Shown: positions 1-60,193 of the stretch, one piece after another | Position numbering within the stretch: the first letter of the stretch is position 1 | Layout of the letters: each line of letters begins with the position of its first letter | Source: a virus | Taxonomy: Duplodnaviria; Caudoviricetes | DNA: 60,193 nucleotides | Reading direction: 5' to 3' (one strand) | IMG/VR virus record: IMGVR_UViG_3300030104_006323 | Coordinates: 1 to 60,193 of that record | Translations under genes and position numbers: made by a program | Notes under the pieces: model-generated | The model's input: the letters and a program-made list of their open reading frames with translations, nothing else | The model's database searches: none | What the model was told of the DNA's origin: nothing

Positions 1-40
1 CTTAAATTTTGTAAATTATTGATTTTCAATTACTTATATA

Positions 41-152
41 TTTTATGACGACTATGACGACTTAAAAGTAAAAATATATATATATAAATATATAGTAGTA
101 AAAGAAATTATATATATATAAAAAGAGTCATACAGTTTGTCATTTGCGTCAT
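41..152. repeat. ATGAC/GTCAT repeat array around an AT-rich core (origin- or operator-like); continues from 60166-60190 across the window ends
   Basis: ATGAC at 45 and 54; inverted GTCAT at 127, 139 and 148; between them an almost pure A/T tract with TA repeats. Confidence 0.7.
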
Positions 153-166
153 TATTTGTATATTTG
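137..166 (+). promoter_or_regulatory. Bacteroidota-type sigma70 promoter for groEL
   Basis: TTG (137-139), 19-nt spacer, TATATTTG (159-166); matches the -33/-7 consensus TTG-N19-21-TAnnTTTG. Confidence 0.7.
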
Positions 167-191
167 AAATTATCTAATTAAATTTATTACA

Positions 192-1793
192 ATGAGCAAG
201 CAAGGCTACATTCCCAAACATTTACATTTCGATTCTGATGCGAGACAAAAATTAATGTCAGGAATTGAAAAGATTTCAAAAGCAGTCAAGAGTACTTTAG
301 GCCCACGCGGTCAAACTGTAATTATAGAAACCACAGATCAATTACGAGGATTGACTGTAACTAAAGATGGAGTTACGGTTGCCCGTAGTATTTTTTTAGA
401 CGACCCTGTCGAAAACTTAGCGATACAAATAATGAAGGAAGCTTCTAACCGCACAGCTAATTCTGCTGGAGATGGGACGACTACCGCTATTGTTTTAGCT
501 GAAGCGTTTGTCAAGGCAGGTAGTAAGTATTTGATCCCAACTAACAATACCACGCAGGTTGTAAGAAATATAAATAATATAATAAAAGACATTGTTAAGT
601 ATTTGGAGAAAAACTCAAAGAAGATATCAAACAATAGTTTGTTAGATGTAGCTAAGATCTCAGCAAACAATGATGCGGAGATTGGGAAATTAATATTCGA
701 TGCTTACCAGCAAGTTGGTAAAGATGGAATCGTTACGGTAGAGAGATCTCAAAACCACGAGACTTACGCGGAAGTTACACACGGAATTAAAGTAGATAGA
801 GGTTATTCTTCAAACTTATTTATAAATAATCAAAAGAAGGACGAGTGTATATTGGAGAATGTACGGGTGCTTGTATGCGACCAGGACATTAACAACATAC
901 TTCAAATTGAAAATGTATTAAAACCGATCATTCAAAAAAATGAGACCTTGCTTATCATTGCCGACTTAGGCACGAATGTGGTAAATACACTTGCAGCGAA
1001 TGTTGTTAGAAATGGATTGAAGCTATGTAATATACCAACTCCTTCCTTTGGTTATAAGAAGCATGAGCTTATGCAAGATATTGCTTTAACATTAGGAGCT
1101 AAGTATCTATCAGAAAAAACGGGTGATGATTTATCTACGGTTTCAGAAACAGACTTAGGAAAAGCTGATAAAATTATTGTAGGTAAATCCAATTCTGTTC
1201 TCATTACGAATAATGAACCAAGCGAAGAACTTAAAATGAGAATAGCTGAGCTTAGAGTTCAGAAAGAAAATACAGAGACTCCACAAGAAAGAAAGTTTAT
1301 TGATGAGAGAATAGCAAGTTTAGCTGGAGCTATTGGATGTATATATGTTGGTGGTAACTCTGATGTGGAACTAAAAGAAAAATTTGACCGAGTCGATGAC
1401 TCGGTATGTGCTGTGCGTTCCGCACTTGAAGAAGGTATAGTTGCTGGAGCAGGACTTGCTTTATATAATGCTTCTAAAACTATAATTAGTAACAACGATG
1501 ATACTGATTATAACACTGCATGTAATATAGTTCGAGAAGCTATTGTACAACCATTAGTTCAGATCTTAGAAAATGCAGGCATCAAACCAGAAAATATATT
1601 ATCAGAAATAAATGATAACACAAAAAAGAATTATGGTTATGATGTAAAGAATGAAAAGTTTGGAGATTTATTTAAACTTGGAGTTATAGATCCACTTAAG
1701 GTAACAAAGAATGCTTTGATTAATGCGAGCAGTGTAGCTACTACAATATTATCAACTAACGCTATTATTACCCATGCCCGAGTCAAAGACTAA
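192..1793 (+). CDS. groEL: phage-encoded chaperonin GroEL (Cpn60)
   Basis: TLGPRG, VTKDGVTVA, AGDGTTT, EEGIVAGAG and GVIDPLKV motifs; lacks the GGM tail. Confidence 0.97.
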   Translation: MSKQGYIPKHLHFDSDARQKLMSGIEKISKAVKSTLGPRGQTVIIETTDQLRGLTVTKDGVTVARSIFLDDPVENLAIQIMKEASNRTANSAGDGTTTAIVLAEAFVKAGSKYLIPTNNTTQVVRNINNIIKDIVKYLEKNSKKISNNSLLDVAKISANNDAEIGKLIFDAYQQVGKDGIVTVERSQNHETYAEVTHGIKVDRGYSSNLFINNQKKDECILENVRVLVCDQDINNILQIENVLKPIIQKNETLLIIADLGTNVVNTLAANVVRNGLKLCNIPTPSFGYKKHELMQDIALTLGAKYLSEKTGDDLSTVSETDLGKADKIIVGKSNSVLITNNEPSEELKMRIAELRVQKENTETPQERKFIDERIASLAGAIGCIYVGGNSDVELKEKFDRVDDSVCAVRSALEEGIVAGAGLALYNASKTIISNNDDTDYNTACNIVREAIVQPLVQILENAGIKPENILSEINDNTKKNYGYDVKNEKFGDLFKLGVIDPLKVTKNALINASSVATTILSTNAIITHARVKD

Positions 1794-1935
1794 AAAGTTT
1801 GTTGCTGAATACAAACAAAAAAAATTCTTAGATAGTCTATATAAAAAAAACACTATAGAGTTAGATAAATATTTCAAAGACAGTCGAAGAATAGAAAAAG
1901 GAAAAAGATTTAAATTAATTAATACTAAAATATAA
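1774..1935 (+). CDS. small hypothetical protein, 53 aa (MPESKTKKFV...), not in the ORF track
   Basis: read by hand; overlaps the groEL stop and fills the gap. Confidence 0.5.
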   Translation: MPESKTKKFVAEYKQKKFLDSLYKKNTIELDKYFKDSRRIEKGKRFKLINTKI

Positions 1936-1939
1936 TATC

Positions 1940-2071
1940 ATGCCAATACATAATTATTTATTTGAAATAGCAAGGGAAGAAAGAAAAAAAGAAGAAGAAG
2001 CAATTAAATATTTACAAAGCAGAGGCTATGTTGTTTCCAACAAAGTGAAAACATATGCAAGCAGTAAATAA
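1940..2071 (+). CDS. small hypothetical protein, 43 aa (MPIHNYLFEIAREERKKEEEAIKYLQSRGY...)
   Basis: read by hand; tightly packed and overlaps the groES start. Confidence 0.55.
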   Translation: MPIHNYLFEIAREERKKEEEAIKYLQSRGYVVSNKVKTYASSK

Positions 2072-2312
2072 GTATATAGTAATAAAAAAAATAACAGAAG
2101 AGTATAAAACTAAATCAGGTCTGTTACTTTCAAATGAAGACATGTCTTCGTTAAGATACCACAAAGCTATAGTTGTAAATCCAGGAACAAATGTAGATAC
2201 CGTTAAAAAAAATGATGTAATATTTTTTGACAAGGCAGCAGGACATTCTATGGTTATTGAAGACTCTACTTATACTGTGATTGAAGAAAGAGATGTGGTT
2301 GTAGTTTTATGA
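2055..2312 (+). CDS. groES: co-chaperonin GroES (Cpn10)
   Basis: mobile loop KTKSGLLL, VVNPG, VKKNDVIFF, VIEERDVVVVL; next to groEL. Confidence 0.92.
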   Translation: MQAVNKYIVIKKITEEYKTKSGLLLSNEDMSSLRYHKAIVVNPGTNVDTVKKNDVIFFDKAAGHSMVIEDSTYTVIEERDVVVVL

Positions 2313-2756
2313 TTTGCTTTCTTTATTAATTTTTTTTATATAGTTTCTAAATACTTTATCTCTATACTTAACATCATGTTTGAATACAGGATTATTGACT
2401 GGGTTTTCAGGAATGTCCTCGCCATTTAATTTGGCATAAACATTGTTGATCATTCTTTTACCCTTATATGTAAGTTCATACAACGCAGCTTCTTTACCTT
2501 TCTTAGGTCTCCACTTATGTATCCAACCTTTTTTTATTAAATCATAAAATCTGTTATTGTTCCAAGACATAAGTTCATTGTACTCTTCAAACTTTGTTTT
2601 GTTAAATAAATGTTCGCTATATAAAAATAACATTAACTCTAATTCACCTGTAGTTATTTCATATTTACGCAGAGCCCAATACTTAATTACTTTCCAGTAT
2701 TTCAAATAATCGTGTTCGGGTTGCTTTCGTGAGCTGTTGCGAATGATAATTGGCAT
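2307..2756 (-). CDS. putative winged-helix (MarR-like) DNA-binding regulator
   Basis: ITTGELELMLFLY...LIKKGWI...LYELTYKGK pattern typical of wHTH; the only gene in opposite orientation in this arm. Confidence 0.6.
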   Translation of the reverse strand: MPIIIRNSSRKQPEHDYLKYWKVIKYWALRKYEITTGELELMLFLYSEHLFNKTKFEEYNELMSWNNNRFYDLIKKGWIHKWRPKKGKEAALYELTYKGKRMINNVYAKLNGEDIPENPVNNPVFKHDVKYRDKVFRNYIKKINKESKS

Positions 2757-2779
2757 AAAATAAATTTGATTAAATTAAT

Positions 2780-2797
2780 TATCTTTGTTCAAAGATA
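2780..2797. promoter_or_regulatory. palindrome made of two face-to-face -7 promoter boxes
   Basis: TATCTTTG-TT-CAAAGATA; each half is a TAnnTTTG box, between divergent genes starting at 2756 (-) and 2810 (+). Confidence 0.65.
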
Positions 2798-2809
2798 TAA
2801 TAAAATCTA

Positions 2810-2947
2810 ATGGCTCGTAAAAATGTAAGCACCTATGTTTTCCGTTCTCGTAAAAAAAGACCAGGGATTCATAGTAAAAACAGAAATACAAATCAGAAGT
2901 CAGGAAAATATTATAGCGGAACTAAATATAGAGGACAAGGTAGATGA
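2810..2947 (+). CDS. 45-aa basic peptide ending KYRGQGR (YRGQG-type small phage protein)
   Basis: hand translation MARKNVSTYVFRSRKKRPGIHSKNRNTNQKSGKYYSGTKYRGQGR; ATGA overlap with the next gene. Confidence 0.75.
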   Translation: MARKNVSTYVFRSRKKRPGIHSKNRNTNQKSGKYYSGTKYRGQGR

Positions 2948-3315
2948 GTACAAAAAAGAAAGCTATTATAGAGGGCGGAAAAAGTCTTCTTAAAAGATTT
3001 GGTAAGAAAGCAGCAGCTGGAGTCCTTGGTGTTGGTGGTGCTTTACTTAATACACAAAAAGCGTATGGTGGTCAATTAACCAAAAAACAGTTAGCTAAAA
3101 AATATAATTTTTTACCTGATGATGGAAAAGGCGGCCCACTGCCAGTAAAAAAGACAAAGATGTCAATGAGAAAACCAAAGGCAAGTATTTGTCCAGCAGG
3201 AATTGCTTGGGCAAAAAGAACATTTGATAAGTATCCGTCTGCGTATGCAAACATGGCGGCAAGTAAATATTGTAAAGACCCTAATTACGCAAAGGGTTCT
3301 AAAAAGAAAAAGTAA
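2944..3315 (+). CDS. Lys-rich hypothetical protein with a C-terminal CPAGIAWAKRTFDKYPSAYAN module
   Basis: ORF track; YPSAYAN motif recalled from small basic phage proteins. Confidence 0.75.
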   Translation: MSTKKKAIIEGGKSLLKRFGKKAAAGVLGVGGALLNTQKAYGGQLTKKQLAKKYNFLPDDGKGGPLPVKKTKMSMRKPKASICPAGIAWAKRTFDKYPSAYANMAASKYCKDPNYAKGSKKKK

Positions 3316-3317
3316 TT

Positions 3318-3551
3318 ATGGCAAACCCAAATAAATGTAAATTTCAAGTATTAGGAAAAGACCCTAATGATTCAAAAAAACCAGCAAGGTTTTCTGATGA
3401 CCCTAAAGTAAAAAAACAACAGCAAATGGATTTAGCTGCATGTAGAAGGGGAAAGAGAGAAGATTTTAAAAATAGAATTAAAAATAAAGGAAATGAACTC
3501 CTTCAAAAAGTTAAGACTACAGGACAAAATTTAAACATAATAAAAAAATAA
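3318..3551 (+). CDS. basic hypothetical protein
   Basis: ORF track; tight operon packing. Confidence 0.7.
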   Translation: MANPNKCKFQVLGKDPNDSKKPARFSDDPKVKKQQQMDLAACRRGKREDFKNRIKNKGNELLQKVKTTGQNLNIIKK

Positions 3552-3561
3552 ATAAACAGTT

Positions 3562-4506
3562 ATGAAAAAGCCCATGTTAAACGCAATTCAAAAAGTTAGA
3601 ATGTCAACAGCTATGGCATCTAAAAAACCTAAGTTAAATCCTGGGTTTGATTCGTTACCTAAAGAGGTTCGAATGAAAATTTTAAAATCTAAAAAGCCTA
3701 AGATGGCTATGATGAAAAAACCTATGCTGCGTGGTGGAAAGTTTAAGTCTATGCCTATAAAGCCAGGTGAAACAAAAACTGAATATAGAAATAGACTTGC
3801 AGGACCTAAAGGGCCTCAAAGATATAAAAGAAAAAAGAAGGAAGAAGTAAAAGTGAAACCTAAGATGGCTATGAAAAAACCTTTAATGTCACAAGACCCT
3901 TATTATAAAAAGATTGAGAAGAAAGAAACTAAAGCTAAGAAAAAACTTACTCAAGCACAAGAAGCTTTACAAAAAGACAAGTACAACAAAGCGCGTAGAA
4001 AAATTAAAAGCGGTGCAAGAAAAGCTTATAAGTCTGGTGCGATAAGTTTAGCTGAAAGAAAAAATGTTCTTTCTGAATCTAAAAAAACTCTGAAAGAATT
4101 AAAGGATTTAAAAAAACCCCTAAAAGCATCTAAGTCAGCTACTAAATCAAAAGCTATAGAAAGAAAAGCTAAAAAAGTTATGAAGAACCCTGATAAAAAG
4201 AGTTCCCCAAGAAAAGTAAAAGCTATTCAAAAAAAGTTTAATAAAAAATACGGACCTGGAAATGTAACTGTTGCAGGTGTAAAACCTAAGAAGTCTGAAA
4301 AGAAAATAGCCAGAAAGAAAAAAGCTATTAAAAGAAAAAAAGGTGCTCTTGATAATAAAATAAGTAAAGCTATAGCAAAAGGAAAAGATAGCGTTACTAA
4401 TTCTATGTACAGAAAACAAATGGCTATTAAGAAAAAGAAAGATAAAGTTAAAAAAGCTAATTACAAAAATTTAAAAAAAATTTTTAAAAAAGTAGTACCA
4501 TCATAA
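3562..4506 (+). CDS. very Lys-rich protein with repeated KKP(K/M)(M/L) motifs; candidate DNA-condensing or cargo protein
   Basis: low-complexity K/A/R composition; CCTAAGATGGCTATGA repeated at 3697 and 3859. Confidence 0.75.
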   Translation: MKKPMLNAIQKVRMSTAMASKKPKLNPGFDSLPKEVRMKILKSKKPKMAMMKKPMLRGGKFKSMPIKPGETKTEYRNRLAGPKGPQRYKRKKKEEVKVKPKMAMKKPLMSQDPYYKKIEKKETKAKKKLTQAQEALQKDKYNKARRKIKSGARKAYKSGAISLAERKNVLSESKKTLKELKDLKKPLKASKSATKSKAIERKAKKVMKNPDKKSSPRKVKAIQKKFNKKYGPGNVTVAGVKPKKSEKKIARKKKAIKRKKGALDNKISKAIAKGKDSVTNSMYRKQMAIKKKKDKVKKANYKNLKKIFKKVVPS

Positions 4507-4507
4507 G

Positions 4508-4852
4508 ATGCCTTTTAAACTAAAAACATTAGGACAGGTTCTTGATTTTAGTGATAAGTATTCTACTGGAGATTATATCGTAAAAGAAAAGAAACTTGGA
4601 AAATATACATTGGGTGAAATAAACCCTAATGGTGTTATTGATATTGAGAAAGATATGTCTCCTGCTTTAAAAAGAAAAGCAGTCAAACATGAACTTGACC
4701 ATTTGAAACAAATGAAAAGAGGTGAGATGAGATTTGATCATAATAATTATTATTATAGACCAACACCTTATGCTCCTATTCAAGTTATACCTTCAAGTAA
4801 AATAAACCCTCACGATAGAAATCTACCGTGGGAGCAAGATGCACATCACTAA
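4508..4852 (+). CDS. putative zincin-type metallopeptidase
   Basis: HELDH (HEXXH) plus downstream PWE; N-terminus MPFKLK. Confidence 0.7.
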   Translation: MPFKLKTLGQVLDFSDKYSTGDYIVKEKKLGKYTLGEINPNGVIDIEKDMSPALKRKAVKHELDHLKQMKRGEMRFDHNNYYYRPTPYAPIQVIPSSKINPHDRNLPWEQDAHH

Positions 4853-5094
4853 TGGGAGAATTGAAAAAATGGCGTGAACAAAACTGGGTACGAATAGGTC
4901 GTGACGGAAAAATAAAAGGACCATGCGGTACATCTAAAAATAAAAAAAACCCAGACAGATGTTTGCCTTTGGCAAAAGCAAAAGCTTTATCCAAAAGACA
5001 ATTAGCTAAAACAGCTCGTAAGAAAAAAAGAGAAGGTAGTAAAGGAAAACAATTTGTTGCTAATACACCAGCAGCTAAAGTAAGAAACTCTTAG
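4852..5094 (+). CDS. conserved basic phage protein (DUF5872-like)
   Basis: LKKWREQNWV...PCG...RCLP motif; ATG at 4852 couples to the upstream stop (TAATG). Confidence 0.7.
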   Translation: MGELKKWREQNWVRIGRDGKIKGPCGTSKNKKNPDRCLPLAKAKALSKRQLAKTARKKKREGSKGKQFVANTPAAKVRNS

Positions 5095-5098
5095 TGTT

Positions 5099-5386
5099 AT
5101 GTCTAAAAAAAATATGCCATGTAATAAACCCAGAGCATCTAACCGAGCAGGTAAGAAAAAAATGGTTAAAGGTTGTGAGGGTGGAAAAGAAAAGCTTATA
5201 CACTTTGGAGCAAAAGGATATGGACATAATTATTCATCAGCTGCAAGGAAAAGTTTCAGAGCAAGACATAAGTGCGGATCAGCAAAATCTAAACTAACTG
5301 CGCGTTACTGGGCTTGTAAAAATTTATGGGCAGGTAAAGGAGGTAGCACCAAAAGTTCTCCCCAAAATAGACAAGGAAAATATTAG
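5099..5386 (+). CDS. conserved basic phage protein (IHFG...RKSFRARHKC...ARYWAC type)
   Basis: motif recalled from small phage proteins; Cys/His residues may bind a metal. Confidence 0.75.
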   Translation: MSKKNMPCNKPRASNRAGKKKMVKGCEGGKEKLIHFGAKGYGHNYSSAARKSFRARHKCGSAKSKLTARYWACKNLWAGKGGSTKSSPQNRQGKY

Positions 5387-5394
5387 TATATTTG
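5387..5394 (+). promoter_or_regulatory. -7 promoter box
   Basis: intergenic TATATTTG 27 nt before the ATG at 5422. Confidence 0.55.
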
Positions 5395-5421
5395 TATTTA
5401 TAATAATTTAAAACTATAGTT

Positions 5422-5631
5422 ATGGCACAAGGTTATAATTCAAGACTTGATGAATCTTTAGGTTCCAAGCATGGAAAAAAATCTCAGTCTTTTAAAGACC
5501 GTAGAGATGAATCAAAAGCAATGTCTAAAAAAATATACGGACATGCTTATGGCGGAGATCATTCTATGAAATATGAAAAGCATTATCCTAAAAGTGTAAA
5601 AGGACATTTAGGAAAGTTAATCAGCAAGTAG
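5422..5631 (+). CDS. small basic hypothetical protein (QGYNSRLDESLG)
   Basis: ORF track; A-rich leader. Confidence 0.75.
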   Translation: MAQGYNSRLDESLGSKHGKKSQSFKDRRDESKAMSKKIYGHAYGGDHSMKYEKHYPKSVKGHLGKLISK

Positions 5632-5632
5632 T

Positions 5633-5812
5633 ATGGCATTTCCACAAATTAAAAAACAAAATCGTGGCAAGTTCACTAAGTGGGCAAAGGCAAACGGTTT
5701 CAAAGATGCGTGTAGTGCAGCTTCTGCAGTAATGAAGAGTAAAAAAAAGTACTCTAAAGGTGTTGTTGAAATGGCTAACTACGCGAACAACTTTGGGTGT
5801 AAGAGAAAATAA
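5633..5812 (+). CDS. 59-aa basic protein (MAFPQIKKQNRGKFTKWAK...ANYANNFGCKRK), not in the ORF track
   Basis: hand translation; fills the gap exactly. Confidence 0.75.
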   Translation: MAFPQIKKQNRGKFTKWAKANGFKDACSAASAVMKSKKKYSKGVVEMANYANNFGCKRK

Positions 5813-5822
5813 AATTAAATCA

Positions 5823-6005
5823 ATGGCAAAAGCAAAAAAGAAAGCTGCGCCAGTAAAAAAAGTCGCAGCAAAAAAAGTAACTGCGAAGGCAAAAACAAAA
5901 GAAGTAAAGGCTACTGCAGGTAGTGTAACACATTATCCTTACAAGCCTCGAAAAATTACAAGGTTGCCCTCGCCAAAAGAAGAAAAAAAATGGGAAAACT
6001 ATTAG
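5823..6005 (+). CDS. 60-aa histone-H1-like K/A-rich protein
   Basis: MAKAKKKAAPVKKVAAKKVTAKAK; ATG at 5823 preferred over the track start at 5760. Confidence 0.7.
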   Translation: MAKAKKKAAPVKKVAAKKVTAKAKTKEVKATAGSVTHYPYKPRKITRLPSPKEEKKWENY

Positions 6006-6130
6006 TAAAATTAGGATATTGGATTCAAAAAGCTTGGTGTAAACTATTATGCAAGTGGAATTGGTTAATATCTAAATTAGTAGTAAATGTAAATAACTGC
6101 CCCGTGGCAGAATGTATTTGTAAAAAATAA
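5990..6130 (+). CDS. 46-aa Trp/Cys-rich amphipathic peptide (MGKLLVKLGYWIQKAWCKLLCKWNW...CPVAECICKK)
   Basis: hand translation; A-rich leader; fills the gap. Confidence 0.65.
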   Translation: MGKLLVKLGYWIQKAWCKLLCKWNWLISKLVVNVNNCPVAECICKK

Positions 6131-6134
6131 AAAA

Positions 6135-6305
6135 ATGAAATTAAATGAAAAGTCCCGAGGTTTGGGAGATACTATAGAAAAATTTACCACGGCTACTGGT
6201 ATTAAAAATGTAGTCACAAGAGTTGTAAAAGCAACTGGAGCAGAAGACTGCGGTTGTGGAAAGCGTAGGGATACTCTAAATCGAGTTTTTCCTTACCAAA
6301 AGTAA
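6135..6305 (+). CDS. 56-aa protein (SRGLGDTIEKFTTATGIK...DCGCGKRRDTLN...FPY)
   Basis: hand translation; GLGDT/CGC motif recalled from Bacteroidota phage small proteins. Confidence 0.75.
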   Translation: MKLNEKSRGLGDTIEKFTTATGIKNVVTRVVKATGAEDCGCGKRRDTLNRVFPYQK

Positions 6306-6335
6306 AGAGATTTTTAACCCTCTAAATAAAAAAAA

Positions 6336-6893
6336 ATGGCATATCCAAAAATAACCGTAAACACTGGCTTAGCACTTCAAGTTATAGCCGCAGATTCAAT
6401 ACCAATTCCTTATCCTGGCTGTCCACAAGTGACAGGAACAAATACAGCAAATACCACCGACAAGCTTGTCGATGTGGGTGCTGACTTTTCAAATGTTGTA
6501 ATTGGTGATATTGTATACAATACAGCAACTGGAACTATTGCAACAGTTACTGCAGTTGATAGTTCTACTATATTAACCCTAAGTGCTGATATTTTTCAAA
6601 ACTCCCCCAATGATACTTATATAGTGTTTCAAGGTGGGCCAATATTTGAAAAAAGAATAGAATCGTCTTCAGGGTGTTTGCTATATATTGGATCAAGCGC
6701 TACAATATCTGGAGCTGGAGATGAGTATGTAGATGTATGTGTAGACACTGTTACTGGATCAGTGCAATCTCCTAACACTGTAACATTTAAAAATTTTAAA
6801 GTAGGAAACTACTTACCTGTTCAAGTAAAAAAATTACGAGTAAATGGAAGTAGTGCTTCGATTTTAAATCAAGTTTGTATAGCGATTTGGTAA
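6336..6893 (+). CDS. putative virion structural/decoration protein
   Basis: beta-rich T/V/S composition; C-terminal GNYLPVQV; shares a domain with 26769..27734. Confidence 0.6.
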   Translation: MAYPKITVNTGLALQVIAADSIPIPYPGCPQVTGTNTANTTDKLVDVGADFSNVVIGDIVYNTATGTIATVTAVDSSTILTLSADIFQNSPNDTYIVFQGGPIFEKRIESSSGCLLYIGSSATISGAGDEYVDVCVDTVTGSVQSPNTVTFKNFKVGNYLPVQVKKLRVNGSSASILNQVCIAIW

Positions 6894-6917
6894 ATTAATA
6901 AATTAATAAAACCTAAA

Positions 6918-7589
6918 ATGAGTAAGTTACATAAAAGTAAAAGAAGAATGGTAAAGCCCAAAGAATCAGCGGCTCCTAAAGGCGAAGGTTTAGGGAAAGC
7001 AGCAGGTGCTTTAGGTATACTTAGTAATGTTATTGGTATAGCTCAGCAGTTAAAGAAAAAACCTAAAGTTCAACAACCTAAAAAACCAGTTGAACCAGTA
7101 GCGGGTAGAGTTCAAAAACCTTATTTATCTAAAAAGAAACCTAAAAAATCTAACAAGGATATTGATAAAAAGCTGGTAACAGAAGCAGAAAAAAGTTTTA
7201 ATGTAAGAAAGGCTAAAACTCAAGGTGATAGTATTTATCTAACAAGAACTATGAGAAAGATGGGACAAGTGCCAGGAAGAGAATCATCTGCAAAACTGGA
7301 CTTTTATGAAAAGTTTGGTAAAAAGGGTGGTATGAAAAGTAAAGCTGAAATAATAAAAGCCAACAAAGAAAAATTGGCTAAAAAAAGAGCTGCTACACTT
7401 GCTAAAAGAACAAAGCCTAAAATGTCAATAAAGAAACCAAAACTAATGGGAGGTGCTTCAAAACTAATGGGAGGTGGTCAACAAAAAGGATTAAATATTG
7501 GCGTGGGGTCTGGGTTAGCAAAAATTGCTGCTCTTGGAGGCTTAGCTTATTTATTTTTCGGCAACAAAAAAAAATCAAATAAGAAATAA
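6918..7589 (+). CDS. Lys-rich protein with KPK motifs and a C-terminal hydrophobic helix
   Basis: KPKMSIKKPKLMGG; C-terminal IAALGGLAYLFF; 18-bp tandem repeat at 7438 and 7459. Confidence 0.7.
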   Translation: MSKLHKSKRRMVKPKESAAPKGEGLGKAAGALGILSNVIGIAQQLKKKPKVQQPKKPVEPVAGRVQKPYLSKKKPKKSNKDIDKKLVTEAEKSFNVRKAKTQGDSIYLTRTMRKMGQVPGRESSAKLDFYEKFGKKGGMKSKAEIIKANKEKLAKKRAATLAKRTKPKMSIKKPKLMGGASKLMGGGQQKGLNIGVGSGLAKIAALGGLAYLFFGNKKKSNKK

Positions 7590-7591
7590 TT

Positions 7592-7654
7592 ATGTGGACA
7601 CAAACACACTCTTGGGGAAATAATATAAAATTTAACTATATATATGTAAAGTAA
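7592..7654 (+). CDS. possible 20-aa peptide MWTQTHSWGNNIKFNYIYVK
   Basis: fills the gap exactly; TAATG coupling to the next gene. Confidence 0.4.
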   Translation: MWTQTHSWGNNIKFNYIYVK

Positions 7655-7965
7655 TGAGTGCGGAAAAAAATCTATCACCAGAAAGTAAGTTTACTTTAAG
7701 CTTAAAGGAAATGGTAGCAATGGCTATAGGTTTTTCATCACTCGTAGGTATGTACTTTACATTACAGGCTCAAATTCAAACAGCAATGGAATTACCCAAA
7801 CCTGAGGTAAGTTCTATTGAATTTCAATATAAGGACGAATTGGTGCGTAGCACCATTGATAATATTCAATCTGATGTAACTAACATTAAGGATGATGTAA
7901 ATGAAATAAAAGAGTCTTTAGCTAAAATGGATGAAAGACTCTACGAAATAAGTAGAAAAAAATGA
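7654..7965 (+). CDS. single-TM plus coiled-coil membrane protein
   Basis: hydrophobic MVAMAIGFSSLVGMYFTL followed by heptads IDNIQSDVTNIKDDVNEIK. Confidence 0.7.
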   Translation: MSAEKNLSPESKFTLSLKEMVAMAIGFSSLVGMYFTLQAQIQTAMELPKPEVSSIEFQYKDELVRSTIDNIQSDVTNIKDDVNEIKESLAKMDERLYEISRKK

Positions 7966-8297
7966 AACCATGGATAGTATTAATGTTATTTCCTATGTTG
8001 ACTTTTGCTCAAGATTTCAAAGAGGAAATTTCAATAGTACAATTTAGTGCACCATTTACAAAAGAAGCAGAAGTTTCTCTTAAGTCCTTTAAACAACATA
8101 GCACTCATACATTTAGTATTATAGAAAAAAAAGAAGTATTTGATGAAGAAAAAATCAAATACCTTCCTACTATAATCCTTTACCATAATGGTGAGGAGGT
8201 GATTAGAGTGGAGAGTGGCATTTCATTGAAGCTGCCAGAAAATACAATCGAATTAATTGAAAAAGAAATTGAAGAAATAATAGAAAGCAAATTTTAA
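7962..8297 (+). CDS. exported thioredoxin-fold protein without CxxC
   Basis: signal peptide ending TFA-Q; IVQFSAPF and IKYLPTIILYHNGEEV (cis-Pro loop); no Cys. Confidence 0.65.
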   Translation: MKPWIVLMLFPMLTFAQDFKEEISIVQFSAPFTKEAEVSLKSFKQHSTHTFSIIEKKEVFDEEKIKYLPTIILYHNGEEVIRVESGISLKLPENTIELIEKEIEEIIESKF

Positions 8298-8299
8298 AT

Positions 8300-9532
8300 A
8301 TGAAGCAATTAATAACATTAATATTTATACTATTAACTTTAAATGTATCTTCTCAAGTTATAGATACAGATAAAAAGGTAGAAAACAAAATTGTAAAAAA
8401 ATATAAAGCAAAAAATTTTTTTAAAAACCTTTACAAAGATATTTTTAAATACGCCACTGTTTATGTGGCAGGAGATATAGGAAATGCTTATGAAACTCCT
8501 TATCCTGATTATTTTATTAGAACTAATCCTGACGATTTATATGCAGTTCCACAAGTTGTGGATGAAACTGTTTATCATCCCTTTGATTATAGAGCTGGCT
8601 TTGGTGTAAGAAAATTAGCCAGATTTGATTATGAAATTAAAGGTAGAAACTACTATGATGGAACTGAAAACAATAAAGCGTTATCAGCTCCTACAGCAGC
8701 TGTTCAGGGTTTTGAGTATTTATTACATTGGGAAAAACAAAGACAAAGATCTGATGTTTTTACTAACTCAAGATATTTCTTAAGACATACTGGAAAATAT
8801 CATATAGTTAAAATAGAGCAAAGAGAAGTTGGAAATATAGATTTTAAATATCAGAGTGCCGAAGTTAGAGCTCGCCTGCCGATAGGTAAAAAATTTAGTA
8901 TCTCTGCGGGAGTTATCGCAAGAACACATCAAAAAGCTTTTGGATATAATCCAATAGAATTGTGGCTAAATGAATTAGATGAAAATGGAAACCCCGCAAA
9001 TTATTGGTATACTTTAGGATTTGAATATGGGTATACTGATCATTTCACATCTTATACAGATATTAACACTGGTAATGTTTTTTATGATTGGATATGGAGA
9101 AACCCTCAAGGTGAAATTGTAGCCTATGGTGATCGTGATTTTCGGGATCGTATATTTGGCTCGTTGATGAACGATTTTAATCAAGCTCAATGGGCGTTAT
9201 TAGATCCTTTTGCTGAGTACGCTCCTATTGTAGGTTTTGATTTTTATCACTACAAACCTAAGTATTGGATTCACTCCTATGCTAACTGGATATTACCATA
9301 TCATAAATACTTTAAGGGTAATGTCGACTTCAGCTACTTACATCGCGATAGTTGGGGGCTCGGGGGCCACAACAATTTACTGAAAGGTGAACAGTGGAGT
9401 GATTATCAAGGCGGGTTGATAGTCGGATGGAAAATAACAAAAACACTTGGTATATTCTTGGAAGGAGAATATACTAAATTTTGGGACTCTGAAATATATA
9501 ATAGTAGTGTCGGGTTAAATGTTAGATTATAA
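8300..9532 (+). CDS. predicted exported outer-membrane beta-barrel-like protein
   Basis: signal peptide; aromatic-rich alternating strands (FSISAGVI, GGLIVGWKI, LGIFLEGEY); C-terminal SSVGLNVRL. Confidence 0.55.
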   Translation: MKQLITLIFILLTLNVSSQVIDTDKKVENKIVKKYKAKNFFKNLYKDIFKYATVYVAGDIGNAYETPYPDYFIRTNPDDLYAVPQVVDETVYHPFDYRAGFGVRKLARFDYEIKGRNYYDGTENNKALSAPTAAVQGFEYLLHWEKQRQRSDVFTNSRYFLRHTGKYHIVKIEQREVGNIDFKYQSAEVRARLPIGKKFSISAGVIARTHQKAFGYNPIELWLNELDENGNPANYWYTLGFEYGYTDHFTSYTDINTGNVFYDWIWRNPQGEIVAYGDRDFRDRIFGSLMNDFNQAQWALLDPFAEYAPIVGFDFYHYKPKYWIHSYANWILPYHKYFKGNVDFSYLHRDSWGLGGHNNLLKGEQWSDYQGGLIVGWKITKTLGIFLEGEYTKFWDSEIYNSSVGLNVRL

Positions 9533-10008
9533 TGGAAAGGTTATCCCCACATATAACAATGGCTGAAGCTATACATTCTAATACAGCTAAAAGATTAGGA
9601 ATAGAAAACAAACCTAACCCAGAACAAATAGCGAGCATGTTAACTATTGCTGAAATGATATTTGAGCCGTTAAGAGTTTTTGTAGGTGGACCTATTAAAA
9701 TTAATTCATTTTTTAGATCTCCAGCTTTAAATAAAGCTGTAGGCGGTGCTACAAAAAACGGCAAACCTACCAGTCAACATTGTAAGGGGGAGGCGATGGA
9801 TCTGGACGATGTATATGGTCATGCTTCAAACGCTCAAATGTTTGATTGGATAAGAGCCAATTTAGATTTTGATCAAATGATATGGGAATTTGGAACCGAT
9901 GAAAATCCTGCGTGGATACATGTCTCTTATGTAGATGCGCAAGAAAACAGAAATAGATGTTTAAAAGCTTACAAAAAAAATGGCAAAACTCAATATATGG
10001 TAATATGA
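9532..10008 (+). CDS. endolysin, peptidase M15A-type Zn peptidase
   Basis: FRSPALNKAVGGA, SQHCKGEAMD (H-x6-D) and WIHVSY. Confidence 0.88.
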   Translation: MERLSPHITMAEAIHSNTAKRLGIENKPNPEQIASMLTIAEMIFEPLRVFVGGPIKINSFFRSPALNKAVGGATKNGKPTSQHCKGEAMDLDDVYGHASNAQMFDWIRANLDFDQMIWEFGTDENPAWIHVSYVDAQENRNRCLKAYKKNGKTQYMVI

Positions 10009-10409
10009 AAGAAATTTTAGCAAAAATATTTGGAGGAGCCGCTGGTGGTGTGGCTGATAAACTAACGGGTATAGTGGATAAATTTGTCAGAACAAAAGAC
10101 GAAAAGGCTGAGTTTGAAAAACAAATGACAGAAATTTTTATTCAAGCAGAAGCAGAACAACAAAAAAATGTAACAGAAAGATGGAAGTCTGATATGGCAT
10201 CAGACAATAAATTATCTAAATCAGTAAGACCTTTAACACTTATTTTTTTATTTGTATCTACAGTTCTGCTTATCTTTATTGACTCAGGATTTATTAACTT
10301 TGCAGTTGATGACGAATGGAAGGAACTTTTAAAAATGCTTTTGATTACAATAACTGCAGCTTATTTCGGAGGCAGGTCGTATGAAAAAGGAAGATCAATA
10401 AAAAAATAA
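10005..10409 (+). CDS. holin (3TM/GTA-holin-like)
   Basis: RWKSDM...LSKSVRPLTLI plus two TM helices ending AYFGGRSYEK; ATGA overlap with the endolysin stop. Confidence 0.8.
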   Translation: MKEILAKIFGGAAGGVADKLTGIVDKFVRTKDEKAEFEKQMTEIFIQAEAEQQKNVTERWKSDMASDNKLSKSVRPLTLIFLFVSTVLLIFIDSGFINFAVDDEWKELLKMLLITITAAYFGGRSYEKGRSIKK

Positions 10410-10412
10410 TTA

Positions 10413-11156
10413 ATGGCAAGAATATCTACATATGTAAAAGACACGAATGTTGTCGGTGCTGATAAATGGATTGGTTCGGATTCTCAAAATAATTTTCAAA
10501 CTAAAAATTTTACAGCTCAAGATGTTGCTAATTTTATAAATAAAACAGCAGCAGAGTCACAGTTATTTAGATATCAATATGATATGATAAACCCAACTGG
10601 AAGTAATCCAAGACCTAATGAGTCAATCACTTTTGCAAACGGGGGTGCATTTAATGTTCCTTATTCAGGTATTACAACTTTTGTTTTAAGTGCCTTTGCT
10701 GAAAACACAGGTGGACTTTTAATTGATGTATCTACCTGGTATACTGCTCCATTAATTGCTTCTGATGTGTTAATAACTCAATGTGATGACATAACCCAAT
10801 GGGGTATATTTACATGGAACTCATCAGCTTTATTACAAGGGTCTACGAATTTTTATAATATAGGATTAACTTATATTGCAGGTAACGGGGGCTTAACAGA
10901 TAAAAAAGATTATTTTATATCTTTGCTACAATATAGTGGAAGCTCTGCGGATAAAAATTTTGTGAGTGCACAGCTAAGTGGTTCAGACCAATATATAGTA
11001 ACTCACAACCTAAATAAGTTTCCAGCGGTAGAGGTTAGCGAGGGCACTCCAACTAACCCAACTGATATAGTATATTGTGAGGTGGAATATTTAGATGTAG
11101 ATAGAGTAAAGCTTACATTTAATGCTAATTTTACTGGAGTTGCAGTGTTTAATTAA
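10413..11156 (+). CDS. putative tail fibre-associated structural protein
   Basis: MARISTY N-terminus; C-terminal VTHNLNKFPAV beta domain. Confidence 0.6.
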   Translation: MARISTYVKDTNVVGADKWIGSDSQNNFQTKNFTAQDVANFINKTAAESQLFRYQYDMINPTGSNPRPNESITFANGGAFNVPYSGITTFVLSAFAENTGGLLIDVSTWYTAPLIASDVLITQCDDITQWGIFTWNSSALLQGSTNFYNIGLTYIAGNGGLTDKKDYFISLLQYSGSSADKNFVSAQLSGSDQYIVTHNLNKFPAVEVSEGTPTNPTDIVYCEVEYLDVDRVKLTFNANFTGVAVFN

Positions 11157-11171
11157 AAAAAATAAAAGATT

Positions 11172-13175
11172 ATGGCAATAAAATATTTATCTAATGTCAA
11201 TATAGACGGAACGCTAACGCTTACCGTAAACGCAGATAGTGACTCAACATATACTGGTATAGTAGTATCAGAAAGTGGATTACTAAAATACAGAACTAAA
11301 GCACAAATTCGTTCAGATATTGGGGCTGGAACAGGATCCATGAGTTCGTTTGAAGTAGCGGCAGATACAAATACTGCAACCACGACTATAACTGATGGTG
11401 ATACTCTATCTATCTTAGGTGGTACAGGAATTTCAACTGTATCTAATCCAGACGGTACGATTACAATTTCCGCTTCTGGAAGTGGAACAATGACTTCTTG
11501 GAAGATAGGATCAACAAGTGGTACTGCTCAAGATGTAAGTAATGGAGAACAAGTAGATGTAGTGGGTGGAACAAAAATTACAGGTAGTGTTGGCGGAACA
11601 AGAACAGTAACTCTTGAGCACGATGCTCAAACTCAATCTGATTCAACCACAACAGCTTCTTTAAGTTCTGGTGGGAATTTTGAAGTACCTACTGTTTCCG
11701 TAGACTCTACGGGTCATGTTACAGGTACTGATACTAAAACTATTACTATAGGTGCTTTTGACGACTATTCTGGTTGGAAACTTGACGCTAACACTTCAGG
11801 CTCAACTCTTTCAGTAGGCTCAGGAGCAACTGTGGACTTTATAGCAAGTACAGGTATAACTCTTACAAAAGCCTCAGGACCAAAGTTAACTATTACAAAC
11901 AGCCTTCCTTTTAATAATATTGGAACAGCGGGTGACTCTGGTTCATCAACTATTGCGGATCAAGGAACAATAACTATTGCAGGAGGTACGGGTATCTCTA
12001 CGGTAGATAATGGTTCGGGGACAATAACAATTACAGCTTCAGGAAGTGGAACAATGTCAAGTTTTGACATTAGTGATGGAACAACTACTGAAACAGTAGG
12101 TAATGGAGATACAATAACCTTTACTGCTCCAGCAGCAAATGCTGCTGATGCGGGTATTTTGCCAGTTGTTTCTGCAACAGACACGGTAACGATGGATTTG
12201 AAATTAGCAAGAGTCCAAAATATAACTGCATTAGATGATCCAGATTCAGATGAGTTAATTTATTATGATTCAAACAATGAGCAAAATCAAAGAATTGCAG
12301 TATCTAATATACACTTAAATGAGTTTGGTGTACCAACTGCTGATTTAAGTATAGGTTCTAAAAAACTAACTAATGTAGCAACAGGTGTTAGTAGTACAGA
12401 TGGTGTTAACTTAGCACAAGTTCAAGCTATAGCAGCTGGAGTTGGTGTATTCCAAGGAGGATACGATGCGTCAAACGATCCAGGTTCTCCTAATATTAGT
12501 GGAAGCAGTAATATCGCGTTAGATACTGGTGACTTTTTTGTAGTTACAGTAGATGGTGATATTACATTTAGTGATCAGACGGTAAGCGTTGAAGTAGGTG
12601 ATTTAATATTCGCTAACGCTGCAATTACAGCAAGCACCAACCCTGCGTCTACAGCTTACACTATTGTATTACAAGATCAAAATATTGCTGGAGTAGGTGC
12701 ATCAGATGGAGCAACAGAAAAAGGTGTTGCTGGATTTGATAATGCTGTATTTACTGCAACTGCAAATGGATGGATTCAATTAATTGATCAGAGTATAACA
12801 GCACAAAATTATGGTAGTGCAAGTAAAACTGTCACTGTAAACTTTGATAAGTTTGGTGTTGCACAATCAGCTGCTGAACAAGATATTGACATTACAGCAT
12901 CACAAGTTAGTGATTTCTGTACGGCAGTTAGTACATGTATTGCATCAAATGAGCAGTATAGTGAATTGATAGGTACAGGAAGTACACCTACTACATATAC
13001 TGTAAATCACCAATTAGGAACTGATGTAATGGTTCAGTTGTATGATACCTCATCAGGAGATACAGTTTATGCAGAAAGTGTAAGAACAGCAGCAAACAGT
13101 GGTACAGTAACTATATCAACAAACTCAGCTATTGCAACCAATGGAGTAAAAGTATTAGTTACGAAAGTATCTTAA
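11172..13175 (+). CDS. tail fibre protein 1
   Basis: G/S/T-rich repeats (GGTGISTV...TITxxASGSGTM twice); KKLTNVATG...DGVNLAQV stalk motif. Confidence 0.75.
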   Translation: MAIKYLSNVNIDGTLTLTVNADSDSTYTGIVVSESGLLKYRTKAQIRSDIGAGTGSMSSFEVAADTNTATTTITDGDTLSILGGTGISTVSNPDGTITISASGSGTMTSWKIGSTSGTAQDVSNGEQVDVVGGTKITGSVGGTRTVTLEHDAQTQSDSTTTASLSSGGNFEVPTVSVDSTGHVTGTDTKTITIGAFDDYSGWKLDANTSGSTLSVGSGATVDFIASTGITLTKASGPKLTITNSLPFNNIGTAGDSGSSTIADQGTITIAGGTGISTVDNGSGTITITASGSGTMSSFDISDGTTTETVGNGDTITFTAPAANAADAGILPVVSATDTVTMDLKLARVQNITALDDPDSDELIYYDSNNEQNQRIAVSNIHLNEFGVPTADLSIGSKKLTNVATGVSSTDGVNLAQVQAIAAGVGVFQGGYDASNDPGSPNISGSSNIALDTGDFFVVTVDGDITFSDQTVSVEVGDLIFANAAITASTNPASTAYTIVLQDQNIAGVGASDGATEKGVAGFDNAVFTATANGWIQLIDQSITAQNYGSASKTVTVNFDKFGVAQSAAEQDIDITASQVSDFCTAVSTCIASNEQYSELIGTGSTPTTYTVNHQLGTDVMVQLYDTSSGDTVYAESVRTAANSGTVTISTNSAIATNGVKVLVTKVS

Positions 13176-13187
13176 ATATAATTAAAT

Positions 13188-15698
13188 ATGGCGATTTCAT
13201 ACTTAAGTAGCATGAGTATAGACGGCACACTAACGCTGACCGTTAATGCTGATGCCGATTCAACATACACAGGTATAGTAGTATCAGAAAGTGGATTGTT
13301 AAAATATAGAACAAAAGCTCAAATAAAAAGTGACATAGGAGCAGGTAGTGGAACAGTGACTGGAACGGGTACTGCAAAAAATTTAACAATGTGGGCTACA
13401 GGGGGAACAGGTATAGAAGATTCTCCTATTAAAACCGTTACTACAAATACCTTAAATCAAATAGTAGTCGAAGATGGTGAAAGACTAATAATTGATAAAC
13501 CTTCCTCGGTTACTTCAGGAGACCCCGCTTTTAATATATCACAAGATGGAAGCTCTAAGGTAGAGTTTGGTTGGGATGATGATGGTGATGGCTTTGGGTT
13601 TATGTACAATTATGCAGGCAACGGCCTTAAATTAGGTGCTGCTGGAAATAACCCTATGATTGAGGTTGTAACAACTTCAGGATCTGAAAGTGTTAACCTA
13701 CACAAACAATTAGAACTTAAAGACTATGGTAGTGGTACTTACACTGGAACCTCTGCTTATTATTTAATTGCAGATTCAAGTGGAAATATTATAGAAAAAA
13801 CACCTGCAGAGGTTAAGACCGACATAGGAGCAGGTAATGAAACTTTAGCTCAAGTATTAAGTAATGGTAATACAACTGGAGGAACAGATATTTCGGTAAC
13901 TAACGGTGATAAAATTCAACTTAGTTCAAGTGGGACCTCTCCTGTATCCCCTACAATTCAATTTAATAATACTAATTTTAAAATATTTTATGATATAACG
14001 GCATCCCCTGCTAATAGTGTTATTCAACATGAAAATCAAAATGGAAATTTACTTTTAAGGGCGGACAGTATTAAATTAACTTCTGGTGGTGGAACAAATG
14101 ATAAAACATATATAGTATGTGAAGATGATGCTGCTGTTGAATTATACTATGATAATTCTAAAAAATTAGAAACAGAAGATACAGGGGTTACAATAACTGG
14201 AACTTTATATGCTGATAGTGTAAGCGCTACTGGTGCTGTAGAAGGAGGAACTGTAGGTTCTACTACTCAAGATTCAGCCAATATATTTAAAGGAAGTGTT
14301 ATATCTTCTCCATCTACAAATGCTTTAGGGTTAATATTAAGAAACAGTTCTGATAATGCTATTATAGGTTCATTACTAAGAACCTCTGCGTCTACTTCAG
14401 AATTAACTACGGACACACTTAGTTTACCTGGAACTACTTCTCAATATATAAGAGGTGATGGTAGTGTTGCTACATTTCCAACTATTCCAAGTGGAGGTGT
14501 TTCGGGTAGCGGAACATCAGGCAAGGTAGCTAAATTTACAGGTAGTACATCTATTGGTGATGGAGACATCACTTTTGGAACAAACACAATAACATTAGGC
14601 GATCCAACAAGTAGCAGCACAGCTACATTATTTGTGGATACACAAAACAGAAGAGTAGGTTATAGAACTATAACTCCTACTTCAGCTTTTGAAGTAGTAG
14701 GAACAATTAACACGCAAGGATTAAATTGTAATGAACAACAATTTTTTGTAGACAAAGACAACACATATATAAAAGCTGGAGCATACGGAGGTGGTGAGTT
14801 TTTTGGAATCACAGGTTCTGAGAATCAACCTAAATATACTTATGCTGCTGGAAGTAGTGGAAAATTCGTTGAGCATAATAGAATAGAAACTATAAAAATA
14901 GAAGGAGCAGGGTTCTATAATTGGTTTACCAATGGAGTTGTTTTAATTCCAGCTCAAGGAACAAACACACTTATTATTGTAAAAGATATAATTGTATGGA
15001 AAAGTACTGGAACTAACCCAAATATGGGAGCGGTGTATTGGGGATGGTGTGAGGCAGCTTCACCAACTTCTAATTGTCAAATGTTTGGAAATAATCGTTC
15101 TTATGATTTTTGGGGAAAAATGCCTCAGGACATAGCATCTCGAGATGGAACATGGCTCTGGCAAGCTCAAAGGCCTTACGACCAACATGGCAATGAAGCC
15201 ACTGATGTTTCATCAAGATTAAATAGGCCTTTTGTTATGAGAAATTCTTCAGGCGGTCAGGTAACCTCAGGAACATTTAATGCTCCTTGGTATATACAAG
15301 TTACATATCAAAATATAAATTACATAGCGGGATTGCAAAACAATGCAGACAGAACAATCACATCCACTGGAAGTGGTCAAAATTCAAGAACTGCTTTCTT
15401 AGGTTCATCAGTAACAAACTTTAGCTCCATTTGTCCTGGTAGTCCAAATACTGCTCCAGCTGTAAATCAGAGCTATCATTTTGATAATACATCAGGTTGT
15501 AATGGTAACAATGGTTATCCTGCTTCAGGAGACAAAGTATATACATCTGCAACAGGTACAACTGTAGCATCAGCAGGATATATATTCTTGTATTCAGGTG
15601 GTGGTTCTCGATATTATATTCAGATAGGAGCCTCAGGTGTAGTGCAAGGTTCAAGTTGTACAGATAGTGTTAACGAATGTGACCAGCCTGACCCATAA
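13188..15698 (+). CDS. tail fibre / receptor-binding protein 2
   Basis: N-terminus nearly identical to fibre 1; TLAQVLSNGNTT and VELYYDNSKKLET fibre motifs; Cys-rich C-terminal module. Confidence 0.75.
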   Translation: MAISYLSSMSIDGTLTLTVNADADSTYTGIVVSESGLLKYRTKAQIKSDIGAGSGTVTGTGTAKNLTMWATGGTGIEDSPIKTVTTNTLNQIVVEDGERLIIDKPSSVTSGDPAFNISQDGSSKVEFGWDDDGDGFGFMYNYAGNGLKLGAAGNNPMIEVVTTSGSESVNLHKQLELKDYGSGTYTGTSAYYLIADSSGNIIEKTPAEVKTDIGAGNETLAQVLSNGNTTGGTDISVTNGDKIQLSSSGTSPVSPTIQFNNTNFKIFYDITASPANSVIQHENQNGNLLLRADSIKLTSGGGTNDKTYIVCEDDAAVELYYDNSKKLETEDTGVTITGTLYADSVSATGAVEGGTVGSTTQDSANIFKGSVISSPSTNALGLILRNSSDNAIIGSLLRTSASTSELTTDTLSLPGTTSQYIRGDGSVATFPTIPSGGVSGSGTSGKVAKFTGSTSIGDGDITFGTNTITLGDPTSSSTATLFVDTQNRRVGYRTITPTSAFEVVGTINTQGLNCNEQQFFVDKDNTYIKAGAYGGGEFFGITGSENQPKYTYAAGSSGKFVEHNRIETIKIEGAGFYNWFTNGVVLIPAQGTNTLIIVKDIIVWKSTGTNPNMGAVYWGWCEAASPTSNCQMFGNNRSYDFWGKMPQDIASRDGTWLWQAQRPYDQHGNEATDVSSRLNRPFVMRNSSGGQVTSGTFNAPWYIQVTYQNINYIAGLQNNADRTITSTGSGQNSRTAFLGSSVTNFSSICPGSPNTAPAVNQSYHFDNTSGCNGNNGYPASGDKVYTSATGTTVASAGYIFLYSGGGSRYYIQIGASGVVQGSSCTDSVNECDQPDP

Positions 15699-15709
15699 AA
15701 TTATTTTAC

Positions 15710-15717
15710 TATATTTG
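15710..15717 (+). promoter_or_regulatory. -7 promoter box
   Basis: intergenic TATATTTG 30 nt before the ATG at 15748. Confidence 0.55.
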
Positions 15718-15747
15718 TAATTATATATAACAATTAAATTTAATACA

Positions 15748-16005
15748 ATGGCAAAAAAGTTAAAAGACGAAGAATTAAAAAAAGTTCAGGACTTAAACAA
15801 TAAGTTTTTACAAACTAAAGTTAAAATTGCAGATGCAGTTTTAGGAATTTTAAAATCATCAAGTGAAGTAGATGGTATACAAGCAGAGTTCGCAGAGGTA
15901 GAAAAAGAACTAATAGAAGTTTATGGTGAATCAGCCATAATTGATTTAAGAACTGGAGAAGTAAAAGAACCAGAAATAGAAAAACCTAATGGCAAAGATA
16001 AGTAA
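15748..16005 (+). CDS. small coiled-coil protein, possibly an assembly chaperone
   Basis: helical; ends YG...IDLRTGEV; follows the fibre genes. Confidence 0.6.
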   Translation: MAKKLKDEELKKVQDLNNKFLQTKVKIADAVLGILKSSSEVDGIQAEFAEVEKELIEVYGESAIIDLRTGEVKEPEIEKPNGKDK

Positions 16006-16525
16006 CACCGTAGCGTATCCCTCAATAACTAATTTAGATGCAGCAGATTATTTAGTAATCACAGATGCCGAAAACAATCTGGTTACTAAGACTGCAACTA
16101 TTGCGCAAATTCAAGCTTTATTTGGGGTAGACACAAATGTTACTAAAACAACTATTAATACAGGATCTCTATTAACATTAGCAGATACAGCGATTACTCT
16201 TGTTCCAGCTCCAGGAGCTGGAAAAGTTCTTGATGTAATTAGCATTATGTTTTATTTAGATGCAGGATCACAAGCGTATGATTATGGCACAGGTTCTTTA
16301 CCTATAAAAATAGGTAGTGAGGAAATAGCTTCGATACCTAACAGTTCGGCTACAATCAACTCAGCTACTGATGCAGTTTTTAAACCTGAGGTTCCAAATA
16401 CAAACGAGGTTATACCTCAGAATACTGCGCTAACTTTGGGTGCACAAGCAAACCCTTCAACGGGATCAGGAACTTTATATGCCAATGTATTTTATAGAGT
16501 CTTAACAGTAGGCTCAGCATTTTAA
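15989..16525 (+). CDS. putative virion structural protein
   Basis: MAKISNT N-terminus similar to 10413; LVPAPGAGK motif echoed by LIPAQGTNT in fibre 2. Confidence 0.6.
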   Translation: MAKISNTVAYPSITNLDAADYLVITDAENNLVTKTATIAQIQALFGVDTNVTKTTINTGSLLTLADTAITLVPAPGAGKVLDVISIMFYLDAGSQAYDYGTGSLPIKIGSEEIASIPNSSATINSATDAVFKPEVPNTNEVIPQNTALTLGAQANPSTGSGTLYANVFYRVLTVGSAF

Positions 16526-16529
16526 TTAA

Positions 16530-16754
16530 ATGGACATAAGAAAAATTTCTATAGGTGCAGACTATAAGTCTGGAGCAATGCACTATATTGTAGGGCAAGA
16601 TGTATTAGGGGGTAACTATAAAATTCATTTAATTCAGCATGACCATGAAAAGGACTCCTATAAAATTTGGATTATAAAAACTGAAGAAATACTTCTTTGG
16701 AAAGAGTTTAAAAATACACTACCAATATCTTTAGAATTTAATATAAACTTTTAA
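16530..16754 (+). CDS. hypothetical protein
   Basis: ORF track; IRKISIGADYK...AMHY; tightly coupled to the next gene. Confidence 0.75.
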   Translation: MDIRKISIGADYKSGAMHYIVGQDVLGGNYKIHLIQHDHEKDSYKIWIIKTEEILLWKEFKNTLPISLEFNINF

Positions 16755-17336
16755 ATGCAATCACCTTATTGTTTCATAGTAAAACCCTATAATGATAGGC
16801 GTTATGATAACATTAAGTATTATGGTGATAAAAAGTTTTTTACCAGCACATCGGAAGAAGACCATACGGTTTCTACTCGCTTTGCTACTGTAGTTAATAT
16901 CCCTATAAAATATAACGGTAAAATTAAAATTGGTGATACCTTGGTGGTTCATCATAATGTTTTTAAATATTATAATGATATTTATGGTAGACAAAAAAGC
17001 GGCAGAAGTTGGTTAATTGATGACTTATTTTTAGTAGATTCACTTCAGTTTTATATGTATAAGCAAGATGGAAAGTGGTTTAGTCATGATAAGTATTGTT
17101 TTGTAAAACCTATACCTATGACACAAAAATATATTGAAGTAGCAGGTGAGTCGGAGGAGCCATTATGGGGAATATTAAAATATGGAAATGATCAATTAAA
17201 AAAATTAAATATAAATACAGGTGATAAAATTTCTTTTCAACCAAACAGTGAGTATGAATTTGAAATAGAAGGTGAGAAATTATATCGAATGTATACTAAT
17301 AATATAACTTTGAAAAATGGACACAAAAGTAATTAA
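16755..17336 (+). CDS. tandem GroES-like domain protein
   Basis: two repeats: CFIVKP...IKIGDTLVVH and CFVKPI...INTGDKISF...FEIEGEKLYRM, each resembling a Cpn10 barrel. Confidence 0.6.
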   Translation: MQSPYCFIVKPYNDRRYDNIKYYGDKKFFTSTSEEDHTVSTRFATVVNIPIKYNGKIKIGDTLVVHHNVFKYYNDIYGRQKSGRSWLIDDLFLVDSLQFYMYKQDGKWFSHDKYCFVKPIPMTQKYIEVAGESEEPLWGILKYGNDQLKKLNINTGDKISFQPNSEYEFEIEGEKLYRMYTNNITLKNGHKSN

Positions 17337-17592
17337 ATTAGAAATAATAAAAGCTGGTGAAAAGGCGGTCAAAGAACTAATTGATGTTGCAAAAGAAAAA
17401 ATTATCAAACCAGATATGGATGATGAATTAGCAGCTGATAGATTAAAAAATGCTGCCGCTACAAAAAAGCTTGCTATATTTGATGCTTTTGAAATTTTAA
17501 AAAGAATAGATGAGGAAAGAGATAAACTTGAGGGACGAGAAGTAAAAACTAATAATTTACCTAAAGGCTTTGCAGAATCTAAATCAAAATAG
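17317..17592 (+). CDS. putative terminase small subunit
   Basis: small helical protein directly upstream of and overlapping terL (positional inference). Confidence 0.45.
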   Translation: MDTKVIKLEIIKAGEKAVKELIDVAKEKIIKPDMDDELAADRLKNAAATKKLAIFDAFEILKRIDEERDKLEGREVKTNNLPKGFAESKSK

Positions 17593-19819
17593 TTTATATA
17601 ATCTTTGTAAAGGACTTATTCCACAAAGTATTTTAACTCGTAAAAATAAAGCGAGAACTTGGCAGTATGGATATAATGAAAAATATGATATTGTTGTTAT
17701 TTCTAAAAATGGAACGATAGGAGATATTATTTTTGTATCAGGATTAAGAATTGCTTTACCAGCCGTACCCTCTAAAATATTTAAAAGGTCTGATAAAAAG
17801 TCTGAACAATATTGGGAAGTAAATCCTATACCTCCTGTTTTAAAACGAATTTCTACTATATTTCAATGGCACGAAGCTCCTTCAAATTTTAAAAATCAAT
17901 GGGTTGATTATATTGAAGAAGAGTTCAATAGAAGAGAAGAAGGTTTTTGGTTTATGAATAATGGTATACCTACTTATATTACAGGTACACATTATATGTA
18001 TTTACAATGGACCAAAATAGATGTAGGTTATCCAGATTATAGAGAGGCAAATAGAATTTTTTATATTTTTTGGGAAGCATGTAAGGCTGATAAAAGAAGT
18101 TTTGGAATGTGTTATTTAAAAATAAGGCGTTCAGGTTTTTCTTTTATGAGTTCGTGTGAAGGAGTAAACACGGGAACTATAACTAAAAATGCAAGAATAG
18201 GTATCTTATCTAAAACTGGATCTGATGCGAAAAAAATGTTTACAGATAAAATAGTTCCTATCTCAAATAACTATCCTTTCTTTTTTAAACCGATACAAGA
18301 TGGTATGGATAAGCCTAAAACAGAATTAGCTTATAGAGTTCCTGCTTCCAAAATAACAAAAAAAAATATGTTTAATGTTGAAGAAGAAGTATTGGAAGGA
18401 TTGGACACTACTATTGATTGGAAAAACACATCGGATAATAGTTATGATGGTGAAAAACTACAATTATTAATACATGATGAAAGTGGTAAGTGGGAAAAAC
18501 CTGAAAACATTTTAAACAACTGGCGTGTTACAAAAACTTGTTTGAGATTAGGAAGTAAAATTATTGGTAAATGTATGATGGGATCTACTTCAAATGCGTT
18601 AGATAAAGGTGGAAGAAATTTTAAAAATCTTTTTAATGATTCTGATTGCACCAAACGAAATGCAAATGGTCAAACCAAGAGTGGGTTATATTCTTTGTTT
18701 GTTCCTATGGAATGGAACATGGAAGGATTTATAGATAAATTTGGTATGCCTGTCTTAGATACTCCTGCTCAAGAGGTCGTTGGAATTGACGATGAATACA
18801 TTTATCAAGGCGCTGTAAATTATTGGGAAAACGAAGTTATATCTTTAAAAAATGATCCTGATGCTTTAAATGAATATTACAGACAATTTCCTCGTACAGA
18901 ATCTCACGCTTTTAGAGATGAAAGTAAACAGTCAATATTTAACTTAACTAAATTGTATCAACAAATAGATTATAATGATGGAATTATTAAAGAGCATTTT
19001 ATTACTCAAGGATCTTTTAGTTGGGAAAATGGAATTAAAGATACTAAGGTGGTTTGGAGTCCGAATAAAAGAGGAAGATTTTTTGTAACTTACTTACCTA
19101 AACGCTCACTTCAAAATAATGTTATTAGGAAAAACAATAGATACTTTCCTGGTAATGAACATTTAGGAACATTTGGTTGTGACTCTTATGATATATCGGG
19201 AGTAGTGGTAGGTAAAGGGTCTAACGGGTCTTTACATGGTTTAACAAAGTTTAGTATGGAAGAAATTCCAAGTAATCATTTTTTTTTAGAATACATAGCC
19301 AGACCACAGACTGCTGAAATATTTTTTGAAGAAGTATTGATGGCTTGCGTTTTTTATGGTATGCCTATTTTATGTGAAAACAATAAACCTCGTTTATTAT
19401 ATCATTTTAAAAATAGAGGATATAGAGGGTTCTGTTTAAATAGACCCGATAAACATTATAACAAACTTTCAAAAACTGAAAGAGAATTAGGTGGTATACC
19501 AAATACTTCAGAAGATGTAAAACAATCACATGCTTCTGCAATAGAATCGTATATAGAAAAATATATAGGATTAGAAACAGAGGGCGTACATAGAATGGAA
19601 GGTGATATGGGTAGTATGTATTTTCAAAGAACATTAGAAGATTGGGCTAAATTTGATATAAACAATAGAACTAAATATGATGCTTCAATTAGTTCTGGTT
19701 TAGCTATAATGGCTAATCAAAAACACTTATATACACCGACTAAAGAAAAGACAAAAATTAGCATTAACTTTGCAAGATACAATAACAGCGATAAAGTTAG
19801 TCGAATTATTAATAAATGA
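17570..19819 (+). CDS. terL: terminase large subunit
   Basis: Walker A-like KIRRSGFS, Walker B LLIHDESGKW, MGST coupling motif, nuclease GCDSYD; precedes the portal. Confidence 0.9.
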   Translation: MQNLNQNSLYNLCKGLIPQSILTRKNKARTWQYGYNEKYDIVVISKNGTIGDIIFVSGLRIALPAVPSKIFKRSDKKSEQYWEVNPIPPVLKRISTIFQWHEAPSNFKNQWVDYIEEEFNRREEGFWFMNNGIPTYITGTHYMYLQWTKIDVGYPDYREANRIFYIFWEACKADKRSFGMCYLKIRRSGFSFMSSCEGVNTGTITKNARIGILSKTGSDAKKMFTDKIVPISNNYPFFFKPIQDGMDKPKTELAYRVPASKITKKNMFNVEEEVLEGLDTTIDWKNTSDNSYDGEKLQLLIHDESGKWEKPENILNNWRVTKTCLRLGSKIIGKCMMGSTSNALDKGGRNFKNLFNDSDCTKRNANGQTKSGLYSLFVPMEWNMEGFIDKFGMPVLDTPAQEVVGIDDEYIYQGAVNYWENEVISLKNDPDALNEYYRQFPRTESHAFRDESKQSIFNLTKLYQQIDYNDGIIKEHFITQGSFSWENGIKDTKVVWSPNKRGRFFVTYLPKRSLQNNVIRKNNRYFPGNEHLGTFGCDSYDISGVVVGKGSNGSLHGLTKFSMEEIPSNHFFLEYIARPQTAEIFFEEVLMACVFYGMPILCENNKPRLLYHFKNRGYRGFCLNRPDKHYNKLSKTERELGGIPNTSEDVKQSHASAIESYIEKYIGLETEGVHRMEGDMGSMYFQRTLEDWAKFDINNRTKYDASISSGLAIMANQKHLYTPTKEKTKISINFARYNNSDKVSRIINK

Positions 19820-22251
19820 AACAAGTAGAAGTTAACTTAAAAGCAGCTGCATTTCCAGATGAATTTGCTACCGATGCACAGAAAGATACAATGGAATATG
19901 GGCTCCAAGTTGGACAGGCTATTCAATATGAATGGTTTAGAAAAGATAATGGAGCTTGTAGGTATTTGAATCAATGGGGCGAGTTTAATAGATTAAGGCT
20001 TTATGCAAGGGGTGAGCAATCTGTCGCTAAGTATAAAAATGAAATTGCTATTGACGGTGATTTATCTTATCTTAATTTAGATTGGACACCCGTTCCAATT
20101 ATACCTAAATTTGTAGACATTGTAGTAAACGGTTTAAATGATCGTTTGTTTAAAGTAAATGCTTTTGCAGAAGATGCAATGTCGGCAGAGAAGCGAGATA
20201 GTTTTCAGAAAAAAATTGAAGGAGAAATGTTAGCTAAGCCTTTGTTCAAACAAATTGAAGAAGACTTTGATTTAAATGTTTTTCAAACCAATGAGGATGA
20301 GCTTCCAGAAAGTAATGAGGAGCTGGAACTTTACATGCAAATGAAATATAAACCAGCTGTAGAAATTGCAGCTGAAGAAGCAATAGATACTGTATTAGAA
20401 CAAAATCATTATCAGGATATTCGTAAGAGAGTGGACTATGATATAATGACTTTAGGAGTTGGAATGACAAAGCATCAATTTTTACCTGGTCAAGGTATAC
20501 AATTAGATTATGTTGATCCCGCAAATGTTGTTTACAGTTACACAGAAGATCCTTATTTTAAAGATTGTTTTTATTGGGGTGAAATAAAAACTATTCCTAT
20601 GGCAGAGCTGGTTAAAATAAATCCTGACATAACTAATGAAGATATGGAAGAGATTGCTAAATACAGCCAATCCTGGTATAATTATTATAACAATGCTCAG
20701 TTTTACGAAAACTCTTTATTTTACAGAGACACTTGTACTTTATTATATTTTAATTACAAGACTACACACACTTTTGTCTACAAGAAAAAAGAAATGCCAG
20801 ACGGTACTTTCAAAGTAGTTCAGAAAGATGACACCTTTAATCCGCCAGAAGAAATGATGGAAGAAGGAAAATTTGAAAGAGTAGAAAAAAAGATTGAAGT
20901 ATGGTATGATGGTATTATGGTTATGGGAACAAACATTTTATTAAAATGGGAGCTGGCTCAAAACATGGTTAGACCAAAGTCTGCAAGTCAACACGCTCTA
21001 CCAAATTATGTAGCATGTGCGCCAAGAATGTATAAGGGAATGTATGAATCGTTAGTAAGAAGAATGATTCCTTTTGCTGATTTAATACAGGTCACTCATT
21101 TAAAACTACAACAAGTAATATCAAGAATGGTCCCAGACGGTGTTTTTATAGATGCTGACGGACTTAATGAGGTAGACTTAGGGACAGGTAACGCCTATAA
21201 CCCTGAAGATGCTCTAAGGCTTTATTTTCAAACAGGTAGTGTGGTCGGAAGAAGTTTCACTCAAGATGGTGAATTTAATAATGCTAAAGTTCCAATTACA
21301 CAACTTACCTCTAATAGTGGTGGAGCAAAAATGCAAATGCTCATACAAAACTATAATCATTATTTAAACATGATTAGAACAGTTACTGGTTTAAATGAAG
21401 CCAGAGATGGAACTTCACCTAATCCTGATGCTTTAGTGGGTGTTCAAAAATTAGCTGCATTAAATTCTAATACCGCAACAAGACATATATTAAACGCAAG
21501 TTTGTTTATAACTAAAAGATTAGCAGAAGGTATTGTTTTAAGAACTGCAGATGTATTAGAATATTCAGAGTTTAAAAACCAATTTGCTATGCAGATCGGT
21601 AAGTACAATTTAAATTTATTACAAGATATTAAAAATTTATATCTATTTGATTTTGGAATATTCTTAGAGTTGCAGCCTGATGAAGAAGAAAGAGCTATGT
21701 TAGAAGCTAATATACAAATGGCTTTATCTAAAAACGATATTAATTTAGAAGATGCTTTAGATATCAGAGAAATACATAATCTTAAAATGGCTAATCAATT
21801 ATTAAAAACTAAGCGTAAAAGAAAAGCTCAAGCAGAACAACAGCAAGCTATGCAACAGCAAGCTAATGCTGCGGAAATGCAACAACAAAATGCGATGTTA
21901 GCTGCTCAACAAGAGCAACAAAAAATAGCAGCTGAGACTCAATCCAAAATGCAAATAAAACAAGCTGAAATTGCAATGGAAATTGAAAAAATGAAAAATG
22001 AAGCTTTGTTAAAATCTCAACTTATGCAAACTGAGTTTAGCTATAATATGCAATTAAAAGGTATTGAGCAGTCTCAAATAGATAAAAGAGAAGAGGCAAG
22101 AGAGAAAGGAAAGTCTGATAGAATAAGTCAAGCTAACACACAACAGTCTAAACTAATAGAACAAAGAAAAAGAAATTTACCACCAATAAAGTTTGAATCT
22201 ACTGAGGATACTTTAGATGGTTTTGATTTAGCAGAATTTGGACCTAAATAG
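19816..22251 (+). CDS. portal protein
   Basis: 811 aa after terL; PIIPKFVDIVV and TGLNEARDG motifs; Gln-rich C-terminal coiled-coil barrel. Confidence 0.85.
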   Translation: MKQVEVNLKAAAFPDEFATDAQKDTMEYGLQVGQAIQYEWFRKDNGACRYLNQWGEFNRLRLYARGEQSVAKYKNEIAIDGDLSYLNLDWTPVPIIPKFVDIVVNGLNDRLFKVNAFAEDAMSAEKRDSFQKKIEGEMLAKPLFKQIEEDFDLNVFQTNEDELPESNEELELYMQMKYKPAVEIAAEEAIDTVLEQNHYQDIRKRVDYDIMTLGVGMTKHQFLPGQGIQLDYVDPANVVYSYTEDPYFKDCFYWGEIKTIPMAELVKINPDITNEDMEEIAKYSQSWYNYYNNAQFYENSLFYRDTCTLLYFNYKTTHTFVYKKKEMPDGTFKVVQKDDTFNPPEEMMEEGKFERVEKKIEVWYDGIMVMGTNILLKWELAQNMVRPKSASQHALPNYVACAPRMYKGMYESLVRRMIPFADLIQVTHLKLQQVISRMVPDGVFIDADGLNEVDLGTGNAYNPEDALRLYFQTGSVVGRSFTQDGEFNNAKVPITQLTSNSGGAKMQMLIQNYNHYLNMIRTVTGLNEARDGTSPNPDALVGVQKLAALNSNTATRHILNASLFITKRLAEGIVLRTADVLEYSEFKNQFAMQIGKYNLNLLQDIKNLYLFDFGIFLELQPDEEERAMLEANIQMALSKNDINLEDALDIREIHNLKMANQLLKTKRKRKAQAEQQQAMQQQANAAEMQQQNAMLAAQQEQQKIAAETQSKMQIKQAEIAMEIEKMKNEALLKSQLMQTEFSYNMQLKGIEQSQIDKREEAREKGKSDRISQANTQQSKLIEQRKRNLPPIKFESTEDTLDGFDLAEFGPK

Positions 22252-22257
22252 ATTGTT

Positions 22258-22803
22258 ATGTTTGATGATTTTAATATCACTAAATACAAACATAAAAAAT
22301 TTCCTGCTGACTTTTCTTTGAAAACATTAGGAGAAATAAAACAACTTCAATCAACTCCAGTTAATTCTTTTTACGCAAACAAATACGATAATATTAATAA
22401 TGTATTTAAAAAAATATTTGAAAACCGTAAAAGAATTTATCCAGAACCTTTAGTTCAAGAGTTAATATCTAAGAGTCAGCCATTAATTTTGAAACTTAAA
22501 AATTATCATGGCAGAAAAAGACCTTATATATTATCTAAAAATTATAATATAGATTTGAATTATGCTGAATTAAAATCTGCAAAAACGCCCTCATACCCTT
22601 CTGGTCATTCAACACAAGCAAAATTAGTAAGTTTAGTTTTGTCTGATATTTTTCCTGAAATGAAACCAGAGTTTGATAAAGCGTCAGATCATATTTCTCA
22701 GAGCAGAATTGTAGCTCGCGTACATTATGAATCAGATAAAAAATTTGGGGAGGAGTTGGGTCAAGCCCTTTATAGTCATTTTAAAAACACCCAAAATAAA
22801 TAA
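22258..22803 (+). CDS. PAP2-superfamily phosphatase/haloperoxidase-like protein
   Basis: all three motifs: KNYHGRKRP, PSYPSGH, SRIVARVHYESD. Confidence 0.85.
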   Translation: MFDDFNITKYKHKKFPADFSLKTLGEIKQLQSTPVNSFYANKYDNINNVFKKIFENRKRIYPEPLVQELISKSQPLILKLKNYHGRKRPYILSKNYNIDLNYAELKSAKTPSYPSGHSTQAKLVSLVLSDIFPEMKPEFDKASDHISQSRIVARVHYESDKKFGEELGQALYSHFKNTQNK

Positions 22804-22815
22804 AAAATTATTGTT

Positions 22816-22823
22816 TAATTTTG
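22816..22823 (+). promoter_or_regulatory. -7 promoter box for the scaffold-capsid operon
   Basis: intergenic TAATTTTG 17 nt before the ATG at 22841. Confidence 0.45.
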
Positions 22824-22840
22824 TTTAAAAATTTAATCTA

Positions 22841-23980
22841 ATGGAAATAAAAGTAAAAGCAGTGGACGGCAACACTCAAAAATCAAAAGCCGAAATTGAA
22901 GAGCAGTTATTGCAAAAGCATGAAGCTCAACAAAATGAGAATCAAACTGAGGAACAACCTGAAAAGGTCGAGCCTCAAGCAGAGGTGAAAGAAACAACTA
23001 AGGAGGAAGCTCCAGTTGTAGAAGAAAAAACTCCCTCGTCAGAGTTAAATGACGAACATGTTCTTAATTTTATTAAAGAGAGATATAATAAAGACATTAA
23101 TTCTGTTGAAGAATTATTTGAAGCGAAAGAATCAAATGTAGATTTACCAGAAGATGTTAAATTGTATTTCGATTATAAAAAAGAAACAGGCCGTGGCATC
23201 GAAGACTTTTATAAATTACAAAAGAACTACGATGAAATGGACGAAGATTCTGTTTTAGCTGATTATGTTAGTATGCAAGAGGAAGGTCTTGATGCTATAG
23301 ATATTCAAGATATATTAGAGGATAAATTTTCTTTTGATGAAGAAGAAGATGAACCGAAAGATATTAAGAAGAAAAAATTAGCTAAAAAAAGAGAGCTTGC
23401 AAAAGCAAGAAAGTTTTTTAAAGAGCAGAAAGATAAGTATAAAGTTCCTCTTGAGTCAAGTGGGGGTGGATTATCTGATGAACAAGAAAACAATCTTAAT
23501 GCTTACGCGAAGATGATAGAGCAATCTAACTCTCAGAAGAGTCAAGCACAGCAGAGTAGAGAGCATTTTGAAACACTTACAAACCAAGTGTTTGGCGATA
23601 ATTTCAAAGGTTTTGATTTTAGCGTTAGTGATGATAAAACTCTTACTTATAAACCTGGTACTGCTGAAGAATTGAAGAACAAACAAGTTGATGTTAATAA
23701 TTTTGTTTCAAAATTTACTGACAACAACGGGATGATGAAAGATGCTGCGGGATACCATCGCGCTTTATCTTTAGCTATGAATCCTGAAAAGTTTGCTAAA
23801 TTCTTTTATGAGCAGGGTGTTGCCGCAACAGTTGATGATGTGGCAAGAAAGTCTAAGAATATCAATATGGATGTTCGTAGAGCCCCGCAATTAAGTACCA
23901 AAAATAGTTTAAAAATTAAAGCTGTAGGAGACACTTCAAGTGGTAGAGGGCTCAAAATTAGAAGTATTAAAAAAGTTTAA
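22841..23980 (+). CDS. putative capsid scaffolding protein
   Basis: acidic, E/K-rich and helical; immediately upstream of the capsid gene. Confidence 0.7.
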   Translation: MEIKVKAVDGNTQKSKAEIEEQLLQKHEAQQNENQTEEQPEKVEPQAEVKETTKEEAPVVEEKTPSSELNDEHVLNFIKERYNKDINSVEELFEAKESNVDLPEDVKLYFDYKKETGRGIEDFYKLQKNYDEMDEDSVLADYVSMQEEGLDAIDIQDILEDKFSFDEEEDEPKDIKKKKLAKKRELAKARKFFKEQKDKYKVPLESSGGGLSDEQENNLNAYAKMIEQSNSQKSQAQQSREHFETLTNQVFGDNFKGFDFSVSDDKTLTYKPGTAEELKNKQVDVNNFVSKFTDNNGMMKDAAGYHRALSLAMNPEKFAKFFYEQGVAATVDDVARKSKNINMDVRRAPQLSTKNSLKIKAVGDTSSGRGLKIRSIKKV

Positions 23981-23999
23981 CAAATTAAAATTATAAATT

Positions 24000-25472
24000 A
24001 TGGCAGTAAATATTAGCCCTGGCTTCGACTTACAACCATCCGCTCAACAGGTTCCTGTTGAAACGAATTATATCAAAGATTTTGATTTCTTGAATCAGTA
24101 TCTACCAGATACTTACGAGAAAGAATTTGAAAGATATGGTAATAGAAGCATTAGTTCGTTCCTCCGTATGGTAGGAGCAGAAATGCCTTCTAACTCTGAC
24201 CTTATTAAATGGGCAGAGCAAGGAAGATTGCATATTAAATACAAAGCATGTACCTCTGGATCAGCAGCGGGTACAGATTCTGGAGCAGTTTGGACGATTC
24301 CAAATAACCTTACCAACTTTAACCCTGCGTTAGCTAACCCTAACACAGCAAAAGATGCTAAGAATGTTATTAGAGTTGGACAAACCGTTATGATTTCTGA
24401 TAACACACCAGGTTCAAGTTTAACAAACAAAGCGATTGTTACAGCTGGACCAACTAACGCAAACCCTAACCAGTTTACAGTAGCTTATTATGAAGCAGCT
24501 GGACAGGCTATGGCAGCGGGAGTTGCATGTGATATCTTTATCTACGGTTCTGAATTTGCTAAAGGAACTGAAGGAATGGTAGGTTCATTAGAATCTGATG
24601 ATTTCTTCTTTGACAACAAGCCAATTATCTTAAAAGATAAGTATTCTGTATCAGGTTCTGATATGGCGCAAATTGGCTGGGTTGAAGTAAGCGGTGAAGA
24701 CGGAGTAAGTGGATACTTATGGTATCTAAAGTCTGAGCACGATACAAGACTAAGATTTGAAGACTACATGGAAACAGCTTTAGTAGAAGCAGTTCCAGCT
24801 GAAGCAGCTTCAGGTGCTGGTGACTATTTACAAGGTACAGGTGCAGCTGCGTCTGTTGCTGGACTAAGTGGTTCTAAAGGTGTATTCTTTGAAGTAGGTG
24901 CAAGAGGAAATGTTTATGGTGGTGGTAATCCAACATCATTAGCTGATTTCGACAGCATTATTCAAAGATTAGACAAGCAAGGAGCTATTGAAGAAAATGT
25001 AATTTTCGTAAATAGAAACTTCTCATTTGATATTGACGATATGTTATCAACACAAAACTCTTATGGAGGTGGTGGTACATCATATGGTTTATTTGATAAT
25101 GACGAAGAAATGGCCCTTAATCTTGGATTCTCTGGATTTAGAAGAGGTTACGACTTCTATAAGTCTGATTGGAAATATCTAAATGACCCAACTATGAGAG
25201 GTGGATTAGTAGCAGGTGGTATCAATGGACTATTAGTTCCAGCTGGTTCTACTTCAGTTTATGACCAAATACTTGGTAAAAACGCTAAGAGACCATTCTT
25301 ACATGTAAGATATAGAGCTTCTGAAGCTGAAGATAGAAGATATAAAACTTGGATCACTGGTTCTGCTGGTGGAGCGAGAACATCTTCTTTGGATGCAATG
25401 GAAGTTAACTTCTTATCTGAAAGAGCAGTTTGTGTCTTAGGTGCAAACAACTTCTTCTTATTCCAAAACTAA
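24000..25472 (+). CDS. major capsid protein
   Basis: 490 aa after the scaffold; strongly biased codon use; followed by a terminator; WAEQGRLH and RRYKTWITGS motifs. Confidence 0.85.
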   Translation: MAVNISPGFDLQPSAQQVPVETNYIKDFDFLNQYLPDTYEKEFERYGNRSISSFLRMVGAEMPSNSDLIKWAEQGRLHIKYKACTSGSAAGTDSGAVWTIPNNLTNFNPALANPNTAKDAKNVIRVGQTVMISDNTPGSSLTNKAIVTAGPTNANPNQFTVAYYEAAGQAMAAGVACDIFIYGSEFAKGTEGMVGSLESDDFFFDNKPIILKDKYSVSGSDMAQIGWVEVSGEDGVSGYLWYLKSEHDTRLRFEDYMETALVEAVPAEAASGAGDYLQGTGAAASVAGLSGSKGVFFEVGARGNVYGGGNPTSLADFDSIIQRLDKQGAIEENVIFVNRNFSFDIDDMLSTQNSYGGGGTSYGLFDNDEEMALNLGFSGFRRGYDFYKSDWKYLNDPTMRGGLVAGGINGLLVPAGSTSVYDQILGKNAKRPFLHVRYRASEAEDRRYKTWITGSAGGARTSSLDAMEVNFLSERAVCVLGANNFFLFQN

Positions 25473-25489
25473 TAAGAAGTAAACATTAA

Positions 25490-25526
25490 TATTAGGGGAG
25501 GTATACTCCTCCCCTGATATTTTTTA
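25490..25526 (+). terminator. intrinsic terminator after the capsid gene
   Basis: stem AGGGGAGG/CCTCCCCT followed by a T-rich tract. Confidence 0.8.
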
Positions 25527-25550
25527 TTAATTAAATTAAATTTAAATACA

Positions 25551-26309
25551 ATGAAAAAAGTAAAAGAAAAATACGCAGATAAGGCGTATAGATTATTAAG
25601 CAGAAGAATACCGCTAACTTACATGTTAGCTTCACGAAACACAAGCAGATCCCCACTATTATGGTTTGATGAAGAGAAAGGAATTAACAGACCTCTTCGA
25701 TATGCAAGAAATCAAAAGTCTCCATTTGAAGACGAACAAGATGGCAATGCAGTATTAGAACCTATAATGTTTGAGGATGGGATGTTGACTGTGCCAAGAA
25801 CCAACCAAACACTTCAAAAGTTTTTATATTATCATCCTTCAAACGGAAAAGTTTATGAGGAAATTAATAATGAAAAAGATGCAGCTGAGCAATTAGCTTA
25901 TGTTGAGCTTGGATTGGATGCGCAAATATTAGCTAAAAATTTAAAAGGTGATGAGCTAATAACTGTATGTAGAGTTTTAATGGGAGGAGCAGCCGATAGA
26001 CTGACAACCTCTGAATTAAAAAGAGATATATTGTTATATGCTAAAGATAATCCTCAAGATTTTTTAGAAACAGTTAATGATCCTATGCTTAACTTATATG
26101 GTGATGTTGTACAATTTTTTAATAATACTTGGTTAGTTCTTAAGAACCAAGGTAAAGATGTATACTTCAATCTACCAAAAAATAAAAACAAGTTATTGTC
26201 AGTACCATTTGGTGAAGACCATTACTATATAGTGGCTTCATTCTTTCAGGGTGATGACGGTGTAGAGACTTATAAACTACTTTCAAAAAAGCTAAAAAAA
26301 GATAAATAA
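25551..26309 (+). CDS. hypothetical protein of the head module
   Basis: ORF track; LRYARNQKSPFEDEQ; position after the capsid gene. Confidence 0.75.
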   Translation: MKKVKEKYADKAYRLLSRRIPLTYMLASRNTSRSPLLWFDEEKGINRPLRYARNQKSPFEDEQDGNAVLEPIMFEDGMLTVPRTNQTLQKFLYYHPSNGKVYEEINNEKDAAEQLAYVELGLDAQILAKNLKGDELITVCRVLMGGAADRLTTSELKRDILLYAKDNPQDFLETVNDPMLNLYGDVVQFFNNTWLVLKNQGKDVYFNLPKNKNKLLSVPFGEDHYYIVASFFQGDDGVETYKLLSKKLKKDK

Positions 26310-26316
26310 GGTTTCG

Positions 26317-26324
26317 TATCTTTG
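26317..26324 (+). promoter_or_regulatory. -7 promoter box
   Basis: intergenic TATCTTTG upstream of 26356. Confidence 0.55.
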
Positions 26325-26355
26325 AGGTATTGTTTAACCCTTAAATTTTTTAACT

Positions 26356-26685
26356 ATGATGAAGTATTTCAAAATTAGTTTAAGTGATGCGGACCATTTA
26401 ATTCCTTTACAAAGTATATTAGGGATTGAAGTGGGGGCTGATACAGAAGTAGATATTCTTTACAATGTAAAAGGCCATGGTGCAACTGGAGCTTCTGAAG
26501 TGTTAGGTGTAAAAATCACTGCTACTACAGCAGATGATGCAGCTAAAACTAAAGAGCAATTAAATAGTATCGTTGATGCTATGGAAGATGCACTATCTAC
26601 TGCGTGGACAAAACCTTTCTATGTACTTGAGCCTAAGTATGCTGTTACAGCTATTGCTCAAATAGAAGAAGAGTGGTCTGCATAG
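26356..26685 (+). CDS. small acidic protein with its own promoter and terminator
   Basis: ORF track; bounded by a -7 box and a hairpin terminator. Confidence 0.75.
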   Translation: MMKYFKISLSDADHLIPLQSILGIEVGADTEVDILYNVKGHGATGASEVLGVKITATTADDAAKTKEQLNSIVDAMEDALSTAWTKPFYVLEPKYAVTAIAQIEEEWSA

Positions 26686-26707
26686 TAATCACTAACTATC
26701 AGTTATG

Positions 26708-26742
26708 AAAGGGGCTTAAACATTTAGGCCTCTTTTTTTTTT
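26708..26742 (+). terminator. intrinsic terminator
   Basis: AAAGGGGCTTAA...TTAGGCCTCTTT hairpin plus a long T run. Confidence 0.8.
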
Positions 26743-26745
26743 GCT

Positions 26746-26753
26746 TATATTTG
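26746..26753 (+). promoter_or_regulatory. -7 promoter box for the tail operon
   Basis: TATATTTG directly after the terminator, 15 nt before the ATG at 26769. Confidence 0.55.
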
Positions 26754-26768
26754 TAAAAAGATTTACGA

Positions 26769-27734
26769 ATGATTAACTCAGTTAGGAATACAGTTATGGC
26801 TGTAGCCAACAAAAATAACTACGGCTACATCTCTCCTCAAGATTTTAATTTGTATTGTTTACAAGCACAAATGGATATATATGAGGATTATTTTTATCAA
26901 TACAATAATTGGATTAATAGAGAAAACGCAAGAAGTTCAGGTACAGGATATGCAGATATTATTAAAAGTTTAGAAGAAGTAATAGACACATTTTCTGCAA
27001 CAGCTTATTTAGCACAACCAGTTGCTAACCAAAATAATCAATATAATTTACCTGCAGACTATTATTTGATAAATAAAATATTTTATTATCCCACTTTAAA
27101 GGTAAGCGGGACATCAACTGCTTTATCTGCTGGGACTCAATTAGTTGATTCAACTCAAACATTTACAACATCAGTTTCTGTAGGAGATGTATTAACAAAT
27201 ACTACAGACAATACTTCAGCATATATTACTGAAGTTAGGTCTGACACTATTTTGATTTTAAGTGAAAGCATAATGGCGGTAGGGGAAACATATAGTATAT
27301 ATGACCAGTACAATATTACAGAGGTTGAAAGAGTAAATCAAAATAAAATATTTTATTTAACAAGCTCTAATTTAACTTATCCTACTACGCAATATCCTGC
27401 GTATGTTTTAGGTGGAGCTAACTCAAACACTTCTCCTGGAGTGGTAGGTAATACAATTACCGTTTACCCAAACACAATAACTCAAGGCGGAGCTTTACAA
27501 ACTCAATACATTAGATATCCTTTAGCTCCTAATTGGACTTATTTAAGTACATCTGGCAACGATCCAATTTTTAATCCTGGTGCAGCTGACTATCAAAACT
27601 TTGAACTACCTGCATCTGATGAGCCAAATTTAGTAGCTAAAATATTACAATACATTGGTATAGAGATAAGAGAAGAAACAGTATACAAATTTGGAGCACA
27701 AGAAGAAATAACCGATACACAAGAAACAAGTTAA
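26769..27734 (+). CDS. putative head-tail adaptor/ring protein
   Basis: NKNNYGYISPQDFN and YIRYPLAPNW patterns resemble crAss-like ring proteins; position. Confidence 0.6.
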   Translation: MINSVRNTVMAVANKNNYGYISPQDFNLYCLQAQMDIYEDYFYQYNNWINRENARSSGTGYADIIKSLEEVIDTFSATAYLAQPVANQNNQYNLPADYYLINKIFYYPTLKVSGTSTALSAGTQLVDSTQTFTTSVSVGDVLTNTTDNTSAYITEVRSDTILILSESIMAVGETYSIYDQYNITEVERVNQNKIFYLTSSNLTYPTTQYPAYVLGGANSNTSPGVVGNTITVYPNTITQGGALQTQYIRYPLAPNWTYLSTSGNDPIFNPGAADYQNFELPASDEPNLVAKILQYIGIEIREETVYKFGAQEEITDTQETS

Positions 27735-27735
27735 G

Positions 27736-28650
27736 ATGGCATATATAAATCAATATCAATATTATACAAACAATGGTAATGCACCAGAAGATACTAATTG
27801 GGGCTCTTATCAATATATTTCATTACAAGAAATAGTAAATAATTTTATGTTGATGTATCAAGGAAATCATGAATTGATTAATAACATAAATAGATTTCAA
27901 GTATTATTTTATGCTAAGCGTGGTATTCAAGAATTGAATTATGACGCAATGAAAGAAATTAAAATTTTACAATTAGATGTAGGAAATGAATCAAGATTTA
28001 TTTTACCTGCTGATTATGTAAACTGGGTAAGAATATCACAATTTAGAAATGGTATACTTTATCCTTTAACAGAAAACATACAAACAAACTGGAGCTCCGC
28101 TTATCTTCAAGATAATAATAGCAAAATTTTATTTGATCAAGATGGAAATGTTTTAATGCCAGAAGATTCTCAAGTAGATATGAGTAGAGGAAAAGTAGGA
28201 ATATATTTAAATGACAACAGTATATTTAATAATCAAGAAGGAATATGCGTAGATGGGCGCTGGTATTTTGATTATGCAATAGGCGCAAGGTTTGGTTTAA
28301 ATACTGAAACAGCAAATGTAAATCCTACATTTACTATAGATAAAAAAGCAGGTGTAATTAATTTCAGTTCATTAGGCGGAAGCGCTTCCATTGTATTAGA
28401 ATATGTATCTGATGGTATGGAGGGTGGAGATGATTCTAAAGTTAGTGTCAATAAATTGTTTGAAGAATTTATATACGCATATATTAAGTATTCTATTTTG
28501 AATAGTAGATTAGGAGTGCAAGAATATGTAGTTAGAAGAGCTCAAAAAGACAAGTCTTCTTTGCTGCGTAATGCAAAATTAAGATTAAGTAATATACATC
28601 CTGGTCGTCTCTTAATGAATTTAAGAGGTCAGGATAAATGGATAAAGTAA
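27736..28650 (+). CDS. putative tail ring protein
   Basis: LPADYVNWVRIS and LEYVSDG motifs; between adaptor and muzzle genes. Confidence 0.6.
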   Translation: MAYINQYQYYTNNGNAPEDTNWGSYQYISLQEIVNNFMLMYQGNHELINNINRFQVLFYAKRGIQELNYDAMKEIKILQLDVGNESRFILPADYVNWVRISQFRNGILYPLTENIQTNWSSAYLQDNNSKILFDQDGNVLMPEDSQVDMSRGKVGIYLNDNSIFNNQEGICVDGRWYFDYAIGARFGLNTETANVNPTFTIDKKAGVINFSSLGGSASIVLEYVSDGMEGGDDSKVSVNKLFEEFIYAYIKYSILNSRLGVQEYVVRRAQKDKSSLLRNAKLRLSNIHPGRLLMNLRGQDKWIK

Positions 28651-28651
28651 T

Positions 28652-31600
28652 ATGCCAATAGTAACTACCAATTTTATCAGAGGACGGATGAATAAATCCG
28701 TAGATGAAAGACTACTTCCTCCTGGGGAGTATGTGGATGCTATGAACTTAAGGTTGGGATCTACAGAAACTACGGAAATAGGTGCGGTAGAAAACAGTAA
28801 AGGTAATACACAACTTACTACATTAGAATATATAAATATTCCATTATCTGCTACTGCAAAATGTATAGGTGCGTATGAAGACAGCGCAGAAGAAACAATT
28901 TATTGGTTTGTTCATGAAAATAATTACGATGCCAAGGGTGGAATTGTTGACATGATTGTATCTTTCAATACAAACACCAGTGCATTACGATATCATGTAA
29001 TTACAAGAAACACTCTTAATTTTGATCCTAAATTTTTAATAACAGGTGTAGAAAAAATAGAGGATTTATTGTTTTTTACTGACAACCTTAATCCTCCAAG
29101 AAAAATAAATGTACGACAAACCTATCCTTTTCCTAATGGTAGCACAGATCTCACATTAGAAGAAGATTTAAATGTTATAGTAAAACCTCCTGGTTATGAA
29201 TTTACTCCAGGCGTAGGCACTTACATTCCTTTACCCGCACCGACTTTAGATGGTATTACATTACCTGGTTCTGAAAACTATATTGAAAATAGATTTTTAT
29301 GTTTTGCTTATAGATATAGATACCAAAATAATGAATACAGTGCAATCTCTTTATTTTCTAAACCAGCATTTGCGACAGGACAGTTTAGGTTTAGTGTTAA
29401 AAATTACAACAATGAAGGAATGCAAAACAGATTTAATGCTGTAAACATTTCTTTTAGTACAGGAAGCAGTAGAGTTAAAGAGGTAGATTTATTATTTAAA
29501 GACACTTCAACAAATAATATTTATGTAATAGAAAGATTTGATAAAGAAGAAAATGGTTGGGCAAGTGATTCAATACACACCTTTCAGTTTAATAATAGTA
29601 AAATATATTCCGTATTAGGAAGCGATGAGCTTTTAAGATTATACGATAATGTACCAACTAAAGCACAAGCTTTAACTATTATGGGTAATAGATTAATCTA
29701 CGGAAATTATGTCGATGGTTTTAATATAACTAATGAAAACGGGCAAGAAATTGCTCTTAATTATTCTACAAAACTTATCAATAGAAATGTAGATTTTATT
29801 GATCTTCCTGACGCAACAATATCTAATGGTGTTAATTATACTATTGATCCAACCACAACAGTGACCGCTACAAATGCTGTCGCTGAATTTGATCTTAGCG
29901 ATATTAACGCGCAGTTAAAAAGAAACTCAGTTTTAAATTTTAGTATTACTGCTGAACACTCACAATTATCAGGAACAACTGCTGAGTCGTGTTTTCAAGA
30001 CAATGTTAATTTTACTAATGGAGTAATTACATTTGATTTTTCTGTTACATTAACCGCTGATTACAGTTCAGTATATGATTTTAGTCAGAGCTCCGATTTT
30101 AGAAATGCTATTGGAACTGAAGAAGGAGTCAATTTTCAGCCTATTGCAACAGCCAGTGATGGAGGATCTTTAACTGATTCGTTTAATAATGATTTAGCCT
30201 TACCTTCTGTTACTTGTACTTTTACTAAGACTTTAAGTAGTATTAATGACTCGACTGCTCAACAAGGGTGGGCGATTACTGCGACTCCAGGAAGTGATAT
30301 AATTAAACTTCAAATTCTTGCAATTAAATTTGTAAGTGCAGGTTCTGCTGGACCACCTGTCGTTAATCAAACAGACTTGTATGAATACTTTAGAATATCG
30401 ACTGCAAGTCTGGCGTTTACATCTACTAAAGATACTGGTAGTTTACACAGTAATAGAGATTTTGCAACAGGCATAGTTTACTTAGATGATTATGGAAGGG
30501 CATCTACAGTTTTAACTTCTAACTTTAATACAATTAGTATTCCTGCTTCAGACAGTACACGATTAAATTCTATTGAAGCCACGGTAGAAAACTACGCTCC
30601 TTCTTGGGCACAAAGATATAAGTTTGTTGTCAAGCCCAGTAAAGGTAACTATGAAACTATATTTTCTAATTTTTATTATACTGTACAAACTTCACAAGTA
30701 ACATATTTTAAATTAGAAGGAGATAATCAAAACAAAGTAAAAACAGGAGATACTCTAATCGTAAAGACTGATGTGGGCGGACCAATCACAAGAGTTGTAA
30801 AAGCTAAGGTTTTAAATGTTGAGGCTCAGGCAAGAAACTTTTTAGATGATGAGCAAGGTTTGGGTGATGACACTTTTCAATTACCTGGTTTATACATGGA
30901 AATAAAACCTTCAGGATTTAATGTTAACATTCCTCAAGATGCCATAATAGAAAATGGAGAAAAAAGTGATAAGTCTACAGGAGATGACGGAAGGTGTAAG
31001 ACTGGTGTTAATTATCCTTTGTTTACTACCGATGAAAACGGTGTAACAGAAAATTATACCATACCTGCTGGCTCTGCAATTCAAATTAAAATAAGAGTTA
31101 GTAGAGATGAAAGAGGTAATCAATGTGAGGGCTTTGAGTGGAAGTGGGAGCAAACTTTATTTTCATCTTCAGAGTATCCTGATTTTAGAAGATGGTGGAT
31201 AGGAGATCAAATAAATCCAGCCAATGCTTCACCTGGTAAAATCGAAGCGGATGGTAATATAGAAGTTGTTAATAAAACAACAGTTGGTTCCTATAGTGCT
31301 GGTGTAGGCGGTGTTACATGTACTACAGACAGTGGTCAAAATGTAAGTAGTGATTCTGTATTTTTTCAGTTTCTACAAGACACTGTTGCAGATTCAGCTT
31401 CACCTCTGGGATTAGTTGTTAAAACAAAAAAGCCTGGGTGTGCAGGGTTTCAACCTTTTTCAAGAAGAAGAAATGTAAAAGTCGAATGTGAGATTATTGT
31501 TACGCGAGCAAATACTATGATAGTATTTGAAACAGAACCGTTGGATGCAAACCCTGACATATTTTTTGATGCTTCAGAATCTTATCCAATAATAAGGGAT

Positions 31601-33457
31601 AGTGCTACAGGAAATTACTTACATCAATCTGGTAGTGCAGATGCTGATCAAAATCAAACCACATCACAACCCGCTATAGTTACATTACCTTTTATAGATT
31701 GTTTTACATTTGGTAATGGAGTAGAGAGTTTTAAAATAAATGATGATTTAGCAGGTAGAGCATTAACTATGGGGCAGCGCGTATTAGCTGTTTCAGAACA
31801 AGATTTTAAAGAAGCAAATAGATTTGCTGATGTAACTTATAGTGGTATATTTAGTAGTAATGCTGGGGTAAATAACTTAAATGAATTTAATTTAGGTTTA
31901 GCTAATTTTAAAGAATTAGAAACCAGCTTTGGTCCTATTCAAAAACTATATGCAAGAGAAACAGACATATTAACTTTACAAGAAGATAAGATAAGTTATG
32001 TACTGGCATCTAAAAATTTAATTAGTGATGCTTCTGGAGGTGGAGCTATTGTTAGCACACCTACAATATTAGGAACTCAAATAGCCAGAATAGAAGAATA
32101 TGGTATTAGTTTTAATCCAGAAAGTTTTGCGCACTATGGTGATAGTTATTATTTTACTGACACTAAAAGAGTTGGGGTAATAAGACTTAGAGGTAACAGC
32201 CAAAACGATCAGCTTACAGTTATATCTGATTTAGGAATGAGATCTTGGTTTAGAGATAATTTCCAAACAGCTTTAGATACACAAAAAATTGGAGGATATG
32301 ATCCATATATGGATGAATATGTTTTATCTACCAATAATATTAAAGTACCCGTTCCTGATGTGATATATGATTGTGGAGCAGAATTTCAAGCAGTTAGTTC
32401 ATCTGCTAATACAATTTACACGATTGATTTTGGGTCTATTATAGGAGATATGGTGGTGAATTTTTCAGTAACTGGAACAGCTATTTGTGGAATTAGTTGG
32501 AACGGAACAGCCGCTTCTTCAGGGTTAGTAACTGATTCGAGTACTACTGTTACTTTAGCCAAAACAAGTGGCTCCCCAACAACAGCACAAATCTCCGTAC
32601 AACCAAATGGTTCTGCGTCTTGGGCAGTAACACCACAATGTATTACTCCATTAAATATAACTGTATTTAAATGTGTAATAAACTCAAACATTAAAAGTGG
32701 AAGTTTAATTCATGTTGAGTATGGTTGGTCTGACACTTCAACTATAAGCCCAATAGATACAGATCAAATAACAATGGGTTCAAATGATTTAATATTTAGC
32801 TATTTCCAAAGTCAAACAGGAGTAAGATCAGTTGGTGTATACCCTTATGATGGAGCAAGTTTAAATATGAGGGTAAATAAATTAGCCACAGATGATTATG
32901 ACTGGACTTATCCAAATGATAATTTTAAGTTTTTATCTACAAATACTTTATATCAAAACAACACAACAGATGTAGCAGCATTATTGGCGGCAGCGTCAGA
33001 TATACCTAATTCCTTTGTGACGAATCCATCAGGAACAAATGTTAGAGAGGCAACGGTTACACCATCCACCAATCCAGCGTTTTCATTACCATCAGGAAAT
33101 CAATATTTATATTTAATTTATGACTTTAGATTTACCTCAGCGCAATCATTATGTTATTCAGATACTTCGGCTTCTGAAGCTTGTTGTGAATGTACTATAC
33201 CATGTACTTCGTTTTCAGCAAGTACGGTTCAGACATCTTCATCAATAGCGTGTCAGCAACCATTGACTCAAACATTTTATTATAATGGTAGTACAGGCAT
33301 AGCGATTGGTAATTTGGTCTATAGTGATTCTCAATGCGCAGGTAATGCACCAGGAGCAGGAATAAACAACCTTCCTCAAGGTTATTATAAAATAACAGGA
33401 AATGAGTATATTAGGGTAAATTCACAAGGATTAGTAATAGAAAAAACAAGTTGTTAA
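28652..33457 (+). CDS. tail muzzle/stabilisation protein (P22 gp10/crAss muzzle-like) with a Cys-rich C-terminal extension
   Basis: MNKSVDERLLPPGEYVDAMN, LFFTDNLNPPRKIN, GNRLIYGNY, YGISFNPESFA, GGYDPYMDEY. Confidence 0.7.
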   Translation: MPIVTTNFIRGRMNKSVDERLLPPGEYVDAMNLRLGSTETTEIGAVENSKGNTQLTTLEYINIPLSATAKCIGAYEDSAEETIYWFVHENNYDAKGGIVDMIVSFNTNTSALRYHVITRNTLNFDPKFLITGVEKIEDLLFFTDNLNPPRKINVRQTYPFPNGSTDLTLEEDLNVIVKPPGYEFTPGVGTYIPLPAPTLDGITLPGSENYIENRFLCFAYRYRYQNNEYSAISLFSKPAFATGQFRFSVKNYNNEGMQNRFNAVNISFSTGSSRVKEVDLLFKDTSTNNIYVIERFDKEENGWASDSIHTFQFNNSKIYSVLGSDELLRLYDNVPTKAQALTIMGNRLIYGNYVDGFNITNENGQEIALNYSTKLINRNVDFIDLPDATISNGVNYTIDPTTTVTATNAVAEFDLSDINAQLKRNSVLNFSITAEHSQLSGTTAESCFQDNVNFTNGVITFDFSVTLTADYSSVYDFSQSSDFRNAIGTEEGVNFQPIATASDGGSLTDSFNNDLALPSVTCTFTKTLSSINDSTAQQGWAITATPGSDIIKLQILAIKFVSAGSAGPPVVNQTDLYEYFRISTASLAFTSTKDTGSLHSNRDFATGIVYLDDYGRASTVLTSNFNTISIPASDSTRLNSIEATVENYAPSWAQRYKFVVKPSKGNYETIFSNFYYTVQTSQVTYFKLEGDNQNKVKTGDTLIVKTDVGGPITRVVKAKVLNVEAQARNFLDDEQGLGDDTFQLPGLYMEIKPSGFNVNIPQDAIIENGEKSDKSTGDDGRCKTGVNYPLFTTDENGVTENYTIPAGSAIQIKIRVSRDERGNQCEGFEWKWEQTLFSSSEYPDFRRWWIGDQINPANASPGKIEADGNIEVVNKTTVGSYSAGVGGVTCTTDSGQNVSSDSVFFQFLQDTVADSASPLGLVVKTKKPGCAGFQPFSRRRNVKVECEIIVTRANTMIVFETEPLDANPDIFFDASESYPIIRDSATGNYLHQSGSADADQNQTTSQPAIVTLPFIDCFTFGNGVESFKINDDLAGRALTMGQRVLAVSEQDFKEANRFADVTYSGIFSSNAGVNNLNEFNLGLANFKELETSFGPIQKLYARETDILTLQEDKISYVLASKNLISDASGGGAIVSTPTILGTQIARIEEYGISFNPESFAHYGDSYYFTDTKRVGVIRLRGNSQNDQLTVISDLGMRSWFRDNFQTALDTQKIGGYDPYMDEYVLSTNNIKVPVPDVIYDCGAEFQAVSSSANTIYTIDFGSIIGDMVVNFSVTGTAICGISWNGTAASSGLVTDSSTTVTLAKTSGSPTTAQISVQPNGSASWAVTPQCITPLNITVFKCVINSNIKSGSLIHVEYGWSDTSTISPIDTDQITMGSNDLIFSYFQSQTGVRSVGVYPYDGASLNMRVNKLATDDYDWTYPNDNFKFLSTNTLYQNNTTDVAALLAAASDIPNSFVTNPSGTNVREATVTPSTNPAFSLPSGNQYLYLIYDFRFTSAQSLCYSDTSASEACCECTIPCTSFSASTVQTSSSIACQQPLTQTFYYNGSTGIAIGNLVYSDSQCAGNAPGAGINNLPQGYYKITGNEYIRVNSQGLVIEKTSC

Positions 33458-33458
33458 T

Positions 33459-35042
33459 ATGGCAGTACAATTCGACACATTTTATTTTGATGGTTTAAAT
33501 TTCTCAAGTGCCACTATAGTATATGATGACGCAGCGTTAACTACAGTTGCGGCAGATGGATACTATGCACAAAATGGTATAGTCCGTCAACAACTAAACG
33601 GATTGCTTTTAAATGCACAATCATGTACAACCTGCGCGACTTCATGTGATAGCTCAGTGTCTGTAAGTATTTCTGGTCAGCCAGGATACTTCAATGCTGA
33701 TATAGATGTGGGAAATACCACAGGAGCAGTGGTTGCATACTTTTATATGGGAAGCACTATACCCGATGGAGTTATCGGAACATTTAACAATGTTGCATAC
33801 AACAAGTTAACTTCTTATAAAAACCATGATACGGTAACTTTAATTGACGATCTTGGTGCAACAGTAGATTATTCAGGTATAAGCAATACTACTTCTGTTC
33901 CTGATAGAAATATTGCTACCTATGTGGGTAATGAAAATTCAAGTTTAGTAAACCTTAGTCCCCACCCTAATGTTCCTGAATATAATTTAGTGGGTGGATC
34001 TTATGTAGCTACTGGATTAACAAGAAGTATAACGGTAGTTAATAACCAAGTTGGATATGCTAAAGACAATGTTTCAACGCCTTCATCCCCAGTATTTACA
34101 ATGGTGGTTCCTAAAAATGATGCTACTGAAACTATATTTAATTTGCAAATTTTTGCACCTCTAACAGGCACAGCTTTTAGGTGGGAGGTAAAATGTCCTG
34201 AAGAATTACCTTCATTTACAGGTAGTCCTTTACAAGCATCTGATACATGTGCAACAGCTGACACAACTTATTATTTTGCACGAAACGCTACAAACACTAA
34301 TCCATTTACAGTGGACACAAACACAGTTCCTGATGTGGGTAACTGGGTATTTACAGATGCTGTAGGTAGCACATACGCGAATGATACAAGTGTTATTCAA
34401 TATATAATTGTAGCTAATACAACTGCCTTAGGAATTAGAAATGGTGTGTGTGTGAGTTCGGCTGCATGTGATTCATCTGGAGGATTGCTTTCGTATACAT
34501 CATCAGGTGTAACTAATTTCGGTAATATATGCAACGATAGCTCAGCTCCTGCATTACAGTTTACTTATTATCATAGTGGAGCAGGTGTTGGCCCAGGAAG
34601 TGTTTATCCAAGTCAAGGAGATGTTGTTTACTCCGATGCTTCTGGCACAACTTTCCTTCAAGCAGGTTACTATTATCTGTATCAAGATGGAACAGGAGAT
34701 TTTCATTATATTATAGTAGGAAATAATGGAGTCGTAACAACAGCAAGTAGTTGTTCTCCACCAACTGTACAATTTTTTAGAAGCGGAGTACAATCAAGTT
34801 GTTCAAGTTTCTGTAATGCTAATTACACTATACCTGTTCCTACCGCAACTACAACAAATGATACATACGCAAATGTTGTAGGCGGTGAAACTATTGCGGG
34901 ATCCTCAATAAATGATGGATGGTATGCTTACGCTGCATCAAGTACAAATACAGCTACTGGGACATTTAGAATAATGCAAGTAGAAAGTAATGTAATACAA
35001 GCATTAGCTGAATGCGATAATGGAATATGTCAATTACTATAA
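33459..35042 (+). CDS. Cys-rich modular tail-associated protein
   Basis: several modules of the form C...YY...GDxVYxD...GYY...GVV...C. Confidence 0.6.
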   Translation: MAVQFDTFYFDGLNFSSATIVYDDAALTTVAADGYYAQNGIVRQQLNGLLLNAQSCTTCATSCDSSVSVSISGQPGYFNADIDVGNTTGAVVAYFYMGSTIPDGVIGTFNNVAYNKLTSYKNHDTVTLIDDLGATVDYSGISNTTSVPDRNIATYVGNENSSLVNLSPHPNVPEYNLVGGSYVATGLTRSITVVNNQVGYAKDNVSTPSSPVFTMVVPKNDATETIFNLQIFAPLTGTAFRWEVKCPEELPSFTGSPLQASDTCATADTTYYFARNATNTNPFTVDTNTVPDVGNWVFTDAVGSTYANDTSVIQYIIVANTTALGIRNGVCVSSAACDSSGGLLSYTSSGVTNFGNICNDSSAPALQFTYYHSGAGVGPGSVYPSQGDVVYSDASGTTFLQAGYYYLYQDGTGDFHYIIVGNNGVVTTASSCSPPTVQFFRSGVQSSCSSFCNANYTIPVPTATTTNDTYANVVGGETIAGSSINDGWYAYAASSTNTATGTFRIMQVESNVIQALAECDNGICQLL

Positions 35043-35045
35043 ATT

Positions 35046-35825
35046 ATGTCAACTGAATATACACTAACATATAAACCAGAAAATGAGGGATGGCCTTCGT
35101 TCTATTCTTTTATACCAGAATTTATAATTGGTATGAACGCTTATCTTTATACTTTTAAAAATGGTAATTTATATAGGCACAATACAAATGACAATAGAAA
35201 TGAATATTATGGTGTAGACGGATCAACAACTCCCTCTACTTTAACAAGTGTATTTAATCCTGAACCTACACTATCAATAAAACTATTTAAAACTTTATCC
35301 TTTGAAAGTAATGCTGTATGGGATTGTACAGCTTTGCTAACAGATTTAAGTCAAGGTAATGTAGATGAAATAAATTTTGAACAAAAAGAAGGAGAGTGGT
35401 ACGCTTATGTAAGACATAATACAGGTGTAACAAATTTTGCTTTACGATATGCTAATGGTTTAGGAAATGTTTCTGTAGCGCCAACTGGACCTAATACTGC
35501 CAGAGTGTTAACAATAGGAAACACTTTAGGAAACATAGTTAATATTGGGGCTCAAATATATGTTATGGTAGGAGGAGGAACTCCTGTTGTAGCGGGAACT
35601 ATAGAGGGTATAGATAAAAACAATAACACCATAACAGTAAACGAAACTGTTCCAGTAGGGGTAACACCTGCCACTCAAGGCGACTTTATATTATTTGTAA
35701 ACAATACTATTGCTGAATCATACGGAATGAGAGGTTATTATATGGAGTTTACTTTATCTAATAACGACACAACACCTGTTGAGCTCTTTTCTGTAGGTAG
35801 TAGTGTGATGAAAAGTTTTCCATAG
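35046..35825 (+). CDS. tail protein resembling the C-terminal part of muzzle/stabilisation proteins
   Basis: GWPSFYSFIPE, YTFKNGNLYRH, KLFKTLSFES, KEGEWYA, MRGYYMEF. Confidence 0.6.
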   Translation: MSTEYTLTYKPENEGWPSFYSFIPEFIIGMNAYLYTFKNGNLYRHNTNDNRNEYYGVDGSTTPSTLTSVFNPEPTLSIKLFKTLSFESNAVWDCTALLTDLSQGNVDEINFEQKEGEWYAYVRHNTGVTNFALRYANGLGNVSVAPTGPNTARVLTIGNTLGNIVNIGAQIYVMVGGGTPVVAGTIEGIDKNNNTITVNETVPVGVTPATQGDFILFVNNTIAESYGMRGYYMEFTLSNNDTTPVELFSVGSSVMKSFP

Positions 35826-35833
35826 ATTTTTAT

Positions 35834-35841
35834 TATCTTTG
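35834..35841 (+). promoter_or_regulatory. -7 promoter box for the ejection-protein operon
   Basis: TATCTTTG; implies the next gene starts at ATG 35860 and not TTG 35839. Confidence 0.55.
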
Positions 35842-35859
35842 TCTGAAATAGTATACAAT

Positions 35860-36393
35860 ATGCAAGACTCTTTGGTTAGAAATGAATACAGGCCTGAGGA
35901 GATTTTAAATGCTGTTCACTATCATAAAGGAATATTGTGGGATAAAATAGCTTCGTTTAAAGATCATTTAAGTTCTTTAGAGGGTGCTGCCACACATGAA
36001 TTAGGTAAACCTCAAGAAGAGTTGATGCAGGATTATTATCCACTTAAACATAATTTTGAAGGAGGTTTATATACAAGAGAAATATTTATGCCAAAGGGGC
36101 ATGTGACTGTTTCGTTTATTCACAAACAACAACACCCGTCCTTTTTAATGGAAGGTAAAGTTTCTTTTTTAAATGATGAAGGAAGAGTAGAAACTATTAG
36201 TGCTCCACATACAGTGTTTACTAAAGTGGGTACACAAAGAATATTCTTTATTCATGAAGATACTAAATGGGTATGTGTTTATAAAACCAATGCAACAAAT
36301 GTTGAAGAAGCTGAAAAAGAAATATATGCAAACAGTTACAAACAATTACCAAAAAAAATAATTAATAAAGCAATACAATTATGGCAGGAGTAA
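35860..36393 (+). CDS. cupin-fold protein
   Basis: HNFEGGLYTREIFMPKG...IHKQQH...GKV pattern. Confidence 0.65.
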   Translation: MQDSLVRNEYRPEEILNAVHYHKGILWDKIASFKDHLSSLEGAATHELGKPQEELMQDYYPLKHNFEGGLYTREIFMPKGHVTVSFIHKQQHPSFLMEGKVSFLNDEGRVETISAPHTVFTKVGTQRIFFIHEDTKWVCVYKTNATNVEEAEKEIYANSYKQLPKKIINKAIQLWQE

Positions 36394-37238
36394 TAGCAGG
36401 TATTGGATTAGCAACATCCCTTATAGGTTCTGGAGTAAGTTTTACTCAAGCAGCTAAAGCTAAAAGAGAACAAAAAAAAGCTGAGCGCCAGCAAAAAGCT
36501 TTGATGGAAAAAGCAAAAGAGCGTGCTGAAAAAAACTTTTACGAAACTTTGAATGTACCTATTGATGCGTTTGATAATCAATATAAACAAAACCAACAAG
36601 TAGCCGCCCAAGCATTAGAGGCTCTTCAACAAGGAGATGCAAGAAATTTAGCTGCGGGAGTAGGTGGCTTACAAGCAGCGGCATCGCAAGCAAATGAAGT
36701 AGTTAGAACAGGTATGCAGGATGCTCTTTATGAAAACAGAAAAATGAAGATGGAAGGTAAAGCAGCAATAGAACAACAACTTATAGATATGGAAGTAGGT
36801 GCTGCAGCAGACCAAGCGCAAATGGCAAGAGACTTTGGAAGAGATCAAGCAGCTGGCATACAAGGTGGTATAGCAGGTGTTGGTCAAGCTGCCCAATCCG
36901 CCTCATCATTAGTGCCTTTATTTGCTGCAGGTAAAGAAGGTAGAGCAGCAATGCAAGCTGATGAAGTATTTGGTGGACAAGAAGATCAAACTCAGGATCA
37001 ACTTAGTAAGACAGTTGATGAAGGAGGTACTGGTATGTCAAGAGCTAATAGGCTTCAAACTTTAAAAGGCTATCAATTTACACCAGCTGAAATTAGAAGG
37101 ATAAAAAGAAGTGATAACCAGTTTGAAGATTTTAAAACACTTATTGAAGGTAATGATCCAAGATTTAAAAATTTACAAACAGACATTGGTAGTGTTACTG
37201 ATATGAGTGGATTACAGAAATTACTTTACGGATACTAA
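36381..37238 (+). CDS. putative ejection (pilot) protein 1
   Basis: hydrophobic G/A N-terminus and Q/A-rich helices; podovirus-like gene position. Confidence 0.6.
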   Translation: MAGVIAGIGLATSLIGSGVSFTQAAKAKREQKKAERQQKALMEKAKERAEKNFYETLNVPIDAFDNQYKQNQQVAAQALEALQQGDARNLAAGVGGLQAAASQANEVVRTGMQDALYENRKMKMEGKAAIEQQLIDMEVGAAADQAQMARDFGRDQAAGIQGGIAGVGQAAQSASSLVPLFAAGKEGRAAMQADEVFGGQEDQTQDQLSKTVDEGGTGMSRANRLQTLKGYQFTPAEIRRIKRSDNQFEDFKTLIEGNDPRFKNLQTDIGSVTDMSGLQKLLYGY

Positions 37239-37243
37239 TAGTT

Positions 37244-39322
37244 ATGGCAGAAAATGTAGATAACAAAAATAGACCAACGGGCTCTAATAAATATTCTCTT
37301 TACGCTGGTAGAGAGGAGGCAGTTAATTGGGGGCAAGTTGCCGCTGATGTAACCAAAGGGCTAACTGCTATTAGAGATCAAAGAGAAGCCGCAAAGCAAA
37401 AAATAAATGAGGATACTAATGCTGCGCTTGCAGAGTTAAGTGAAATAGCTGAAGTATCAGCACCATCCATGAACAGTCTATTAATAGACGGTTCTGACTT
37501 TTCTAAAAACACACTTCAAACTGCAATGCAAGCGGTTAGATCAGGGCTCATGGATCCAAAGGATTATATGCTTATAATGCAAAACCAAAAGGATGGTTAC
37601 AAATCATTAAGTAACTATGCTAAAAATTATGATGCTAAATATAAAGAAGGTACTGAAAGAATTAAGAATGGTGAGGCGGCTAACCTTGAGGAATTTTTTA
37701 GATCAACAGGTTTTAGTTTTGGTAATACAAAAAATAAAAAGTTATGGACTGACCCTGCAACAGGGGAGTTAGTATTAGTTGAAATGATACCAGATCCTGA
37801 TAATCCTGGTAAATTTATGATGCCCAGTAGAAAAAATAACACTGATAAGTATCAAACTCCTTCTTCGATGTTAAACTTAATTAACTATCAAGAGAACGCA
37901 AGAAATTTAAGTGAAGATGTAAAGACACTTGTTACTGGTAATTTAGCAGAGATAACAGAGTCCTTAGTAAATTCTTATTCAGTAAGATATGGGGGTGGTG
38001 CGGTTACATCATTAACAGATTTTAGACAATTATTTGAAGATGTTCAGGGTGCAGATGGAATCCCTGGTATGGAAGGTAAGTCATATGATGATTGGCTAAC
38101 TGGACAAGCTGGAGGTGTAGTATCTGATCCTAAAGCTGCAGCAGAATATTTAACAAATTCAAATTTAGGATATTCATTTACTCTGGATCCGCAAGAAGCA
38201 GCTGACGATCCAAAAAAAATATTAGTGAAGTCGGATGGTGGTCCTCCAGAATTAGAACTTACAGAAGAGCAAATGGCAGATGCAGTAGGGTTAGCTAAAG
38301 AAGCTATCAATACACAGTTAGATAGTGTCATGAAAAACTCTTCTCCACTTTCAGGAAGAACAGACCCAGTTGCAGATAGAATTAATAAAGAAGAAAAAGA
38401 AGAAGAAGACAAGCAGTTTGGTTATATAAAACAAATAAACACTATGCTTACTGGTGATACTAATGCTGCGCGTAATGAAGCACAAAACTTAATTGATCAA
38501 TACAACAGTACTCTTGAGGGAGATGAGTTGAAGAAAAAAGGTATTAGAGGTATTGTTGTTACTGATGATTCAATTATAATTACCAGAAATGATAGGTCTA
38601 CTTATGAGGTACAAAGGTTTGATATAGATGATGATGATCCTGATAATCTTAAAAGAATTAACACAGCTATATCTAAAGATGCGACAAACATATTTAATCA
38701 GATAGTTCCTGGATTAACTGATACTGTTTCTGAAGATGAGATATTAGAAAATATTAATAAAAACAACTACTCCTTTGGCGAAAGAAGAGATGTTAAAGAT
38801 GAGATATTAAACTTCAGAAGAGGTTCTAAAGATTTATCCCCAGCAGTAATTAACGAAAAACCATCAGAAGTCTTAGGAGGAAAGTCTCCTTTACAATATT
38901 TAAGAGATGACTTCGGAGATAGTACCTTTGCTGATGAAATGAAAGATGAAATTGGAAAAAGTATAAGGGATGCGTTGAGTGCTATGATTCCAACTGATGT
39001 TCTTGATATAAATAAAGACTTAGGATATAAAGATCCATTTGGATCATTTGAAGTTGACGATAGTAAAGACACTATTAAATTCTCTTTTGGTGGTGAAGAG
39101 TTCTTTATGGAATTTAGAAAAGATAAAACTCCAGAAGAAGTTTTCAATAAAATGAAAGAGGTTATTAGTAAAGGTATTTCTAATATAAACAAAAATAGAG
39201 GGGCAGATAAATTTGATGTTAGTAAAGAGCTTACTTATTCGGAGTGGGTAAAAGACACAACTGCAAACCCAGATGCAAGTAAATCGTATGCTGATTTCTT
39301 AAAATGGCTACAATCAAATTAA
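37244..39322 (+). CDS. putative ejection/internal virion protein 2
   Basis: 692-aa helical acidic protein between the pilot and the largest gene. Confidence 0.55.
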   Translation: MAENVDNKNRPTGSNKYSLYAGREEAVNWGQVAADVTKGLTAIRDQREAAKQKINEDTNAALAELSEIAEVSAPSMNSLLIDGSDFSKNTLQTAMQAVRSGLMDPKDYMLIMQNQKDGYKSLSNYAKNYDAKYKEGTERIKNGEAANLEEFFRSTGFSFGNTKNKKLWTDPATGELVLVEMIPDPDNPGKFMMPSRKNNTDKYQTPSSMLNLINYQENARNLSEDVKTLVTGNLAEITESLVNSYSVRYGGGAVTSLTDFRQLFEDVQGADGIPGMEGKSYDDWLTGQAGGVVSDPKAAAEYLTNSNLGYSFTLDPQEAADDPKKILVKSDGGPPELELTEEQMADAVGLAKEAINTQLDSVMKNSSPLSGRTDPVADRINKEEKEEEDKQFGYIKQINTMLTGDTNAARNEAQNLIDQYNSTLEGDELKKKGIRGIVVTDDSIIITRNDRSTYEVQRFDIDDDDPDNLKRINTAISKDATNIFNQIVPGLTDTVSEDEILENINKNNYSFGERRDVKDEILNFRRGSKDLSPAVINEKPSEVLGGKSPLQYLRDDFGDSTFADEMKDEIGKSIRDALSAMIPTDVLDINKDLGYKDPFGSFEVDDSKDTIKFSFGGEEFFMEFRKDKTPEEVFNKMKEVISKGISNINKNRGADKFDVSKELTYSEWVKDTTANPDASKSYADFLKWLQSN

Positions 39323-39323
39323 T

Positions 39324-42300
39324 ATGGACGAAAAACAATTACAATTATTATTTGAGCTCATAAAAGATGGGGGTGATCAAAGCATTGAAGATGTAGATGT
39401 TTTACAATCTATAATTGAAAACGAGGGCATAGGTGTTTTATTTCCTGTATTGCCCGAAGGTGCAGTTGAAACCCCTCAAGAATTACAAAGTCTGTTTCCA
39501 GACTTAAAAAAAAAAGATTCTTCCGACTTGTCTGGTCAAACGGAAGGTATGGCATCTCCTACAGGAATGGACTCTTTCAATGTTTCCTTGGATGCAGATG
39601 TTACTGACCCCAAAGGATTACGGTACGGAAGTAATGTAGCAAATACCCGAGAACAAGATACCGCATTAGAAAGAACCTTTGGTAAAAATTTTGTTACCGA
39701 TTTTTTTGGCGACATGTATCGAGCTGGAGCTCAAGGCTTGGGACAAGGCGCAACAGTTGATGATGCAATAGGCGCTTATATTCAAGGATCTTCAATGTCC
39801 GAAGAAGCTATACAAGATTATATAAATGCAGTTAAAGCAAGTGAAAGATCAGGAATGTCTGATGAAATGAAAAGCTTTAATAATATATACGAAAATAATG
39901 GTGGAGGTGTATTGGGTTTTATTAAAGGTGTAGGTATGAACCCCTCAGTTTTACCACAATTACTTATATCTTCATTTGCCTCCATGGCAAACCCAACAGT
40001 TGCTGCGGGAGCGGGAGTGGGTGCAGGAATAGGAGCAGCTACAGGCGCAGGAATAGGAGCGGCAGCTGGATCCGTAGGAACACCAGTAGGTTCGGCAATA
40101 GCTGGTGTAGTAGGTGCTGGTTCAGGAGCAACCTTTGGCGCGTTTGCTGGAGCAGGTGCTACACTTGAAACAGGGCTTGCATTTACAGAGTTTTTAAAAG
40201 AAGAGATAGCTGAAAAAGGATTGAAGTTTGATAACGAAGGAATCAAAGCTGTATTAGATGACCCAGTAGCTTTACAAAGCATACGAAATAGATCTGCAGG
40301 AAGAGGTTTTACTATTGGTATTATTGATGGTATAGGAAGAGGGTTAGCAGGAAAATTAGCAGGTGGTTCAATTAAAACTGCCAAGGCAGCAGGTAAAGCA
40401 ATTAGTGGAGGACAAAAAGCAAGGGCAGCCTTAGGAGCTTTAGGAATCGAAGCTGTTGCTGGAGGTACTGGAGAAACGGCAGGTCGAGCTGTAGCGGGAC
40501 AAGAAATGGATGTTGCTGAAATAGGTTTTGAAGCTATAACTGGAGTTCAAAGCGGTGTCTTTACTGTGCCAGAAGCAGTAACAGGAAGAACAATAACAGA
40601 TTTATTAGGAGTAAACAATATGGGAGTAAATGTTTTTGCTCCACCTGTTTATGGAATTAAAAATAAAAAAGGTGTTGTTCAAAAAATGTCTAAGGATGAG
40701 TTGATGAAGTTTGTGAACACTGCTAAGCCGCAGGATATCAGAACCATGCAGTTTGAAATTAAAAATGATACAGAAATACAGAAAATAATTGACGATAAAA
40801 AACAAGCTGCACAAATTGAATTAGATTTACCAGATTTTGTTCAAGGTGAAAATAGAGCCGAAATGGTAAAGTTAGAACAGGAGTTACGAAACATACAAGA
40901 CCCTGATTTAAAAGCTAACCAGATTAGAATAAAACAAATTAATCAAGAGTTAGATGCGCTTGTTGAAAAAGCACAGAACGAGTCTAAGCAAACTCCGCAA
41001 AAAGTTACTACCTTTACAGAAGAGCAAGCTATTAATGAATTGCAATCAGAGGGTGTGGAAAATCCTACCCCTGAACAAATAAAAGAAAAATTAAATGCCC
41101 TTCAAGAGTCAAGCACAGCGCAGGTGGATGTACAAGAATCTACCGAAGGTAGCCCAGCAGTGGGAGAGGGAGACGCCTCAGGGATCATTACCGAGGAGGG
41201 TCAAGCCCAAAACCAAGGTGAGAGCAAGCCTGTTGAAACGCAAACGCAAGAGGAAATAAGTGTCAATGTTGCACCATTTTTTGAAACCTCTATTGAATCT
41301 ACAACAGAGGCAAGTGGTTTAAGAAAATCTCCACAGTATAACGAATACAAACAACGACTTCAAGATATTGCAAATGATATTGGTGTAGAAGTAGAGGTTG
41401 AAGAATCAGTAGGTGGATATGTAAATGAAGCAGGAAATAAAATAAGAGAAGTTAGTAATGTAGTAACCTTAAAGAATACTACATTAGATAAAGCGGCTGA
41501 ATACGCTGCACTTACTGCTGCGTTAGCTCCTGAAGTTCAAGAGTCAAGCATTGCTGCAGAGTATACTGTTGATCAAGCTGAAAATCATAATGGTAACGAA
41601 ATAACAATAAAAGTTTCTGATAGCGAAGGTACATTCCAAGCCCTGCAAGAAGCAGGTATTGATGAATATACTTTGAGCGAAACAAAAAATTTATTATCTT
41701 TGTTGGACATCTTTGATTTTAGTGATCCTCAAAAGGATGCTAAGCTTGCAAAGTTATTAGATATATTAGACAAAAAAAATATTACCTATGAAGTCGCAGA
41801 CAAAAAAGCAATCAACTCAAGATTTATTGACAAGAAGAGCAGGCAACAGATTCTTTCAGATGGTAGACAAAGCGCCATTCAACAACAACAAGAAGGGTCA
41901 AGCCTTTATAAGAAAATCATCTCAGCGATAAACCGTGATGCTGAAAAGCAAGGAATAACTCCAAACGAATATATAAGTACACCTCGACAGCAGATAACTG
42001 ATGCTGAAGGAAACATTGTAGACCCTGACATCAAAGAAATGGTGAGGTCAAAAAGAGTACAAAGTATTATTGATGATATAGTTAAAAAAACTGAAGAGAG
42101 ACAACAGGTTAGGGACGATGGTGGAAAAACTAAAAAGAAAAGAAGAGCAAAGAAAAAAGAAACGCTTCTTCAAAATACTCTAAATTATTTACAAAACTCT
42201 AAGTTGTATCAACAGCTTGATGATGTATCTCGAGAAAGATTAGTTACTGAATTAAATCAAAAACTTGGTATAAAAATTAAGAAAGCAGCGATACCTTCAT

Positions 42301-45300
42301 TTGTAAAACCAAAAGATAAAAAGATTGTAGTCAATGAAAGAGTAGCGCTAAAGGATCAAATAAAACTTGAAGTTAAAGCTGCAAGAGAATCTGCTAAGGC
42401 TTATAAAAAATCTATGCAAAACATAGCTGCTGAAGTCAAAGGATTGCGTAGAGGAAGAAAAATTTCTACTGCACAATCAAATGCAATTACATCTCGTTTA
42501 GCTAATGTAAATCTAAATAGTAAAAAATCTGTTGAGAATTATTTAAAATTTGTAGATAGAGTATTTACTAAAGCTGAAAGTATAGAAACACTTAGATCTG
42601 CTAAAGTAAAAGCTAAGAGAGCTAAGAAACAAGTTGGTGGTAGAAAGACAGGTGGTATACCAAACGCATCCAAAGTTATATTAGAAAACTTATTTAGCAT
42701 AAATCCATTTGCTATACCTGACGAGAAGGTAGATGCTTATTTAGATTTAGTAAACCAATTCGGCACTACAAGAACCCAAGTTCAACTTAACAGAAACCTT
42801 AGAGAAAATGTTGCTATCGCAGAAGATATATTAAATGCTGTATACCAGGATGCTGAAGCTACAATAGAAGCAGCGCCAGCAGAAGTAGAAGCAAAAGAAT
42901 ATAATTTATCTCAAGCGGTGAAAGAAATAAAGCAAGATGTAATTAGAGATTCAGAAATAAATCAACTACAAGATGAGGCTCAAAAACAAGATGCCAGAGA
43001 TATACAAAAGCTTACAAGTGAAGATATTAAATCATTAGTTACTGAGAAGAAAGATGGAACTAAGGATTACTCTATGGTTGAAAAATTAAGAACAGGTAAA
43101 CAACAAATACAAAATGGAGTATTGGTAAAAGATATTACGGATATTTTGACTGAAGTAGATAAAAACAGAAGAACCAAAACTCTGGATAATTTAAAAAAGA
43201 AAAACGGTGAAAAGGTTTTAACTCAGCCAAATGAAAAAAATATTTTAGATAGAATTGTAAACTATGGAAGCTCAATTAAAGCAGCATTAAGTTCTTCTAC
43301 AAATTTTCTGGTTGACAAATTAGAAGGTCAATCAACATTTTTTATTGATGATGTATTAGGTAACTTTAATAGTAAAGCTATTTATGACAACACTATTGGT
43401 GCCATAGGTAGAGCTTATTCAAAATACAATACGGAAACTAATCTTGCATACAAAACTATAGATCAAGCAGACGCTGTTTTAGAAGGAGATGTTAGCAAGG
43501 TTAGAAGAAAATTAGGAATTACAAAAAGCACAAACAGCGTTATAGAATCAAAATATAAAGTTAGGTTATATCAATTACAAAGAGAGCATGAAGCAAATAT
43601 AGTAGATGGAAAACCTAATAGTAAAGCTCCACCAGCGATGGAGTTTGCAGACAAAACTGTAAATAATAAAAATGTATTAGATCCATACTCTAAAACAATA
43701 CTTAGAAACCTTATGGATAAGTATGGTAAAGACGGAGTGATAGATGCAAAGGCGATAGAAAAAAGTTTTACACCAGCTGAAAAAAAATATTTAAAACTTA
43801 TTGATCAGGCTAATCAAAGCTTAGCGAACAAAGCAGTTTATATTTCTGGTTCTTTACACGGTAATAAAATTAATTTGCTTAATGATTACACACATCATGC
43901 TGTATTGGATACAGATAAAAGAAATGAAGATTCAAACCTTTTAAGAAAAGAACAAAGGTTTACTAATTTACCTTCCACTAAATCTGCAACCATAGTAGAA
44001 AGAACAGCGGGTGCAAAACCTATTAGTTTTGATCCATCGTATTCTGCAAGAAGAGGTATTCAAGAAACTAATCTTGATTACTATATGACGAGAGAAGTAA
44101 GAACGGTTAGAAAAACTATAAATCAGTTAATAAAAAACGCTGAAGCATCGAACAATCAAACGGCAGTGGATGTTGCCGATGCTCTAAATGATGTGGTGTT
44201 AAATAGATTACAAACAGTATTTCAAAAATCTTTTTCTGACATGACAGTGCTGGATAAAATTGGAGGTCCTATAGCTAAAATTGGTTACTATCAATCATTA
44301 GCATCCGCTCCAAGAATGCTTGTTGAAATGGGATCTAACTTACTAATGATGGTTAAGAATCCAAAACTTGCAGCTCAATCTTTCAAAGAATATTCTGGTA
44401 TTACACTTACTAATCCAGATAGGGTAGAGATAGGAACTAATTTTTTAAATAAAGCTGGGTCAGCTGTAACACAAAAATTATATAATATAGATGAGTTAGG
44501 TGGAAAGATGGCAGACCTTAACGAATTTATTAGGCCAGATCAATCTAACTCCCAAGCAAGAAGTGAGGTGGCTAATAAAGCTTTACAGATTTTAAAATAC
44601 CTACCCTTCAAACAAACAGCTAAAGGTGTGGATAAAATGTCAGCAAGACTATTATCTTATGGAGATCAAGCTATATCAAGACCATTGTGGTTTGGTACAT
44701 TCAACAGCGCTCTACAAAAAGCAGTTAAAAAATATAACAAAGAAAGTATAGGTAATTTAACTCCTGAAGAAATAAAACTTTTTTCAGAAGGCAAATCTAA
44801 ATTTAATAGTCCTAAATATAAACAAGCTGTTGAAGCTGCAACTAAAGCTGCAGATAGAAATGCTATTACTGTAGCTTCATCTACCAATCCATTCGATGGT
44901 ATTGGTAAGAATATGATTAAACCTTCAGATTCATTTTTGAAAAGAGCTTACAAGCAAGCTAATAGATTTATGATTAGGTTCCAATTATTTGAATTTGGTA
45001 GTGCAAGACATGCAATAAATGCTTTATATAAATCAGGAGACATAAGCAAGTCAGAAGCAGCAGGATTACTTACAGGCGTTAGCATGAGAATGACAATGTA
45101 TATGGTTGGATATACCGCACTTACACAATTATTTGATGAAGAATTATTTGGAGCTGAAGAAAAAGAAGAAGATAAAGAAAAAGATTTTGCTTCTTTATTA
45201 GCAAGGCAGTTTATTGGTTCTACTTTAAGTTTAGGATTAAGAAGACAGTTAGGTAATATACCTGCAATCCCAGTCAACTTTATGATTGAACACGGAATTA

Positions 45301-45791
45301 ATGAACCATTCTTAGGAAGTATAAGAAATGGTGAAGAATATGATCCTTATAAACATTCTCTTATATTTAATCAATTAGGAAAACAAGATCTTCAAAAAGA
45401 TTTTGGATTAAATTTAGACACCTTAATTAGAATATTTGGGGGACCATATGGGCCATTAGCTAAGAGTTTATTGCGTACTGGTAGAGTAGGAAGCAGAGCT
45501 GTGTTTAATAAAACAGAAGCTGGTAGAGAAAAGAACATTGATGAGCTCACAAACAGAATGACAATAGAGGTATTAGGTAACTTAGGTCTCTTACCGTTTT
45601 ACAAAGACATTAGACGAATTATTTTAAAACAGATGTACGGGAAGTCATCAGTACCATATAAACCTATTAAACAGCCTGATAGCGAGTTTCTTGAGGACCT
45701 GGACTTTGATAATGAATATGATATGGATGGTATATATGATGAGGATCTGGATATAGAAGACATGGATTTTATGGACATAGATTTTGATTAA
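39324..45791 (+). CDS. large ejection/internal virion protein 3 (2155 aa)
   Basis: G/A-rich membrane-insertion-like segment (about 40000-40170), long helical body, very acidic C-terminal tail. Confidence 0.65.
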   Translation: MDEKQLQLLFELIKDGGDQSIEDVDVLQSIIENEGIGVLFPVLPEGAVETPQELQSLFPDLKKKDSSDLSGQTEGMASPTGMDSFNVSLDADVTDPKGLRYGSNVANTREQDTALERTFGKNFVTDFFGDMYRAGAQGLGQGATVDDAIGAYIQGSSMSEEAIQDYINAVKASERSGMSDEMKSFNNIYENNGGGVLGFIKGVGMNPSVLPQLLISSFASMANPTVAAGAGVGAGIGAATGAGIGAAAGSVGTPVGSAIAGVVGAGSGATFGAFAGAGATLETGLAFTEFLKEEIAEKGLKFDNEGIKAVLDDPVALQSIRNRSAGRGFTIGIIDGIGRGLAGKLAGGSIKTAKAAGKAISGGQKARAALGALGIEAVAGGTGETAGRAVAGQEMDVAEIGFEAITGVQSGVFTVPEAVTGRTITDLLGVNNMGVNVFAPPVYGIKNKKGVVQKMSKDELMKFVNTAKPQDIRTMQFEIKNDTEIQKIIDDKKQAAQIELDLPDFVQGENRAEMVKLEQELRNIQDPDLKANQIRIKQINQELDALVEKAQNESKQTPQKVTTFTEEQAINELQSEGVENPTPEQIKEKLNALQESSTAQVDVQESTEGSPAVGEGDASGIITEEGQAQNQGESKPVETQTQEEISVNVAPFFETSIESTTEASGLRKSPQYNEYKQRLQDIANDIGVEVEVEESVGGYVNEAGNKIREVSNVVTLKNTTLDKAAEYAALTAALAPEVQESSIAAEYTVDQAENHNGNEITIKVSDSEGTFQALQEAGIDEYTLSETKNLLSLLDIFDFSDPQKDAKLAKLLDILDKKNITYEVADKKAINSRFIDKKSRQQILSDGRQSAIQQQQEGSSLYKKIISAINRDAEKQGITPNEYISTPRQQITDAEGNIVDPDIKEMVRSKRVQSIIDDIVKKTEERQQVRDDGGKTKKKRRAKKKETLLQNTLNYLQNSKLYQQLDDVSRERLVTELNQKLGIKIKKAAIPSFVKPKDKKIVVNERVALKDQIKLEVKAARESAKAYKKSMQNIAAEVKGLRRGRKISTAQSNAITSRLANVNLNSKKSVENYLKFVDRVFTKAESIETLRSAKVKAKRAKKQVGGRKTGGIPNASKVILENLFSINPFAIPDEKVDAYLDLVNQFGTTRTQVQLNRNLRENVAIAEDILNAVYQDAEATIEAAPAEVEAKEYNLSQAVKEIKQDVIRDSEINQLQDEAQKQDARDIQKLTSEDIKSLVTEKKDGTKDYSMVEKLRTGKQQIQNGVLVKDITDILTEVDKNRRTKTLDNLKKKNGEKVLTQPNEKNILDRIVNYGSSIKAALSSSTNFLVDKLEGQSTFFIDDVLGNFNSKAIYDNTIGAIGRAYSKYNTETNLAYKTIDQADAVLEGDVSKVRRKLGITKSTNSVIESKYKVRLYQLQREHEANIVDGKPNSKAPPAMEFADKTVNNKNVLDPYSKTILRNLMDKYGKDGVIDAKAIEKSFTPAEKKYLKLIDQANQSLANKAVYISGSLHGNKINLLNDYTHHAVLDTDKRNEDSNLLRKEQRFTNLPSTKSATIVERTAGAKPISFDPSYSARRGIQETNLDYYMTREVRTVRKTINQLIKNAEASNNQTAVDVADALNDVVLNRLQTVFQKSFSDMTVLDKIGGPIAKIGYYQSLASAPRMLVEMGSNLLMMVKNPKLAAQSFKEYSGITLTNPDRVEIGTNFLNKAGSAVTQKLYNIDELGGKMADLNEFIRPDQSNSQARSEVANKALQILKYLPFKQTAKGVDKMSARLLSYGDQAISRPLWFGTFNSALQKAVKKYNKESIGNLTPEEIKLFSEGKSKFNSPKYKQAVEAATKAADRNAITVASSTNPFDGIGKNMIKPSDSFLKRAYKQANRFMIRFQLFEFGSARHAINALYKSGDISKSEAAGLLTGVSMRMTMYMVGYTALTQLFDEELFGAEEKEEDKEKDFASLLARQFIGSTLSLGLRRQLGNIPAIPVNFMIEHGINEPFLGSIRNGEEYDPYKHSLIFNQLGKQDLQKDFGLNLDTLIRIFGGPYGPLAKSLLRTGRVGSRAVFNKTEAGREKNIDELTNRMTIEVLGNLGLLPFYKDIRRIILKQMYGKSSVPYKPIKQPDSEFLEDLDFDNEYDMDGIYDEDLDIEDMDFMDIDFD
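41095..41259 (+). CDS. nested +1-frame gene, 54-aa basic protein MPFKSQAQRRWMYKNLPKVAQQWERETPQGSLPRRVKPKTKVRASLLKRKRKRK
   Basis: hand translation; A-rich leader AAAAGAAAAATTAA-ATG; local rise in GC; resembles stand-alone MPFKSxAQRxW phage proteins as recalled. Confidence 0.7.
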   Translation: MPFKSQAQRRWMYKNLPKVAQQWERETPQGSLPRRVKPKTKVRASLLKRKRKRK

Positions 45792-46126
45792 TGAAATATT
45801 TTGATGAACATATATGTATGATCAATAGTTATAAACTATTAACAGGTAGAGCCACTTATGATGAGTTGTTAGAAGATGATGCAAATCCACCAGCATTTAT
45901 TTTTAATCCCACTAAACCTGTGGTGTCTATGGAGGATGATGTATATGATGTATTGATTGAATACTTTGTTGAGCAAGAAGATTATGAAAAGTGTTCAGAG
46001 CTCAGAGACCACAAGCGTCTTAATTCTTACTATAGTTTGTCCGCTCCGCTTGTAACTTATAAAAGTGGAATGCCTGCATTCCGTTCACATGGGAATCAGT
46101 TGGGAAAAAATACTTCCAACCCTTAG
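45791..46126 (+). CDS. hypothetical protein with a UVR-like motif
   Basis: EQEDYEKCSELRD; TAATG coupling to the upstream gene. Confidence 0.65.
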   Translation: MKYFDEHICMINSYKLLTGRATYDELLEDDANPPAFIFNPTKPVVSMEDDVYDVLIEYFVEQEDYEKCSELRDHKRLNSYYSLSAPLVTYKSGMPAFRSHGNQLGKNTSNP

Positions 46127-46352
46127 ATCTTCCTCTATTTATATAATAACAAAAAGCAACAGCTAACTTTCCAGATTGTTTTAAATCCGATGATTTTTTA
46201 AAATTAATTACAGCTGAGTCATCAGACAAGGGTATCACATCTTGAACTGTAAAGGTTTCTTTGTTTTGGTTGCCATCTCTATTAAAATTTGAAAACCTAT
46301 CTGCAATGGTTTGTGCAAACTTTTTAAGCTCCAACGCTCTATCTCTATTCAT
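46020..46352 (-). CDS. hypothetical protein
   Basis: ORF track; last gene of the - arm; ATGA overlap with its upstream gene. Confidence 0.75.
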   Translation of the reverse strand: MNRDRALELKKFAQTIADRFSNFNRDGNQNKETFTVQDVIPLSDDSAVINFKKSSDLKQSGKLAVAFCYYINRGRSKGWKYFFPTDSHVNGMQAFHFYKLQAERTNYSKN

Positions 46353-46543
46353 ATCTCATCTGTTAAGGATTGGATTAACTCCGCCATTTCTTTACATATA
46401 TTTTGAGCGTTAGCTTTTGCCTTATCGTTATCACGCTCCATTAGATTTTCGTAAAGCTCATCCACTAAGTCATGACAACTGTTGGTCACATAGTTAATGT
46501 GACTGATTGACTGGTGGTCATCTTGAGATACGGGTGGGGTCAT
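46349..46543 (-). CDS. hypothetical protein
   Basis: ORF track; tight packing. Confidence 0.7.
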   Translation of the reverse strand: MTPPVSQDDHQSISHINYVTNSCHDLVDELYENLMERDNDKAKANAQNICKEMAELIQSLTDEI

Positions 46544-46546
46544 TTA

Positions 46547-47191
46547 TTATTTATCCATAGAATCAAGTAAAAGTTTTCCTAACGCTTCGTTTTTAGTTTT
46601 GATAGCGCGATAAATTATTCTTGATTGGGTTCGTACATTTTTCTTTTCCCCTGTTGTACTGTCCGTGCCCAAGTTTGCATACATAGTGCAGTCGATATGA
46701 AACAATGTGTCTATCTTTTTTTTGTCTGACCAGGATTTATAATTAAGTATTTTATCAACATCTTCAACAGTATACTTGCAATCTATGTCAGTCATTTTAT
46801 AAAATTTTAATTGTTTTGTTAACAGCTGCATCTCCAAATTACATAAAAAAATCCGCTCATGCAAATTTTTTATTTTCTTACTACGGCTTTCAAGGTTGCA
46901 TTTTGTAAATTCTACACCCCATTTATCAATCAATTCTATCTTTTTATATTGTAAAGAAGGGTCTTGTTTAATCATGTAAGGTAGCTCATTTATAGCGTGC
47001 ATTATCGTAGCGTGGTTTTTGTTGAAAACTTTTGCAATATTCATAAAGGTCATAAACAAAGATTCCCTCATAATAGAATACACAACTGCTCTTGCTTGAA
47101 TATGTGATAATAAACGAGAGTTGGAATAAATATCTAAACCGAAATGTTTACTTGCGGTGATCAGTAAATCTTGGATAGCTGAATCTTTCAT
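46547..47191 (-). CDS. DnaA domain IV-like HTH protein with an extra C-terminal domain
   Basis: HFGL...SR...QARAVVYSIMR...IAKVFNKNHATIMHA resembles Bac_DnaA_C (RDHTTV signature). Confidence 0.65.
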   Translation of the reverse strand: MKDSAIQDLLITASKHFGLDIYSNSRLLSHIQARAVVYSIMRESLFMTFMNIAKVFNKNHATIMHAINELPYMIKQDPSLQYKKIELIDKWGVEFTKCNLESRSKKIKNLHERIFLCNLEMQLLTKQLKFYKMTDIDCKYTVEDVDKILNYKSWSDKKKIDTLFHIDCTMYANLGTDSTTGEKKNVRTQSRIIYRAIKTKNEALGKLLLDSMDK

Positions 47192-47501
47192 CTGTTTCTA
47201 AATTTAATTTGAGATTAATAAAATCTAAATACTCATCCATATCTATGAATTGTAAATCAGATAGAACCATTAGATAGTCATCAGGTTTTAAAATTTCAAG
47301 GATAAATGGAACTGGTTCGTCAAAGTGATAAACCAATCCAGCAACCAGGTGAGTATGTAGAGGATTAGCGGGAACATCAGGGAGATATTCCTCAATGTAT
47401 AAGGTGATAGTAAGGGATAGAGTAGGTGGTGTTTTTTCTAATGTAGAAATAAAATCATCATCTAACTCATACTCCTTTGTGTACGGTAACTTTAACTCCA
47501 T
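47148..47501 (-). CDS. acidic hypothetical protein
   Basis: ORF track; start uncertain (47552 or 47501). Confidence 0.6.
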   Translation of the reverse strand: MELKLPYTKEYELDDDFISTLEKTPPTLSLTITLYIEEYLPDVPANPLHTHLVAGLVYHFDEPVPFILEILKPDDYLMVLSDLQFIDMDEYLDFINLKLNLETDERFSYPRFTDHRK

Positions 47502-47709
47502 GCGCTTTAAGTTCTTCAATTCTATATTCTTGTAATTTAGAAATTTTCCCATTTGCTTTTTTAACTTCTATGAACTCAACATCAGAGTTATTAGGTATGG
47601 CTATTAGATCAGGTATACCATTTTTATTGGTAAGTTTTAATTTAATAACATAATATCCCATCGCCTCATACTGCTTAATTAATTTGGCTTGTATCTGCTG
47701 TTCCGTCAT
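47467..47709 (-). CDS. VRR-NUC domain nuclease
   Basis: EQQIQ...GIPDL...FIEVK...LQ, a PD-(D/E)XK pattern. Confidence 0.85.
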   Translation of the reverse strand: MTEQQIQAKLIKQYEAMGYYVIKLKLTNKNGIPDLIAIPNNSDVEFIEVKKANGKISKLQEYRIEELKAHGVKVTVHKGV

Positions 47710-48946
47710 CGTTTAAAGTTACTAAATCTTTCTTGAAATGACTCAGCGTATAATCTTTCTTCTTAACAACAGCTTTGTAAATTTGTTTTTCTATACCAGT
47801 TTTAGAAAAAATCCAATATATTTTATTATACAACCTATCTTTGGTTGTCATTCTATCTCTTGACTGCCAGTAACTTGTAGCGCTGAAATCAATATTATAA
47901 TACACCAAGGCTTCTGCTTTTCGTAAGCTGATTCCTTCTCTTCCGCTTACAATTTGTAGAGCAATAGACTTATTAGTGGTATTAAATTCTTCTAAAGTTT
48001 CACAAAGAGAATTACCAAATTCATCTTTCAAGGCTTGGAGTTCTGCTTTAAACTTATAAAAGATAGCTATCTTTTTACCTGCAAATTTTTTCATTATGTA
48101 TGTAGCTTTTTTATGACACAACACCATGCTGTTACCACTTTCAAACTTAATGGTTCCTGAACTCATTTGGTGACTTTTAATCATCAGCTTGACAGGAGTG
48201 TCAGCAAGTATAACTTCAGAGTCTCCTTTGATTACACGATCTTTTGATAAGCGCTTCATTAAATCAGTTACACCACCACAGATATCAACAAACAAAATCT
48301 GTTCATTGGTTTGAACTTTAAAACCCGCTTGGTTTTGAGTAAAGGATATGGTATACTTTTTCATGGCTTTAAGTATGTCCTCCCTACCGTGTGACCAGTC
48401 ATTGTGAGGTATTCCATTTATTATTTTTTTCTTGACATCCACATAGTTTCTTGCAAACTGATAAAAGTTTTTACAATATTCAAAAGGATTATTATAGATC
48501 CCACACACCTGGTGATACATCTGACTGTAAGATTCAGGCGTAGGTGTCCCAGATAAAAGCAAAACTCTTGGGTGATGTATATCAATTAACCTTTTAATTT
48601 GTTTACTTCTTTTGTTTTGTTTTGGGAAAGCTCCTATGGTATGAGCTTCATCAATAATTAAAAAATCATAGATTGTCTCATGAGACACTTTGTGTAGTGA
48701 CTCATAGTTAATAACCAATAACTTAAAGTTACCCTGAAGCTTTTGCATGTCATCCTCAATACTGGATATAGCTTTCTTCTTTGTAACAAACAAAACATTA
48801 GTAGCTTTTAATCTTTGACAGATGCTAAGACTGGTAAGGGTTTTACCAGTCCTAACTTCCATTGCTAAATAGCAAAAACCATAGCGTGTTACAAGGTCAG
48901 AACCCTGTGTTACAATCTGTTTTTGATATGGTCTAAGTTTTATCAT
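47675..48946 (-). CDS. SF2 (SNF2-like) helicase
   Basis: LRPYQ, EVRTGKT, IIDEAH, LSGTP, QSRDR motifs. Confidence 0.88.
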   Translation of the reverse strand: MIKLRPYQKQIVTQGSDLVTRYGFCYLAMEVRTGKTLTSLSICQRLKATNVLFVTKKKAISSIEDDMQKLQGNFKLLVINYESLHKVSHETIYDFLIIDEAHTIGAFPKQNKRSKQIKRLIDIHHPRVLLLSGTPTPESYSQMYHQVCGIYNNPFEYCKNFYQFARNYVDVKKKIINGIPHNDWSHGREDILKAMKKYTISFTQNQAGFKVQTNEQILFVDICGGVTDLMKRLSKDRVIKGDSEVILADTPVKLMIKSHQMSSGTIKFESGNSMVLCHKKATYIMKKFAGKKIAIFYKFKAELQALKDEFGNSLCETLEEFNTTNKSIALQIVSGREGISLRKAEALVYYNIDFSATSYWQSRDRMTTKDRLYNKIYWIFSKTGIEKQIYKAVVKKKDYTLSHFKKDLVTLNDDGTADTSQIN

Positions 48947-51351
48947 CAGAATGGAAAGTCTTGTTGTTCATCGAGCTCAGATTTATGTCTGAATCTTATC
49001 CACCTGGCTTGCATATCCCTTCCTTCTTCTGGTGGACAACCATAATGAAATAAAGAAAAAGCAACAAGCCATTTAGAAAACCTAACTCTGGATACACTCA
49101 TCTTAGATTTAGGGGCAAAGTCTGGGTTATCTTCCACAAAATCCTGATACAATTCATTCTTCGGCACCTTACCTTCTGGTTTTAATTTATCATGTATAGG
49201 ATTATCTCCTATAACTCCACACCATTCTATAAACTCATGACAAGTTTCAGCTGATAGCTTTCTAATTTTTAAATTGACAAACTCACTCTTCATTAATCCT
49301 TTTTCTAAATACAACTGCAAGCATTGTATCATGTAGTTGTCAAACTGACACCACTCTTCATCATTCCAATCTCCAAACATAAGTTTACCAAATTCTTCTA
49401 ATGGAGTGTAATCTTTATTATAGTGATGAGCCAACTCAAGTTCCCACTTTCTTCTTTCAAACGATGTACCTTTACCTTTAATTGCATAGTTAGTTGTGAT
49501 AGATATCTTAGGAGATTTAGCAAAAGGTATTTTAATCGCGTCTTTGTTTTTCTTTTCAAGAGTCAATCCTTCTGTTACGACAGAAAATAATCTTTCAAAG
49601 TCAAAGTGTTTCTTTACATCATCAAAGCAAAGTATCTGAGTATCAGCACTAACTAATTGGTAGGCAAATGATCTTTCAAAATTAAAAGACTTACCATCAA
49701 TAACAACAACCTTCTTCATATGGCTTAAACCATTAACCCACAAACCTTTACCACTTCCTCCTTCAGGGTTGTCTGATATCATTTCATCATTCAATATAAC
49801 TGCGGGACAGTAAGCTAAATTTTTCCAACCATGCAACATGTAGCCAATAGTGGATCTCATACTGTTTGTTCTTTCATCTGAATTACCACAAATGTTTTGT
49901 ATAAATTTTTGGTAATCACAATTAATACTTTGACACAATGCAAAGTCTCTATCTATCACATGATCCTTCCAAACATAACCACCTAAATCTAAATAATCTA
50001 TTTGTTTTATATTATTAAATGTAATTTCAACTGCGCAGTTTCGGTAATATAAATATGATGTGGTTTTTTTATCTTCGATAAAGTAAACATCTATTGAAGA
50101 CAACAAGGTTAAAAACTCTTCACGAAAATAGCGAGTATGTTCTGCAAAATAATTATATACCGCAAAATCATCTAACTCTAATAAGTAATTTAGTATATAA
50201 TCTTTAATTTCTTTTTCAGATGTATGATCAATTAAGTTGTTTGTAACTTTTACAAATACATAATTTTTGCTACCCTCTGGACAGAACTTATAAAAACCAT
50301 TCTCTTCTAAAAAGTTTTTAAAAGATACATGAACAATTTTTATTACACCTTTTTCATTCTTTGTCCAGAATTGGTGATTGCTTTGTTCTTCTTCTAATCT
50401 ATTGATAACATTTTCTACCAAGTTAGGCTCAAGATCAGTAAGCTGTGTTCGTAATTCTTTTTTAGAAACACCTCTTTTTAATTTATGTTTGATCATGTTT
50501 ACCTTTTCATCATCTTCATAATACTTGGTGCCAAAATTTTGTACTTGTGCATAAGCAGAATCTATGGTTCTTTTTATTTCACTTTTCTTAAATGTTGATG
50601 TTTCAAATCCATTAAGGACATACTCGGCTAAAGTTTTAGTAACTCCATAATCATTGAAAGCTGAAGCTAAAACATAAGCATTGTTATTTCTTTGACCCTC
50701 AATCATTGGGTATTTTTTTTGCCACCACTTAACAAGAATCTCTACAATTTTATTCTCATCTGTTATAGGAATGGTTTGAAGATCAACATTCTTAATAACC
50801 TCATTATACTCTTTTTCTTCTTGTCTATCCCATACACTTGCATTTTCGTTTATATGTATAAGTGGATCATAACTTTCGTAGCAAACCCTGGATACATTTT
50901 TACAAGTCTTGTCAAATTGTGGAGATTTAAAATGCTTTTCTAAACTATTAAAGTAGCTTACATGATTGTCAGGAAGAGGAGGTATTTTAACTATTGCTTT
51001 TAAACCTTTACCTGATGGAGATATAAATACTGAATAAACATATTTGTTTTTAGACAGTCTTTCTTTTTCTTGTAACAAATCTCTTTGTGTATCGTAGCCA
51101 TCGAAATCTAAACAGATTAGACCACTGTGTTGGCTTAGAGATTTATCGTTTCTTTTTGTAAACTTACCACTAAAACATATAGCTGGAAGCTTTTGTTTGA
51201 GTGAGTTAATTTTTTCTTTATCTTTTTCTTCTCTTATTTTTTTTACTAAATCCTTGGAAGCTCCATCTTTTATTCTTTCCAGAATAACCAAAGCGCTACG
51301 GTAAAAAGGCTGTGATGTTACTTTTATATCTTTAAATATTGTTATTTCCAT
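48946..51351 (-). CDS. primase-helicase (BT4734/VirE-N-like, PriCT, P-loop helicase)
   Basis: KQKLP...SG.F...CLDFD, FISPSGKGLK, EGQRNN, GGSGKG, FDD, ITTN. Confidence 0.85.
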   Translation of the reverse strand: MEITIFKDIKVTSQPFYRSALVILERIKDGASKDLVKKIREEKDKEKINSLKQKLPAICFSGKFTKRNDKSLSQHSGLICLDFDGYDTQRDLLQEKERLSKNKYVYSVFISPSGKGLKAIVKIPPLPDNHVSYFNSLEKHFKSPQFDKTCKNVSRVCYESYDPLIHINENASVWDRQEEKEYNEVIKNVDLQTIPITDENKIVEILVKWWQKKYPMIEGQRNNNAYVLASAFNDYGVTKTLAEYVLNGFETSTFKKSEIKRTIDSAYAQVQNFGTKYYEDDEKVNMIKHKLKRGVSKKELRTQLTDLEPNLVENVINRLEEEQSNHQFWTKNEKGVIKIVHVSFKNFLEENGFYKFCPEGSKNYVFVKVTNNLIDHTSEKEIKDYILNYLLELDDFAVYNYFAEHTRYFREEFLTLLSSIDVYFIEDKKTTSYLYYRNCAVEITFNNIKQIDYLDLGGYVWKDHVIDRDFALCQSINCDYQKFIQNICGNSDERTNSMRSTIGYMLHGWKNLAYCPAVILNDEMISDNPEGGSGKGLWVNGLSHMKKVVVIDGKSFNFERSFAYQLVSADTQILCFDDVKKHFDFERLFSVVTEGLTLEKKNKDAIKIPFAKSPKISITTNYAIKGKGTSFERRKWELELAHHYNKDYTPLEEFGKLMFGDWNDEEWCQFDNYMIQCLQLYLEKGLMKSEFVNLKIRKLSAETCHEFIEWCGVIGDNPIHDKLKPEGKVPKNELYQDFVEDNPDFAPKSKMSVSRVRFSKWLVAFSLFHYGCPPEEGRDMQARWIRFRHKSELDEQQDFPF

Positions 51352-51367
51352 TAGATTATATTCTGTT

Positions 51368-51474
51368 TTTTATGACGAGAATGACAAAGTAAAGTAATAA
51401 TATAGATATAGATAAATATAAAATCAAAATTATTGTGTCAGTCTATTAATTGTATTTGAGTTTGTCATAGTCAG
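51368..51474. repeat. second ATGAC/GTCA repeat element with an AT-rich core
   Basis: ATGAC at 51372 and 51381; GTCA at 51437, 51464 and 51470; shares TTTTATGACGA and AGTTTGTCAT with 41-152. Confidence 0.7.
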
Positions 51475-51476
51475 CA

Positions 51477-51513
51477 TAAAAGAGGGGCAGGAGTCAACCA
51501 CGAAACCGCCCCT
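51477..51513 (-). terminator. probable intrinsic terminator after ssb
   Basis: - strand AGGGGCGG-N15-CTGCCCCT-CTTTT. Confidence 0.55.
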
Positions 51514-51543
51514 AAATTATGCACACCTTTCGGCTTCCAAAAT

Positions 51544-51831
51544 CTAAAAAGGAATATCGTCAACAGGACTCTCCTCTTTTGTTTGAGGTTCAGGAACAAA
51601 TGTATTTACTTGCACCGAATGAGTTTTCCCATATTCGTCTGTCTCCCTTTTCTTCTGCACCTTTATGGGTGCCCATGTTTCCATGATACCAGTCTTATTG
51701 TTTTTAATTTGCTTTCTAAACTCCTGAGGAATACGAGAAAGACAAACAAAAGCTTCGACTAAATTACCATCAAACTTCTCTACACCATTACCAATGTAGA
51801 TTGGATCTGAGTTTTTTGAATTATCATTCAT
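51544..51831 (-). CDS. putative single-stranded DNA-binding protein
   Basis: acidic tail VDDIPF; DEYGKTH; next to exonuclease and annealase genes. Confidence 0.65.
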   Translation of the reverse strand: MNDNSKNSDPIYIGNGVEKFDGNLVEAFVCLSRIPQEFRKQIKNNKTGIMETWAPIKVQKKRETDEYGKTHSVQVNTFVPEPQTKEESPVDDIPF

Positions 51832-52093
51832 TGTTTAACAATTTAATATTACGCTCCAAAATATTAACAGCATTTAGAATGGTTTTATCCCTTTCCTCTT
51901 TGCTCATATAGATAGTTGGAACTTCTATCCATAATTTTTTATCATCTAATTTAAGTTTTCTTTTAAATAAATTAAAGAACTTCCGTAAAGATGTAATCAC
52001 TAATGTCATGAGTTGCATGATCACTGAAAAATTTTTCATATATTTTAATTGCTTGTTTAACTTTAGTTTCACCAGAAAAAATAAACTCTTCAC
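51824..52093 (-). CDS. hypothetical protein (true start probably downstream)
   Basis: ORF track; the 5' part overlaps the exonuclease gene. Confidence 0.45.
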   Translation of the reverse strand: MKSLFFLVKLKLNKQLKYMKNFSVIMQLMTLVITSLRKFFNLFKRKLKLDDKKLWIEVPTIYMSKEERDKTILNAVNILERNIKLLNNE

Positions 52094-52769
52094 TGCATGG
52101 TGAAAATTTTATTGTTCCTAATTTTTTATCTATTGCTATAAACAACATAGGTTTATCAAATAATTCTTGATATATATATGCTTGACTATCATAGCAATAA
52201 GTCATACTTGAATGGCGAAATTTAGATATGTCGCTACTTGTTTTAAGATCAACAACAGCTCCATGAGGATAATGCCATTCTTGTATATTACCTTCTCTAT
52301 CTTCTACAAGAACAGTAAAAGGATTATCTACAAGGACATCACATTTGCCTTTAAACATTTGTCCATGTATTTCTTTTATGTTTGGAATTTCATATTCAGC
52401 TCCAGTAATAATTTCAAATACAGAAATATTGGTTATTAATGTTTCAACTAAATGATCCATTCTTTCTTTTTCTTTTTGCAACATTACATCATAAGTTTCA
52501 ATGTCATGTTCCATGAGATAAGACTTATAAGCATTTGTGTTTCGAGAAGAAGAATTAAATACAGGTATAGTACCTATCTTTTCTGGCTCCAATATCTTTG
52601 TATGAAAGTATCTACCCTCAAGTAATGGAAGAGTTTTAATAGTTTGATTAAATTTAGTTGGTTCATAAAGCAACTGCCTTATATTAGAAGCAGATAAAAA
52701 CTGCTTACCAAACTTACCATAATACTCTGAATCATCTTGAAGCTTTTCAATTATCTTCTCCCTATCCAT
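51972..52769 (-). CDS. PD-(D/E)XK exonuclease (RecE/ExoVIII, DUF3799-like)
   Basis: LSASNI, GRYFHTKILEP, KGKCD, VDLKT, YDSQAYIY. Confidence 0.8.
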   Translation of the reverse strand: MDREKIIEKLQDDSEYYGKFGKQFLSASNIRQLLYEPTKFNQTIKTLPLLEGRYFHTKILEPEKIGTIPVFNSSSRNTNAYKSYLMEHDIETYDVMLQKEKERMDHLVETLITNISVFEIITGAEYEIPNIKEIHGQMFKGKCDVLVDNPFTVLVEDREGNIQEWHYPHGAVVDLKTSSDISKFRHSSMTYCYDSQAYIYQELFDKPMLFIAIDKKLGTIKFSPCSEEFIFSGETKVKQAIKIYEKFFSDHATHDISDYIFTEVL

Positions 52770-53343
52770 TGATCGCTTTTTTAACTTTGGTTTTAACAGA
52801 TGGAGTTATGTTATATTTAGTTGCGAGTTTATTAATGATCCACTCTAACCCTTTGTCTTTGTTCTTAGCCACATATAACATTATTTTATCCCAGTTATCT
52901 GATTTGATATCCAGAGTTACATGTTTTTGTACCGCTTTAACATTGTCGTTTTTATTTAAACGAGCTGTATCCTCTCCAATCCAAAGAGATAAACCTAATC
53001 CGTGCATAGCTATTGCCTTTGCTGTTGCTCTTTGTATAGCATTGTTTACATCAAAAGATGTAAGCTTAGTAAGAGGAATAGATCTATTTGAGTTATCAAG
53101 AACAGGCAGATAATCTATGTGTTCCACATCATTTATCACTATACCTACTTTTACATTAGCAAACTTTCCATCTGTAAAGTAAGGCATACCTACTTCATTT
53201 TCATATACTATTCTGTTTGCTGTTGGGTACTCTTGCTTTACATAATGCCAAGCCCAAGCCCAAGAAAGATAATCGAATCTTCCCTTTTTTTCTACTTTAT
53301 CTTTTACAGATATACTGCTTAATTTGTTATATACATTTTCCAT
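52762..53343 (-). CDS. Sak3-like single-strand annealing protein (DUF1071-like)
   Basis: EKKGRFDYLSWAWAW, LPVLD, NNAIQRATAKAIAMHGLGLSLWIGED. Confidence 0.85.
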   Translation of the reverse strand: MENVYNKLSSISVKDKVEKKGRFDYLSWAWAWHYVKQEYPTANRIVYENEVGMPYFTDGKFANVKVGIVINDVEHIDYLPVLDNSNRSIPLTKLTSFDVNNAIQRATAKAIAMHGLGLSLWIGEDTARLNKNDNVKAVQKHVTLDIKSDNWDKIMLYVAKNKDKGLEWIINKLATKYNITPSVKTKVKKAING

Positions 53344-53344
53344 A

Positions 53345-53734
53345 TTATAAATTATTAAATTCTGTTTTTAAATTTGTGTATTTGTTGAGTAAGTTTTCTC
53401 TTCTCGTTTTTAAATTTTGAATGTGCTTATCATTCTTTCTGGTGTTTAATTCAGTTTTAATTTTATTTTCTATTATGTTAAGCTTATGTAAGCAATTCCC
53501 CATACTGACTTGCATACACCCTTTTTTCCAACCAGAAGATAAAAAAAATTCATACTCTTCTGGAGTACATTCTTTAAAATAATCCCCACCTTTACCCATA
53601 TTTAATATCTGTACCTCCTCAAATTGCTGAATTTTTACACCTCTACCAATAACAGACACACCCTTAGGTAATATACTTTTAATACTTTTGGGATCCTCTA
53701 AAGCTTGTTTCATAATATCAGCTCTTGTGAACAT
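53345..53734 (-). CDS. hypothetical protein with a C-terminal coiled coil
   Basis: ORF track; tight packing. Confidence 0.7.
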   Translation of the reverse strand: MFTRADIMKQALEDPKSIKSILPKGVSVIGRGVKIQQFEEVQILNMGKGGDYFKECTPEEYEFFLSSGWKKGCMQVSMGNCLHKLNIIENKIKTELNTRKNDKHIQNLKTRRENLLNKYTNLKTEFNNL

Positions 53735-53735
53735 T

Positions 53736-54047
53736 CTATACTTTTAAATTTTGTAATTCGATTGTGTTTACAATAGCTTTATAATCTTCATCTTGCTCTA
53801 CCATAAGTTTCGCTTTTTTATATCCATGTATTATAGTAGAGTGGTTTAGATCGCAACCATGTGAAGCCATGAATCTTTGAATATAAGAAACTCTAATAGG
53901 TCTTTCCATACACAAATAGTAAAGCATTTGTCTGGCATCTACCAAATCTCTTCTTTTGTTTTTGTTAAACATCTCATCTAAATTTAGATGAAATTGTTTT
54001 GCTACTGCATTGGCGTAGCTGTCAAATATATTTTTATTATAACTCAT
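53736..54047 (-). CDS. DnaA domain IV-like HTH protein
   Basis: VAKQFHLNLDEMF...RRDLVDARQMLYYL...NHSTIIHG. Confidence 0.75.
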   Translation of the reverse strand: MSYNKNIFDSYANAVAKQFHLNLDEMFNKNKRRDLVDARQMLYYLCMERPIRVSYIQRFMASHGCDLNHSTIIHGYKKAKLMVEQDEDYKAIVNTIELQNLKV

Positions 54048-54397
54048 TATTTAAACTCTTTTAATTTTTCTTGCTTACTTTTAATTAACTTTTCTTTAAT
54101 AATATTTTCTTCTTTACGAATTTGCACAAGTAGAAGAATTAAATATCCTGTAATATCCCTAACAGTATCAACCCCACTTTCATCTTTCATTGGATCGCTA
54201 CCTATATGCTGAATAGATAATTTTTTTATTCTACTTAACTTGTCATCAATTCGCGCAAGTAAACCTTCCTTTGCAGAAAGTTTACTAAAAATTTGAGGGG
54301 GGTTATTAGCGGTGTCTCCATACGCTTTATTTTTTTCAATAAGTAGCATAACTACTTCTCGACCTACCTCTTTAATTAATTCTTGTGTTGTTTTCAT
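54047..54397 (-). CDS. nucleotide-modification-associated domain protein (DUF1599/Nmad1-like)
   Basis: KNKAYGD...RIDDKLSRI...DTVRDITGYLIL. Confidence 0.75.
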   Translation of the reverse strand: MKTTQELIKEVGREVVMLLIEKNKAYGDTANNPPQIFSKLSAKEGLLARIDDKLSRIKKLSIQHIGSDPMKDESGVDTVRDITGYLILLLVQIRKEENIIKEKLIKSKQEKLKEFK

Positions 54398-54534
54398 ATT
54401 GTAAATACTTTATATATTAAGCAGACAAAAACAAAGATCATTAAAAAACTTATCATGATCTCCATAAACTTATAGGTGTTTTCAACTTTATGTTGAGGTC
54501 TGCCTTGTCTATATTTTTTATCTTCCTCTGTCAT
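54394..54534 (-). CDS. 46-aa membrane peptide (MTEEDKKYRQGRPQHKVENTYKF + TM)
   Basis: hand translation; ATGA overlaps at both ends. Confidence 0.65.
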   Translation of the reverse strand: MTEEDKKYRQGRPQHKVENTYKFMEIMISFLMIFVFVCLIYKVFTI

Positions 54535-54683
54535 TGAACTGCAATACCTGAAGAATTAAATATAACACCATGCTCTGCTGAGTTTACCCATTGTCGAGCT
54601 TCATCAATAGATTTGGTTTCCCTTACTTCATCTGGCTGTTCTCCGCCATAAAATAATTCTACTCTATATGTTGTTTCTTTCAT
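54531..54683 (-). CDS. 50-aa hypothetical protein (MKETTYRVELFYGG...)
   Basis: hand translation; A-rich leader. Confidence 0.65.
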   Translation of the reverse strand: MKETTYRVELFYGGEQPDEVRETKSIDEARQWVNSAEHGVIFNSSGIAVQ

Positions 54684-54694
54684 AATTTTATTTT

Positions 54695-54764
54695 AAAAAA
54701 GGTGGCTGATTATATCCTGTGCTATTATCATTTAGGGAATATTTATAGGACTATCCCCACCACC
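54695..54764 (-). ncRNA. candidate structured cis RNA (possible pseudoknot)
   Basis: outer GGUGG/CCACC followed by U6; inner GGGGAUA/UAUUCCC; loop GUCCU can pair with downstream AGGAU. Confidence 0.35.
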
Positions 54765-54780
54765 TGTTAACATAAACTAA

Positions 54781-54996
54781 CTATATGAATAACGGAGCCT
54801 CCTCTTCAGAATCTCCACTCTGAATCGGTTTGTTGTTAGGCTCACTATCTTTAATATTTTTACCCCACGGAATAGGAGGAAGCTCTGGTCTTAGCTTCTC
54901 TTTTTTATCCTTTTCATTTACACTTAAAGGAAACAAAGAATCCAGAAACTTATCGAAAACTTTGTCTTGATATTGTAGTAATTTGTTGTATTTCAT
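54781..54996 (-). CDS. hypothetical early protein
   Basis: ORF track. Confidence 0.55.
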   Translation of the reverse strand: MKYNKLLQYQDKVFDKFLDSLFPLSVNEKDKKEKLRPELPPIPWGKNIKDSEPNNKPIQSGDSEEEAPLFI

Positions 54997-55026
54997 TTGA
55001 CTTAATTTAATTTAATTATACCAAAA

Positions 55027-55191
55027 TTAATCTTTTTGTCGCAATTTTGCAAACAAACTGACAAATTTATACGCCTCATGGCTAAATAAATATTTTTTCT
55101 CGGTAGGATTATAGTAAGAATAATTTTTATCCTCTACTTTTACAACCTTGTTGCCAGTAGCTTTAGATCTAAATTCAAATTCGTATTCCAT
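55027..55191 (-). CDS. hypothetical early protein (start MEYEFEF)
   Basis: 3' part of track ORF 55027..55320; start moved to avoid overlapping the upstream gene. Confidence 0.55.
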   Translation of the reverse strand: MEYEFEFRSKATGNKVVKVEDKNYSYYNPTEKKYLFSHEAYKFVSLFAKLRQKD

Positions 55192-55192
55192 A

Positions 55193-55498
55193 TTATTTAT
55201 CTTTTGAGATTTCATATTCAAAATTAGAATCATCATTACATTCATGACATGGAGTAGTATATGCCATATCGCAGTAATAATCTGAATGCCATATCTCTCC
55301 CTCTCCACCACAAGTTTCACATGGCTTTACATATTCAATTAATTTTTGACAAGTTTCGTTTCTGAAGAAAAGATCATCTTCTTCATCTATGTATATTACA
55401 TCTCCAGTATCTCCATTGAGAGCCATGTCTCCTACTTTTATTTCTCCCTCAGAAATAATATATTCGTTGCCAAAACCATCTTCATAAATTTCACTCAT
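55193..55498 (-). CDS. hypothetical protein with a DnaJ-type zinc finger
   Basis: CETCGGEG ... CHEC. Confidence 0.7.
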   Translation of the reverse strand: MSEIYEDGFGNEYIISEGEIKVGDMALNGDTGDVIYIDEEDDLFFRNETCQKLIEYVKPCETCGGEGEIWHSDYYCDMAYTTPCHECNDDSNFEYEISKDK

Positions 55499-55701
55499 TA
55501 CATTCTTAATTTTATTTGTGAATAAACAATATTAGTTAATCGTTCAGCATCATGAACATCAATGTCATGACCAAATTCATCATAAACATATTGCATCAAG
55601 TCTAAGTTATCTATAATAGTATCAGCGCAGTTAATTACTTTGTCTCTGCAGTTTTCTATTACTTTTGTTTTATTCTCGTGTGTATTTAATTTTACTTTCA
55701 T
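55498..55701 (-). CDS. hypothetical early protein
   Basis: ORF track; TAATG coupling. Confidence 0.65.
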   Translation of the reverse strand: MKVKLNTHENKTKVIENCRDKVINCADTIIDNLDLMQYVYDEFGHDIDVHDAERLTNIVYSQIKLRM

Positions 55702-55962
55702 AATTCTTCTATTTCATTTTATTTTATTTTAAATTAATTTTCTATGTCGTATAAATTTATATGGGCAAACTCTTTAGCAAACTCCTCATAAGTCATTGTT
55801 TGCTTTTTAGAATTTTCTTTATCTGTCAACATTGCCACAACACGATTTGAATAAAACAAAATCATGGTTTGGCAGTCTTGTAGATCTGTTTTCCTATCCC
55901 ATTCATAATAACAATAGGCAGTAAATAAGTATTTGTCTTTCATAATTCTTCTATTTCATTTT
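55695..55962. repeat. 26-bp exact direct repeat flanking one gene
   Basis: CTTTCATAATTCTTCTATTTCATTTT at 55695-55720 and 55937-55962. Confidence 0.85.
55734..55943 (-). CDS. hypothetical early protein
   Basis: ORF track; lies between the direct repeats. Confidence 0.65.
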   Translation of the reverse strand: MKDKYLFTAYCYYEWDRKTDLQDCQTMILFYSNRVVAMLTDKENSKKQTMTYEEFAKEFAHINLYDIEN

Positions 55963-56104
55963 GTACTTCATCAATCTTATCTAAGATTGGCTGAATTAAA
56001 TTAATTGTTTCATGGTCGTCATCACTTCTTACCAAACTCATTACTCTACTATAAGCTTCATCTAAAATGCTTATTGCTTGTTTTATTTCTTGTGTTTTAC
56101 TCAT
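55940..56104 (-). CDS. 54-aa helical protein (MSKTQEIKQAISILDEAY...)
   Basis: hand translation; ATGA overlaps at both ends. Confidence 0.65.
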   Translation of the reverse strand: MSKTQEIKQAISILDEAYSRVMSLVRSDDDHETINLIQPILDKIDEVQNEIEEL

Positions 56105-56421
56105 AATTGATAAAATAATCTTGTTTCTCTTTGATGATCAAACGCTATTGCCTGTGCCTCTAACCTATCTTCAGGACTAACACAAACAAATTTTCTGTGC
56201 ATAAATACATTGGAGGAATTACCCCAAGTTGTTCTGTATTTAATTTTTTCTTTCCTTAATTTTTTAATGAAAGATTTTATTTCAGCTTCTGCAACATCAG
56301 ATGGACAAGGAGAATCCTCAGTCATGCCTGTATAATTGCAACCAGCAATCGCATTGATTGGCTCAAGATAACCTCTCCAGCCATCAATTCTTATGTATTT
56401 AGTTTTAGTGGTATTTATCAT
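56101..56421 (-). CDS. hypothetical early protein
   Basis: ORF track; DGWRGY and SSNVF motifs. Confidence 0.7.
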   Translation of the reverse strand: MINTTKTKYIRIDGWRGYLEPINAIAGCNYTGMTEDSPCPSDVAEAEIKSFIKKLRKEKIKYRTTWGNSSNVFMHRKFVCVSPEDRLEAQAIAFDHQRETRLFYQL

Positions 56422-56430
56422 TCTTTTGAT

Positions 56431-56628
56431 TTAATGGTTTATATTATTTAGAAATACAACACTATCTAAAATGTTGTTGGTTTCTGAGTCAAACAAATCT
56501 TCTTCAAGATGATTTAATCTCATCACTTCAGAATCGTTATTGAATCTATAATTTATGTCGCAGTTATCAATGTTTCCATGTTCTGCTTCTAAGTTTTCAA
56601 TAATTTTTTTAAGGTCTTTAATTTTCAT
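56431..56628 (-). CDS. hypothetical early protein
   Basis: ORF track. Confidence 0.65.
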   Translation of the reverse strand: MKIKDLKKIIENLEAEHGNIDNCDINYRFNNDSEVMRLNHLEEDLFDSETNNILDSVVFLNNINH

Positions 56629-56849
56629 TCTTTTGATTTTAAGTTATACTTTTCCATTGCAACTATATCAATGGCTTCAAAGATAGTTTGATATACTGAT
56701 TCACTGCTCAAAGCATCATTTAAACATTCCCAAGCAGTATCATCATCACACTTATAATTCATCTGTACATCATCAATATGCCATAAGCTATCAACATATC
56801 CTTTTTCTTTTAATTTATCTCTAAGTTTTAATGTTTCTTTATATCCCAT
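56625..56849 (-). CDS. hypothetical early protein
   Basis: ORF track; LWHIDDVQ. Confidence 0.7.
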   Translation of the reverse strand: MGYKETLKLRDKLKEKGYVDSLWHIDDVQMNYKCDDDTAWECLNDALSSESVYQTIFEAIDIVAMEKYNLKSKE

Positions 56850-56860
56850 AATTATTAATT

Positions 56861-57208
56861 TTAAATAGAATTTAATCGTATACTGTATGCGCTTTCTAAT
56901 CTTTTTTGATTTTCCTCGTAGCTAACATACGCCCACTTATCATCAGAATAATAATGATTAGTTAATTGATGAAAATATTTTTTTAACATCTCACTAATTG
57001 AAACTAACCGCTTATCTTCTTTCCAATTCTCTATGTTGCAGTCGCTACAAACTCTGCCCAACATTCCACCACCTAAGTAGTTTTGATATGCTGTCATTTT
57101 ACCATTGGGATATTCCCAATCCGCAAGAGATATCTCAATCCCCCCACCGCGTGAGTTATATTTTTCTCTTATAATTGCTTGCTCTATTATTGTATTTGTG
57201 TTTTCCAT
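56861..57208 (-). CDS. hypothetical early protein
   Basis: ORF track; AYQNYLGGGMLG. Confidence 0.7.
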   Translation of the reverse strand: MENTNTIIEQAIIREKYNSRGGGIEISLADWEYPNGKMTAYQNYLGGGMLGRVCSDCNIENWKEDKRLVSISEMLKKYFHQLTNHYYSDDKWAYVSYEENQKRLESAYSIRLNSI

Positions 57209-57212
57209 AATT

Positions 57213-57243
57213 CAAATTTAAGTTATTTTTATTTATTGTGCAA
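57213..57243 (-). promoter_or_regulatory. Bacteroidota-type promoter, possibly giving a leaderless mRNA
   Basis: - strand TTG (57243-57241), 20 nt, TAAATTTG (57220-57213), only 4 nt before the ATG at 57208. Confidence 0.5.
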
Positions 57244-57373
57244 CTTTTGTTGACAAAAAGTTTATTTCAATCTGTTCTCCAACCTTATATTTAGGAGAAA
57301 TAAGTTTTTTTAATCGCCTTAATTCTCTGGCTTTTCTAACCGCATACATGATCTGATATTCTTTTCTGTGCAT
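57233..57373 (-). CDS. 46-aa basic hypothetical protein (MHRKEYQIMY...)
   Basis: hand translation; TAATG coupling. Confidence 0.55.
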   Translation of the reverse strand: MHRKEYQIMYAVRKARELRRLKKLISPKYKVGEQIEINFLSTKVAQ

Positions 57374-57678
57374 TACCATATTAAATCTAAATATTCCATT
57401 TGTCCTTTTTCATAAGGAACAGAAGCTATTAAATAATTTAATCTGTTTACATAATGAAAGCCCTGAACTATATATAATTTATCATCTACCTCAATTAATG
57501 TCCAGATAAATTTATCATCATGTTTTTTTACATATTCTAAATCCCTACCATATGTCTCAAAGTATTGCGGAGAGCCACCGCATTGAGCTTCTGTTTGCCC
57601 CTCTTTATATTCAGGGTGTTCCAAATGATTATATATTGGTTTATATTTGTCGTAAAATAAATCGCTGTTTTCTGTCAT
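57373..57678 (-). CDS. hypothetical early protein
   Basis: ORF track; FETYG...IWT...GFHYVNRLNY. Confidence 0.75.
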   Translation of the reverse strand: MTENSDLFYDKYKPIYNHLEHPEYKEGQTEAQCGGSPQYFETYGRDLEYVKKHDDKFIWTLIEVDDKLYIVQGFHYVNRLNYLIASVPYEKGQMEYLDLIW

Positions 57679-57680
57679 AG

Positions 57681-57878
57681 TTATTGATTTTTTAATTCTG
57701 TTTCTTTTTCAAATTGCGCGTGTCTTTTCCAATAAGAAAAAAACATTTCAATTTCTTCAATATCTTTTGCAAATTCTTTTTGTTGACCTCTTGCATAAAT
57801 ATTATCTATTATCTCGTTTACATGATGCTCTACTTTTTTCAAGTCATCAATTAAAAATCCTTGTAAATTTTCGTCCAT
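57681..57878 (-). CDS. hypothetical early protein (start MDENLQG)
   Basis: 3' part of track ORF 57681..57938; A-rich leader before the ATG at 57878. Confidence 0.6.
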   Translation of the reverse strand: MDENLQGFLIDDLKKVEHHVNEIIDNIYARGQQKEFAKDIEEIEMFFSYWKRHAQFEKETELKNQ

Positions 57879-57899
57879 AGTTATTTGTTTAATTTTAAA

Positions 57900-57967
57900 A
57901 TAATTAGCGTGTGATTTCTCGGACAATTCCATGCACATAGTTTTTTTATACTTGTCGCACTAATCAT
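57900..57967 (-). ncRNA. candidate structured cis RNA
   Basis: 10-bp stem AUGAUUAGUG/CGCUAAUUAU enclosing GACAA/UUGUC and a CUAU-GUGC-AUGG hairpin. Confidence 0.4.
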
Positions 57968-57972
57968 TTTAT

Positions 57973-58134
57973 TTAATTTAAAGGTTTATAATCCTCATCA
58001 AGTGGATTTTCAAAATCTCTTATAATTTCAATAGGAACTAAAATAATTTCTTTGGTTTCTTTATGTTCCCAAATTTCTAATTCTCCACCTACTTTGGTAC
58101 AAGAATATTCGTAATCTTTTTTATCTATTTTCAT
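57973..58134 (-). CDS. 53-aa hypothetical protein (MKIDKKDYEYSC...)
   Basis: hand translation; fills the gap. Confidence 0.65.
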   Translation of the reverse strand: MKIDKKDYEYSCTKVGGELEIWEHKETKEIILVPIEIIRDFENPLDEDYKPLN

Positions 58135-58135
58135 T

Positions 58136-58450
58136 TTATCTAAATTTATTATTAATTAATACTTCTTTGATTTTTTCAATTTTGAGATTTATCATATCAA
58201 TTTGGAAATACATTTTATCTTTATGGTGTTTCCAATTTGGAATTTTTTTGTCGTTGTCTCTATGAATATATGACCAGAGGCGCGTTTCTTCCTGTTGTAA
58301 TTCAATTAATTCATTGACTAAAAATTCTCTATTATCTTTGCTCAAAAAATTTTGGTCTTTTAACCACATTAAATGGTCTTGTTCTTCTTGCTCAGCTTCA
58401 GCTTCTGCCTTTTTGCGCCAAGCTTCTCTTTGTGATTCTGATATTTTCAT
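58136..58450 (-). CDS. hypothetical early protein
   Basis: ORF track. Confidence 0.7.
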   Translation of the reverse strand: MKISESQREAWRKKAEAEAEQEEQDHLMWLKDQNFLSKDNREFLVNELIELQQEETRLWSYIHRDNDKKIPNWKHHKDKMYFQIDMINLKIEKIKEVLINNKFR

Positions 58451-58463
58451 TTTAATTAATTTA

Positions 58464-58518
58464 AGTTAAGACCGCGCTTGGTGGCGCGGTTTCGGACTTC
58501 AGCCCTCATCAGTTAACT
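58464..58518 (-). ncRNA. type I hammerhead ribozyme
   Basis: AGUUAA-CUGAUGA-GGGC(UGAA)GUCC-GAAA-CCGCGC(CACCAA)GCGCGG-UC^UUAACU; complete core, three stems, GUC cleavage triplet (cut between 58470 and 58469). Confidence 0.95.
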
Positions 58519-58520
58519 AT

Positions 58521-59087
58521 TTAAGCTTTTTGGAAATTCTCCAATCTTTTAAGTTTTTCCGCGTTGGGTAAAGTGTCCCAATCACTTGGCTTTTCCCAGT
58601 TTGGAATTTGACTTTTCATTGTAGCAAATACAATTTTCTCTTTGTATTTAATCTGATCTGAAACGCTTTCTTTATTAGTCGATAGGTCTCCCAATAATAA
58701 AAATGTTTTCGCCATATTTAAAGCAGGATTTTTTGGCTCTGGCTTATCATCTAAAATTCCCTGATAGTCAGAATAAAATATTTTATTTAATTCCTTTGTT
58801 TTATAAGTACCTTTATTAATTAGGTCTTCAAGCTCATCAGTACTTAATTTAATAGCGTTTGCCCTGTCAATTTTCCAACTGCATTGAGTCATCTGCTTTG
58901 CAGTAGATGAGGAGTAACGGCTTTTATTTTCGTACCATTGACCGCCTACGCTGACAAATACAGGATAATAACCATATGACCTGACCACATACGCCCCCTT
59001 TTCAAATTCTGCGCTTAAATTGTTTGCCTGAAATTCTAATTTTTTAGCTACATATTCCGCGCTGTTTTTATTACTTATTCTATCCAT
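58521..59087 (-). CDS. hypothetical early protein flanked by two ribozymes
   Basis: ORF track; YVVRSYGYYP...WYEN..RYSSSTAKQ N-terminal domain plus a separate C-terminal PSDWDTL domain. Confidence 0.8.
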   Translation of the reverse strand: MDRISNKNSAEYVAKKLEFQANNLSAEFEKGAYVVRSYGYYPVFVSVGGQWYENKSRYSSSTAKQMTQCSWKIDRANAIKLSTDELEDLINKGTYKTKELNKIFYSDYQGILDDKPEPKNPALNMAKTFLLLGDLSTNKESVSDQIKYKEKIVFATMKSQIPNWEKPSDWDTLPNAEKLKRLENFQKA

Positions 59088-59106
59088 TTTATTTAATTTA
59101 TGTTAT

Positions 59107-59172
59107 ACAACGCCAACCCCTAAGGGCTGACCGCGTTGGGCTTAATGCCTGTTTATACTCGCCCAAACGAGT
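59107..59172 (-). ncRNA. pistol ribozyme
   Basis: P1 ACUCG/CGAGU with loop UUUGGG; AUAAACAG; P2 GCA/UGU; UUAAG; pseudoknot CCCAA; GCG; P3 GUCAGCCC(UUAG)GGGUUGGC; G^U site (cut between 59111 and 59110). Confidence 0.9.
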
Positions 59173-59377
59173 TTTTAAATTCCTCTATGTATAAGTTTAT
59201 TAACACATAGAACAGGAATACTTGGAACGCTAAGATTAACCCAAACACCCCAAGCGCAACGAATCCCTCGATTTCTTTTGCAACTTCCCACATCATGCGC
59301 ACTGCTGAGATTAAAACAACTGAACAACACGCGCCCAGAATTAGAACTTGAATTTTTTTTGCTATTGAATTTTTCAT
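59153..59377 (-). CDS. two-TM small membrane protein, first gene of the early operon
   Basis: two hydrophobic helices; its last codons and stop form the pistol P1 and AUAAA linker. Confidence 0.7.
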   Translation of the reverse strand: MKNSIAKKIQVLILGACCSVVLISAVRMMWEVAKEIEGFVALGVFGLILAFQVFLFYVLINLYIEEFKNSFGRV

Positions 59378-59407
59378 ATTAAGTTTATTTAATGTTTATA
59401 ATTAGTA

Positions 59408-59437
59408 CAAATATAGTATAATTCTTTATATAAACAA
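59408..59437 (-). promoter_or_regulatory. early promoter
   Basis: - strand TTG (59437-59435), 19 nt, TATATTTG (59415-59408), 30 nt before the ATG at 59377. Confidence 0.75.
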
Positions 59438-59859
59438 GCCTATAAATAAAAAAATATTTACTTGCACCTGACGACACGCCTTAACTTGCTGAGAGTCAAC
59501 GACTTATGATTGAAAAAAAATATAATTTATTTTATTATTTGTTTTGTCTTTTGTTATTTCGCTGAGGGATAAAGGGAAGGTTTCTTTTATTTCTTTAAAA
59601 TAATTTTGTGAAACGAGGGAAGGTAACCCCCCAAACAAACAACAAGAAACCCCAAACGATAAACGACAAAGGGCGCAGAGCTTAGAGCTTACGCGGTTCG
59701 TAGGTGTGCGCTGAACCGCCACAGAAAAAGCTAAAAACTTTCGGAAAAAAAATTTAAAAAAATATTTCGTGTCGCAAAAAAAATCACTTTTCCTTTTGGG
59801 GGTAGCAATCGTATAGTATAGTATTATCCTCAACCCCCAGATAACTAAAAAAAAATTAT

Positions 59860-59867
59860 TATCTTTG
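59860..59867 (+). promoter_or_regulatory. -7 promoter box
   Basis: TATCTTTG 15 nt before the ATG at 59883. Confidence 0.55.
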
Positions 59868-59882
59868 ATAAAAATTAAAGCT

Positions 59883-60092
59883 ATGTATAAAGATCCAAGT
59901 ACAAACAACTATGTAGACGGCCTGTATATTAAAGACGGTAGGTTAATTAACGACAGACCTCCAGGAGAGTCAGGCATAGCAAGAGCAGCATCTATAAAGA
60001 GAGCTGTAAAAAATGATAGAAAAATAAATCAAATAGCTGAGGGCATTCAACTTGCTGAAGACAAGAAGAACTTCAATCAGTTATATTTTTAA
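59883..60092 (+). CDS. hypothetical protein (MYKDPSTNNYVDGLYIKDGRLINDRP...)
   Basis: ATG at 59883; bounded by a promoter box and a terminator. Confidence 0.7.
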   Translation: MYKDPSTNNYVDGLYIKDGRLINDRPPGESGIARAASIKRAVKNDRKINQIAEGIQLAEDKKNFNQLYF

Positions 60093-60133
60093 AAAAACAA
60101 ATTTCCCTATTTGTTCTGTTTTGATTTGAGTTG

Positions 60134-60165
60134 AAAAGAGTTTCTTAAGTGAAGCTCTTTTTTTT
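60134..60165 (+). terminator. intrinsic terminator, possibly bidirectional
   Basis: AAAAGAGTTTC-TTAAGT-GAAGCTCTTTTTTTT. Confidence 0.8.
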
Positions 60166-60190
60166 GTCATATATATGACGACTTTATGAC
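60166..60190. repeat. ATGAC repeats including the perfect palindrome GTCATATATATGAC
   Basis: GTCAT at 60166; ATGAC at 60175 and 60186; same motif as 41-152, which suggests the window ends join. Confidence 0.7.
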
Positions 60191-60193
60191 GAA

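Follow-up and report, generated by a model that had tools for sequence, protein, structure and literature searches.

The window under study, a stretch of 60,193 nucleotides from a virus of the Caudoviricetes, carries on its forward strand an ORF of 2155 codons (39324..45791) that encodes a giant virion (structural) protein, possibly an internal or ejection one, which matches phrog_32588 and is a relative of the phage protein gp18. Within this ORF, on the same strand and in the +1 frame relative to it, lies a nested small gene of 54 codons plus TAA (41095..41259), with its ATG at 41095 and its stop at 41257-41259, which reads exactly as an earlier note on this DNA had written it. Over the nested gene the frame of the giant gene (41094..41258, codons 591-645) encodes an acidic low-complexity linker, as that note had also described, and the net charge of the overlap is -11 in the host frame versus +17 in the small frame. 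From its N-terminus onwards the nested peptide consists of the MPFKS motif, a pair of short helices, a loop with conserved ETP...LP.R and a basic tail with a C-terminal Lys/Arg run. The local rise in GC that had been noticed amounts to 52.7% in the overlap versus a value of 35.0% over the whole giant gene, in which just 1.8% of 165-nt windows are equally GC-rich or richer. When the codons of the giant gene were shuffled 500 times, 29% of the shuffles contained an alternative-frame ATG-ORF of at least 54 aa; the length of the nested ORF is by itself within chance expectation, whereas its homology lies far outside it, and its status as a gene rests on homology.

The giant protein has a conserved glycine-rich N-domain (39624..40850, forward strand), which served as a probe independent of the nested gene (alignment A2 and its tree), and it matches phrog_32588 both before the overlap (profile 90-454) and in its C-terminal part (941-1643). 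Among cultured phages its closest relative is gp18 of the Flavobacterium Elemovirus phages, a 'structural protein' of 3694 aa, which only the C part reached, at 22% identity; neither a DNA search against 50,697 phage records nor tblastn with the N part gave a match, and a Pfam search of the giant protein found no recognisable enzyme domain. Further upstream, a 379-codon gene (22841..23980, forward strand), which contains no nested gene here, occupies the scaffold position between the portal gene (phrog_6547, 19816-22251) and a major-capsid-like gene (phrog_13704, 24000-25472). Acidic regions are present in both the giant and the scaffold-position protein.

The earlier note had likened the nested peptide to two other features of the window. 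The cluster of basic ORFs is indeed there, those between 2944 and 7589 having net charges of +25, +89, +4, +21, +23, +19, -5 and +47. The MPFK start shared with the HEXXH protein at 4508 is literally so, but it extends over four residues only and the profile-comparison probability is 2.4%; as the phage's own record gave one match only and no second copy of the small protein, we rejected kinship between the two genes and regard the likeness as a coincidence.

The MPFKS family and the nested copies

The exact sequence of the nested peptide was not found among 15 billion called proteins. However, the protein search that had been proposed as a check gave a best phmmer match at E 5.3e-12 among 5.8 billion proteins, to a 54-aa protein with 65% identity over 100% of the query, and the 18 matches at E≤0.01 were all of 42-73 aa and all began with MPFKS. 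A profile search with alignment A1 retrieved 4257 representative clusters at E≤1e-3, of which 612 also passed E≤1e-10; in these proteins the module almost always begins at residue 1. At least 100 aa were counted in 68 of the best 150 MPFKS-module proteins, and the long members (100-761 aa) carry the module in frame at their N-terminus, in some cases fused to InPase, S-AdoMet lyase/DUF3293, DUF5661, Cupin or EncFtn-like domains. Stand-alone homologues, which the earlier note had mentioned, were confirmed by these searches, also in cultured phages (phage 023Pt_psg01, Phage C75C1 and Streptomyces phages), and relatives, whether free-standing or at the head of longer proteins, are spread over unrelated phages and over contigs from many bacterial phyla. 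In the family alignment of 101 sequences M1, P2, S5 and Q8 are invariant and F3, K4 and A7 reach at least 90%, and the window peptide has all of them. It likewise conforms to the module start at the initiator methionine (M-P-aromatic-K-S-x-x-Q) and to the near-invariant columns P17, A20, W23 and L32-P33 followed by a basic tail; its similarity to the family is significant across the entire module.

PHROG_1375 matched the window peptide weakly (E 0.029) and its relatives at E 8e-6 to 9e-4, over profile positions 17-46. With a limit of E≤1, the Pfam search assigned neither the window peptide nor the relatives P0003, P0004 and P0012 to any family, and it gave weak sub-cutoff matches to other families for P0013 and P0021. 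Membership in Pfam DUF3008 (PF11450) was therefore rejected on the Pfam result, its sole support being that the closest cluster with a name in the ESM Atlas, at 0.85, is labelled DUF3008, which we treat as a lead; both PHROG_1375 and DUF3008 resemble the present family in consisting of small viral proteins, and neither has a known function. An association of the module with glycine-zipper regions was also dropped as weak, since a Gly-rich uncharged window occurred in just 6 of 68 long relatives. In one relative, P0041, the module is joined to an IF3 C-terminal domain; we set this fusion aside as an isolated example that may stem from a chimeric contig. Our literature search found no paper that deals with the MPFKS family or with genes nested in the giant virion genes of phages, and Elemovirus phages are not treated in PMC7077304.

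Among 81 loci found via the peptide, 70 were nested. Since this first set carries an ascertainment bias, the tests were repeated on an unbiased set of relatives chosen by the N-domain of the giant protein alone (78 loci at 33-68% identity, 73 of them judged). In 58 of these 73 the gene recurred at this position and in this +1 frame, as a small ORF of 43-64 codons within an uninterrupted host frame, while 14 had the giant gene without the nested one; in the complete record G002 (100%) there was no copy of the small gene anywhere. The nested gene is also present, unannotated and with 42 codons, inside gp18 of the cultured Flavobacterium Elemovirus. The arrangement is thus that of an embedded gene pair, in which a small ORF lies wholly within a longer ORF of the same strand and is conserved.

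The small gene is not confined to this place. At 12 loci it lies in the +1 frame inside a homologue of the scaffold-position gene at 22841-23980, the product of which is homologous to the 400-aa host protein of one of them (L166; 34% identity, E 1e-48), and at 6 loci directly 3' of the giant gene's stop; in a sister clade it is either nested in the scaffold-position gene or placed after the giant gene. Three stand-alone relatives (L050, L053 and L061) are found among DNA-metabolism or other non-structural genes, and a fourth (L070) has neighbours without assigned function. The tree of the small protein needs 8 changes, 2 of them forced by starred branches. However, the AU test did not reject a single clade for the scaffold-nested copies (p 0.07), and in the N-domain tree these loci form one clade; we therefore rejected several host switches and consider only one relocation secure.

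As to the structure of the small protein, an AlphaFold2 model of the nested peptide had a mean pLDDT of 83, with helices at residues 6-15, 17-26 and 40-53. A fold search of this model against the PDB gave nothing at E≤0.001, its top rows being meaningless glutamate-receptor fragments; a sequence-profile search of the PDB gave nothing below E 0.19, and a BFVD search returned uncharacterised family members only. We tentatively propose that the small protein binds nucleic acid, is made together with the head-interior proteins and acts on or with the packaged DNA, a suggestion that we hold with less than even confidence. The MPFKS module may act as a docking or tethering module, since it heads thousands of phage proteins, some of which have domains typical of virion-packaged 'polyvalent' proteins. 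A different function for a real gene, and in our view an unlikely one, would be that of an assembly partner for the acidic disordered parts of head-interior proteins, with no DNA binding. The opposite charges of the peptide and of the acidic regions in the giant and scaffold-position proteins speak for it, as does the finding that in this phage group the gene invariably lies inside, or translationally next to, the genes for these two proteins; nevertheless, unrelated phages have stand-alone and fused relatives in settings where such host proteins are lacking. A physical pairing of the peptide with an acidic segment is nothing that the stand-alone relatives need.

Start region and selection on the two frames

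The likely initiation region of the nested gene is a putative one at 41070..41094 (forward strand), which is A-rich and unstructured and has no Shine-Dalgarno sequence. The A-rich start context to which the earlier note had drawn attention was evident, with 64% A in the 25 nt upstream, a content matched by 1.6% of the giant gene's 125 ATGs. Across 90 distinct relatives the frequency of A upstream of the ATG was 0.90 at -13, 0.78 at -12, 0.88 at -11, 0.76 at -6 and 0.94 at -5, and SD-like pentamers were found upstream of the nested ATG in none of the 90. The minimum free energy of the segment from -25 to +16 was 0.0 kcal/mol in the window and -0.74 on average in the relatives, compared with -4.39 for the background, and in each of the 83 cases compared the start region had less structure than the mean of its gene. 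In Flavobacterium johnsoniae, A-3, A-6, A-12 and A-13 together with weak structure promote initiation (PMC6847099). The start region fits initiation of this Bacteroidota type inside a gene and probably functions as an initiation site, although ribosomes may start only inefficiently inside an ORF that is itself being translated. Short RNA-library contigs span 40983-41270 and parts of 40600-41800; in these, DNA carry-over is possible and the nested gene is indistinguishable from host mRNA.

The start region also bears on the idea that ribosomes reach the small frame by programmed frameshifting, either through a +1 slip on the giant ORF or through a -1 slip from the nested ATG that would join the module to the C-terminal 1500 residues. 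A-rich basic tails can favour slippage, and the -1 product would copy the 'module plus cargo' layout of the long family members, which carry the module N-terminally and in frame. However, a small-frame stop lies at most 12 codons upstream of the ATG in 81 of 90 loci, and in the window a TAA stands immediately 5' of it, leaving no room for a +1 shift upstream; the invariance of M1 and P2, the use of the same methionine by stand-alone relatives and the absence, on inspection by eye, of an X_XXY_YYZ heptamer from the final ten codons of the small ORF in the window also speak against it. We consider frameshifting very improbable.

The pattern of variation distinguishes the two frames. In the peptide-found set nucleotide entropy peaks at position 3 of the small frame and is lowest at position 3 of the host frame (0.84 versus 0.36), and in the N-domain set the values at these positions were 0.91 versus 0.54. 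The earlier note had asked for suppressed synonymous variation and a preserved ATG in homologous genes: host third positions are the least variable sites, and M1 is the same in every one of the 101 sequences. In the N-domain set the small frame had an amino-acid entropy of 0.97, the host frame one of 1.49 and the third frame one of 1.51. Across the two sets, changes that alter the host protein but leave the small one as it is were enriched 2.2-2.8 fold, and identity to the window was greater in the small frame in 47 of 47 comparisons. Over the overlap the giant protein's frame thus varies like non-coding sequence, with substitutions tracking the small frame.

Selection was nevertheless detectable on the host frame in another form. 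Since naive synonymous resampling left too few open sequences, the expectation for the host frame was obtained by exact conditional sampling. The chance of the host frame staying open was 1.0e-3 in the window, with a geometric mean of 1.0e-4 over 93 loci, and the charge of the host frame over the overlap was -12.1 compared with an expected +6.7; at 92 of the 93 loci the host frame exceeded the acidity expected from synonymous resampling (at 90 of the 93 at the 1% level). In 14 stand-alone members the host-equivalent frame contains a mean of 4.4 stops, and T occupies 20% of third positions, versus 3% in nested copies. Selection is therefore detectable on both frames, as sequence conservation in the small frame and as openness and acidity in the host frame. 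The comparison shows purifying selection on the small protein's sequence, whereas the host frame is selected solely for openness and acidity; this is achieved via synonymous third positions of the small gene, which also accounts for the jump in GC.

This combination makes it most improbable, even more so than frameshifting, that there is no second protein and that the conservation stems from a linker motif of the giant protein or from an RNA element, with the open small frame as a by-product. The host frame does have a recurring D/N-A-I-Q-E-S/P-S ... V-D-V-Q-E pattern, and its selection for openness and acidity would suit such a reading; but its amino-acid variability equals that of the third frame, its least variable third positions are the reverse of a normal coding frame, and the small frame matches an independent family (E 5e-12) whose stand-alone genes are stop-rich in the host-equivalent frame. 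Least probable of all is that the 2155-codon ORF is an artefact of two genes flanking the small gene and fused by assembly error: a 2-nt deletion 30 nt 5' of the small gene breaks the giant frame in L090 and the giant ORF is in two pieces in L008/L092, but a single frame is kept through the small ORF in the 58 of 73 independent contigs, phrog_32588 spans both sides as one protein, and 14 DNA runs from 10 studies contain the stretch at 0.57-1.00 of its sampled words.

Origin of the overlap and its meaning

We conclude, with a probability of about 0.8, that 41095-41259 is a dual-coding stretch, in which a pre-existing small gene is nested in the +1 frame within the linker-coding part of the giant gene and would be translated by internal initiation independent of a Shine-Dalgarno sequence. 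The proposal of the earlier note that a real gene, missed by gene callers, encodes a basic peptide opposite an acidic host segment thus has strong comparative support from homology, from nesting in 58 of 73 relatives and from the substitution pattern. In the mechanism that we envisage, a small gene with a helical-hairpin module, the MPFKS motif and a basic tail sits +1 within linker-coding DNA, its third positions being tuned such that the host frame stays open and acidic, and ribosomes would initiate independently at the internal ATG on late mRNA behind an unstructured A-rich stretch of the type used by Bacteroidota ribosomes, yielding the small protein. Depending on the phage, the stretch occupies the giant gene, the scaffold-position gene or the site directly after the giant gene, or stands free.

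The word 'overprinted', which had been applied to this gene, has the direction reversed. The small frame, with its thousands of stand-alone or N-terminally fused relatives, is the old one and the acidic linker the secondary reading; that is, the sequence evidence points to a captured old gene with the host linker as the newer reading. De novo overprinting is ruled out because the embedded frame has relatives, free or fused, in unrelated phages and is not restricted to a clade. Classical overprinted genes of small phages include E in D, B in A, and K of phiX174. The present case resembles them in that one DNA stretch is read as two proteins with an adaptive conflict between frames, but there the embedded frame is novel and taxonomically restricted, whereas here the embedded frame is ancient and the host linker novel (de novo overprinting is reviewed in PMC8227390).

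Embedded spanin genes offer a second comparison: lambda Rz1 lies inside Rz in the +1 frame, and other phages have embedded, overlapped and separated layouts. Here, too, a small gene lies +1 wholly within a larger same-strand gene, and the pair is nested, adjacent or apart in relatives. However, the host is a giant virion protein and not an i-spanin, the endolysin match lies elsewhere (9532-10008), and the nested gene, which occurs in two host genes, has free-standing relatives in the thousands. An Rz1-type o-spanin was accordingly rejected, also because the window peptide has no cysteine and therefore no lipobox. With the polyvalent proteins, as described by Iyer et al. 2017 (PMC5512222), the locus shares a giant multi-part host protein among virion genes, and the long MPFKS relatives carry InPase, DUF3293/S-AdoMet lyase and ParB-like domains, a type reported for polyvalent proteins; in contrast, the window's giant protein has no Pfam enzyme domain that could be recognised. 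In the parts of that paper drawn on here, nested genes are not mentioned and the word 'overlapping' has 0 occurrences.

More speculatively, and with the odds somewhat against it, the small gene may be a portable, 'frame-proofed' cassette, the -1 frame of an ancient gene giving an open, acidic, disordered linker that can move between genes for head-interior proteins such as the giant and the scaffold-position protein, with the MPFKS module perhaps a widespread tether to phage DNA or to the capsid interior for delivery into the host. Such a cassette could be inserted into linkers without breaking their hosts because its synonymous sites would be tuned for an open, acidic -1 frame.

Since gene callers forbid fully nested genes, annotations lack the small protein throughout a group of abundant marine phages. 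A cultured genus, Elemovirus, is among the phages with the missed gene and offers a test system. The locus reverses the usual overprinting story, with an old embedded frame and a host linker as the new reading, and it combines measurable selection on both frames with the same cassette in two host genes, providing a testable model of how giant virion proteins can have extra phage genes packed into their disordered linkers. A further outcome is that a very large module family, uncharacterised and of thousands of clusters, comes into view for functional study. If the arrangement is general, giant phage virion genes would be a systematic hiding place of unannotated small genes.

The nested frame and its protein family

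The nested ORF lies on the plus strand at 41095-41259, with its ATG at 41095, 54 codons and a TAA stop at 41257-41259, in the +1 frame of the 2155-codon ORF at 39324-45791 that encodes the giant virion protein; the window, a whole IMG/VR virus record of 60,193 bases, is estimated to be 96% complete. The peptide sequence given in the earlier note matches the translation exactly, and two compositional claims of that note were borne out: the 25 bases before the ATG are 64% A, a value matched by 1.6% of the giant gene's 125 ATGs, and the overlap has 52.7% GC versus 35.0% for the giant gene. Over the overlap the host frame reads as an acidic, low-complexity segment of net charge -11, and the small frame carries +17. 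The length of the ORF is no proof of a gene, because shuffling the giant gene's codons 500 times gave an alternative-frame ORF at least this long in 29% of cases. Elsewhere, the window has a run of extremely basic ORFs at 2944-7589, among them 3562-4506, whose Lys-rich 314-aa product (net charge +89) gave no PHROG match and no Pfam match above cut-off; the adjoining ORFs have charges of +19 to +47.

The exact peptide was absent from 15 billion called proteins and found no match in Pfam; PHROG_1375 matched it weakly (E 0.029), and the nearest named ESM Atlas cluster, labelled DUF3008 (0.85), is a lead only. A search of 5.8 billion proteins with the peptide returned 18 matches at E<=0.01, all of them 42-73 aa long with an MPFKS start and a common layout, the best family match having E 5.3e-12 and 65% identity across the full peptide length. 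By sequence comparison, then, the nested peptide is a member of a real protein family. Stand-alone genes of this family, which the earlier note had described for other phages, were indeed found by tblastn against phage records and begin at the same methionine as the nested peptide; they include an annotated 39-aa member in marine phage 023Pt_psg01, an unannotated one of 34 codons in a gap between annotated genes of Phage C75C1 (OQ984151.1, L003:1501-1602), and a 72-aa member adjoining the holin gene in Streptomyces Flowerpowervirus phages. In 023Pt_psg01 the small gene is two genes upstream of the GroES gene; the window also encodes GroEL-like (phrog_5725, E 2e-136) and GroES-like (phrog_13932) chaperonins, at 192-1793 and 16755-17336.

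A profile built from 101 distinct family members (alignment A1) and searched against 1.84 billion proteins matched 4257 representative clusters at E<=1e-3, 612 of them at E<=1e-10, and the module almost always starts at residue 1. Of the top 150 matches, 82 were shorter than 100 aa and 68 were 100-761 aa. A Pfam scan of 42 long (>=100 aa) relatives found a domain above the curated cut-off in seven, namely InPase, S-AdoMet lyase/DUF3293, DUF5661, Cupin_2, EncFtn-like, HerA central and IF3_C, several of which resemble kinds that passages of PMC5512222 report for virion-packaged polyvalent proteins. In one 128-aa relative (P0041) the MPFKS module is joined directly to an IF3 C-terminal domain (Pfam E 1.5e-40), a single case for which a chimeric contig is possible. 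Bacterial and archaeal genome contigs, mostly from MAGs, held 257 family sites in many phyla, and 53 of the 80 loci retained from these were stand-alone genes of less than 100 aa. A full-text literature search yielded no account of this family or of genes nested inside those for giant virion proteins of phages.

Conservation of nesting and selection on the two frames

When viral contigs were scanned with the peptide, 70 of 81 small genes (the best 80 of 292 relatives plus the window) lay wholly inside a longer ORF, always in its +1 frame; 64 of the host ORFs measured 868-3139 codons, as far as the loci extend, and six 287-410 codons. By phmmer, 41 ORFs in 40 loci of this first set were homologous to the window's giant protein. 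Since the first set had been found through the peptide itself, we assembled a second set using only the giant's N-domain (39624-40850) as probe, which gave 78 loci at 33-68% identity, five of them too short to judge. A family member was nested in the +1 frame just past the N-domain in 58 of the 73 judged loci, and 14 had no small gene within the locus. In the last, L090 (L090:5500-5700), the small gene is intact and the giant frame is interrupted 30 nt before the nested ATG, where 2 nt present in L110 and L092 are deleted; this could reflect an assembly error or natural variation. The nearest cultured relatives of the window phage are Flavobacterium Elemovirus podophages, whose gp18, a 3694-aa 'structural protein', likewise has a family member nested in its +1 frame, 42 codons long and unannotated (L086:6380-6508; NC_055853.1, Flavobacterium phage elemoF_6-3D). 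About 400 nt before this copy, a second start in the same frame (L086:5984) reads MPFKSKKLMK and then a stop, and looks like a decayed duplicate. At L138:3843-3935, close to where a giant ORF otherwise without a nested gene begins, the +1 frame weakly resembles the module (tblastn E 0.003 in a tiny database); this stretch lacks an ATG and may represent a decayed copy.

Selection on the small frame was assessed in 64 distinct nested sequences of the first set, over their first 27 codons, which align without gaps. Nucleotide variability was highest at small-frame position 3 (0.84) and lowest at position 2 (0.36), which reverses the pattern of a normal host coding frame, because small-frame position 2, the least variable, is host position 3. 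Amino-acid entropy was 0.72 in the small frame, 1.27 in the host frame and 1.23 in the third, non-coding frame, and 11 of the 27 small-frame columns were invariant. Differences silent in the small frame and altering the host were over-represented 2.76-fold, and the converse class was depleted to 0.53. The N-domain-selected set (44 distinct sequences, one dropped for register) gave nucleotide entropies of 0.75, 0.54 and 0.91 at small-frame positions 1, 2 and 3, amino-acid entropies of 0.97 (small), 1.49 (host) and 1.51 (third frame), and ratios of 2.21 and 0.73, respectively. Identity to the window was higher in the small than in the host frame for all 47 distinct nested ORFs, the means being 57.6, 44.2 and 41.7 for small, host and third frames.

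On a codon model, the host frame over the overlap is constrained too, but in kind only. With the small peptide fixed and synonymous codons sampled according to the codon usage of the host gene itself, the exact probability of an open host frame, taken as the geometric mean for 93 distinct nested ORFs, was 1.0e-4 (1.0e-3 for the window). Given openness, a net host-frame charge of +6.7 was expected and a mean of -12.1 observed; the host frame was more acidic than expected at 92 of 93 loci, and at 90 at the 1% level. As a within-family control, we compared 14 distinct stand-alone members with 65 nested copies: the host-equivalent frame of the former holds a mean of 4.4 stops (range 1-9), and third positions of the small gene are 20% T and 33% G in stand-alone versus 3% T and 51% G in nested copies. 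The local GC rise thus arises because G replaces A or T at silent sites of the small gene.

Rz1 within Rz and the phiX174 pairs are known embedded phage genes, and the window's nested gene has the same embedded layout. It is not a spanin, since its peptide has neither a cysteine nor a lipobox. The overprinted origin proposed in the earlier note did not hold up, and a de novo overprint is ruled out, since it is the embedded frame that is ancient.

Putative start signals and relocation of the cassette

Gene starts in the window are A/T-rich and without Shine-Dalgarno (SD) sequences, and no SD-like pentamer precedes the nested ATG in any of 90 distinct nested copies. In these copies A dominates at -14 to -11 (0.69-0.90), -7 to -5 (0.70-0.94) and -2 (0.74), and in 81 the small frame has a stop no more than 12 codons before the ATG; in the window it immediately precedes the ATG. 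The segment from -25 to +16 has a mean folding energy of -0.74 kcal/mol (0.0 in the window) versus -4.39 for segments elsewhere in these genes, and in 83 of 83 loci it folds more weakly than the gene average. In Flavobacterium johnsoniae, weak structure and A at -3, -6, -12 and -13 favour SD-less initiation (PMC6847099). These features suggest that the nested gene uses an internal SD-less start, and from the Elemovirus kinship and the start contexts we infer a Bacteroidota host. RNA-library contigs span 40983-41270, which is no proof of transcription and has no bearing on translation.

We searched the whole records of the 14 relatives whose giant gene lacks the small gene. Six carry it in the +1 frame within the acidic N-terminal region of a gene of ~400 codons that lies between the portal and major-capsid-like genes, one has it directly past the giant gene's stop, and seven records, one complete and six 41-69% complete, have no copy. 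The ~400-codon second host is a homologue (34% identity, E 1e-48) of the window's scaffold-position gene at 22841-23980, which contains no nested gene; between the latter and the portal gene lies 22258-22803, whose 181-aa product is a phosphatase-like member of the PAP2 superfamily (Pfam E 9e-7, slightly over the cut-off). The second host occurs in 12 loci, six from each set (E 3e-21 to 2e-55), and coordinate arithmetic places the small gene in its +1 frame in all 12. In five first-set loci the small gene begins at, or one base past, the stop of a giant ORF, whose length ranges from 1608 to at least 1998 codons. The giant ORF of L016 shows homology to window residues 993-2142, and the small gene after it is the record's sole copy.

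In the N-domain tree the five scaffold-nested phages group as a single clade (SH-aLRT 97) within the giant-nested phages, which firmly establishes one relocation. In the small-protein tree, scaffold-nested copies that bear cysteine fall with giant-nested ones, Elemovirus among them (SH-aLRT 99), a hint of further exchange; an AU test did not reject a single clade for the scaffold-nested copies (p 0.07). The giants of scaffold-nested phages have no strongly acidic segment past the N-domain.

Possible function of the small protein

An AlphaFold2 model from the 101-sequence alignment (mean pLDDT 83) predicts short helices at 6-15 and 17-26, a conserved ETP...LP.R loop and a basic C-terminal helix at 40-53, and matched no solved or predicted structure of known function. 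Besides being strongly basic, the module has conserved aromatic residues. Within this group of phages the small gene is always inside or adjoining genes of proteins expected inside the head, and outside it the module heads cargo-like proteins. The main alternative, that the small protein is a partner of the acidic linkers, seems to us unlikely. Stand-alone relatives among DNA-metabolism genes caution against tying the whole family to virions. For the window phage and its relatives we favour, at a probability of about 0.35, a small protein that would bind nucleic acid or act as a tether in the head interior.

What the first reader, a model, noticed from the sequence alone, without database searches (positions are those of the whole stretch)
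58464..59172. Two different self-cleaving ribozymes (pistol and hammerhead) bracket one early gene and should excise a 641-nt ligatable mRNA
Seen: on the sense (-) strand a pistol ribozyme cuts 23 nt upstream of the ATG of the 188-aa ORF. A type I hammerhead starts 2 nt after its stop and cuts at 58470/58469. Known: both classes leave a 5'-OH and a 2',3'-cyclic phosphate, the substrate ends of RtcB ligases, and engineered circular-RNA systems use the same twin-ribozyme layout. Inference: the early transcript processes itself without protein into monocistronic units. The 59110-58470 piece could be a stabilised 5'-OH mRNA or a natural circular phage mRNA. I saw no RNA ligase in the window, so ligation would need a host enzyme, and I saw no stem joining the two ends.
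Basis: partly seen in the sequence, partly recalled or inferred. Interest (0 to 1): 0.92.

Follow-up and report, generated by a model that had tools for sequence, protein, structure and literature searches.

The report
Pistol and hammerhead ribozymes flank phage gene
Two different self-cutting RNA motifs really do sit on either side of one early gene of a marine phage, most likely to chop a long early transcript into separate messages, which is a known phage pattern and not evidence of a circular mRNA.

Summary
A pistol ribozyme (59172..59106, minus strand; Rfam 67.6 bits, cut-off 34.5) would cut at 59111|59110, 23 nt before the ATG of the 188-aa ORF. A type I hammerhead (58518..58464) has a complete catalytic core and three stems. 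It starts 2 nt after the stop, would cut at 58470|58469, and lies 19 nt before the next ATG. The piece between the cuts is 641 nt. The hammerhead fails Rfam's cut-offs, but 0 of 200 shuffles gave an equal match, and relatives show compensatory changes.

The window is a whole ~60-kb phage related to phages of marine Flavobacteriia. In related contigs, homologous genes are flanked by pistol/pistol, hammerhead/hammerhead or pistol/hammerhead, always on the gene strand. The cut usually lies 24-25 nt before the next start codon, and a unit holds about 1-3 genes (290-1175 nt).

The best reading is self-processing of the early polycistronic transcript. Perreault et al. proposed this in 2011 for hammerhead clusters in prophages; they also looked for circular products and found none. 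Nothing here supports a circle: no end-joining stem, no phage RNA ligase, and no RNA data. It is a new member of a known kind, of moderate interest.

The parts
59153..59377 (-). 74-aa ORF, the first clear ORF of the leftward early block. It has two hydrophobic segments and is probably a small membrane protein. Its last 20 nt, stop codon included, lie inside the pistol.
   Evidence: ORF list. Only weak Pfam rows below cut-off. The same 20-nt overlap in the same frame recurs in relatives such as L007, L039 and L076.
59106..59172 (-). Pistol self-cleaving ribozyme; predicted cut between G59111 and U59110.
   Evidence: Rfam RF02679, 67.6 bits against a cut-off of 34.5. P1 and the pseudoknot covary across 13 related pistols. 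L039 shows a G-C to U-A exchange in the pseudoknot.
59088..59110 (-). 23-nt A/U-rich leader that would carry the 5'-OH end of the excised RNA.
   Evidence: Sequence. The first 40 nt of the 641-nt unit are unpaired in the minimum-free-energy fold.
58521..59087 (-). 188-aa ORF of unknown function, member of a conserved marine-phage protein family.
   Evidence: 34 homologues at E <= 0.001, aligned as A1. No Pfam or PHROG family at a meaningful score. No clear fold match.
58464..58518 (-). Type I hammerhead ribozyme; predicted cut after C58470.
   Evidence: Complete core and three stems. Descriptor hit with 0 of 200 shuffles as good. My covariance model R1 gives 79.2 bits; the window was one of its 5 training sequences. 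12 of 17 pairs show changes on both sides among 7 distinct relatives. It is below every Rfam cut-off.
58451..58469 (-). 19-nt A/U-rich leader of the next cistron, which would start with the 5'-OH left by the hammerhead.
   Evidence: Sequence and spacing table.
58136..58450 (-). 104-aa ORF, first gene of the downstream fragment. The hammerhead-plus-leader-plus-this-gene arrangement is conserved in L039.
58470..59110 (-). The 641-nt RNA expected between the two cuts. It comprises the leader, the 188-aa ORF and nearly the whole hammerhead as a structured 3' end.
   Evidence: Length and fold.

Best explanation
The two ribozymes are processing sites in the early leftward transcript of a ~60-kb phage of marine Bacteroidota.

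As the RNA is made, each ribozyme folds and cuts itself near its own 3' end. The folded, G+C-rich ribozyme therefore stays on the upstream fragment as a structured 3' end with a 2',3'-cyclic phosphate. The downstream fragment begins with a 5'-OH about 20 nt before its start codon, on an unstructured A/U-rich leader.

In this phage the result is three RNAs. The first holds the 74-aa ORF plus the pistol. The second is the 641-nt piece with the 188-aa ORF plus the hammerhead. The third is the rest of the operon, starting at the 104-aa ORF.

Shown here: both motifs exist, their orientation and spacing are as described, and they are conserved and interchangeable in relatives. Inferred: cleavage in vivo. 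Also inferred: that its purpose is to uncouple the stability and/or translation of neighbouring early genes.
For: (1) Both motifs are real.

(2) 116 related loci plus the window gave 61 pistol hits (nhmmer E < 1e-4; 42 distinct sequences) and 9 hammerhead hits (7 distinct), in 35 of 117 sequences. All lie on the strand of the genes. Rfam confirmed 15 pistols in 36 IMG/VR loci and 29 in 20 metagenome loci.

(3) Homologues of the 188-aa gene are flanked by different classes. L039 has pistol and hammerhead. L021/L112 have hammerhead and hammerhead. L040/L041 have a pistol upstream and another downstream. L005/L064/L068 have a pistol overlapping the stop.

(4) Spacing is constrained. Of 44 distinct pistol-plus-flank sequences with a downstream ORF, 32 leave a 24-25-nt leader and 42 leave 22-28 nt. 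The 7 distinct hammerheads leave 18-31 nt.

(5) Structure is under selection. The pistol pseudoknot is paired in 100% of cells, with 4 of 6 pairs changed on both sides. In the hammerheads, 12 of 17 pairs changed on both sides.

(6) In whole records the ribozymes cluster. 5 of 36 IMG/VR records carry pistols, 1-3 each, and where there are several they lie within about 2.1 kb next to the homologue. 1 of 36 carries hammerheads.

(7) Cultured relatives show the same layout. Tenacibaculum phage Gundel_1 has a pistol 19 nt before the next annotated CDS. Flavobacterium phage elemoD has a hammerhead-like match whose cut lies 28 nt before the next ATG.

(8) Precedent: hammerhead clusters that flank genes in prophages cleaved in vitro as expected (PMC3088659, passages). 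Reviews name processing of polycistronic RNA as the leading idea (PMC6765202, passages).
Against: There are no RNA data. No listed sequencing run that holds this stretch is on record as RNA, so cleavage in vivo is unproven.

The hammerhead is below all Rfam cut-offs. I found no conserved extension of stem I or loop contact of the kind natural hammerheads use at low Mg2+, so its rate in cells is uncertain.

Most relatives of the gene carry no ribozyme: 82 of 117 sequences, and 30 of 36 IMG/VR records. The ribozymes are therefore dispensable for the gene family.

The constant spacing could partly reflect recent duplication of a pistol-plus-leader module, since leaders within one genome are alike.

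The hammerhead pair counts lean towards the structure. 6 of the 7 distinct sequences were first picked by a descriptor that demands perfect stems, and the alignment was fitted to the model.

Whether a 5'-OH stabilises or destabilises RNA in this host is unknown.
Confidence: 0.7

Rival explanations
1. Circular mRNA. After both cuts the 641-nt RNA is closed into a circle, either by a host RtcB-type ligase or by the reverse reaction of a ribozyme. This would give a stable, repeatedly translated early message.
For: The end chemistry of both classes fits RtcB (PMC8782182, abstract and introduction passages). RtcB is present in 40 of 151 sampled genomes of the class that holds the hosts of the cultured relatives; one of the 40 is the unpublished genome G126. 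It is also present in 2 of 2 MAGs that carry a contig with the phage-like GroEL. The first three bases of the pistol product could pair with the free stem I strand of the hammerhead (my reading; weak).
Against: There is no helix joining the ends. The summed pairing probability between the first 25 and last 61 nt is 0.155. The best duplex is -2.3 kcal/mol, weaker than the control mean of -3.4.

No RtcB, Rnl2-type or T4 Rnl1-type ligase is in this phage (annotation). Neither RtcB nor the Rnl2-type family is in 5 other ribozyme-bearing records, 3 of them at least 99% complete.

Unit length and gene content are not conserved: 290-1175 nt, and 641 against 785 nt in the closest distinct relative. 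The ORF has an ordinary stop codon.

Perreault et al. looked for circular or spliced products of hammerhead clusters and report none, as data not shown. 111 of 151 sampled genomes of that class gave no RtcB match.
Confidence: 0.05
2. Decay or polarity switch. Cleavage mainly destabilises the downstream RNA, because a 5'-OH end is fed to a 5' exonuclease as with the glmS ribozyme product. The ribozymes would then set a step-down in expression along the operon or shorten the life of early messages.
For: The positions are the same as in the best explanation, and no data here fix the sign of the effect. The precedent of glmS product decay by RNase J1 is recalled and comes from no call. The review notes that processing could give transcripts of differing stability or translation efficiency.
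Against: The cut is placed to leave a complete, unstructured 24-25-nt leader before the start codon. That looks like preservation of the downstream message, not its disposal. The RNase content of the host is unknown.
Confidence: 0.13
3. Recombination or mobile module. The ~90-nt ribozyme-plus-leader cassettes are repeated junction sequences that spread with, or promote the shuffling of, small early gene cassettes between phages. Cleavage would be secondary.
For: Leaders after pistols within one genome are nearly the same. Gene content between the same two ribozymes differs between close relatives: L039 has an extra 49-aa ORF. A 290-nt unit with one 74-aa ORF sits between two pistols in L070/L075. 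The distribution is patchy: 6 of 36 IMG/VR records.
Against: Catalytic cores and helices are kept by compensatory changes, which argues for selection on the fold itself. Two unrelated ribozyme classes occupy equivalent junctions, so what is shared is cleavage, not sequence. No transposase, homing endonuclease or reverse transcriptase lies nearby.
Confidence: 0.1
4. Inactive relics or chance look-alikes with no function.
For: The hammerhead fails Rfam's cut-offs. Nothing has been tested at the bench.
Against: Pistol E-value is 3.5e-10. 0 of 200 shuffles gave a hammerhead of this quality. There is conservation with covariation. Strand and spacing are strict.
Confidence: 0.02

Closest known systems
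Clustered hammerhead ribozymes flanking genes in prophages (Perreault et al. 2011, PLoS Comput Biol, PMC3088659; passages read)
   Same: Several self-cleaving ribozymes in one orientation flank single genes or short gene blocks in phage DNA. The identity of the flanked genes is not constant. Processing into single-gene or operon-length mRNAs was proposed, and circular or spliced products were considered.
   Different: Those clusters are all hammerheads in prophages of cultured bacteria, and three were shown to cleave in vitro. Here the pair is mixed (pistol plus type I hammerhead) in the early operon of an uncultured marine phage, and nothing has been tested at the bench.
Pistol ribozyme class (Rfam RF02679; Weinberg et al. 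2015, not held here; Harris et al. 2015, PMC4604425, passages read)
   Same: Full-length match with P1, P2, P3, the pseudoknot and the G-U cleavage step. Pistols were discovered by searching intergenic regions near genes and ribozymes associated with hammerhead and twister, and they are often near phage genes.
   Different: No difference in the motif itself. Points of context that I did not see stated in the passages read: the first 20 nt are also the end of the upstream ORF, and the cut lies a near-constant 24-25 nt before the next start codon in this phage group.
Hammerhead variant 13 nt upstream of the helicase start codon in haloarchaeal viruses HF1/HF2 (described in PMC3088659)
   Same: The ribozyme sits just before the start codon of an early gene of a lytic virus. 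The mapped 5' end of the transcript lay within 3 nt of the predicted cut.
   Different: That is an archaeal virus with a core-variant hammerhead at the first ORF of the transcript. Here the ribozymes lie between cistrons.
[quoted passage not shown]
   Same: A type I hammerhead fills a short intergenic UTR and cuts a few nt (7 nt in one case) before a start codon, producing a shorter RNA whose ORF is then 5'-proximal.
   Different: Those are eukaryotic hosts and RNA genomes. The link to translation was tested there and not here.
Twin-ribozyme circular RNAs: viroid-like agents and retrozymes (PMC6765202; PMC7761336), and engineered twin-ribozyme expression systems (recalled, no call)
   Same: Flanking ribozymes leave a 5'-OH and a 2',3'-cyclic phosphate on one RNA.
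   Different: Those RNAs have base-paired ends and a known ligase, and the circles have been seen. Here the ends do not pair, no ligase is encoded, and there are no RNA data.

Membership tests
Pistol ribozyme (RF02679) | Covariance-model score at or above the curated gathering score over the full model | tested here: met
   67.6 bits against 34.5, model positions 1-68 of 68, E 3.5e-10.
Pistol ribozyme (RF02679) | P1 hairpin, and a pseudoknot between the P1 loop and the P2-P3 junction, supported by covariation | tested here: met
   Counted on 13 pistols (A2). P1 is 92.3% paired with 2 of 4 pairs changed on both sides. The pseudoknot is 100% paired with 4 of 6 changed on both sides. 0 of 500 shuffles reach the covariation score. 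L039 shows a G-C to U-A exchange in the pseudoknot. P3 was read by eye in the window only, because the MAFFT columns of P3 are not in register.
Pistol ribozyme (RF02679) | G-U cleavage step in the linker between P3 and P2 | tested here: met
   Model positions G63-U64 align to G59111-U59110. In one subgroup of related pistols the 3' end differs and I could not place the step with certainty.
Pistol ribozyme (RF02679) | Mg2+-dependent site-specific self-cleavage | not testable with these tools
   Needs in vitro transcription.
Hammerhead ribozyme, type I | Conserved core: CUGANGA, GAAA, and U followed by a non-G base at the cut | tested here: met
   All are present at 58512..58470 and invariant in the 6 aligned hammerheads of A3.
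Hammerhead ribozyme, type I | Three helices around the core, stem I open, supported by covariation | tested here: met
   Stems of 6, 4 and 7 bp. 12 of 17 pairs changed on both sides among 7 distinct sequences, and 119 of 119 cells paired. Caveat: the sequences were picked by a descriptor that requires the stems, and the alignment was fitted to the model.
Hammerhead ribozyme, type I | Score above the gathering threshold of an Rfam hammerhead model | tested here: not met
   Nothing at gathering. Best rows: RAGATH-1-hammerhead 25.8 bits against 56.3, and HH9 15.6 against 52. I still file it as a hammerhead on the core and helices. Part of the RAGATH-1 shortfall is a poorly matched 5' hairpin in the alignment.
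Hammerhead ribozyme, type I | Tertiary contact between stem I and loop II (or a pseudoknot) that gives fast cleavage at cellular Mg2+ | tested here: inconclusive
   No conserved stem I extension or bulge was found in an alignment with 15-nt flanks. Loop II is A-rich in all copies.
Ribozyme clusters that process phage polycistronic RNA (Perreault et al. 2011) | Two or more self-cleaving ribozymes on the gene strand flanking a gene or short gene block in phage DNA | tested here: met
   True of the window and of 20 related loci that carry two or three ribozymes.
Ribozyme clusters that process phage polycistronic RNA (Perreault et al. 2011) | Products of the expected sizes from a native-length transcript | not testable with these tools
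   Expected sizes from a 59200..58430 transcript: 90, 641 and 40 nt.
Twin-ribozyme circular RNA | Base-paired 5' and 3' ends that hold the termini together for ligation | tested here: not met
   The first 40 nt are unpaired in the MFE fold. End-to-end pairing probability sums to 0.155. The end duplex (-2.3 kcal/mol) is weaker than in 92% of control windows.
Twin-ribozyme circular RNA | A ligase for 5'-OH and 2',3'-cyclic phosphate ends is available | tested here: inconclusive
   None in the phage or in 5 related ribozyme-bearing records. The host is unknown. RtcB was found in 40 of 151 sampled genomes of the class that holds the cultured relatives' hosts, one of them the unpublished G126.
Twin-ribozyme circular RNA | Junction-spanning RNA molecules | not testable with these tools
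   Needs RNA from infected cells.

The most novel reading that the evidence does not exclude
In phages of Bacteroidota, whose genes have no Shine-Dalgarno sequence, self-cleaving ribozymes act as makers of start-codon-proximal 5' ends. Each cut would turn an internal cistron into a 5'-terminal one with a free, unstructured leader of fixed length (24-25 nt), which sets or boosts its translation. It would also leave the upstream message capped by a folded 3' end. The ribozyme class would be irrelevant, since pistol and hammerhead are swapped at equivalent junctions. What is selected would be the position of the cut relative to the AUG.

This would give a concrete function to the long-unexplained ribozymes of phages. 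It would parallel what was recently reported for RNA viruses of fungi and plants.
Probability: 0.25. Interest if true: 0.7.

Novelty: new member of a known kind. Interest (0 to 1): 0.42.

Why it matters
What the many self-cleaving ribozymes of bacteria and phages are for is still open (review PMC6765202). This locus does not change the picture by itself, because ribozymes flanking phage genes and the link between pistol and other ribozymes are already in print.

The comparative set around it is useful for three reasons:
- One conserved gene family is bounded by either class of ribozyme.
- The distance from the cut to the next start codon is strict, in a group of phages without Shine-Dalgarno sequences.
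- Two cultured phage-host pairs carry the same layout (Tenacibaculum phage Gundel_1; Flavobacterium phage elemoD).

Together these make the function testable at the bench.

Tried and rejected
RNA evidence: no RNA holder was listed for 58300-59400. 20 of the 22 listed rows hold at least part of the stretch and none is on record as RNA.

Rfam: no hammerhead at gathering. Sensitive scans of 51300-55250 and 55250-60193 gave no further ribozyme family. Model R1 found no second hammerhead in the window.

Close relatives: a single-protein scan of viral contigs found none. blastn of 56000-60193 and tblastn of the 188-aa protein against 50,697 phage records found none.

Function of the 188-aa protein:
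- Pfam gave only DUF5850 at E 0.075, and PHROGs only phrog_19962 at E 0.0012.
- The AlphaFold model has mean pLDDT 78.
- Foldseek against the PDB gave nothing at E <= 0.001. The top rows, plant ribosome-inactivating A chains at E about 0.09 and TM 0.23 over 79 columns, I reject as noise.
- VIA-align wide gave a best Z of 5.2 for the helical C-terminal part, within the range the tool calls a common arrangement.
- The Atlas look-alikes (score 0.86, DUF8033 on 10-32% of members) are a lead only.

End-joining stem: none. Extended stem I or another tertiary element of the hammerhead: none seen.

The G+C-rich island at 59600-59745 does not fold better than shuffles on either strand (z -0.87 and +0.19).

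Whole-record search of the metagenome loci was not possible. I used nhmmer on the loci instead, plus one Rfam scan of 20 of the 80 metagenome loci. The other 60 were screened for pistol by nhmmer and for hammerhead by R1 only, so other ribozyme classes could be missed there.

Papers not held: Weinberg et al. 2015 and Lihanova and Weinberg 2021 on pistol ligation (seen only as a title in a reference list). Their content, and any supplements, may bear on gene associations and on ribozyme-catalysed ligation.

Print search: 6 searches listed no paper on pistol arrays in marine or flavobacterial phages or on a fixed cut-to-AUG distance. This is no proof that none exists.
Full report
WHAT IS THERE. 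The window is a complete or nearly complete virus record (60,193 bases, 96% by CheckV). On the minus strand, Rfam's pistol model matches 59172..59106 end to end at 67.6 bits against a gathering score of 34.5, with E 3.5e-10. The model's G63-U64 step, the known cleavage site of the class, falls on G59111/U59110. This leaves 23 nt before the ATG (59087) of the 188-aa ORF 58521..59087.

Two bases after that ORF's stop codon, 58518..58464 reads as a textbook type I hammerhead. It has a 6-bp open stem I, CUGAUGA, a 4-bp stem II, GAAA, a 7-bp stem III and UC, with the cut after C58470. The next ORF (104 aa) starts at 58450, 19 nt after the cut. The RNA between the cuts is 641 nt. Every coordinate in the finding is right.

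IS IT MORE THAN CHANCE. The pistol needs no further argument. The hammerhead does, because it is below all Rfam cut-offs. Nothing was reported at gathering. It was not listed in the whole-window or 5-kb E-value scans. In a 201-nt scan the best rows were RAGATH-1-hammerhead at 25.8 bits (cut-off 56.3) and HH9 at 15.6 bits.

I wrote a descriptor for the core and the three stems. It found this site as the only hit of that quality in the window. In 200 dinucleotide-preserving shuffles of the window it gave no hit of equal quality and 4 loose ones. The same descriptor found hammerheads of the same build next to related genes in L021/L112 (two each), L039, L065 and L069.

A covariance model built from five of these scored the copy left out, L021 542-598, at 54.9 bits with E 5.9e-12. 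It found nothing else at E below 0.18 in 427 kb. Among the 7 distinct hammerheads, all 119 pair cells are paired and 12 of 17 pairs show changes on both sides. That count leans towards the structure, because the sequences were chosen for having the stems and the alignment was fitted to the model. The placement of these sequences, on the gene strand at gene boundaries of homologous loci, is independent of that choice.

THE GENOME AND ITS HOST.
- Plus-strand genes 192..46126 encode GroEL/GroES homologues, terminase, portal and large virion proteins, one with a crAss-type muzzle domain.
- The minus-strand block 46349..59377 holds about 30 small ORFs of unknown function, followed by recombination and replication genes.
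- The terminase is 72% identical to that of an uncultured podovirus. It is 45% identical to 68 Flavobacterium 'elemo' phages and 32-37% identical to Cellulophaga and Tenacibaculum phages.
- Only 1 of 74 ORFs has a Shine-Dalgarno-like tetramer at -18..-4, and the 20 nt before start codons are 51% A and 83% A+T. That Bacteroidota initiate without Shine-Dalgarno pairing is recalled knowledge, not from a call.

I take the host to be a marine member of the Bacteroidota; this is an inference. The two ribozymes lie at the very start of the leftward block, after its first and second ORFs. I found no other ribozyme of a known family in the window.

RELATIVES. The 188-aa protein has no family assignment but has 34 homologues at E <= 0.001, mostly from marine samples. 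With their alignment (A1) I fetched 36 loci from IMG/VR and 80 from metagenomes.

Rfam at gathering found 15 pistols in the IMG/VR loci and nothing else but tRNAs. It found 29 pistols in 20 chosen metagenome loci. A pistol HMM built from 13 copies found 61 hits at E < 1e-4 in the 116 loci plus window, all on the gene strand.

In all, 35 of 117 sequences carry at least one ribozyme, with 42 distinct pistols and 7 distinct hammerheads. The two collections overlap and many loci are near-duplicates, so the distinct counts are the safer ones.

In whole IMG/VR records, 5 of 36 carry pistols and 1 of 36 carries hammerheads. Where a record has several, they lie within about 2.1 kb beside the homologue. 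Two records that are 99-100% complete, of 62.5 and 62.8 kb, have exactly three pistols each and none elsewhere.

WHAT THE RELATIVES SHOW.

First, the class of ribozyme is interchangeable at equivalent junctions:
- The window and L039 (84% identical protein) have pistol upstream and hammerhead downstream.
- L040 and L041 (57-59%) have a pistol upstream and another after one or two more ORFs.
- L021/L112 have a hammerhead on each side.
- L005/L064/L068 have a pistol overlapping the stop codon.

Second, 'one gene' is not the conserved unit. In L039 the same pair encloses the homologue plus a 49-aa ORF, giving 785 nt. Units elsewhere run from 290 to 1175 nt with about 1-3 ORFs. What is conserved in L039 is the hammerhead together with its leader and the 104-aa gene behind it.

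Third, the cut sits at a strict distance from the next start codon. Of 44 distinct pistol-plus-flank sequences with a downstream ORF, 32 leave a leader of 24-25 nt and 42 leave 22-28 nt. The 7 hammerheads leave 18-31 nt.

Fourth, the 5' part of many pistols is also coding. The 74-aa ORF upstream ends 20 nt inside the pistol in the window, and in the same frame in several relatives.

Fifth, the folds are kept by compensatory change. This holds for the pistol pseudoknot and P1, for a G-C to U-A exchange in the pseudoknot of L039, and for the hammerhead stems.

Sixth, most homologues have no ribozyme. 82 of 117 sequences lack one, and in some (for example L004) the genes are packed with no room for one.

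CULTURED EXAMPLES. Of five named phage genomes searched whole, two carry the layout. Tenacibaculum phage Gundel_1 has a pistol (65.6 bits) that ends 19 nt before the next annotated CDS. Flavobacterium phage elemoD_13-5B has a hammerhead-like match (38.2 bits, E 4.7e-8, with a very short stem II) whose cut lies 28 nt before the next ATG. In the elemoD record, a 35-aa reverse-strand CDS is annotated over the motif.

HOW IT MOST LIKELY WORKS. Both ribozymes cut near their own 3' ends. After cleavage the folded, G+C-rich ribozyme remains as the 3' end of the upstream RNA. The downstream RNA starts with a 5'-OH on an unstructured A/U-rich leader; the first 40 nt of the 641-nt unit are unpaired in the predicted fold.

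The early transcript would thus fall into three pieces: the 74-aa message, the 641-nt 188-aa message, and the remainder. That the cuts happen follows from the known activity of the two classes, with rate constants for pistol near 10 per min at physiological Mg2+ (PMC4604425, abstract). It is not shown for these copies.

That the purpose is to uncouple the fate of neighbouring early messages is inference. It is the explanation already offered in print. Perreault et al. [quoted passage not shown] They showed cleavage of three such arrays in vitro (PMC3088659, passages). The 2019 review calls the function still open (PMC6765202, passages). Pistol itself was discovered by searching near genes and ribozymes associated with hammerhead and twister (PMC4604425), so a pistol next to a hammerhead is expected rather than surprising.

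THE CIRCLE.
- The ends of the 641-nt RNA do not pair. The summed probability is 0.155, and the duplex at -2.3 kcal/mol is weaker than in 92% of control windows.
- The phage has no RtcB, Rnl2-type or T4 Rnl1-type ligase and no RNA-repair domain in 61 ORFs scanned against Pfam or 67 against PHROGs.
- Five other ribozyme-bearing records have neither RtcB nor the Rnl2-type family.
- A host enzyme cannot be assumed. RtcB was found in 40 of 151 sampled genomes of the class that holds the hosts of the cultured relatives; one of the 40 is the unpublished genome G126. It was found in both MAGs that carry a contig with the phage-like GroEL.
- Unit length and content vary between close relatives.
- Perreault et al. 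say they could not detect circular or spliced products.

None of this excludes a circle. I put it at about 5%.

A BOLDER READING THAT THE DATA ALLOW. The strict 24-25-nt leader, in phages whose genes lack Shine-Dalgarno sequences, suggests that what is selected is a free 5' end at a set distance from the AUG. This would be a way to make internal cistrons 5'-proximal for initiation. A related use of ribozymes was reported in 2026 for RNA viruses of fungi and plants (PMC13725137, abstract and passages).

The rival explanation for the constant spacing is recent duplication of a pistol-plus-leader module, since leaders within one genome are alike. Against that, the spacing also holds between divergent pistols with different leaders: the window, L005, L072 and Gundel_1. 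I give this reading about one chance in four.

VERDICT. This is a further, mixed-class example of a published phage pattern, so I rate it a new member of a known kind, of moderate interest. Its value lies in the comparative set and in the cultured systems that could settle what such ribozymes do.

Noticed in passing
window 59500-59800 (island 59650-59734): Upstream of the first early ORF lies a non-coding stretch with an 85-nt island of at least 54% G+C in a 33% G+C genome, plus runs of G/T-rich words on the minus strand. It has no Rfam match and does not fold better than shuffles on either strand. It could be an origin, a promoter region or an unknown RNA.
   Followed up: partly
window 51463-51535: A G+C-rich hairpin (7 pairs, 14-nt loop), followed on the minus strand by a T-rich run, sits in the 192-nt gap between the 95-aa ORF and the primase-like gene. 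It may end the early transcript. The terminator scan does not list it, because it accepts loops of 3-8 nt only.
   Followed up: partly
L124 1466-1573 (NC_055855.1 14105-14212): In the RefSeq record of Flavobacterium phage elemoD_13-5B, a 35-aa reverse-strand CDS (KNV13_gp34) is annotated exactly over the hammerhead-like match at 14140-14197. It is probably a spurious gene call over a structured RNA.
   Followed up: partly
L007 3294-3365, L008 3227-3298, L010 3800-3871, L032 3045-3116: The third pistol of each array has a different 3' end and a longer P3 loop than the others, although it scores 52-60 bits. I could not place its cleavage step or P2 with certainty from the MAFFT alignment.
   Followed up: no
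L039 1166-1315: A 49-aa ORF lies between the 188-aa homologue and the hammerhead in the closest distinct relative. It is absent from the window, and its stop codon lies in stem I of the hammerhead.
   Followed up: partly
window 192-1793, 2055-2312, 16755-17336: The phage encodes a GroEL homologue (Pfam Cpn60_TCP1, E 5e-62), a GroES homologue, and a second GroES-like protein (phrog_13932). The closest GroEL-like genes in the bacterial genome collection (56-58% identity) lie on short contigs of MAGs, two of them Saprospiraceae. Those contigs are probably phage contigs binned with them.
   Followed up: partly
window 39324-45791 and 35046-35825: There is a 2155-aa virion-region protein (phrog_32588, no Pfam domain) and a protein with a crAss muzzle C-terminal domain. 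This hints at kinship with crAss-like phages and possibly a virion-packaged RNA polymerase that would transcribe the early block. I did not test this.
   Followed up: no
window 56892-56914 (+): A weak match to a CRISPR repeat model (27.1 bits, cut-off 42) lies inside an ORF on the other strand. There is only one copy, so it is most likely chance.
   Followed up: no
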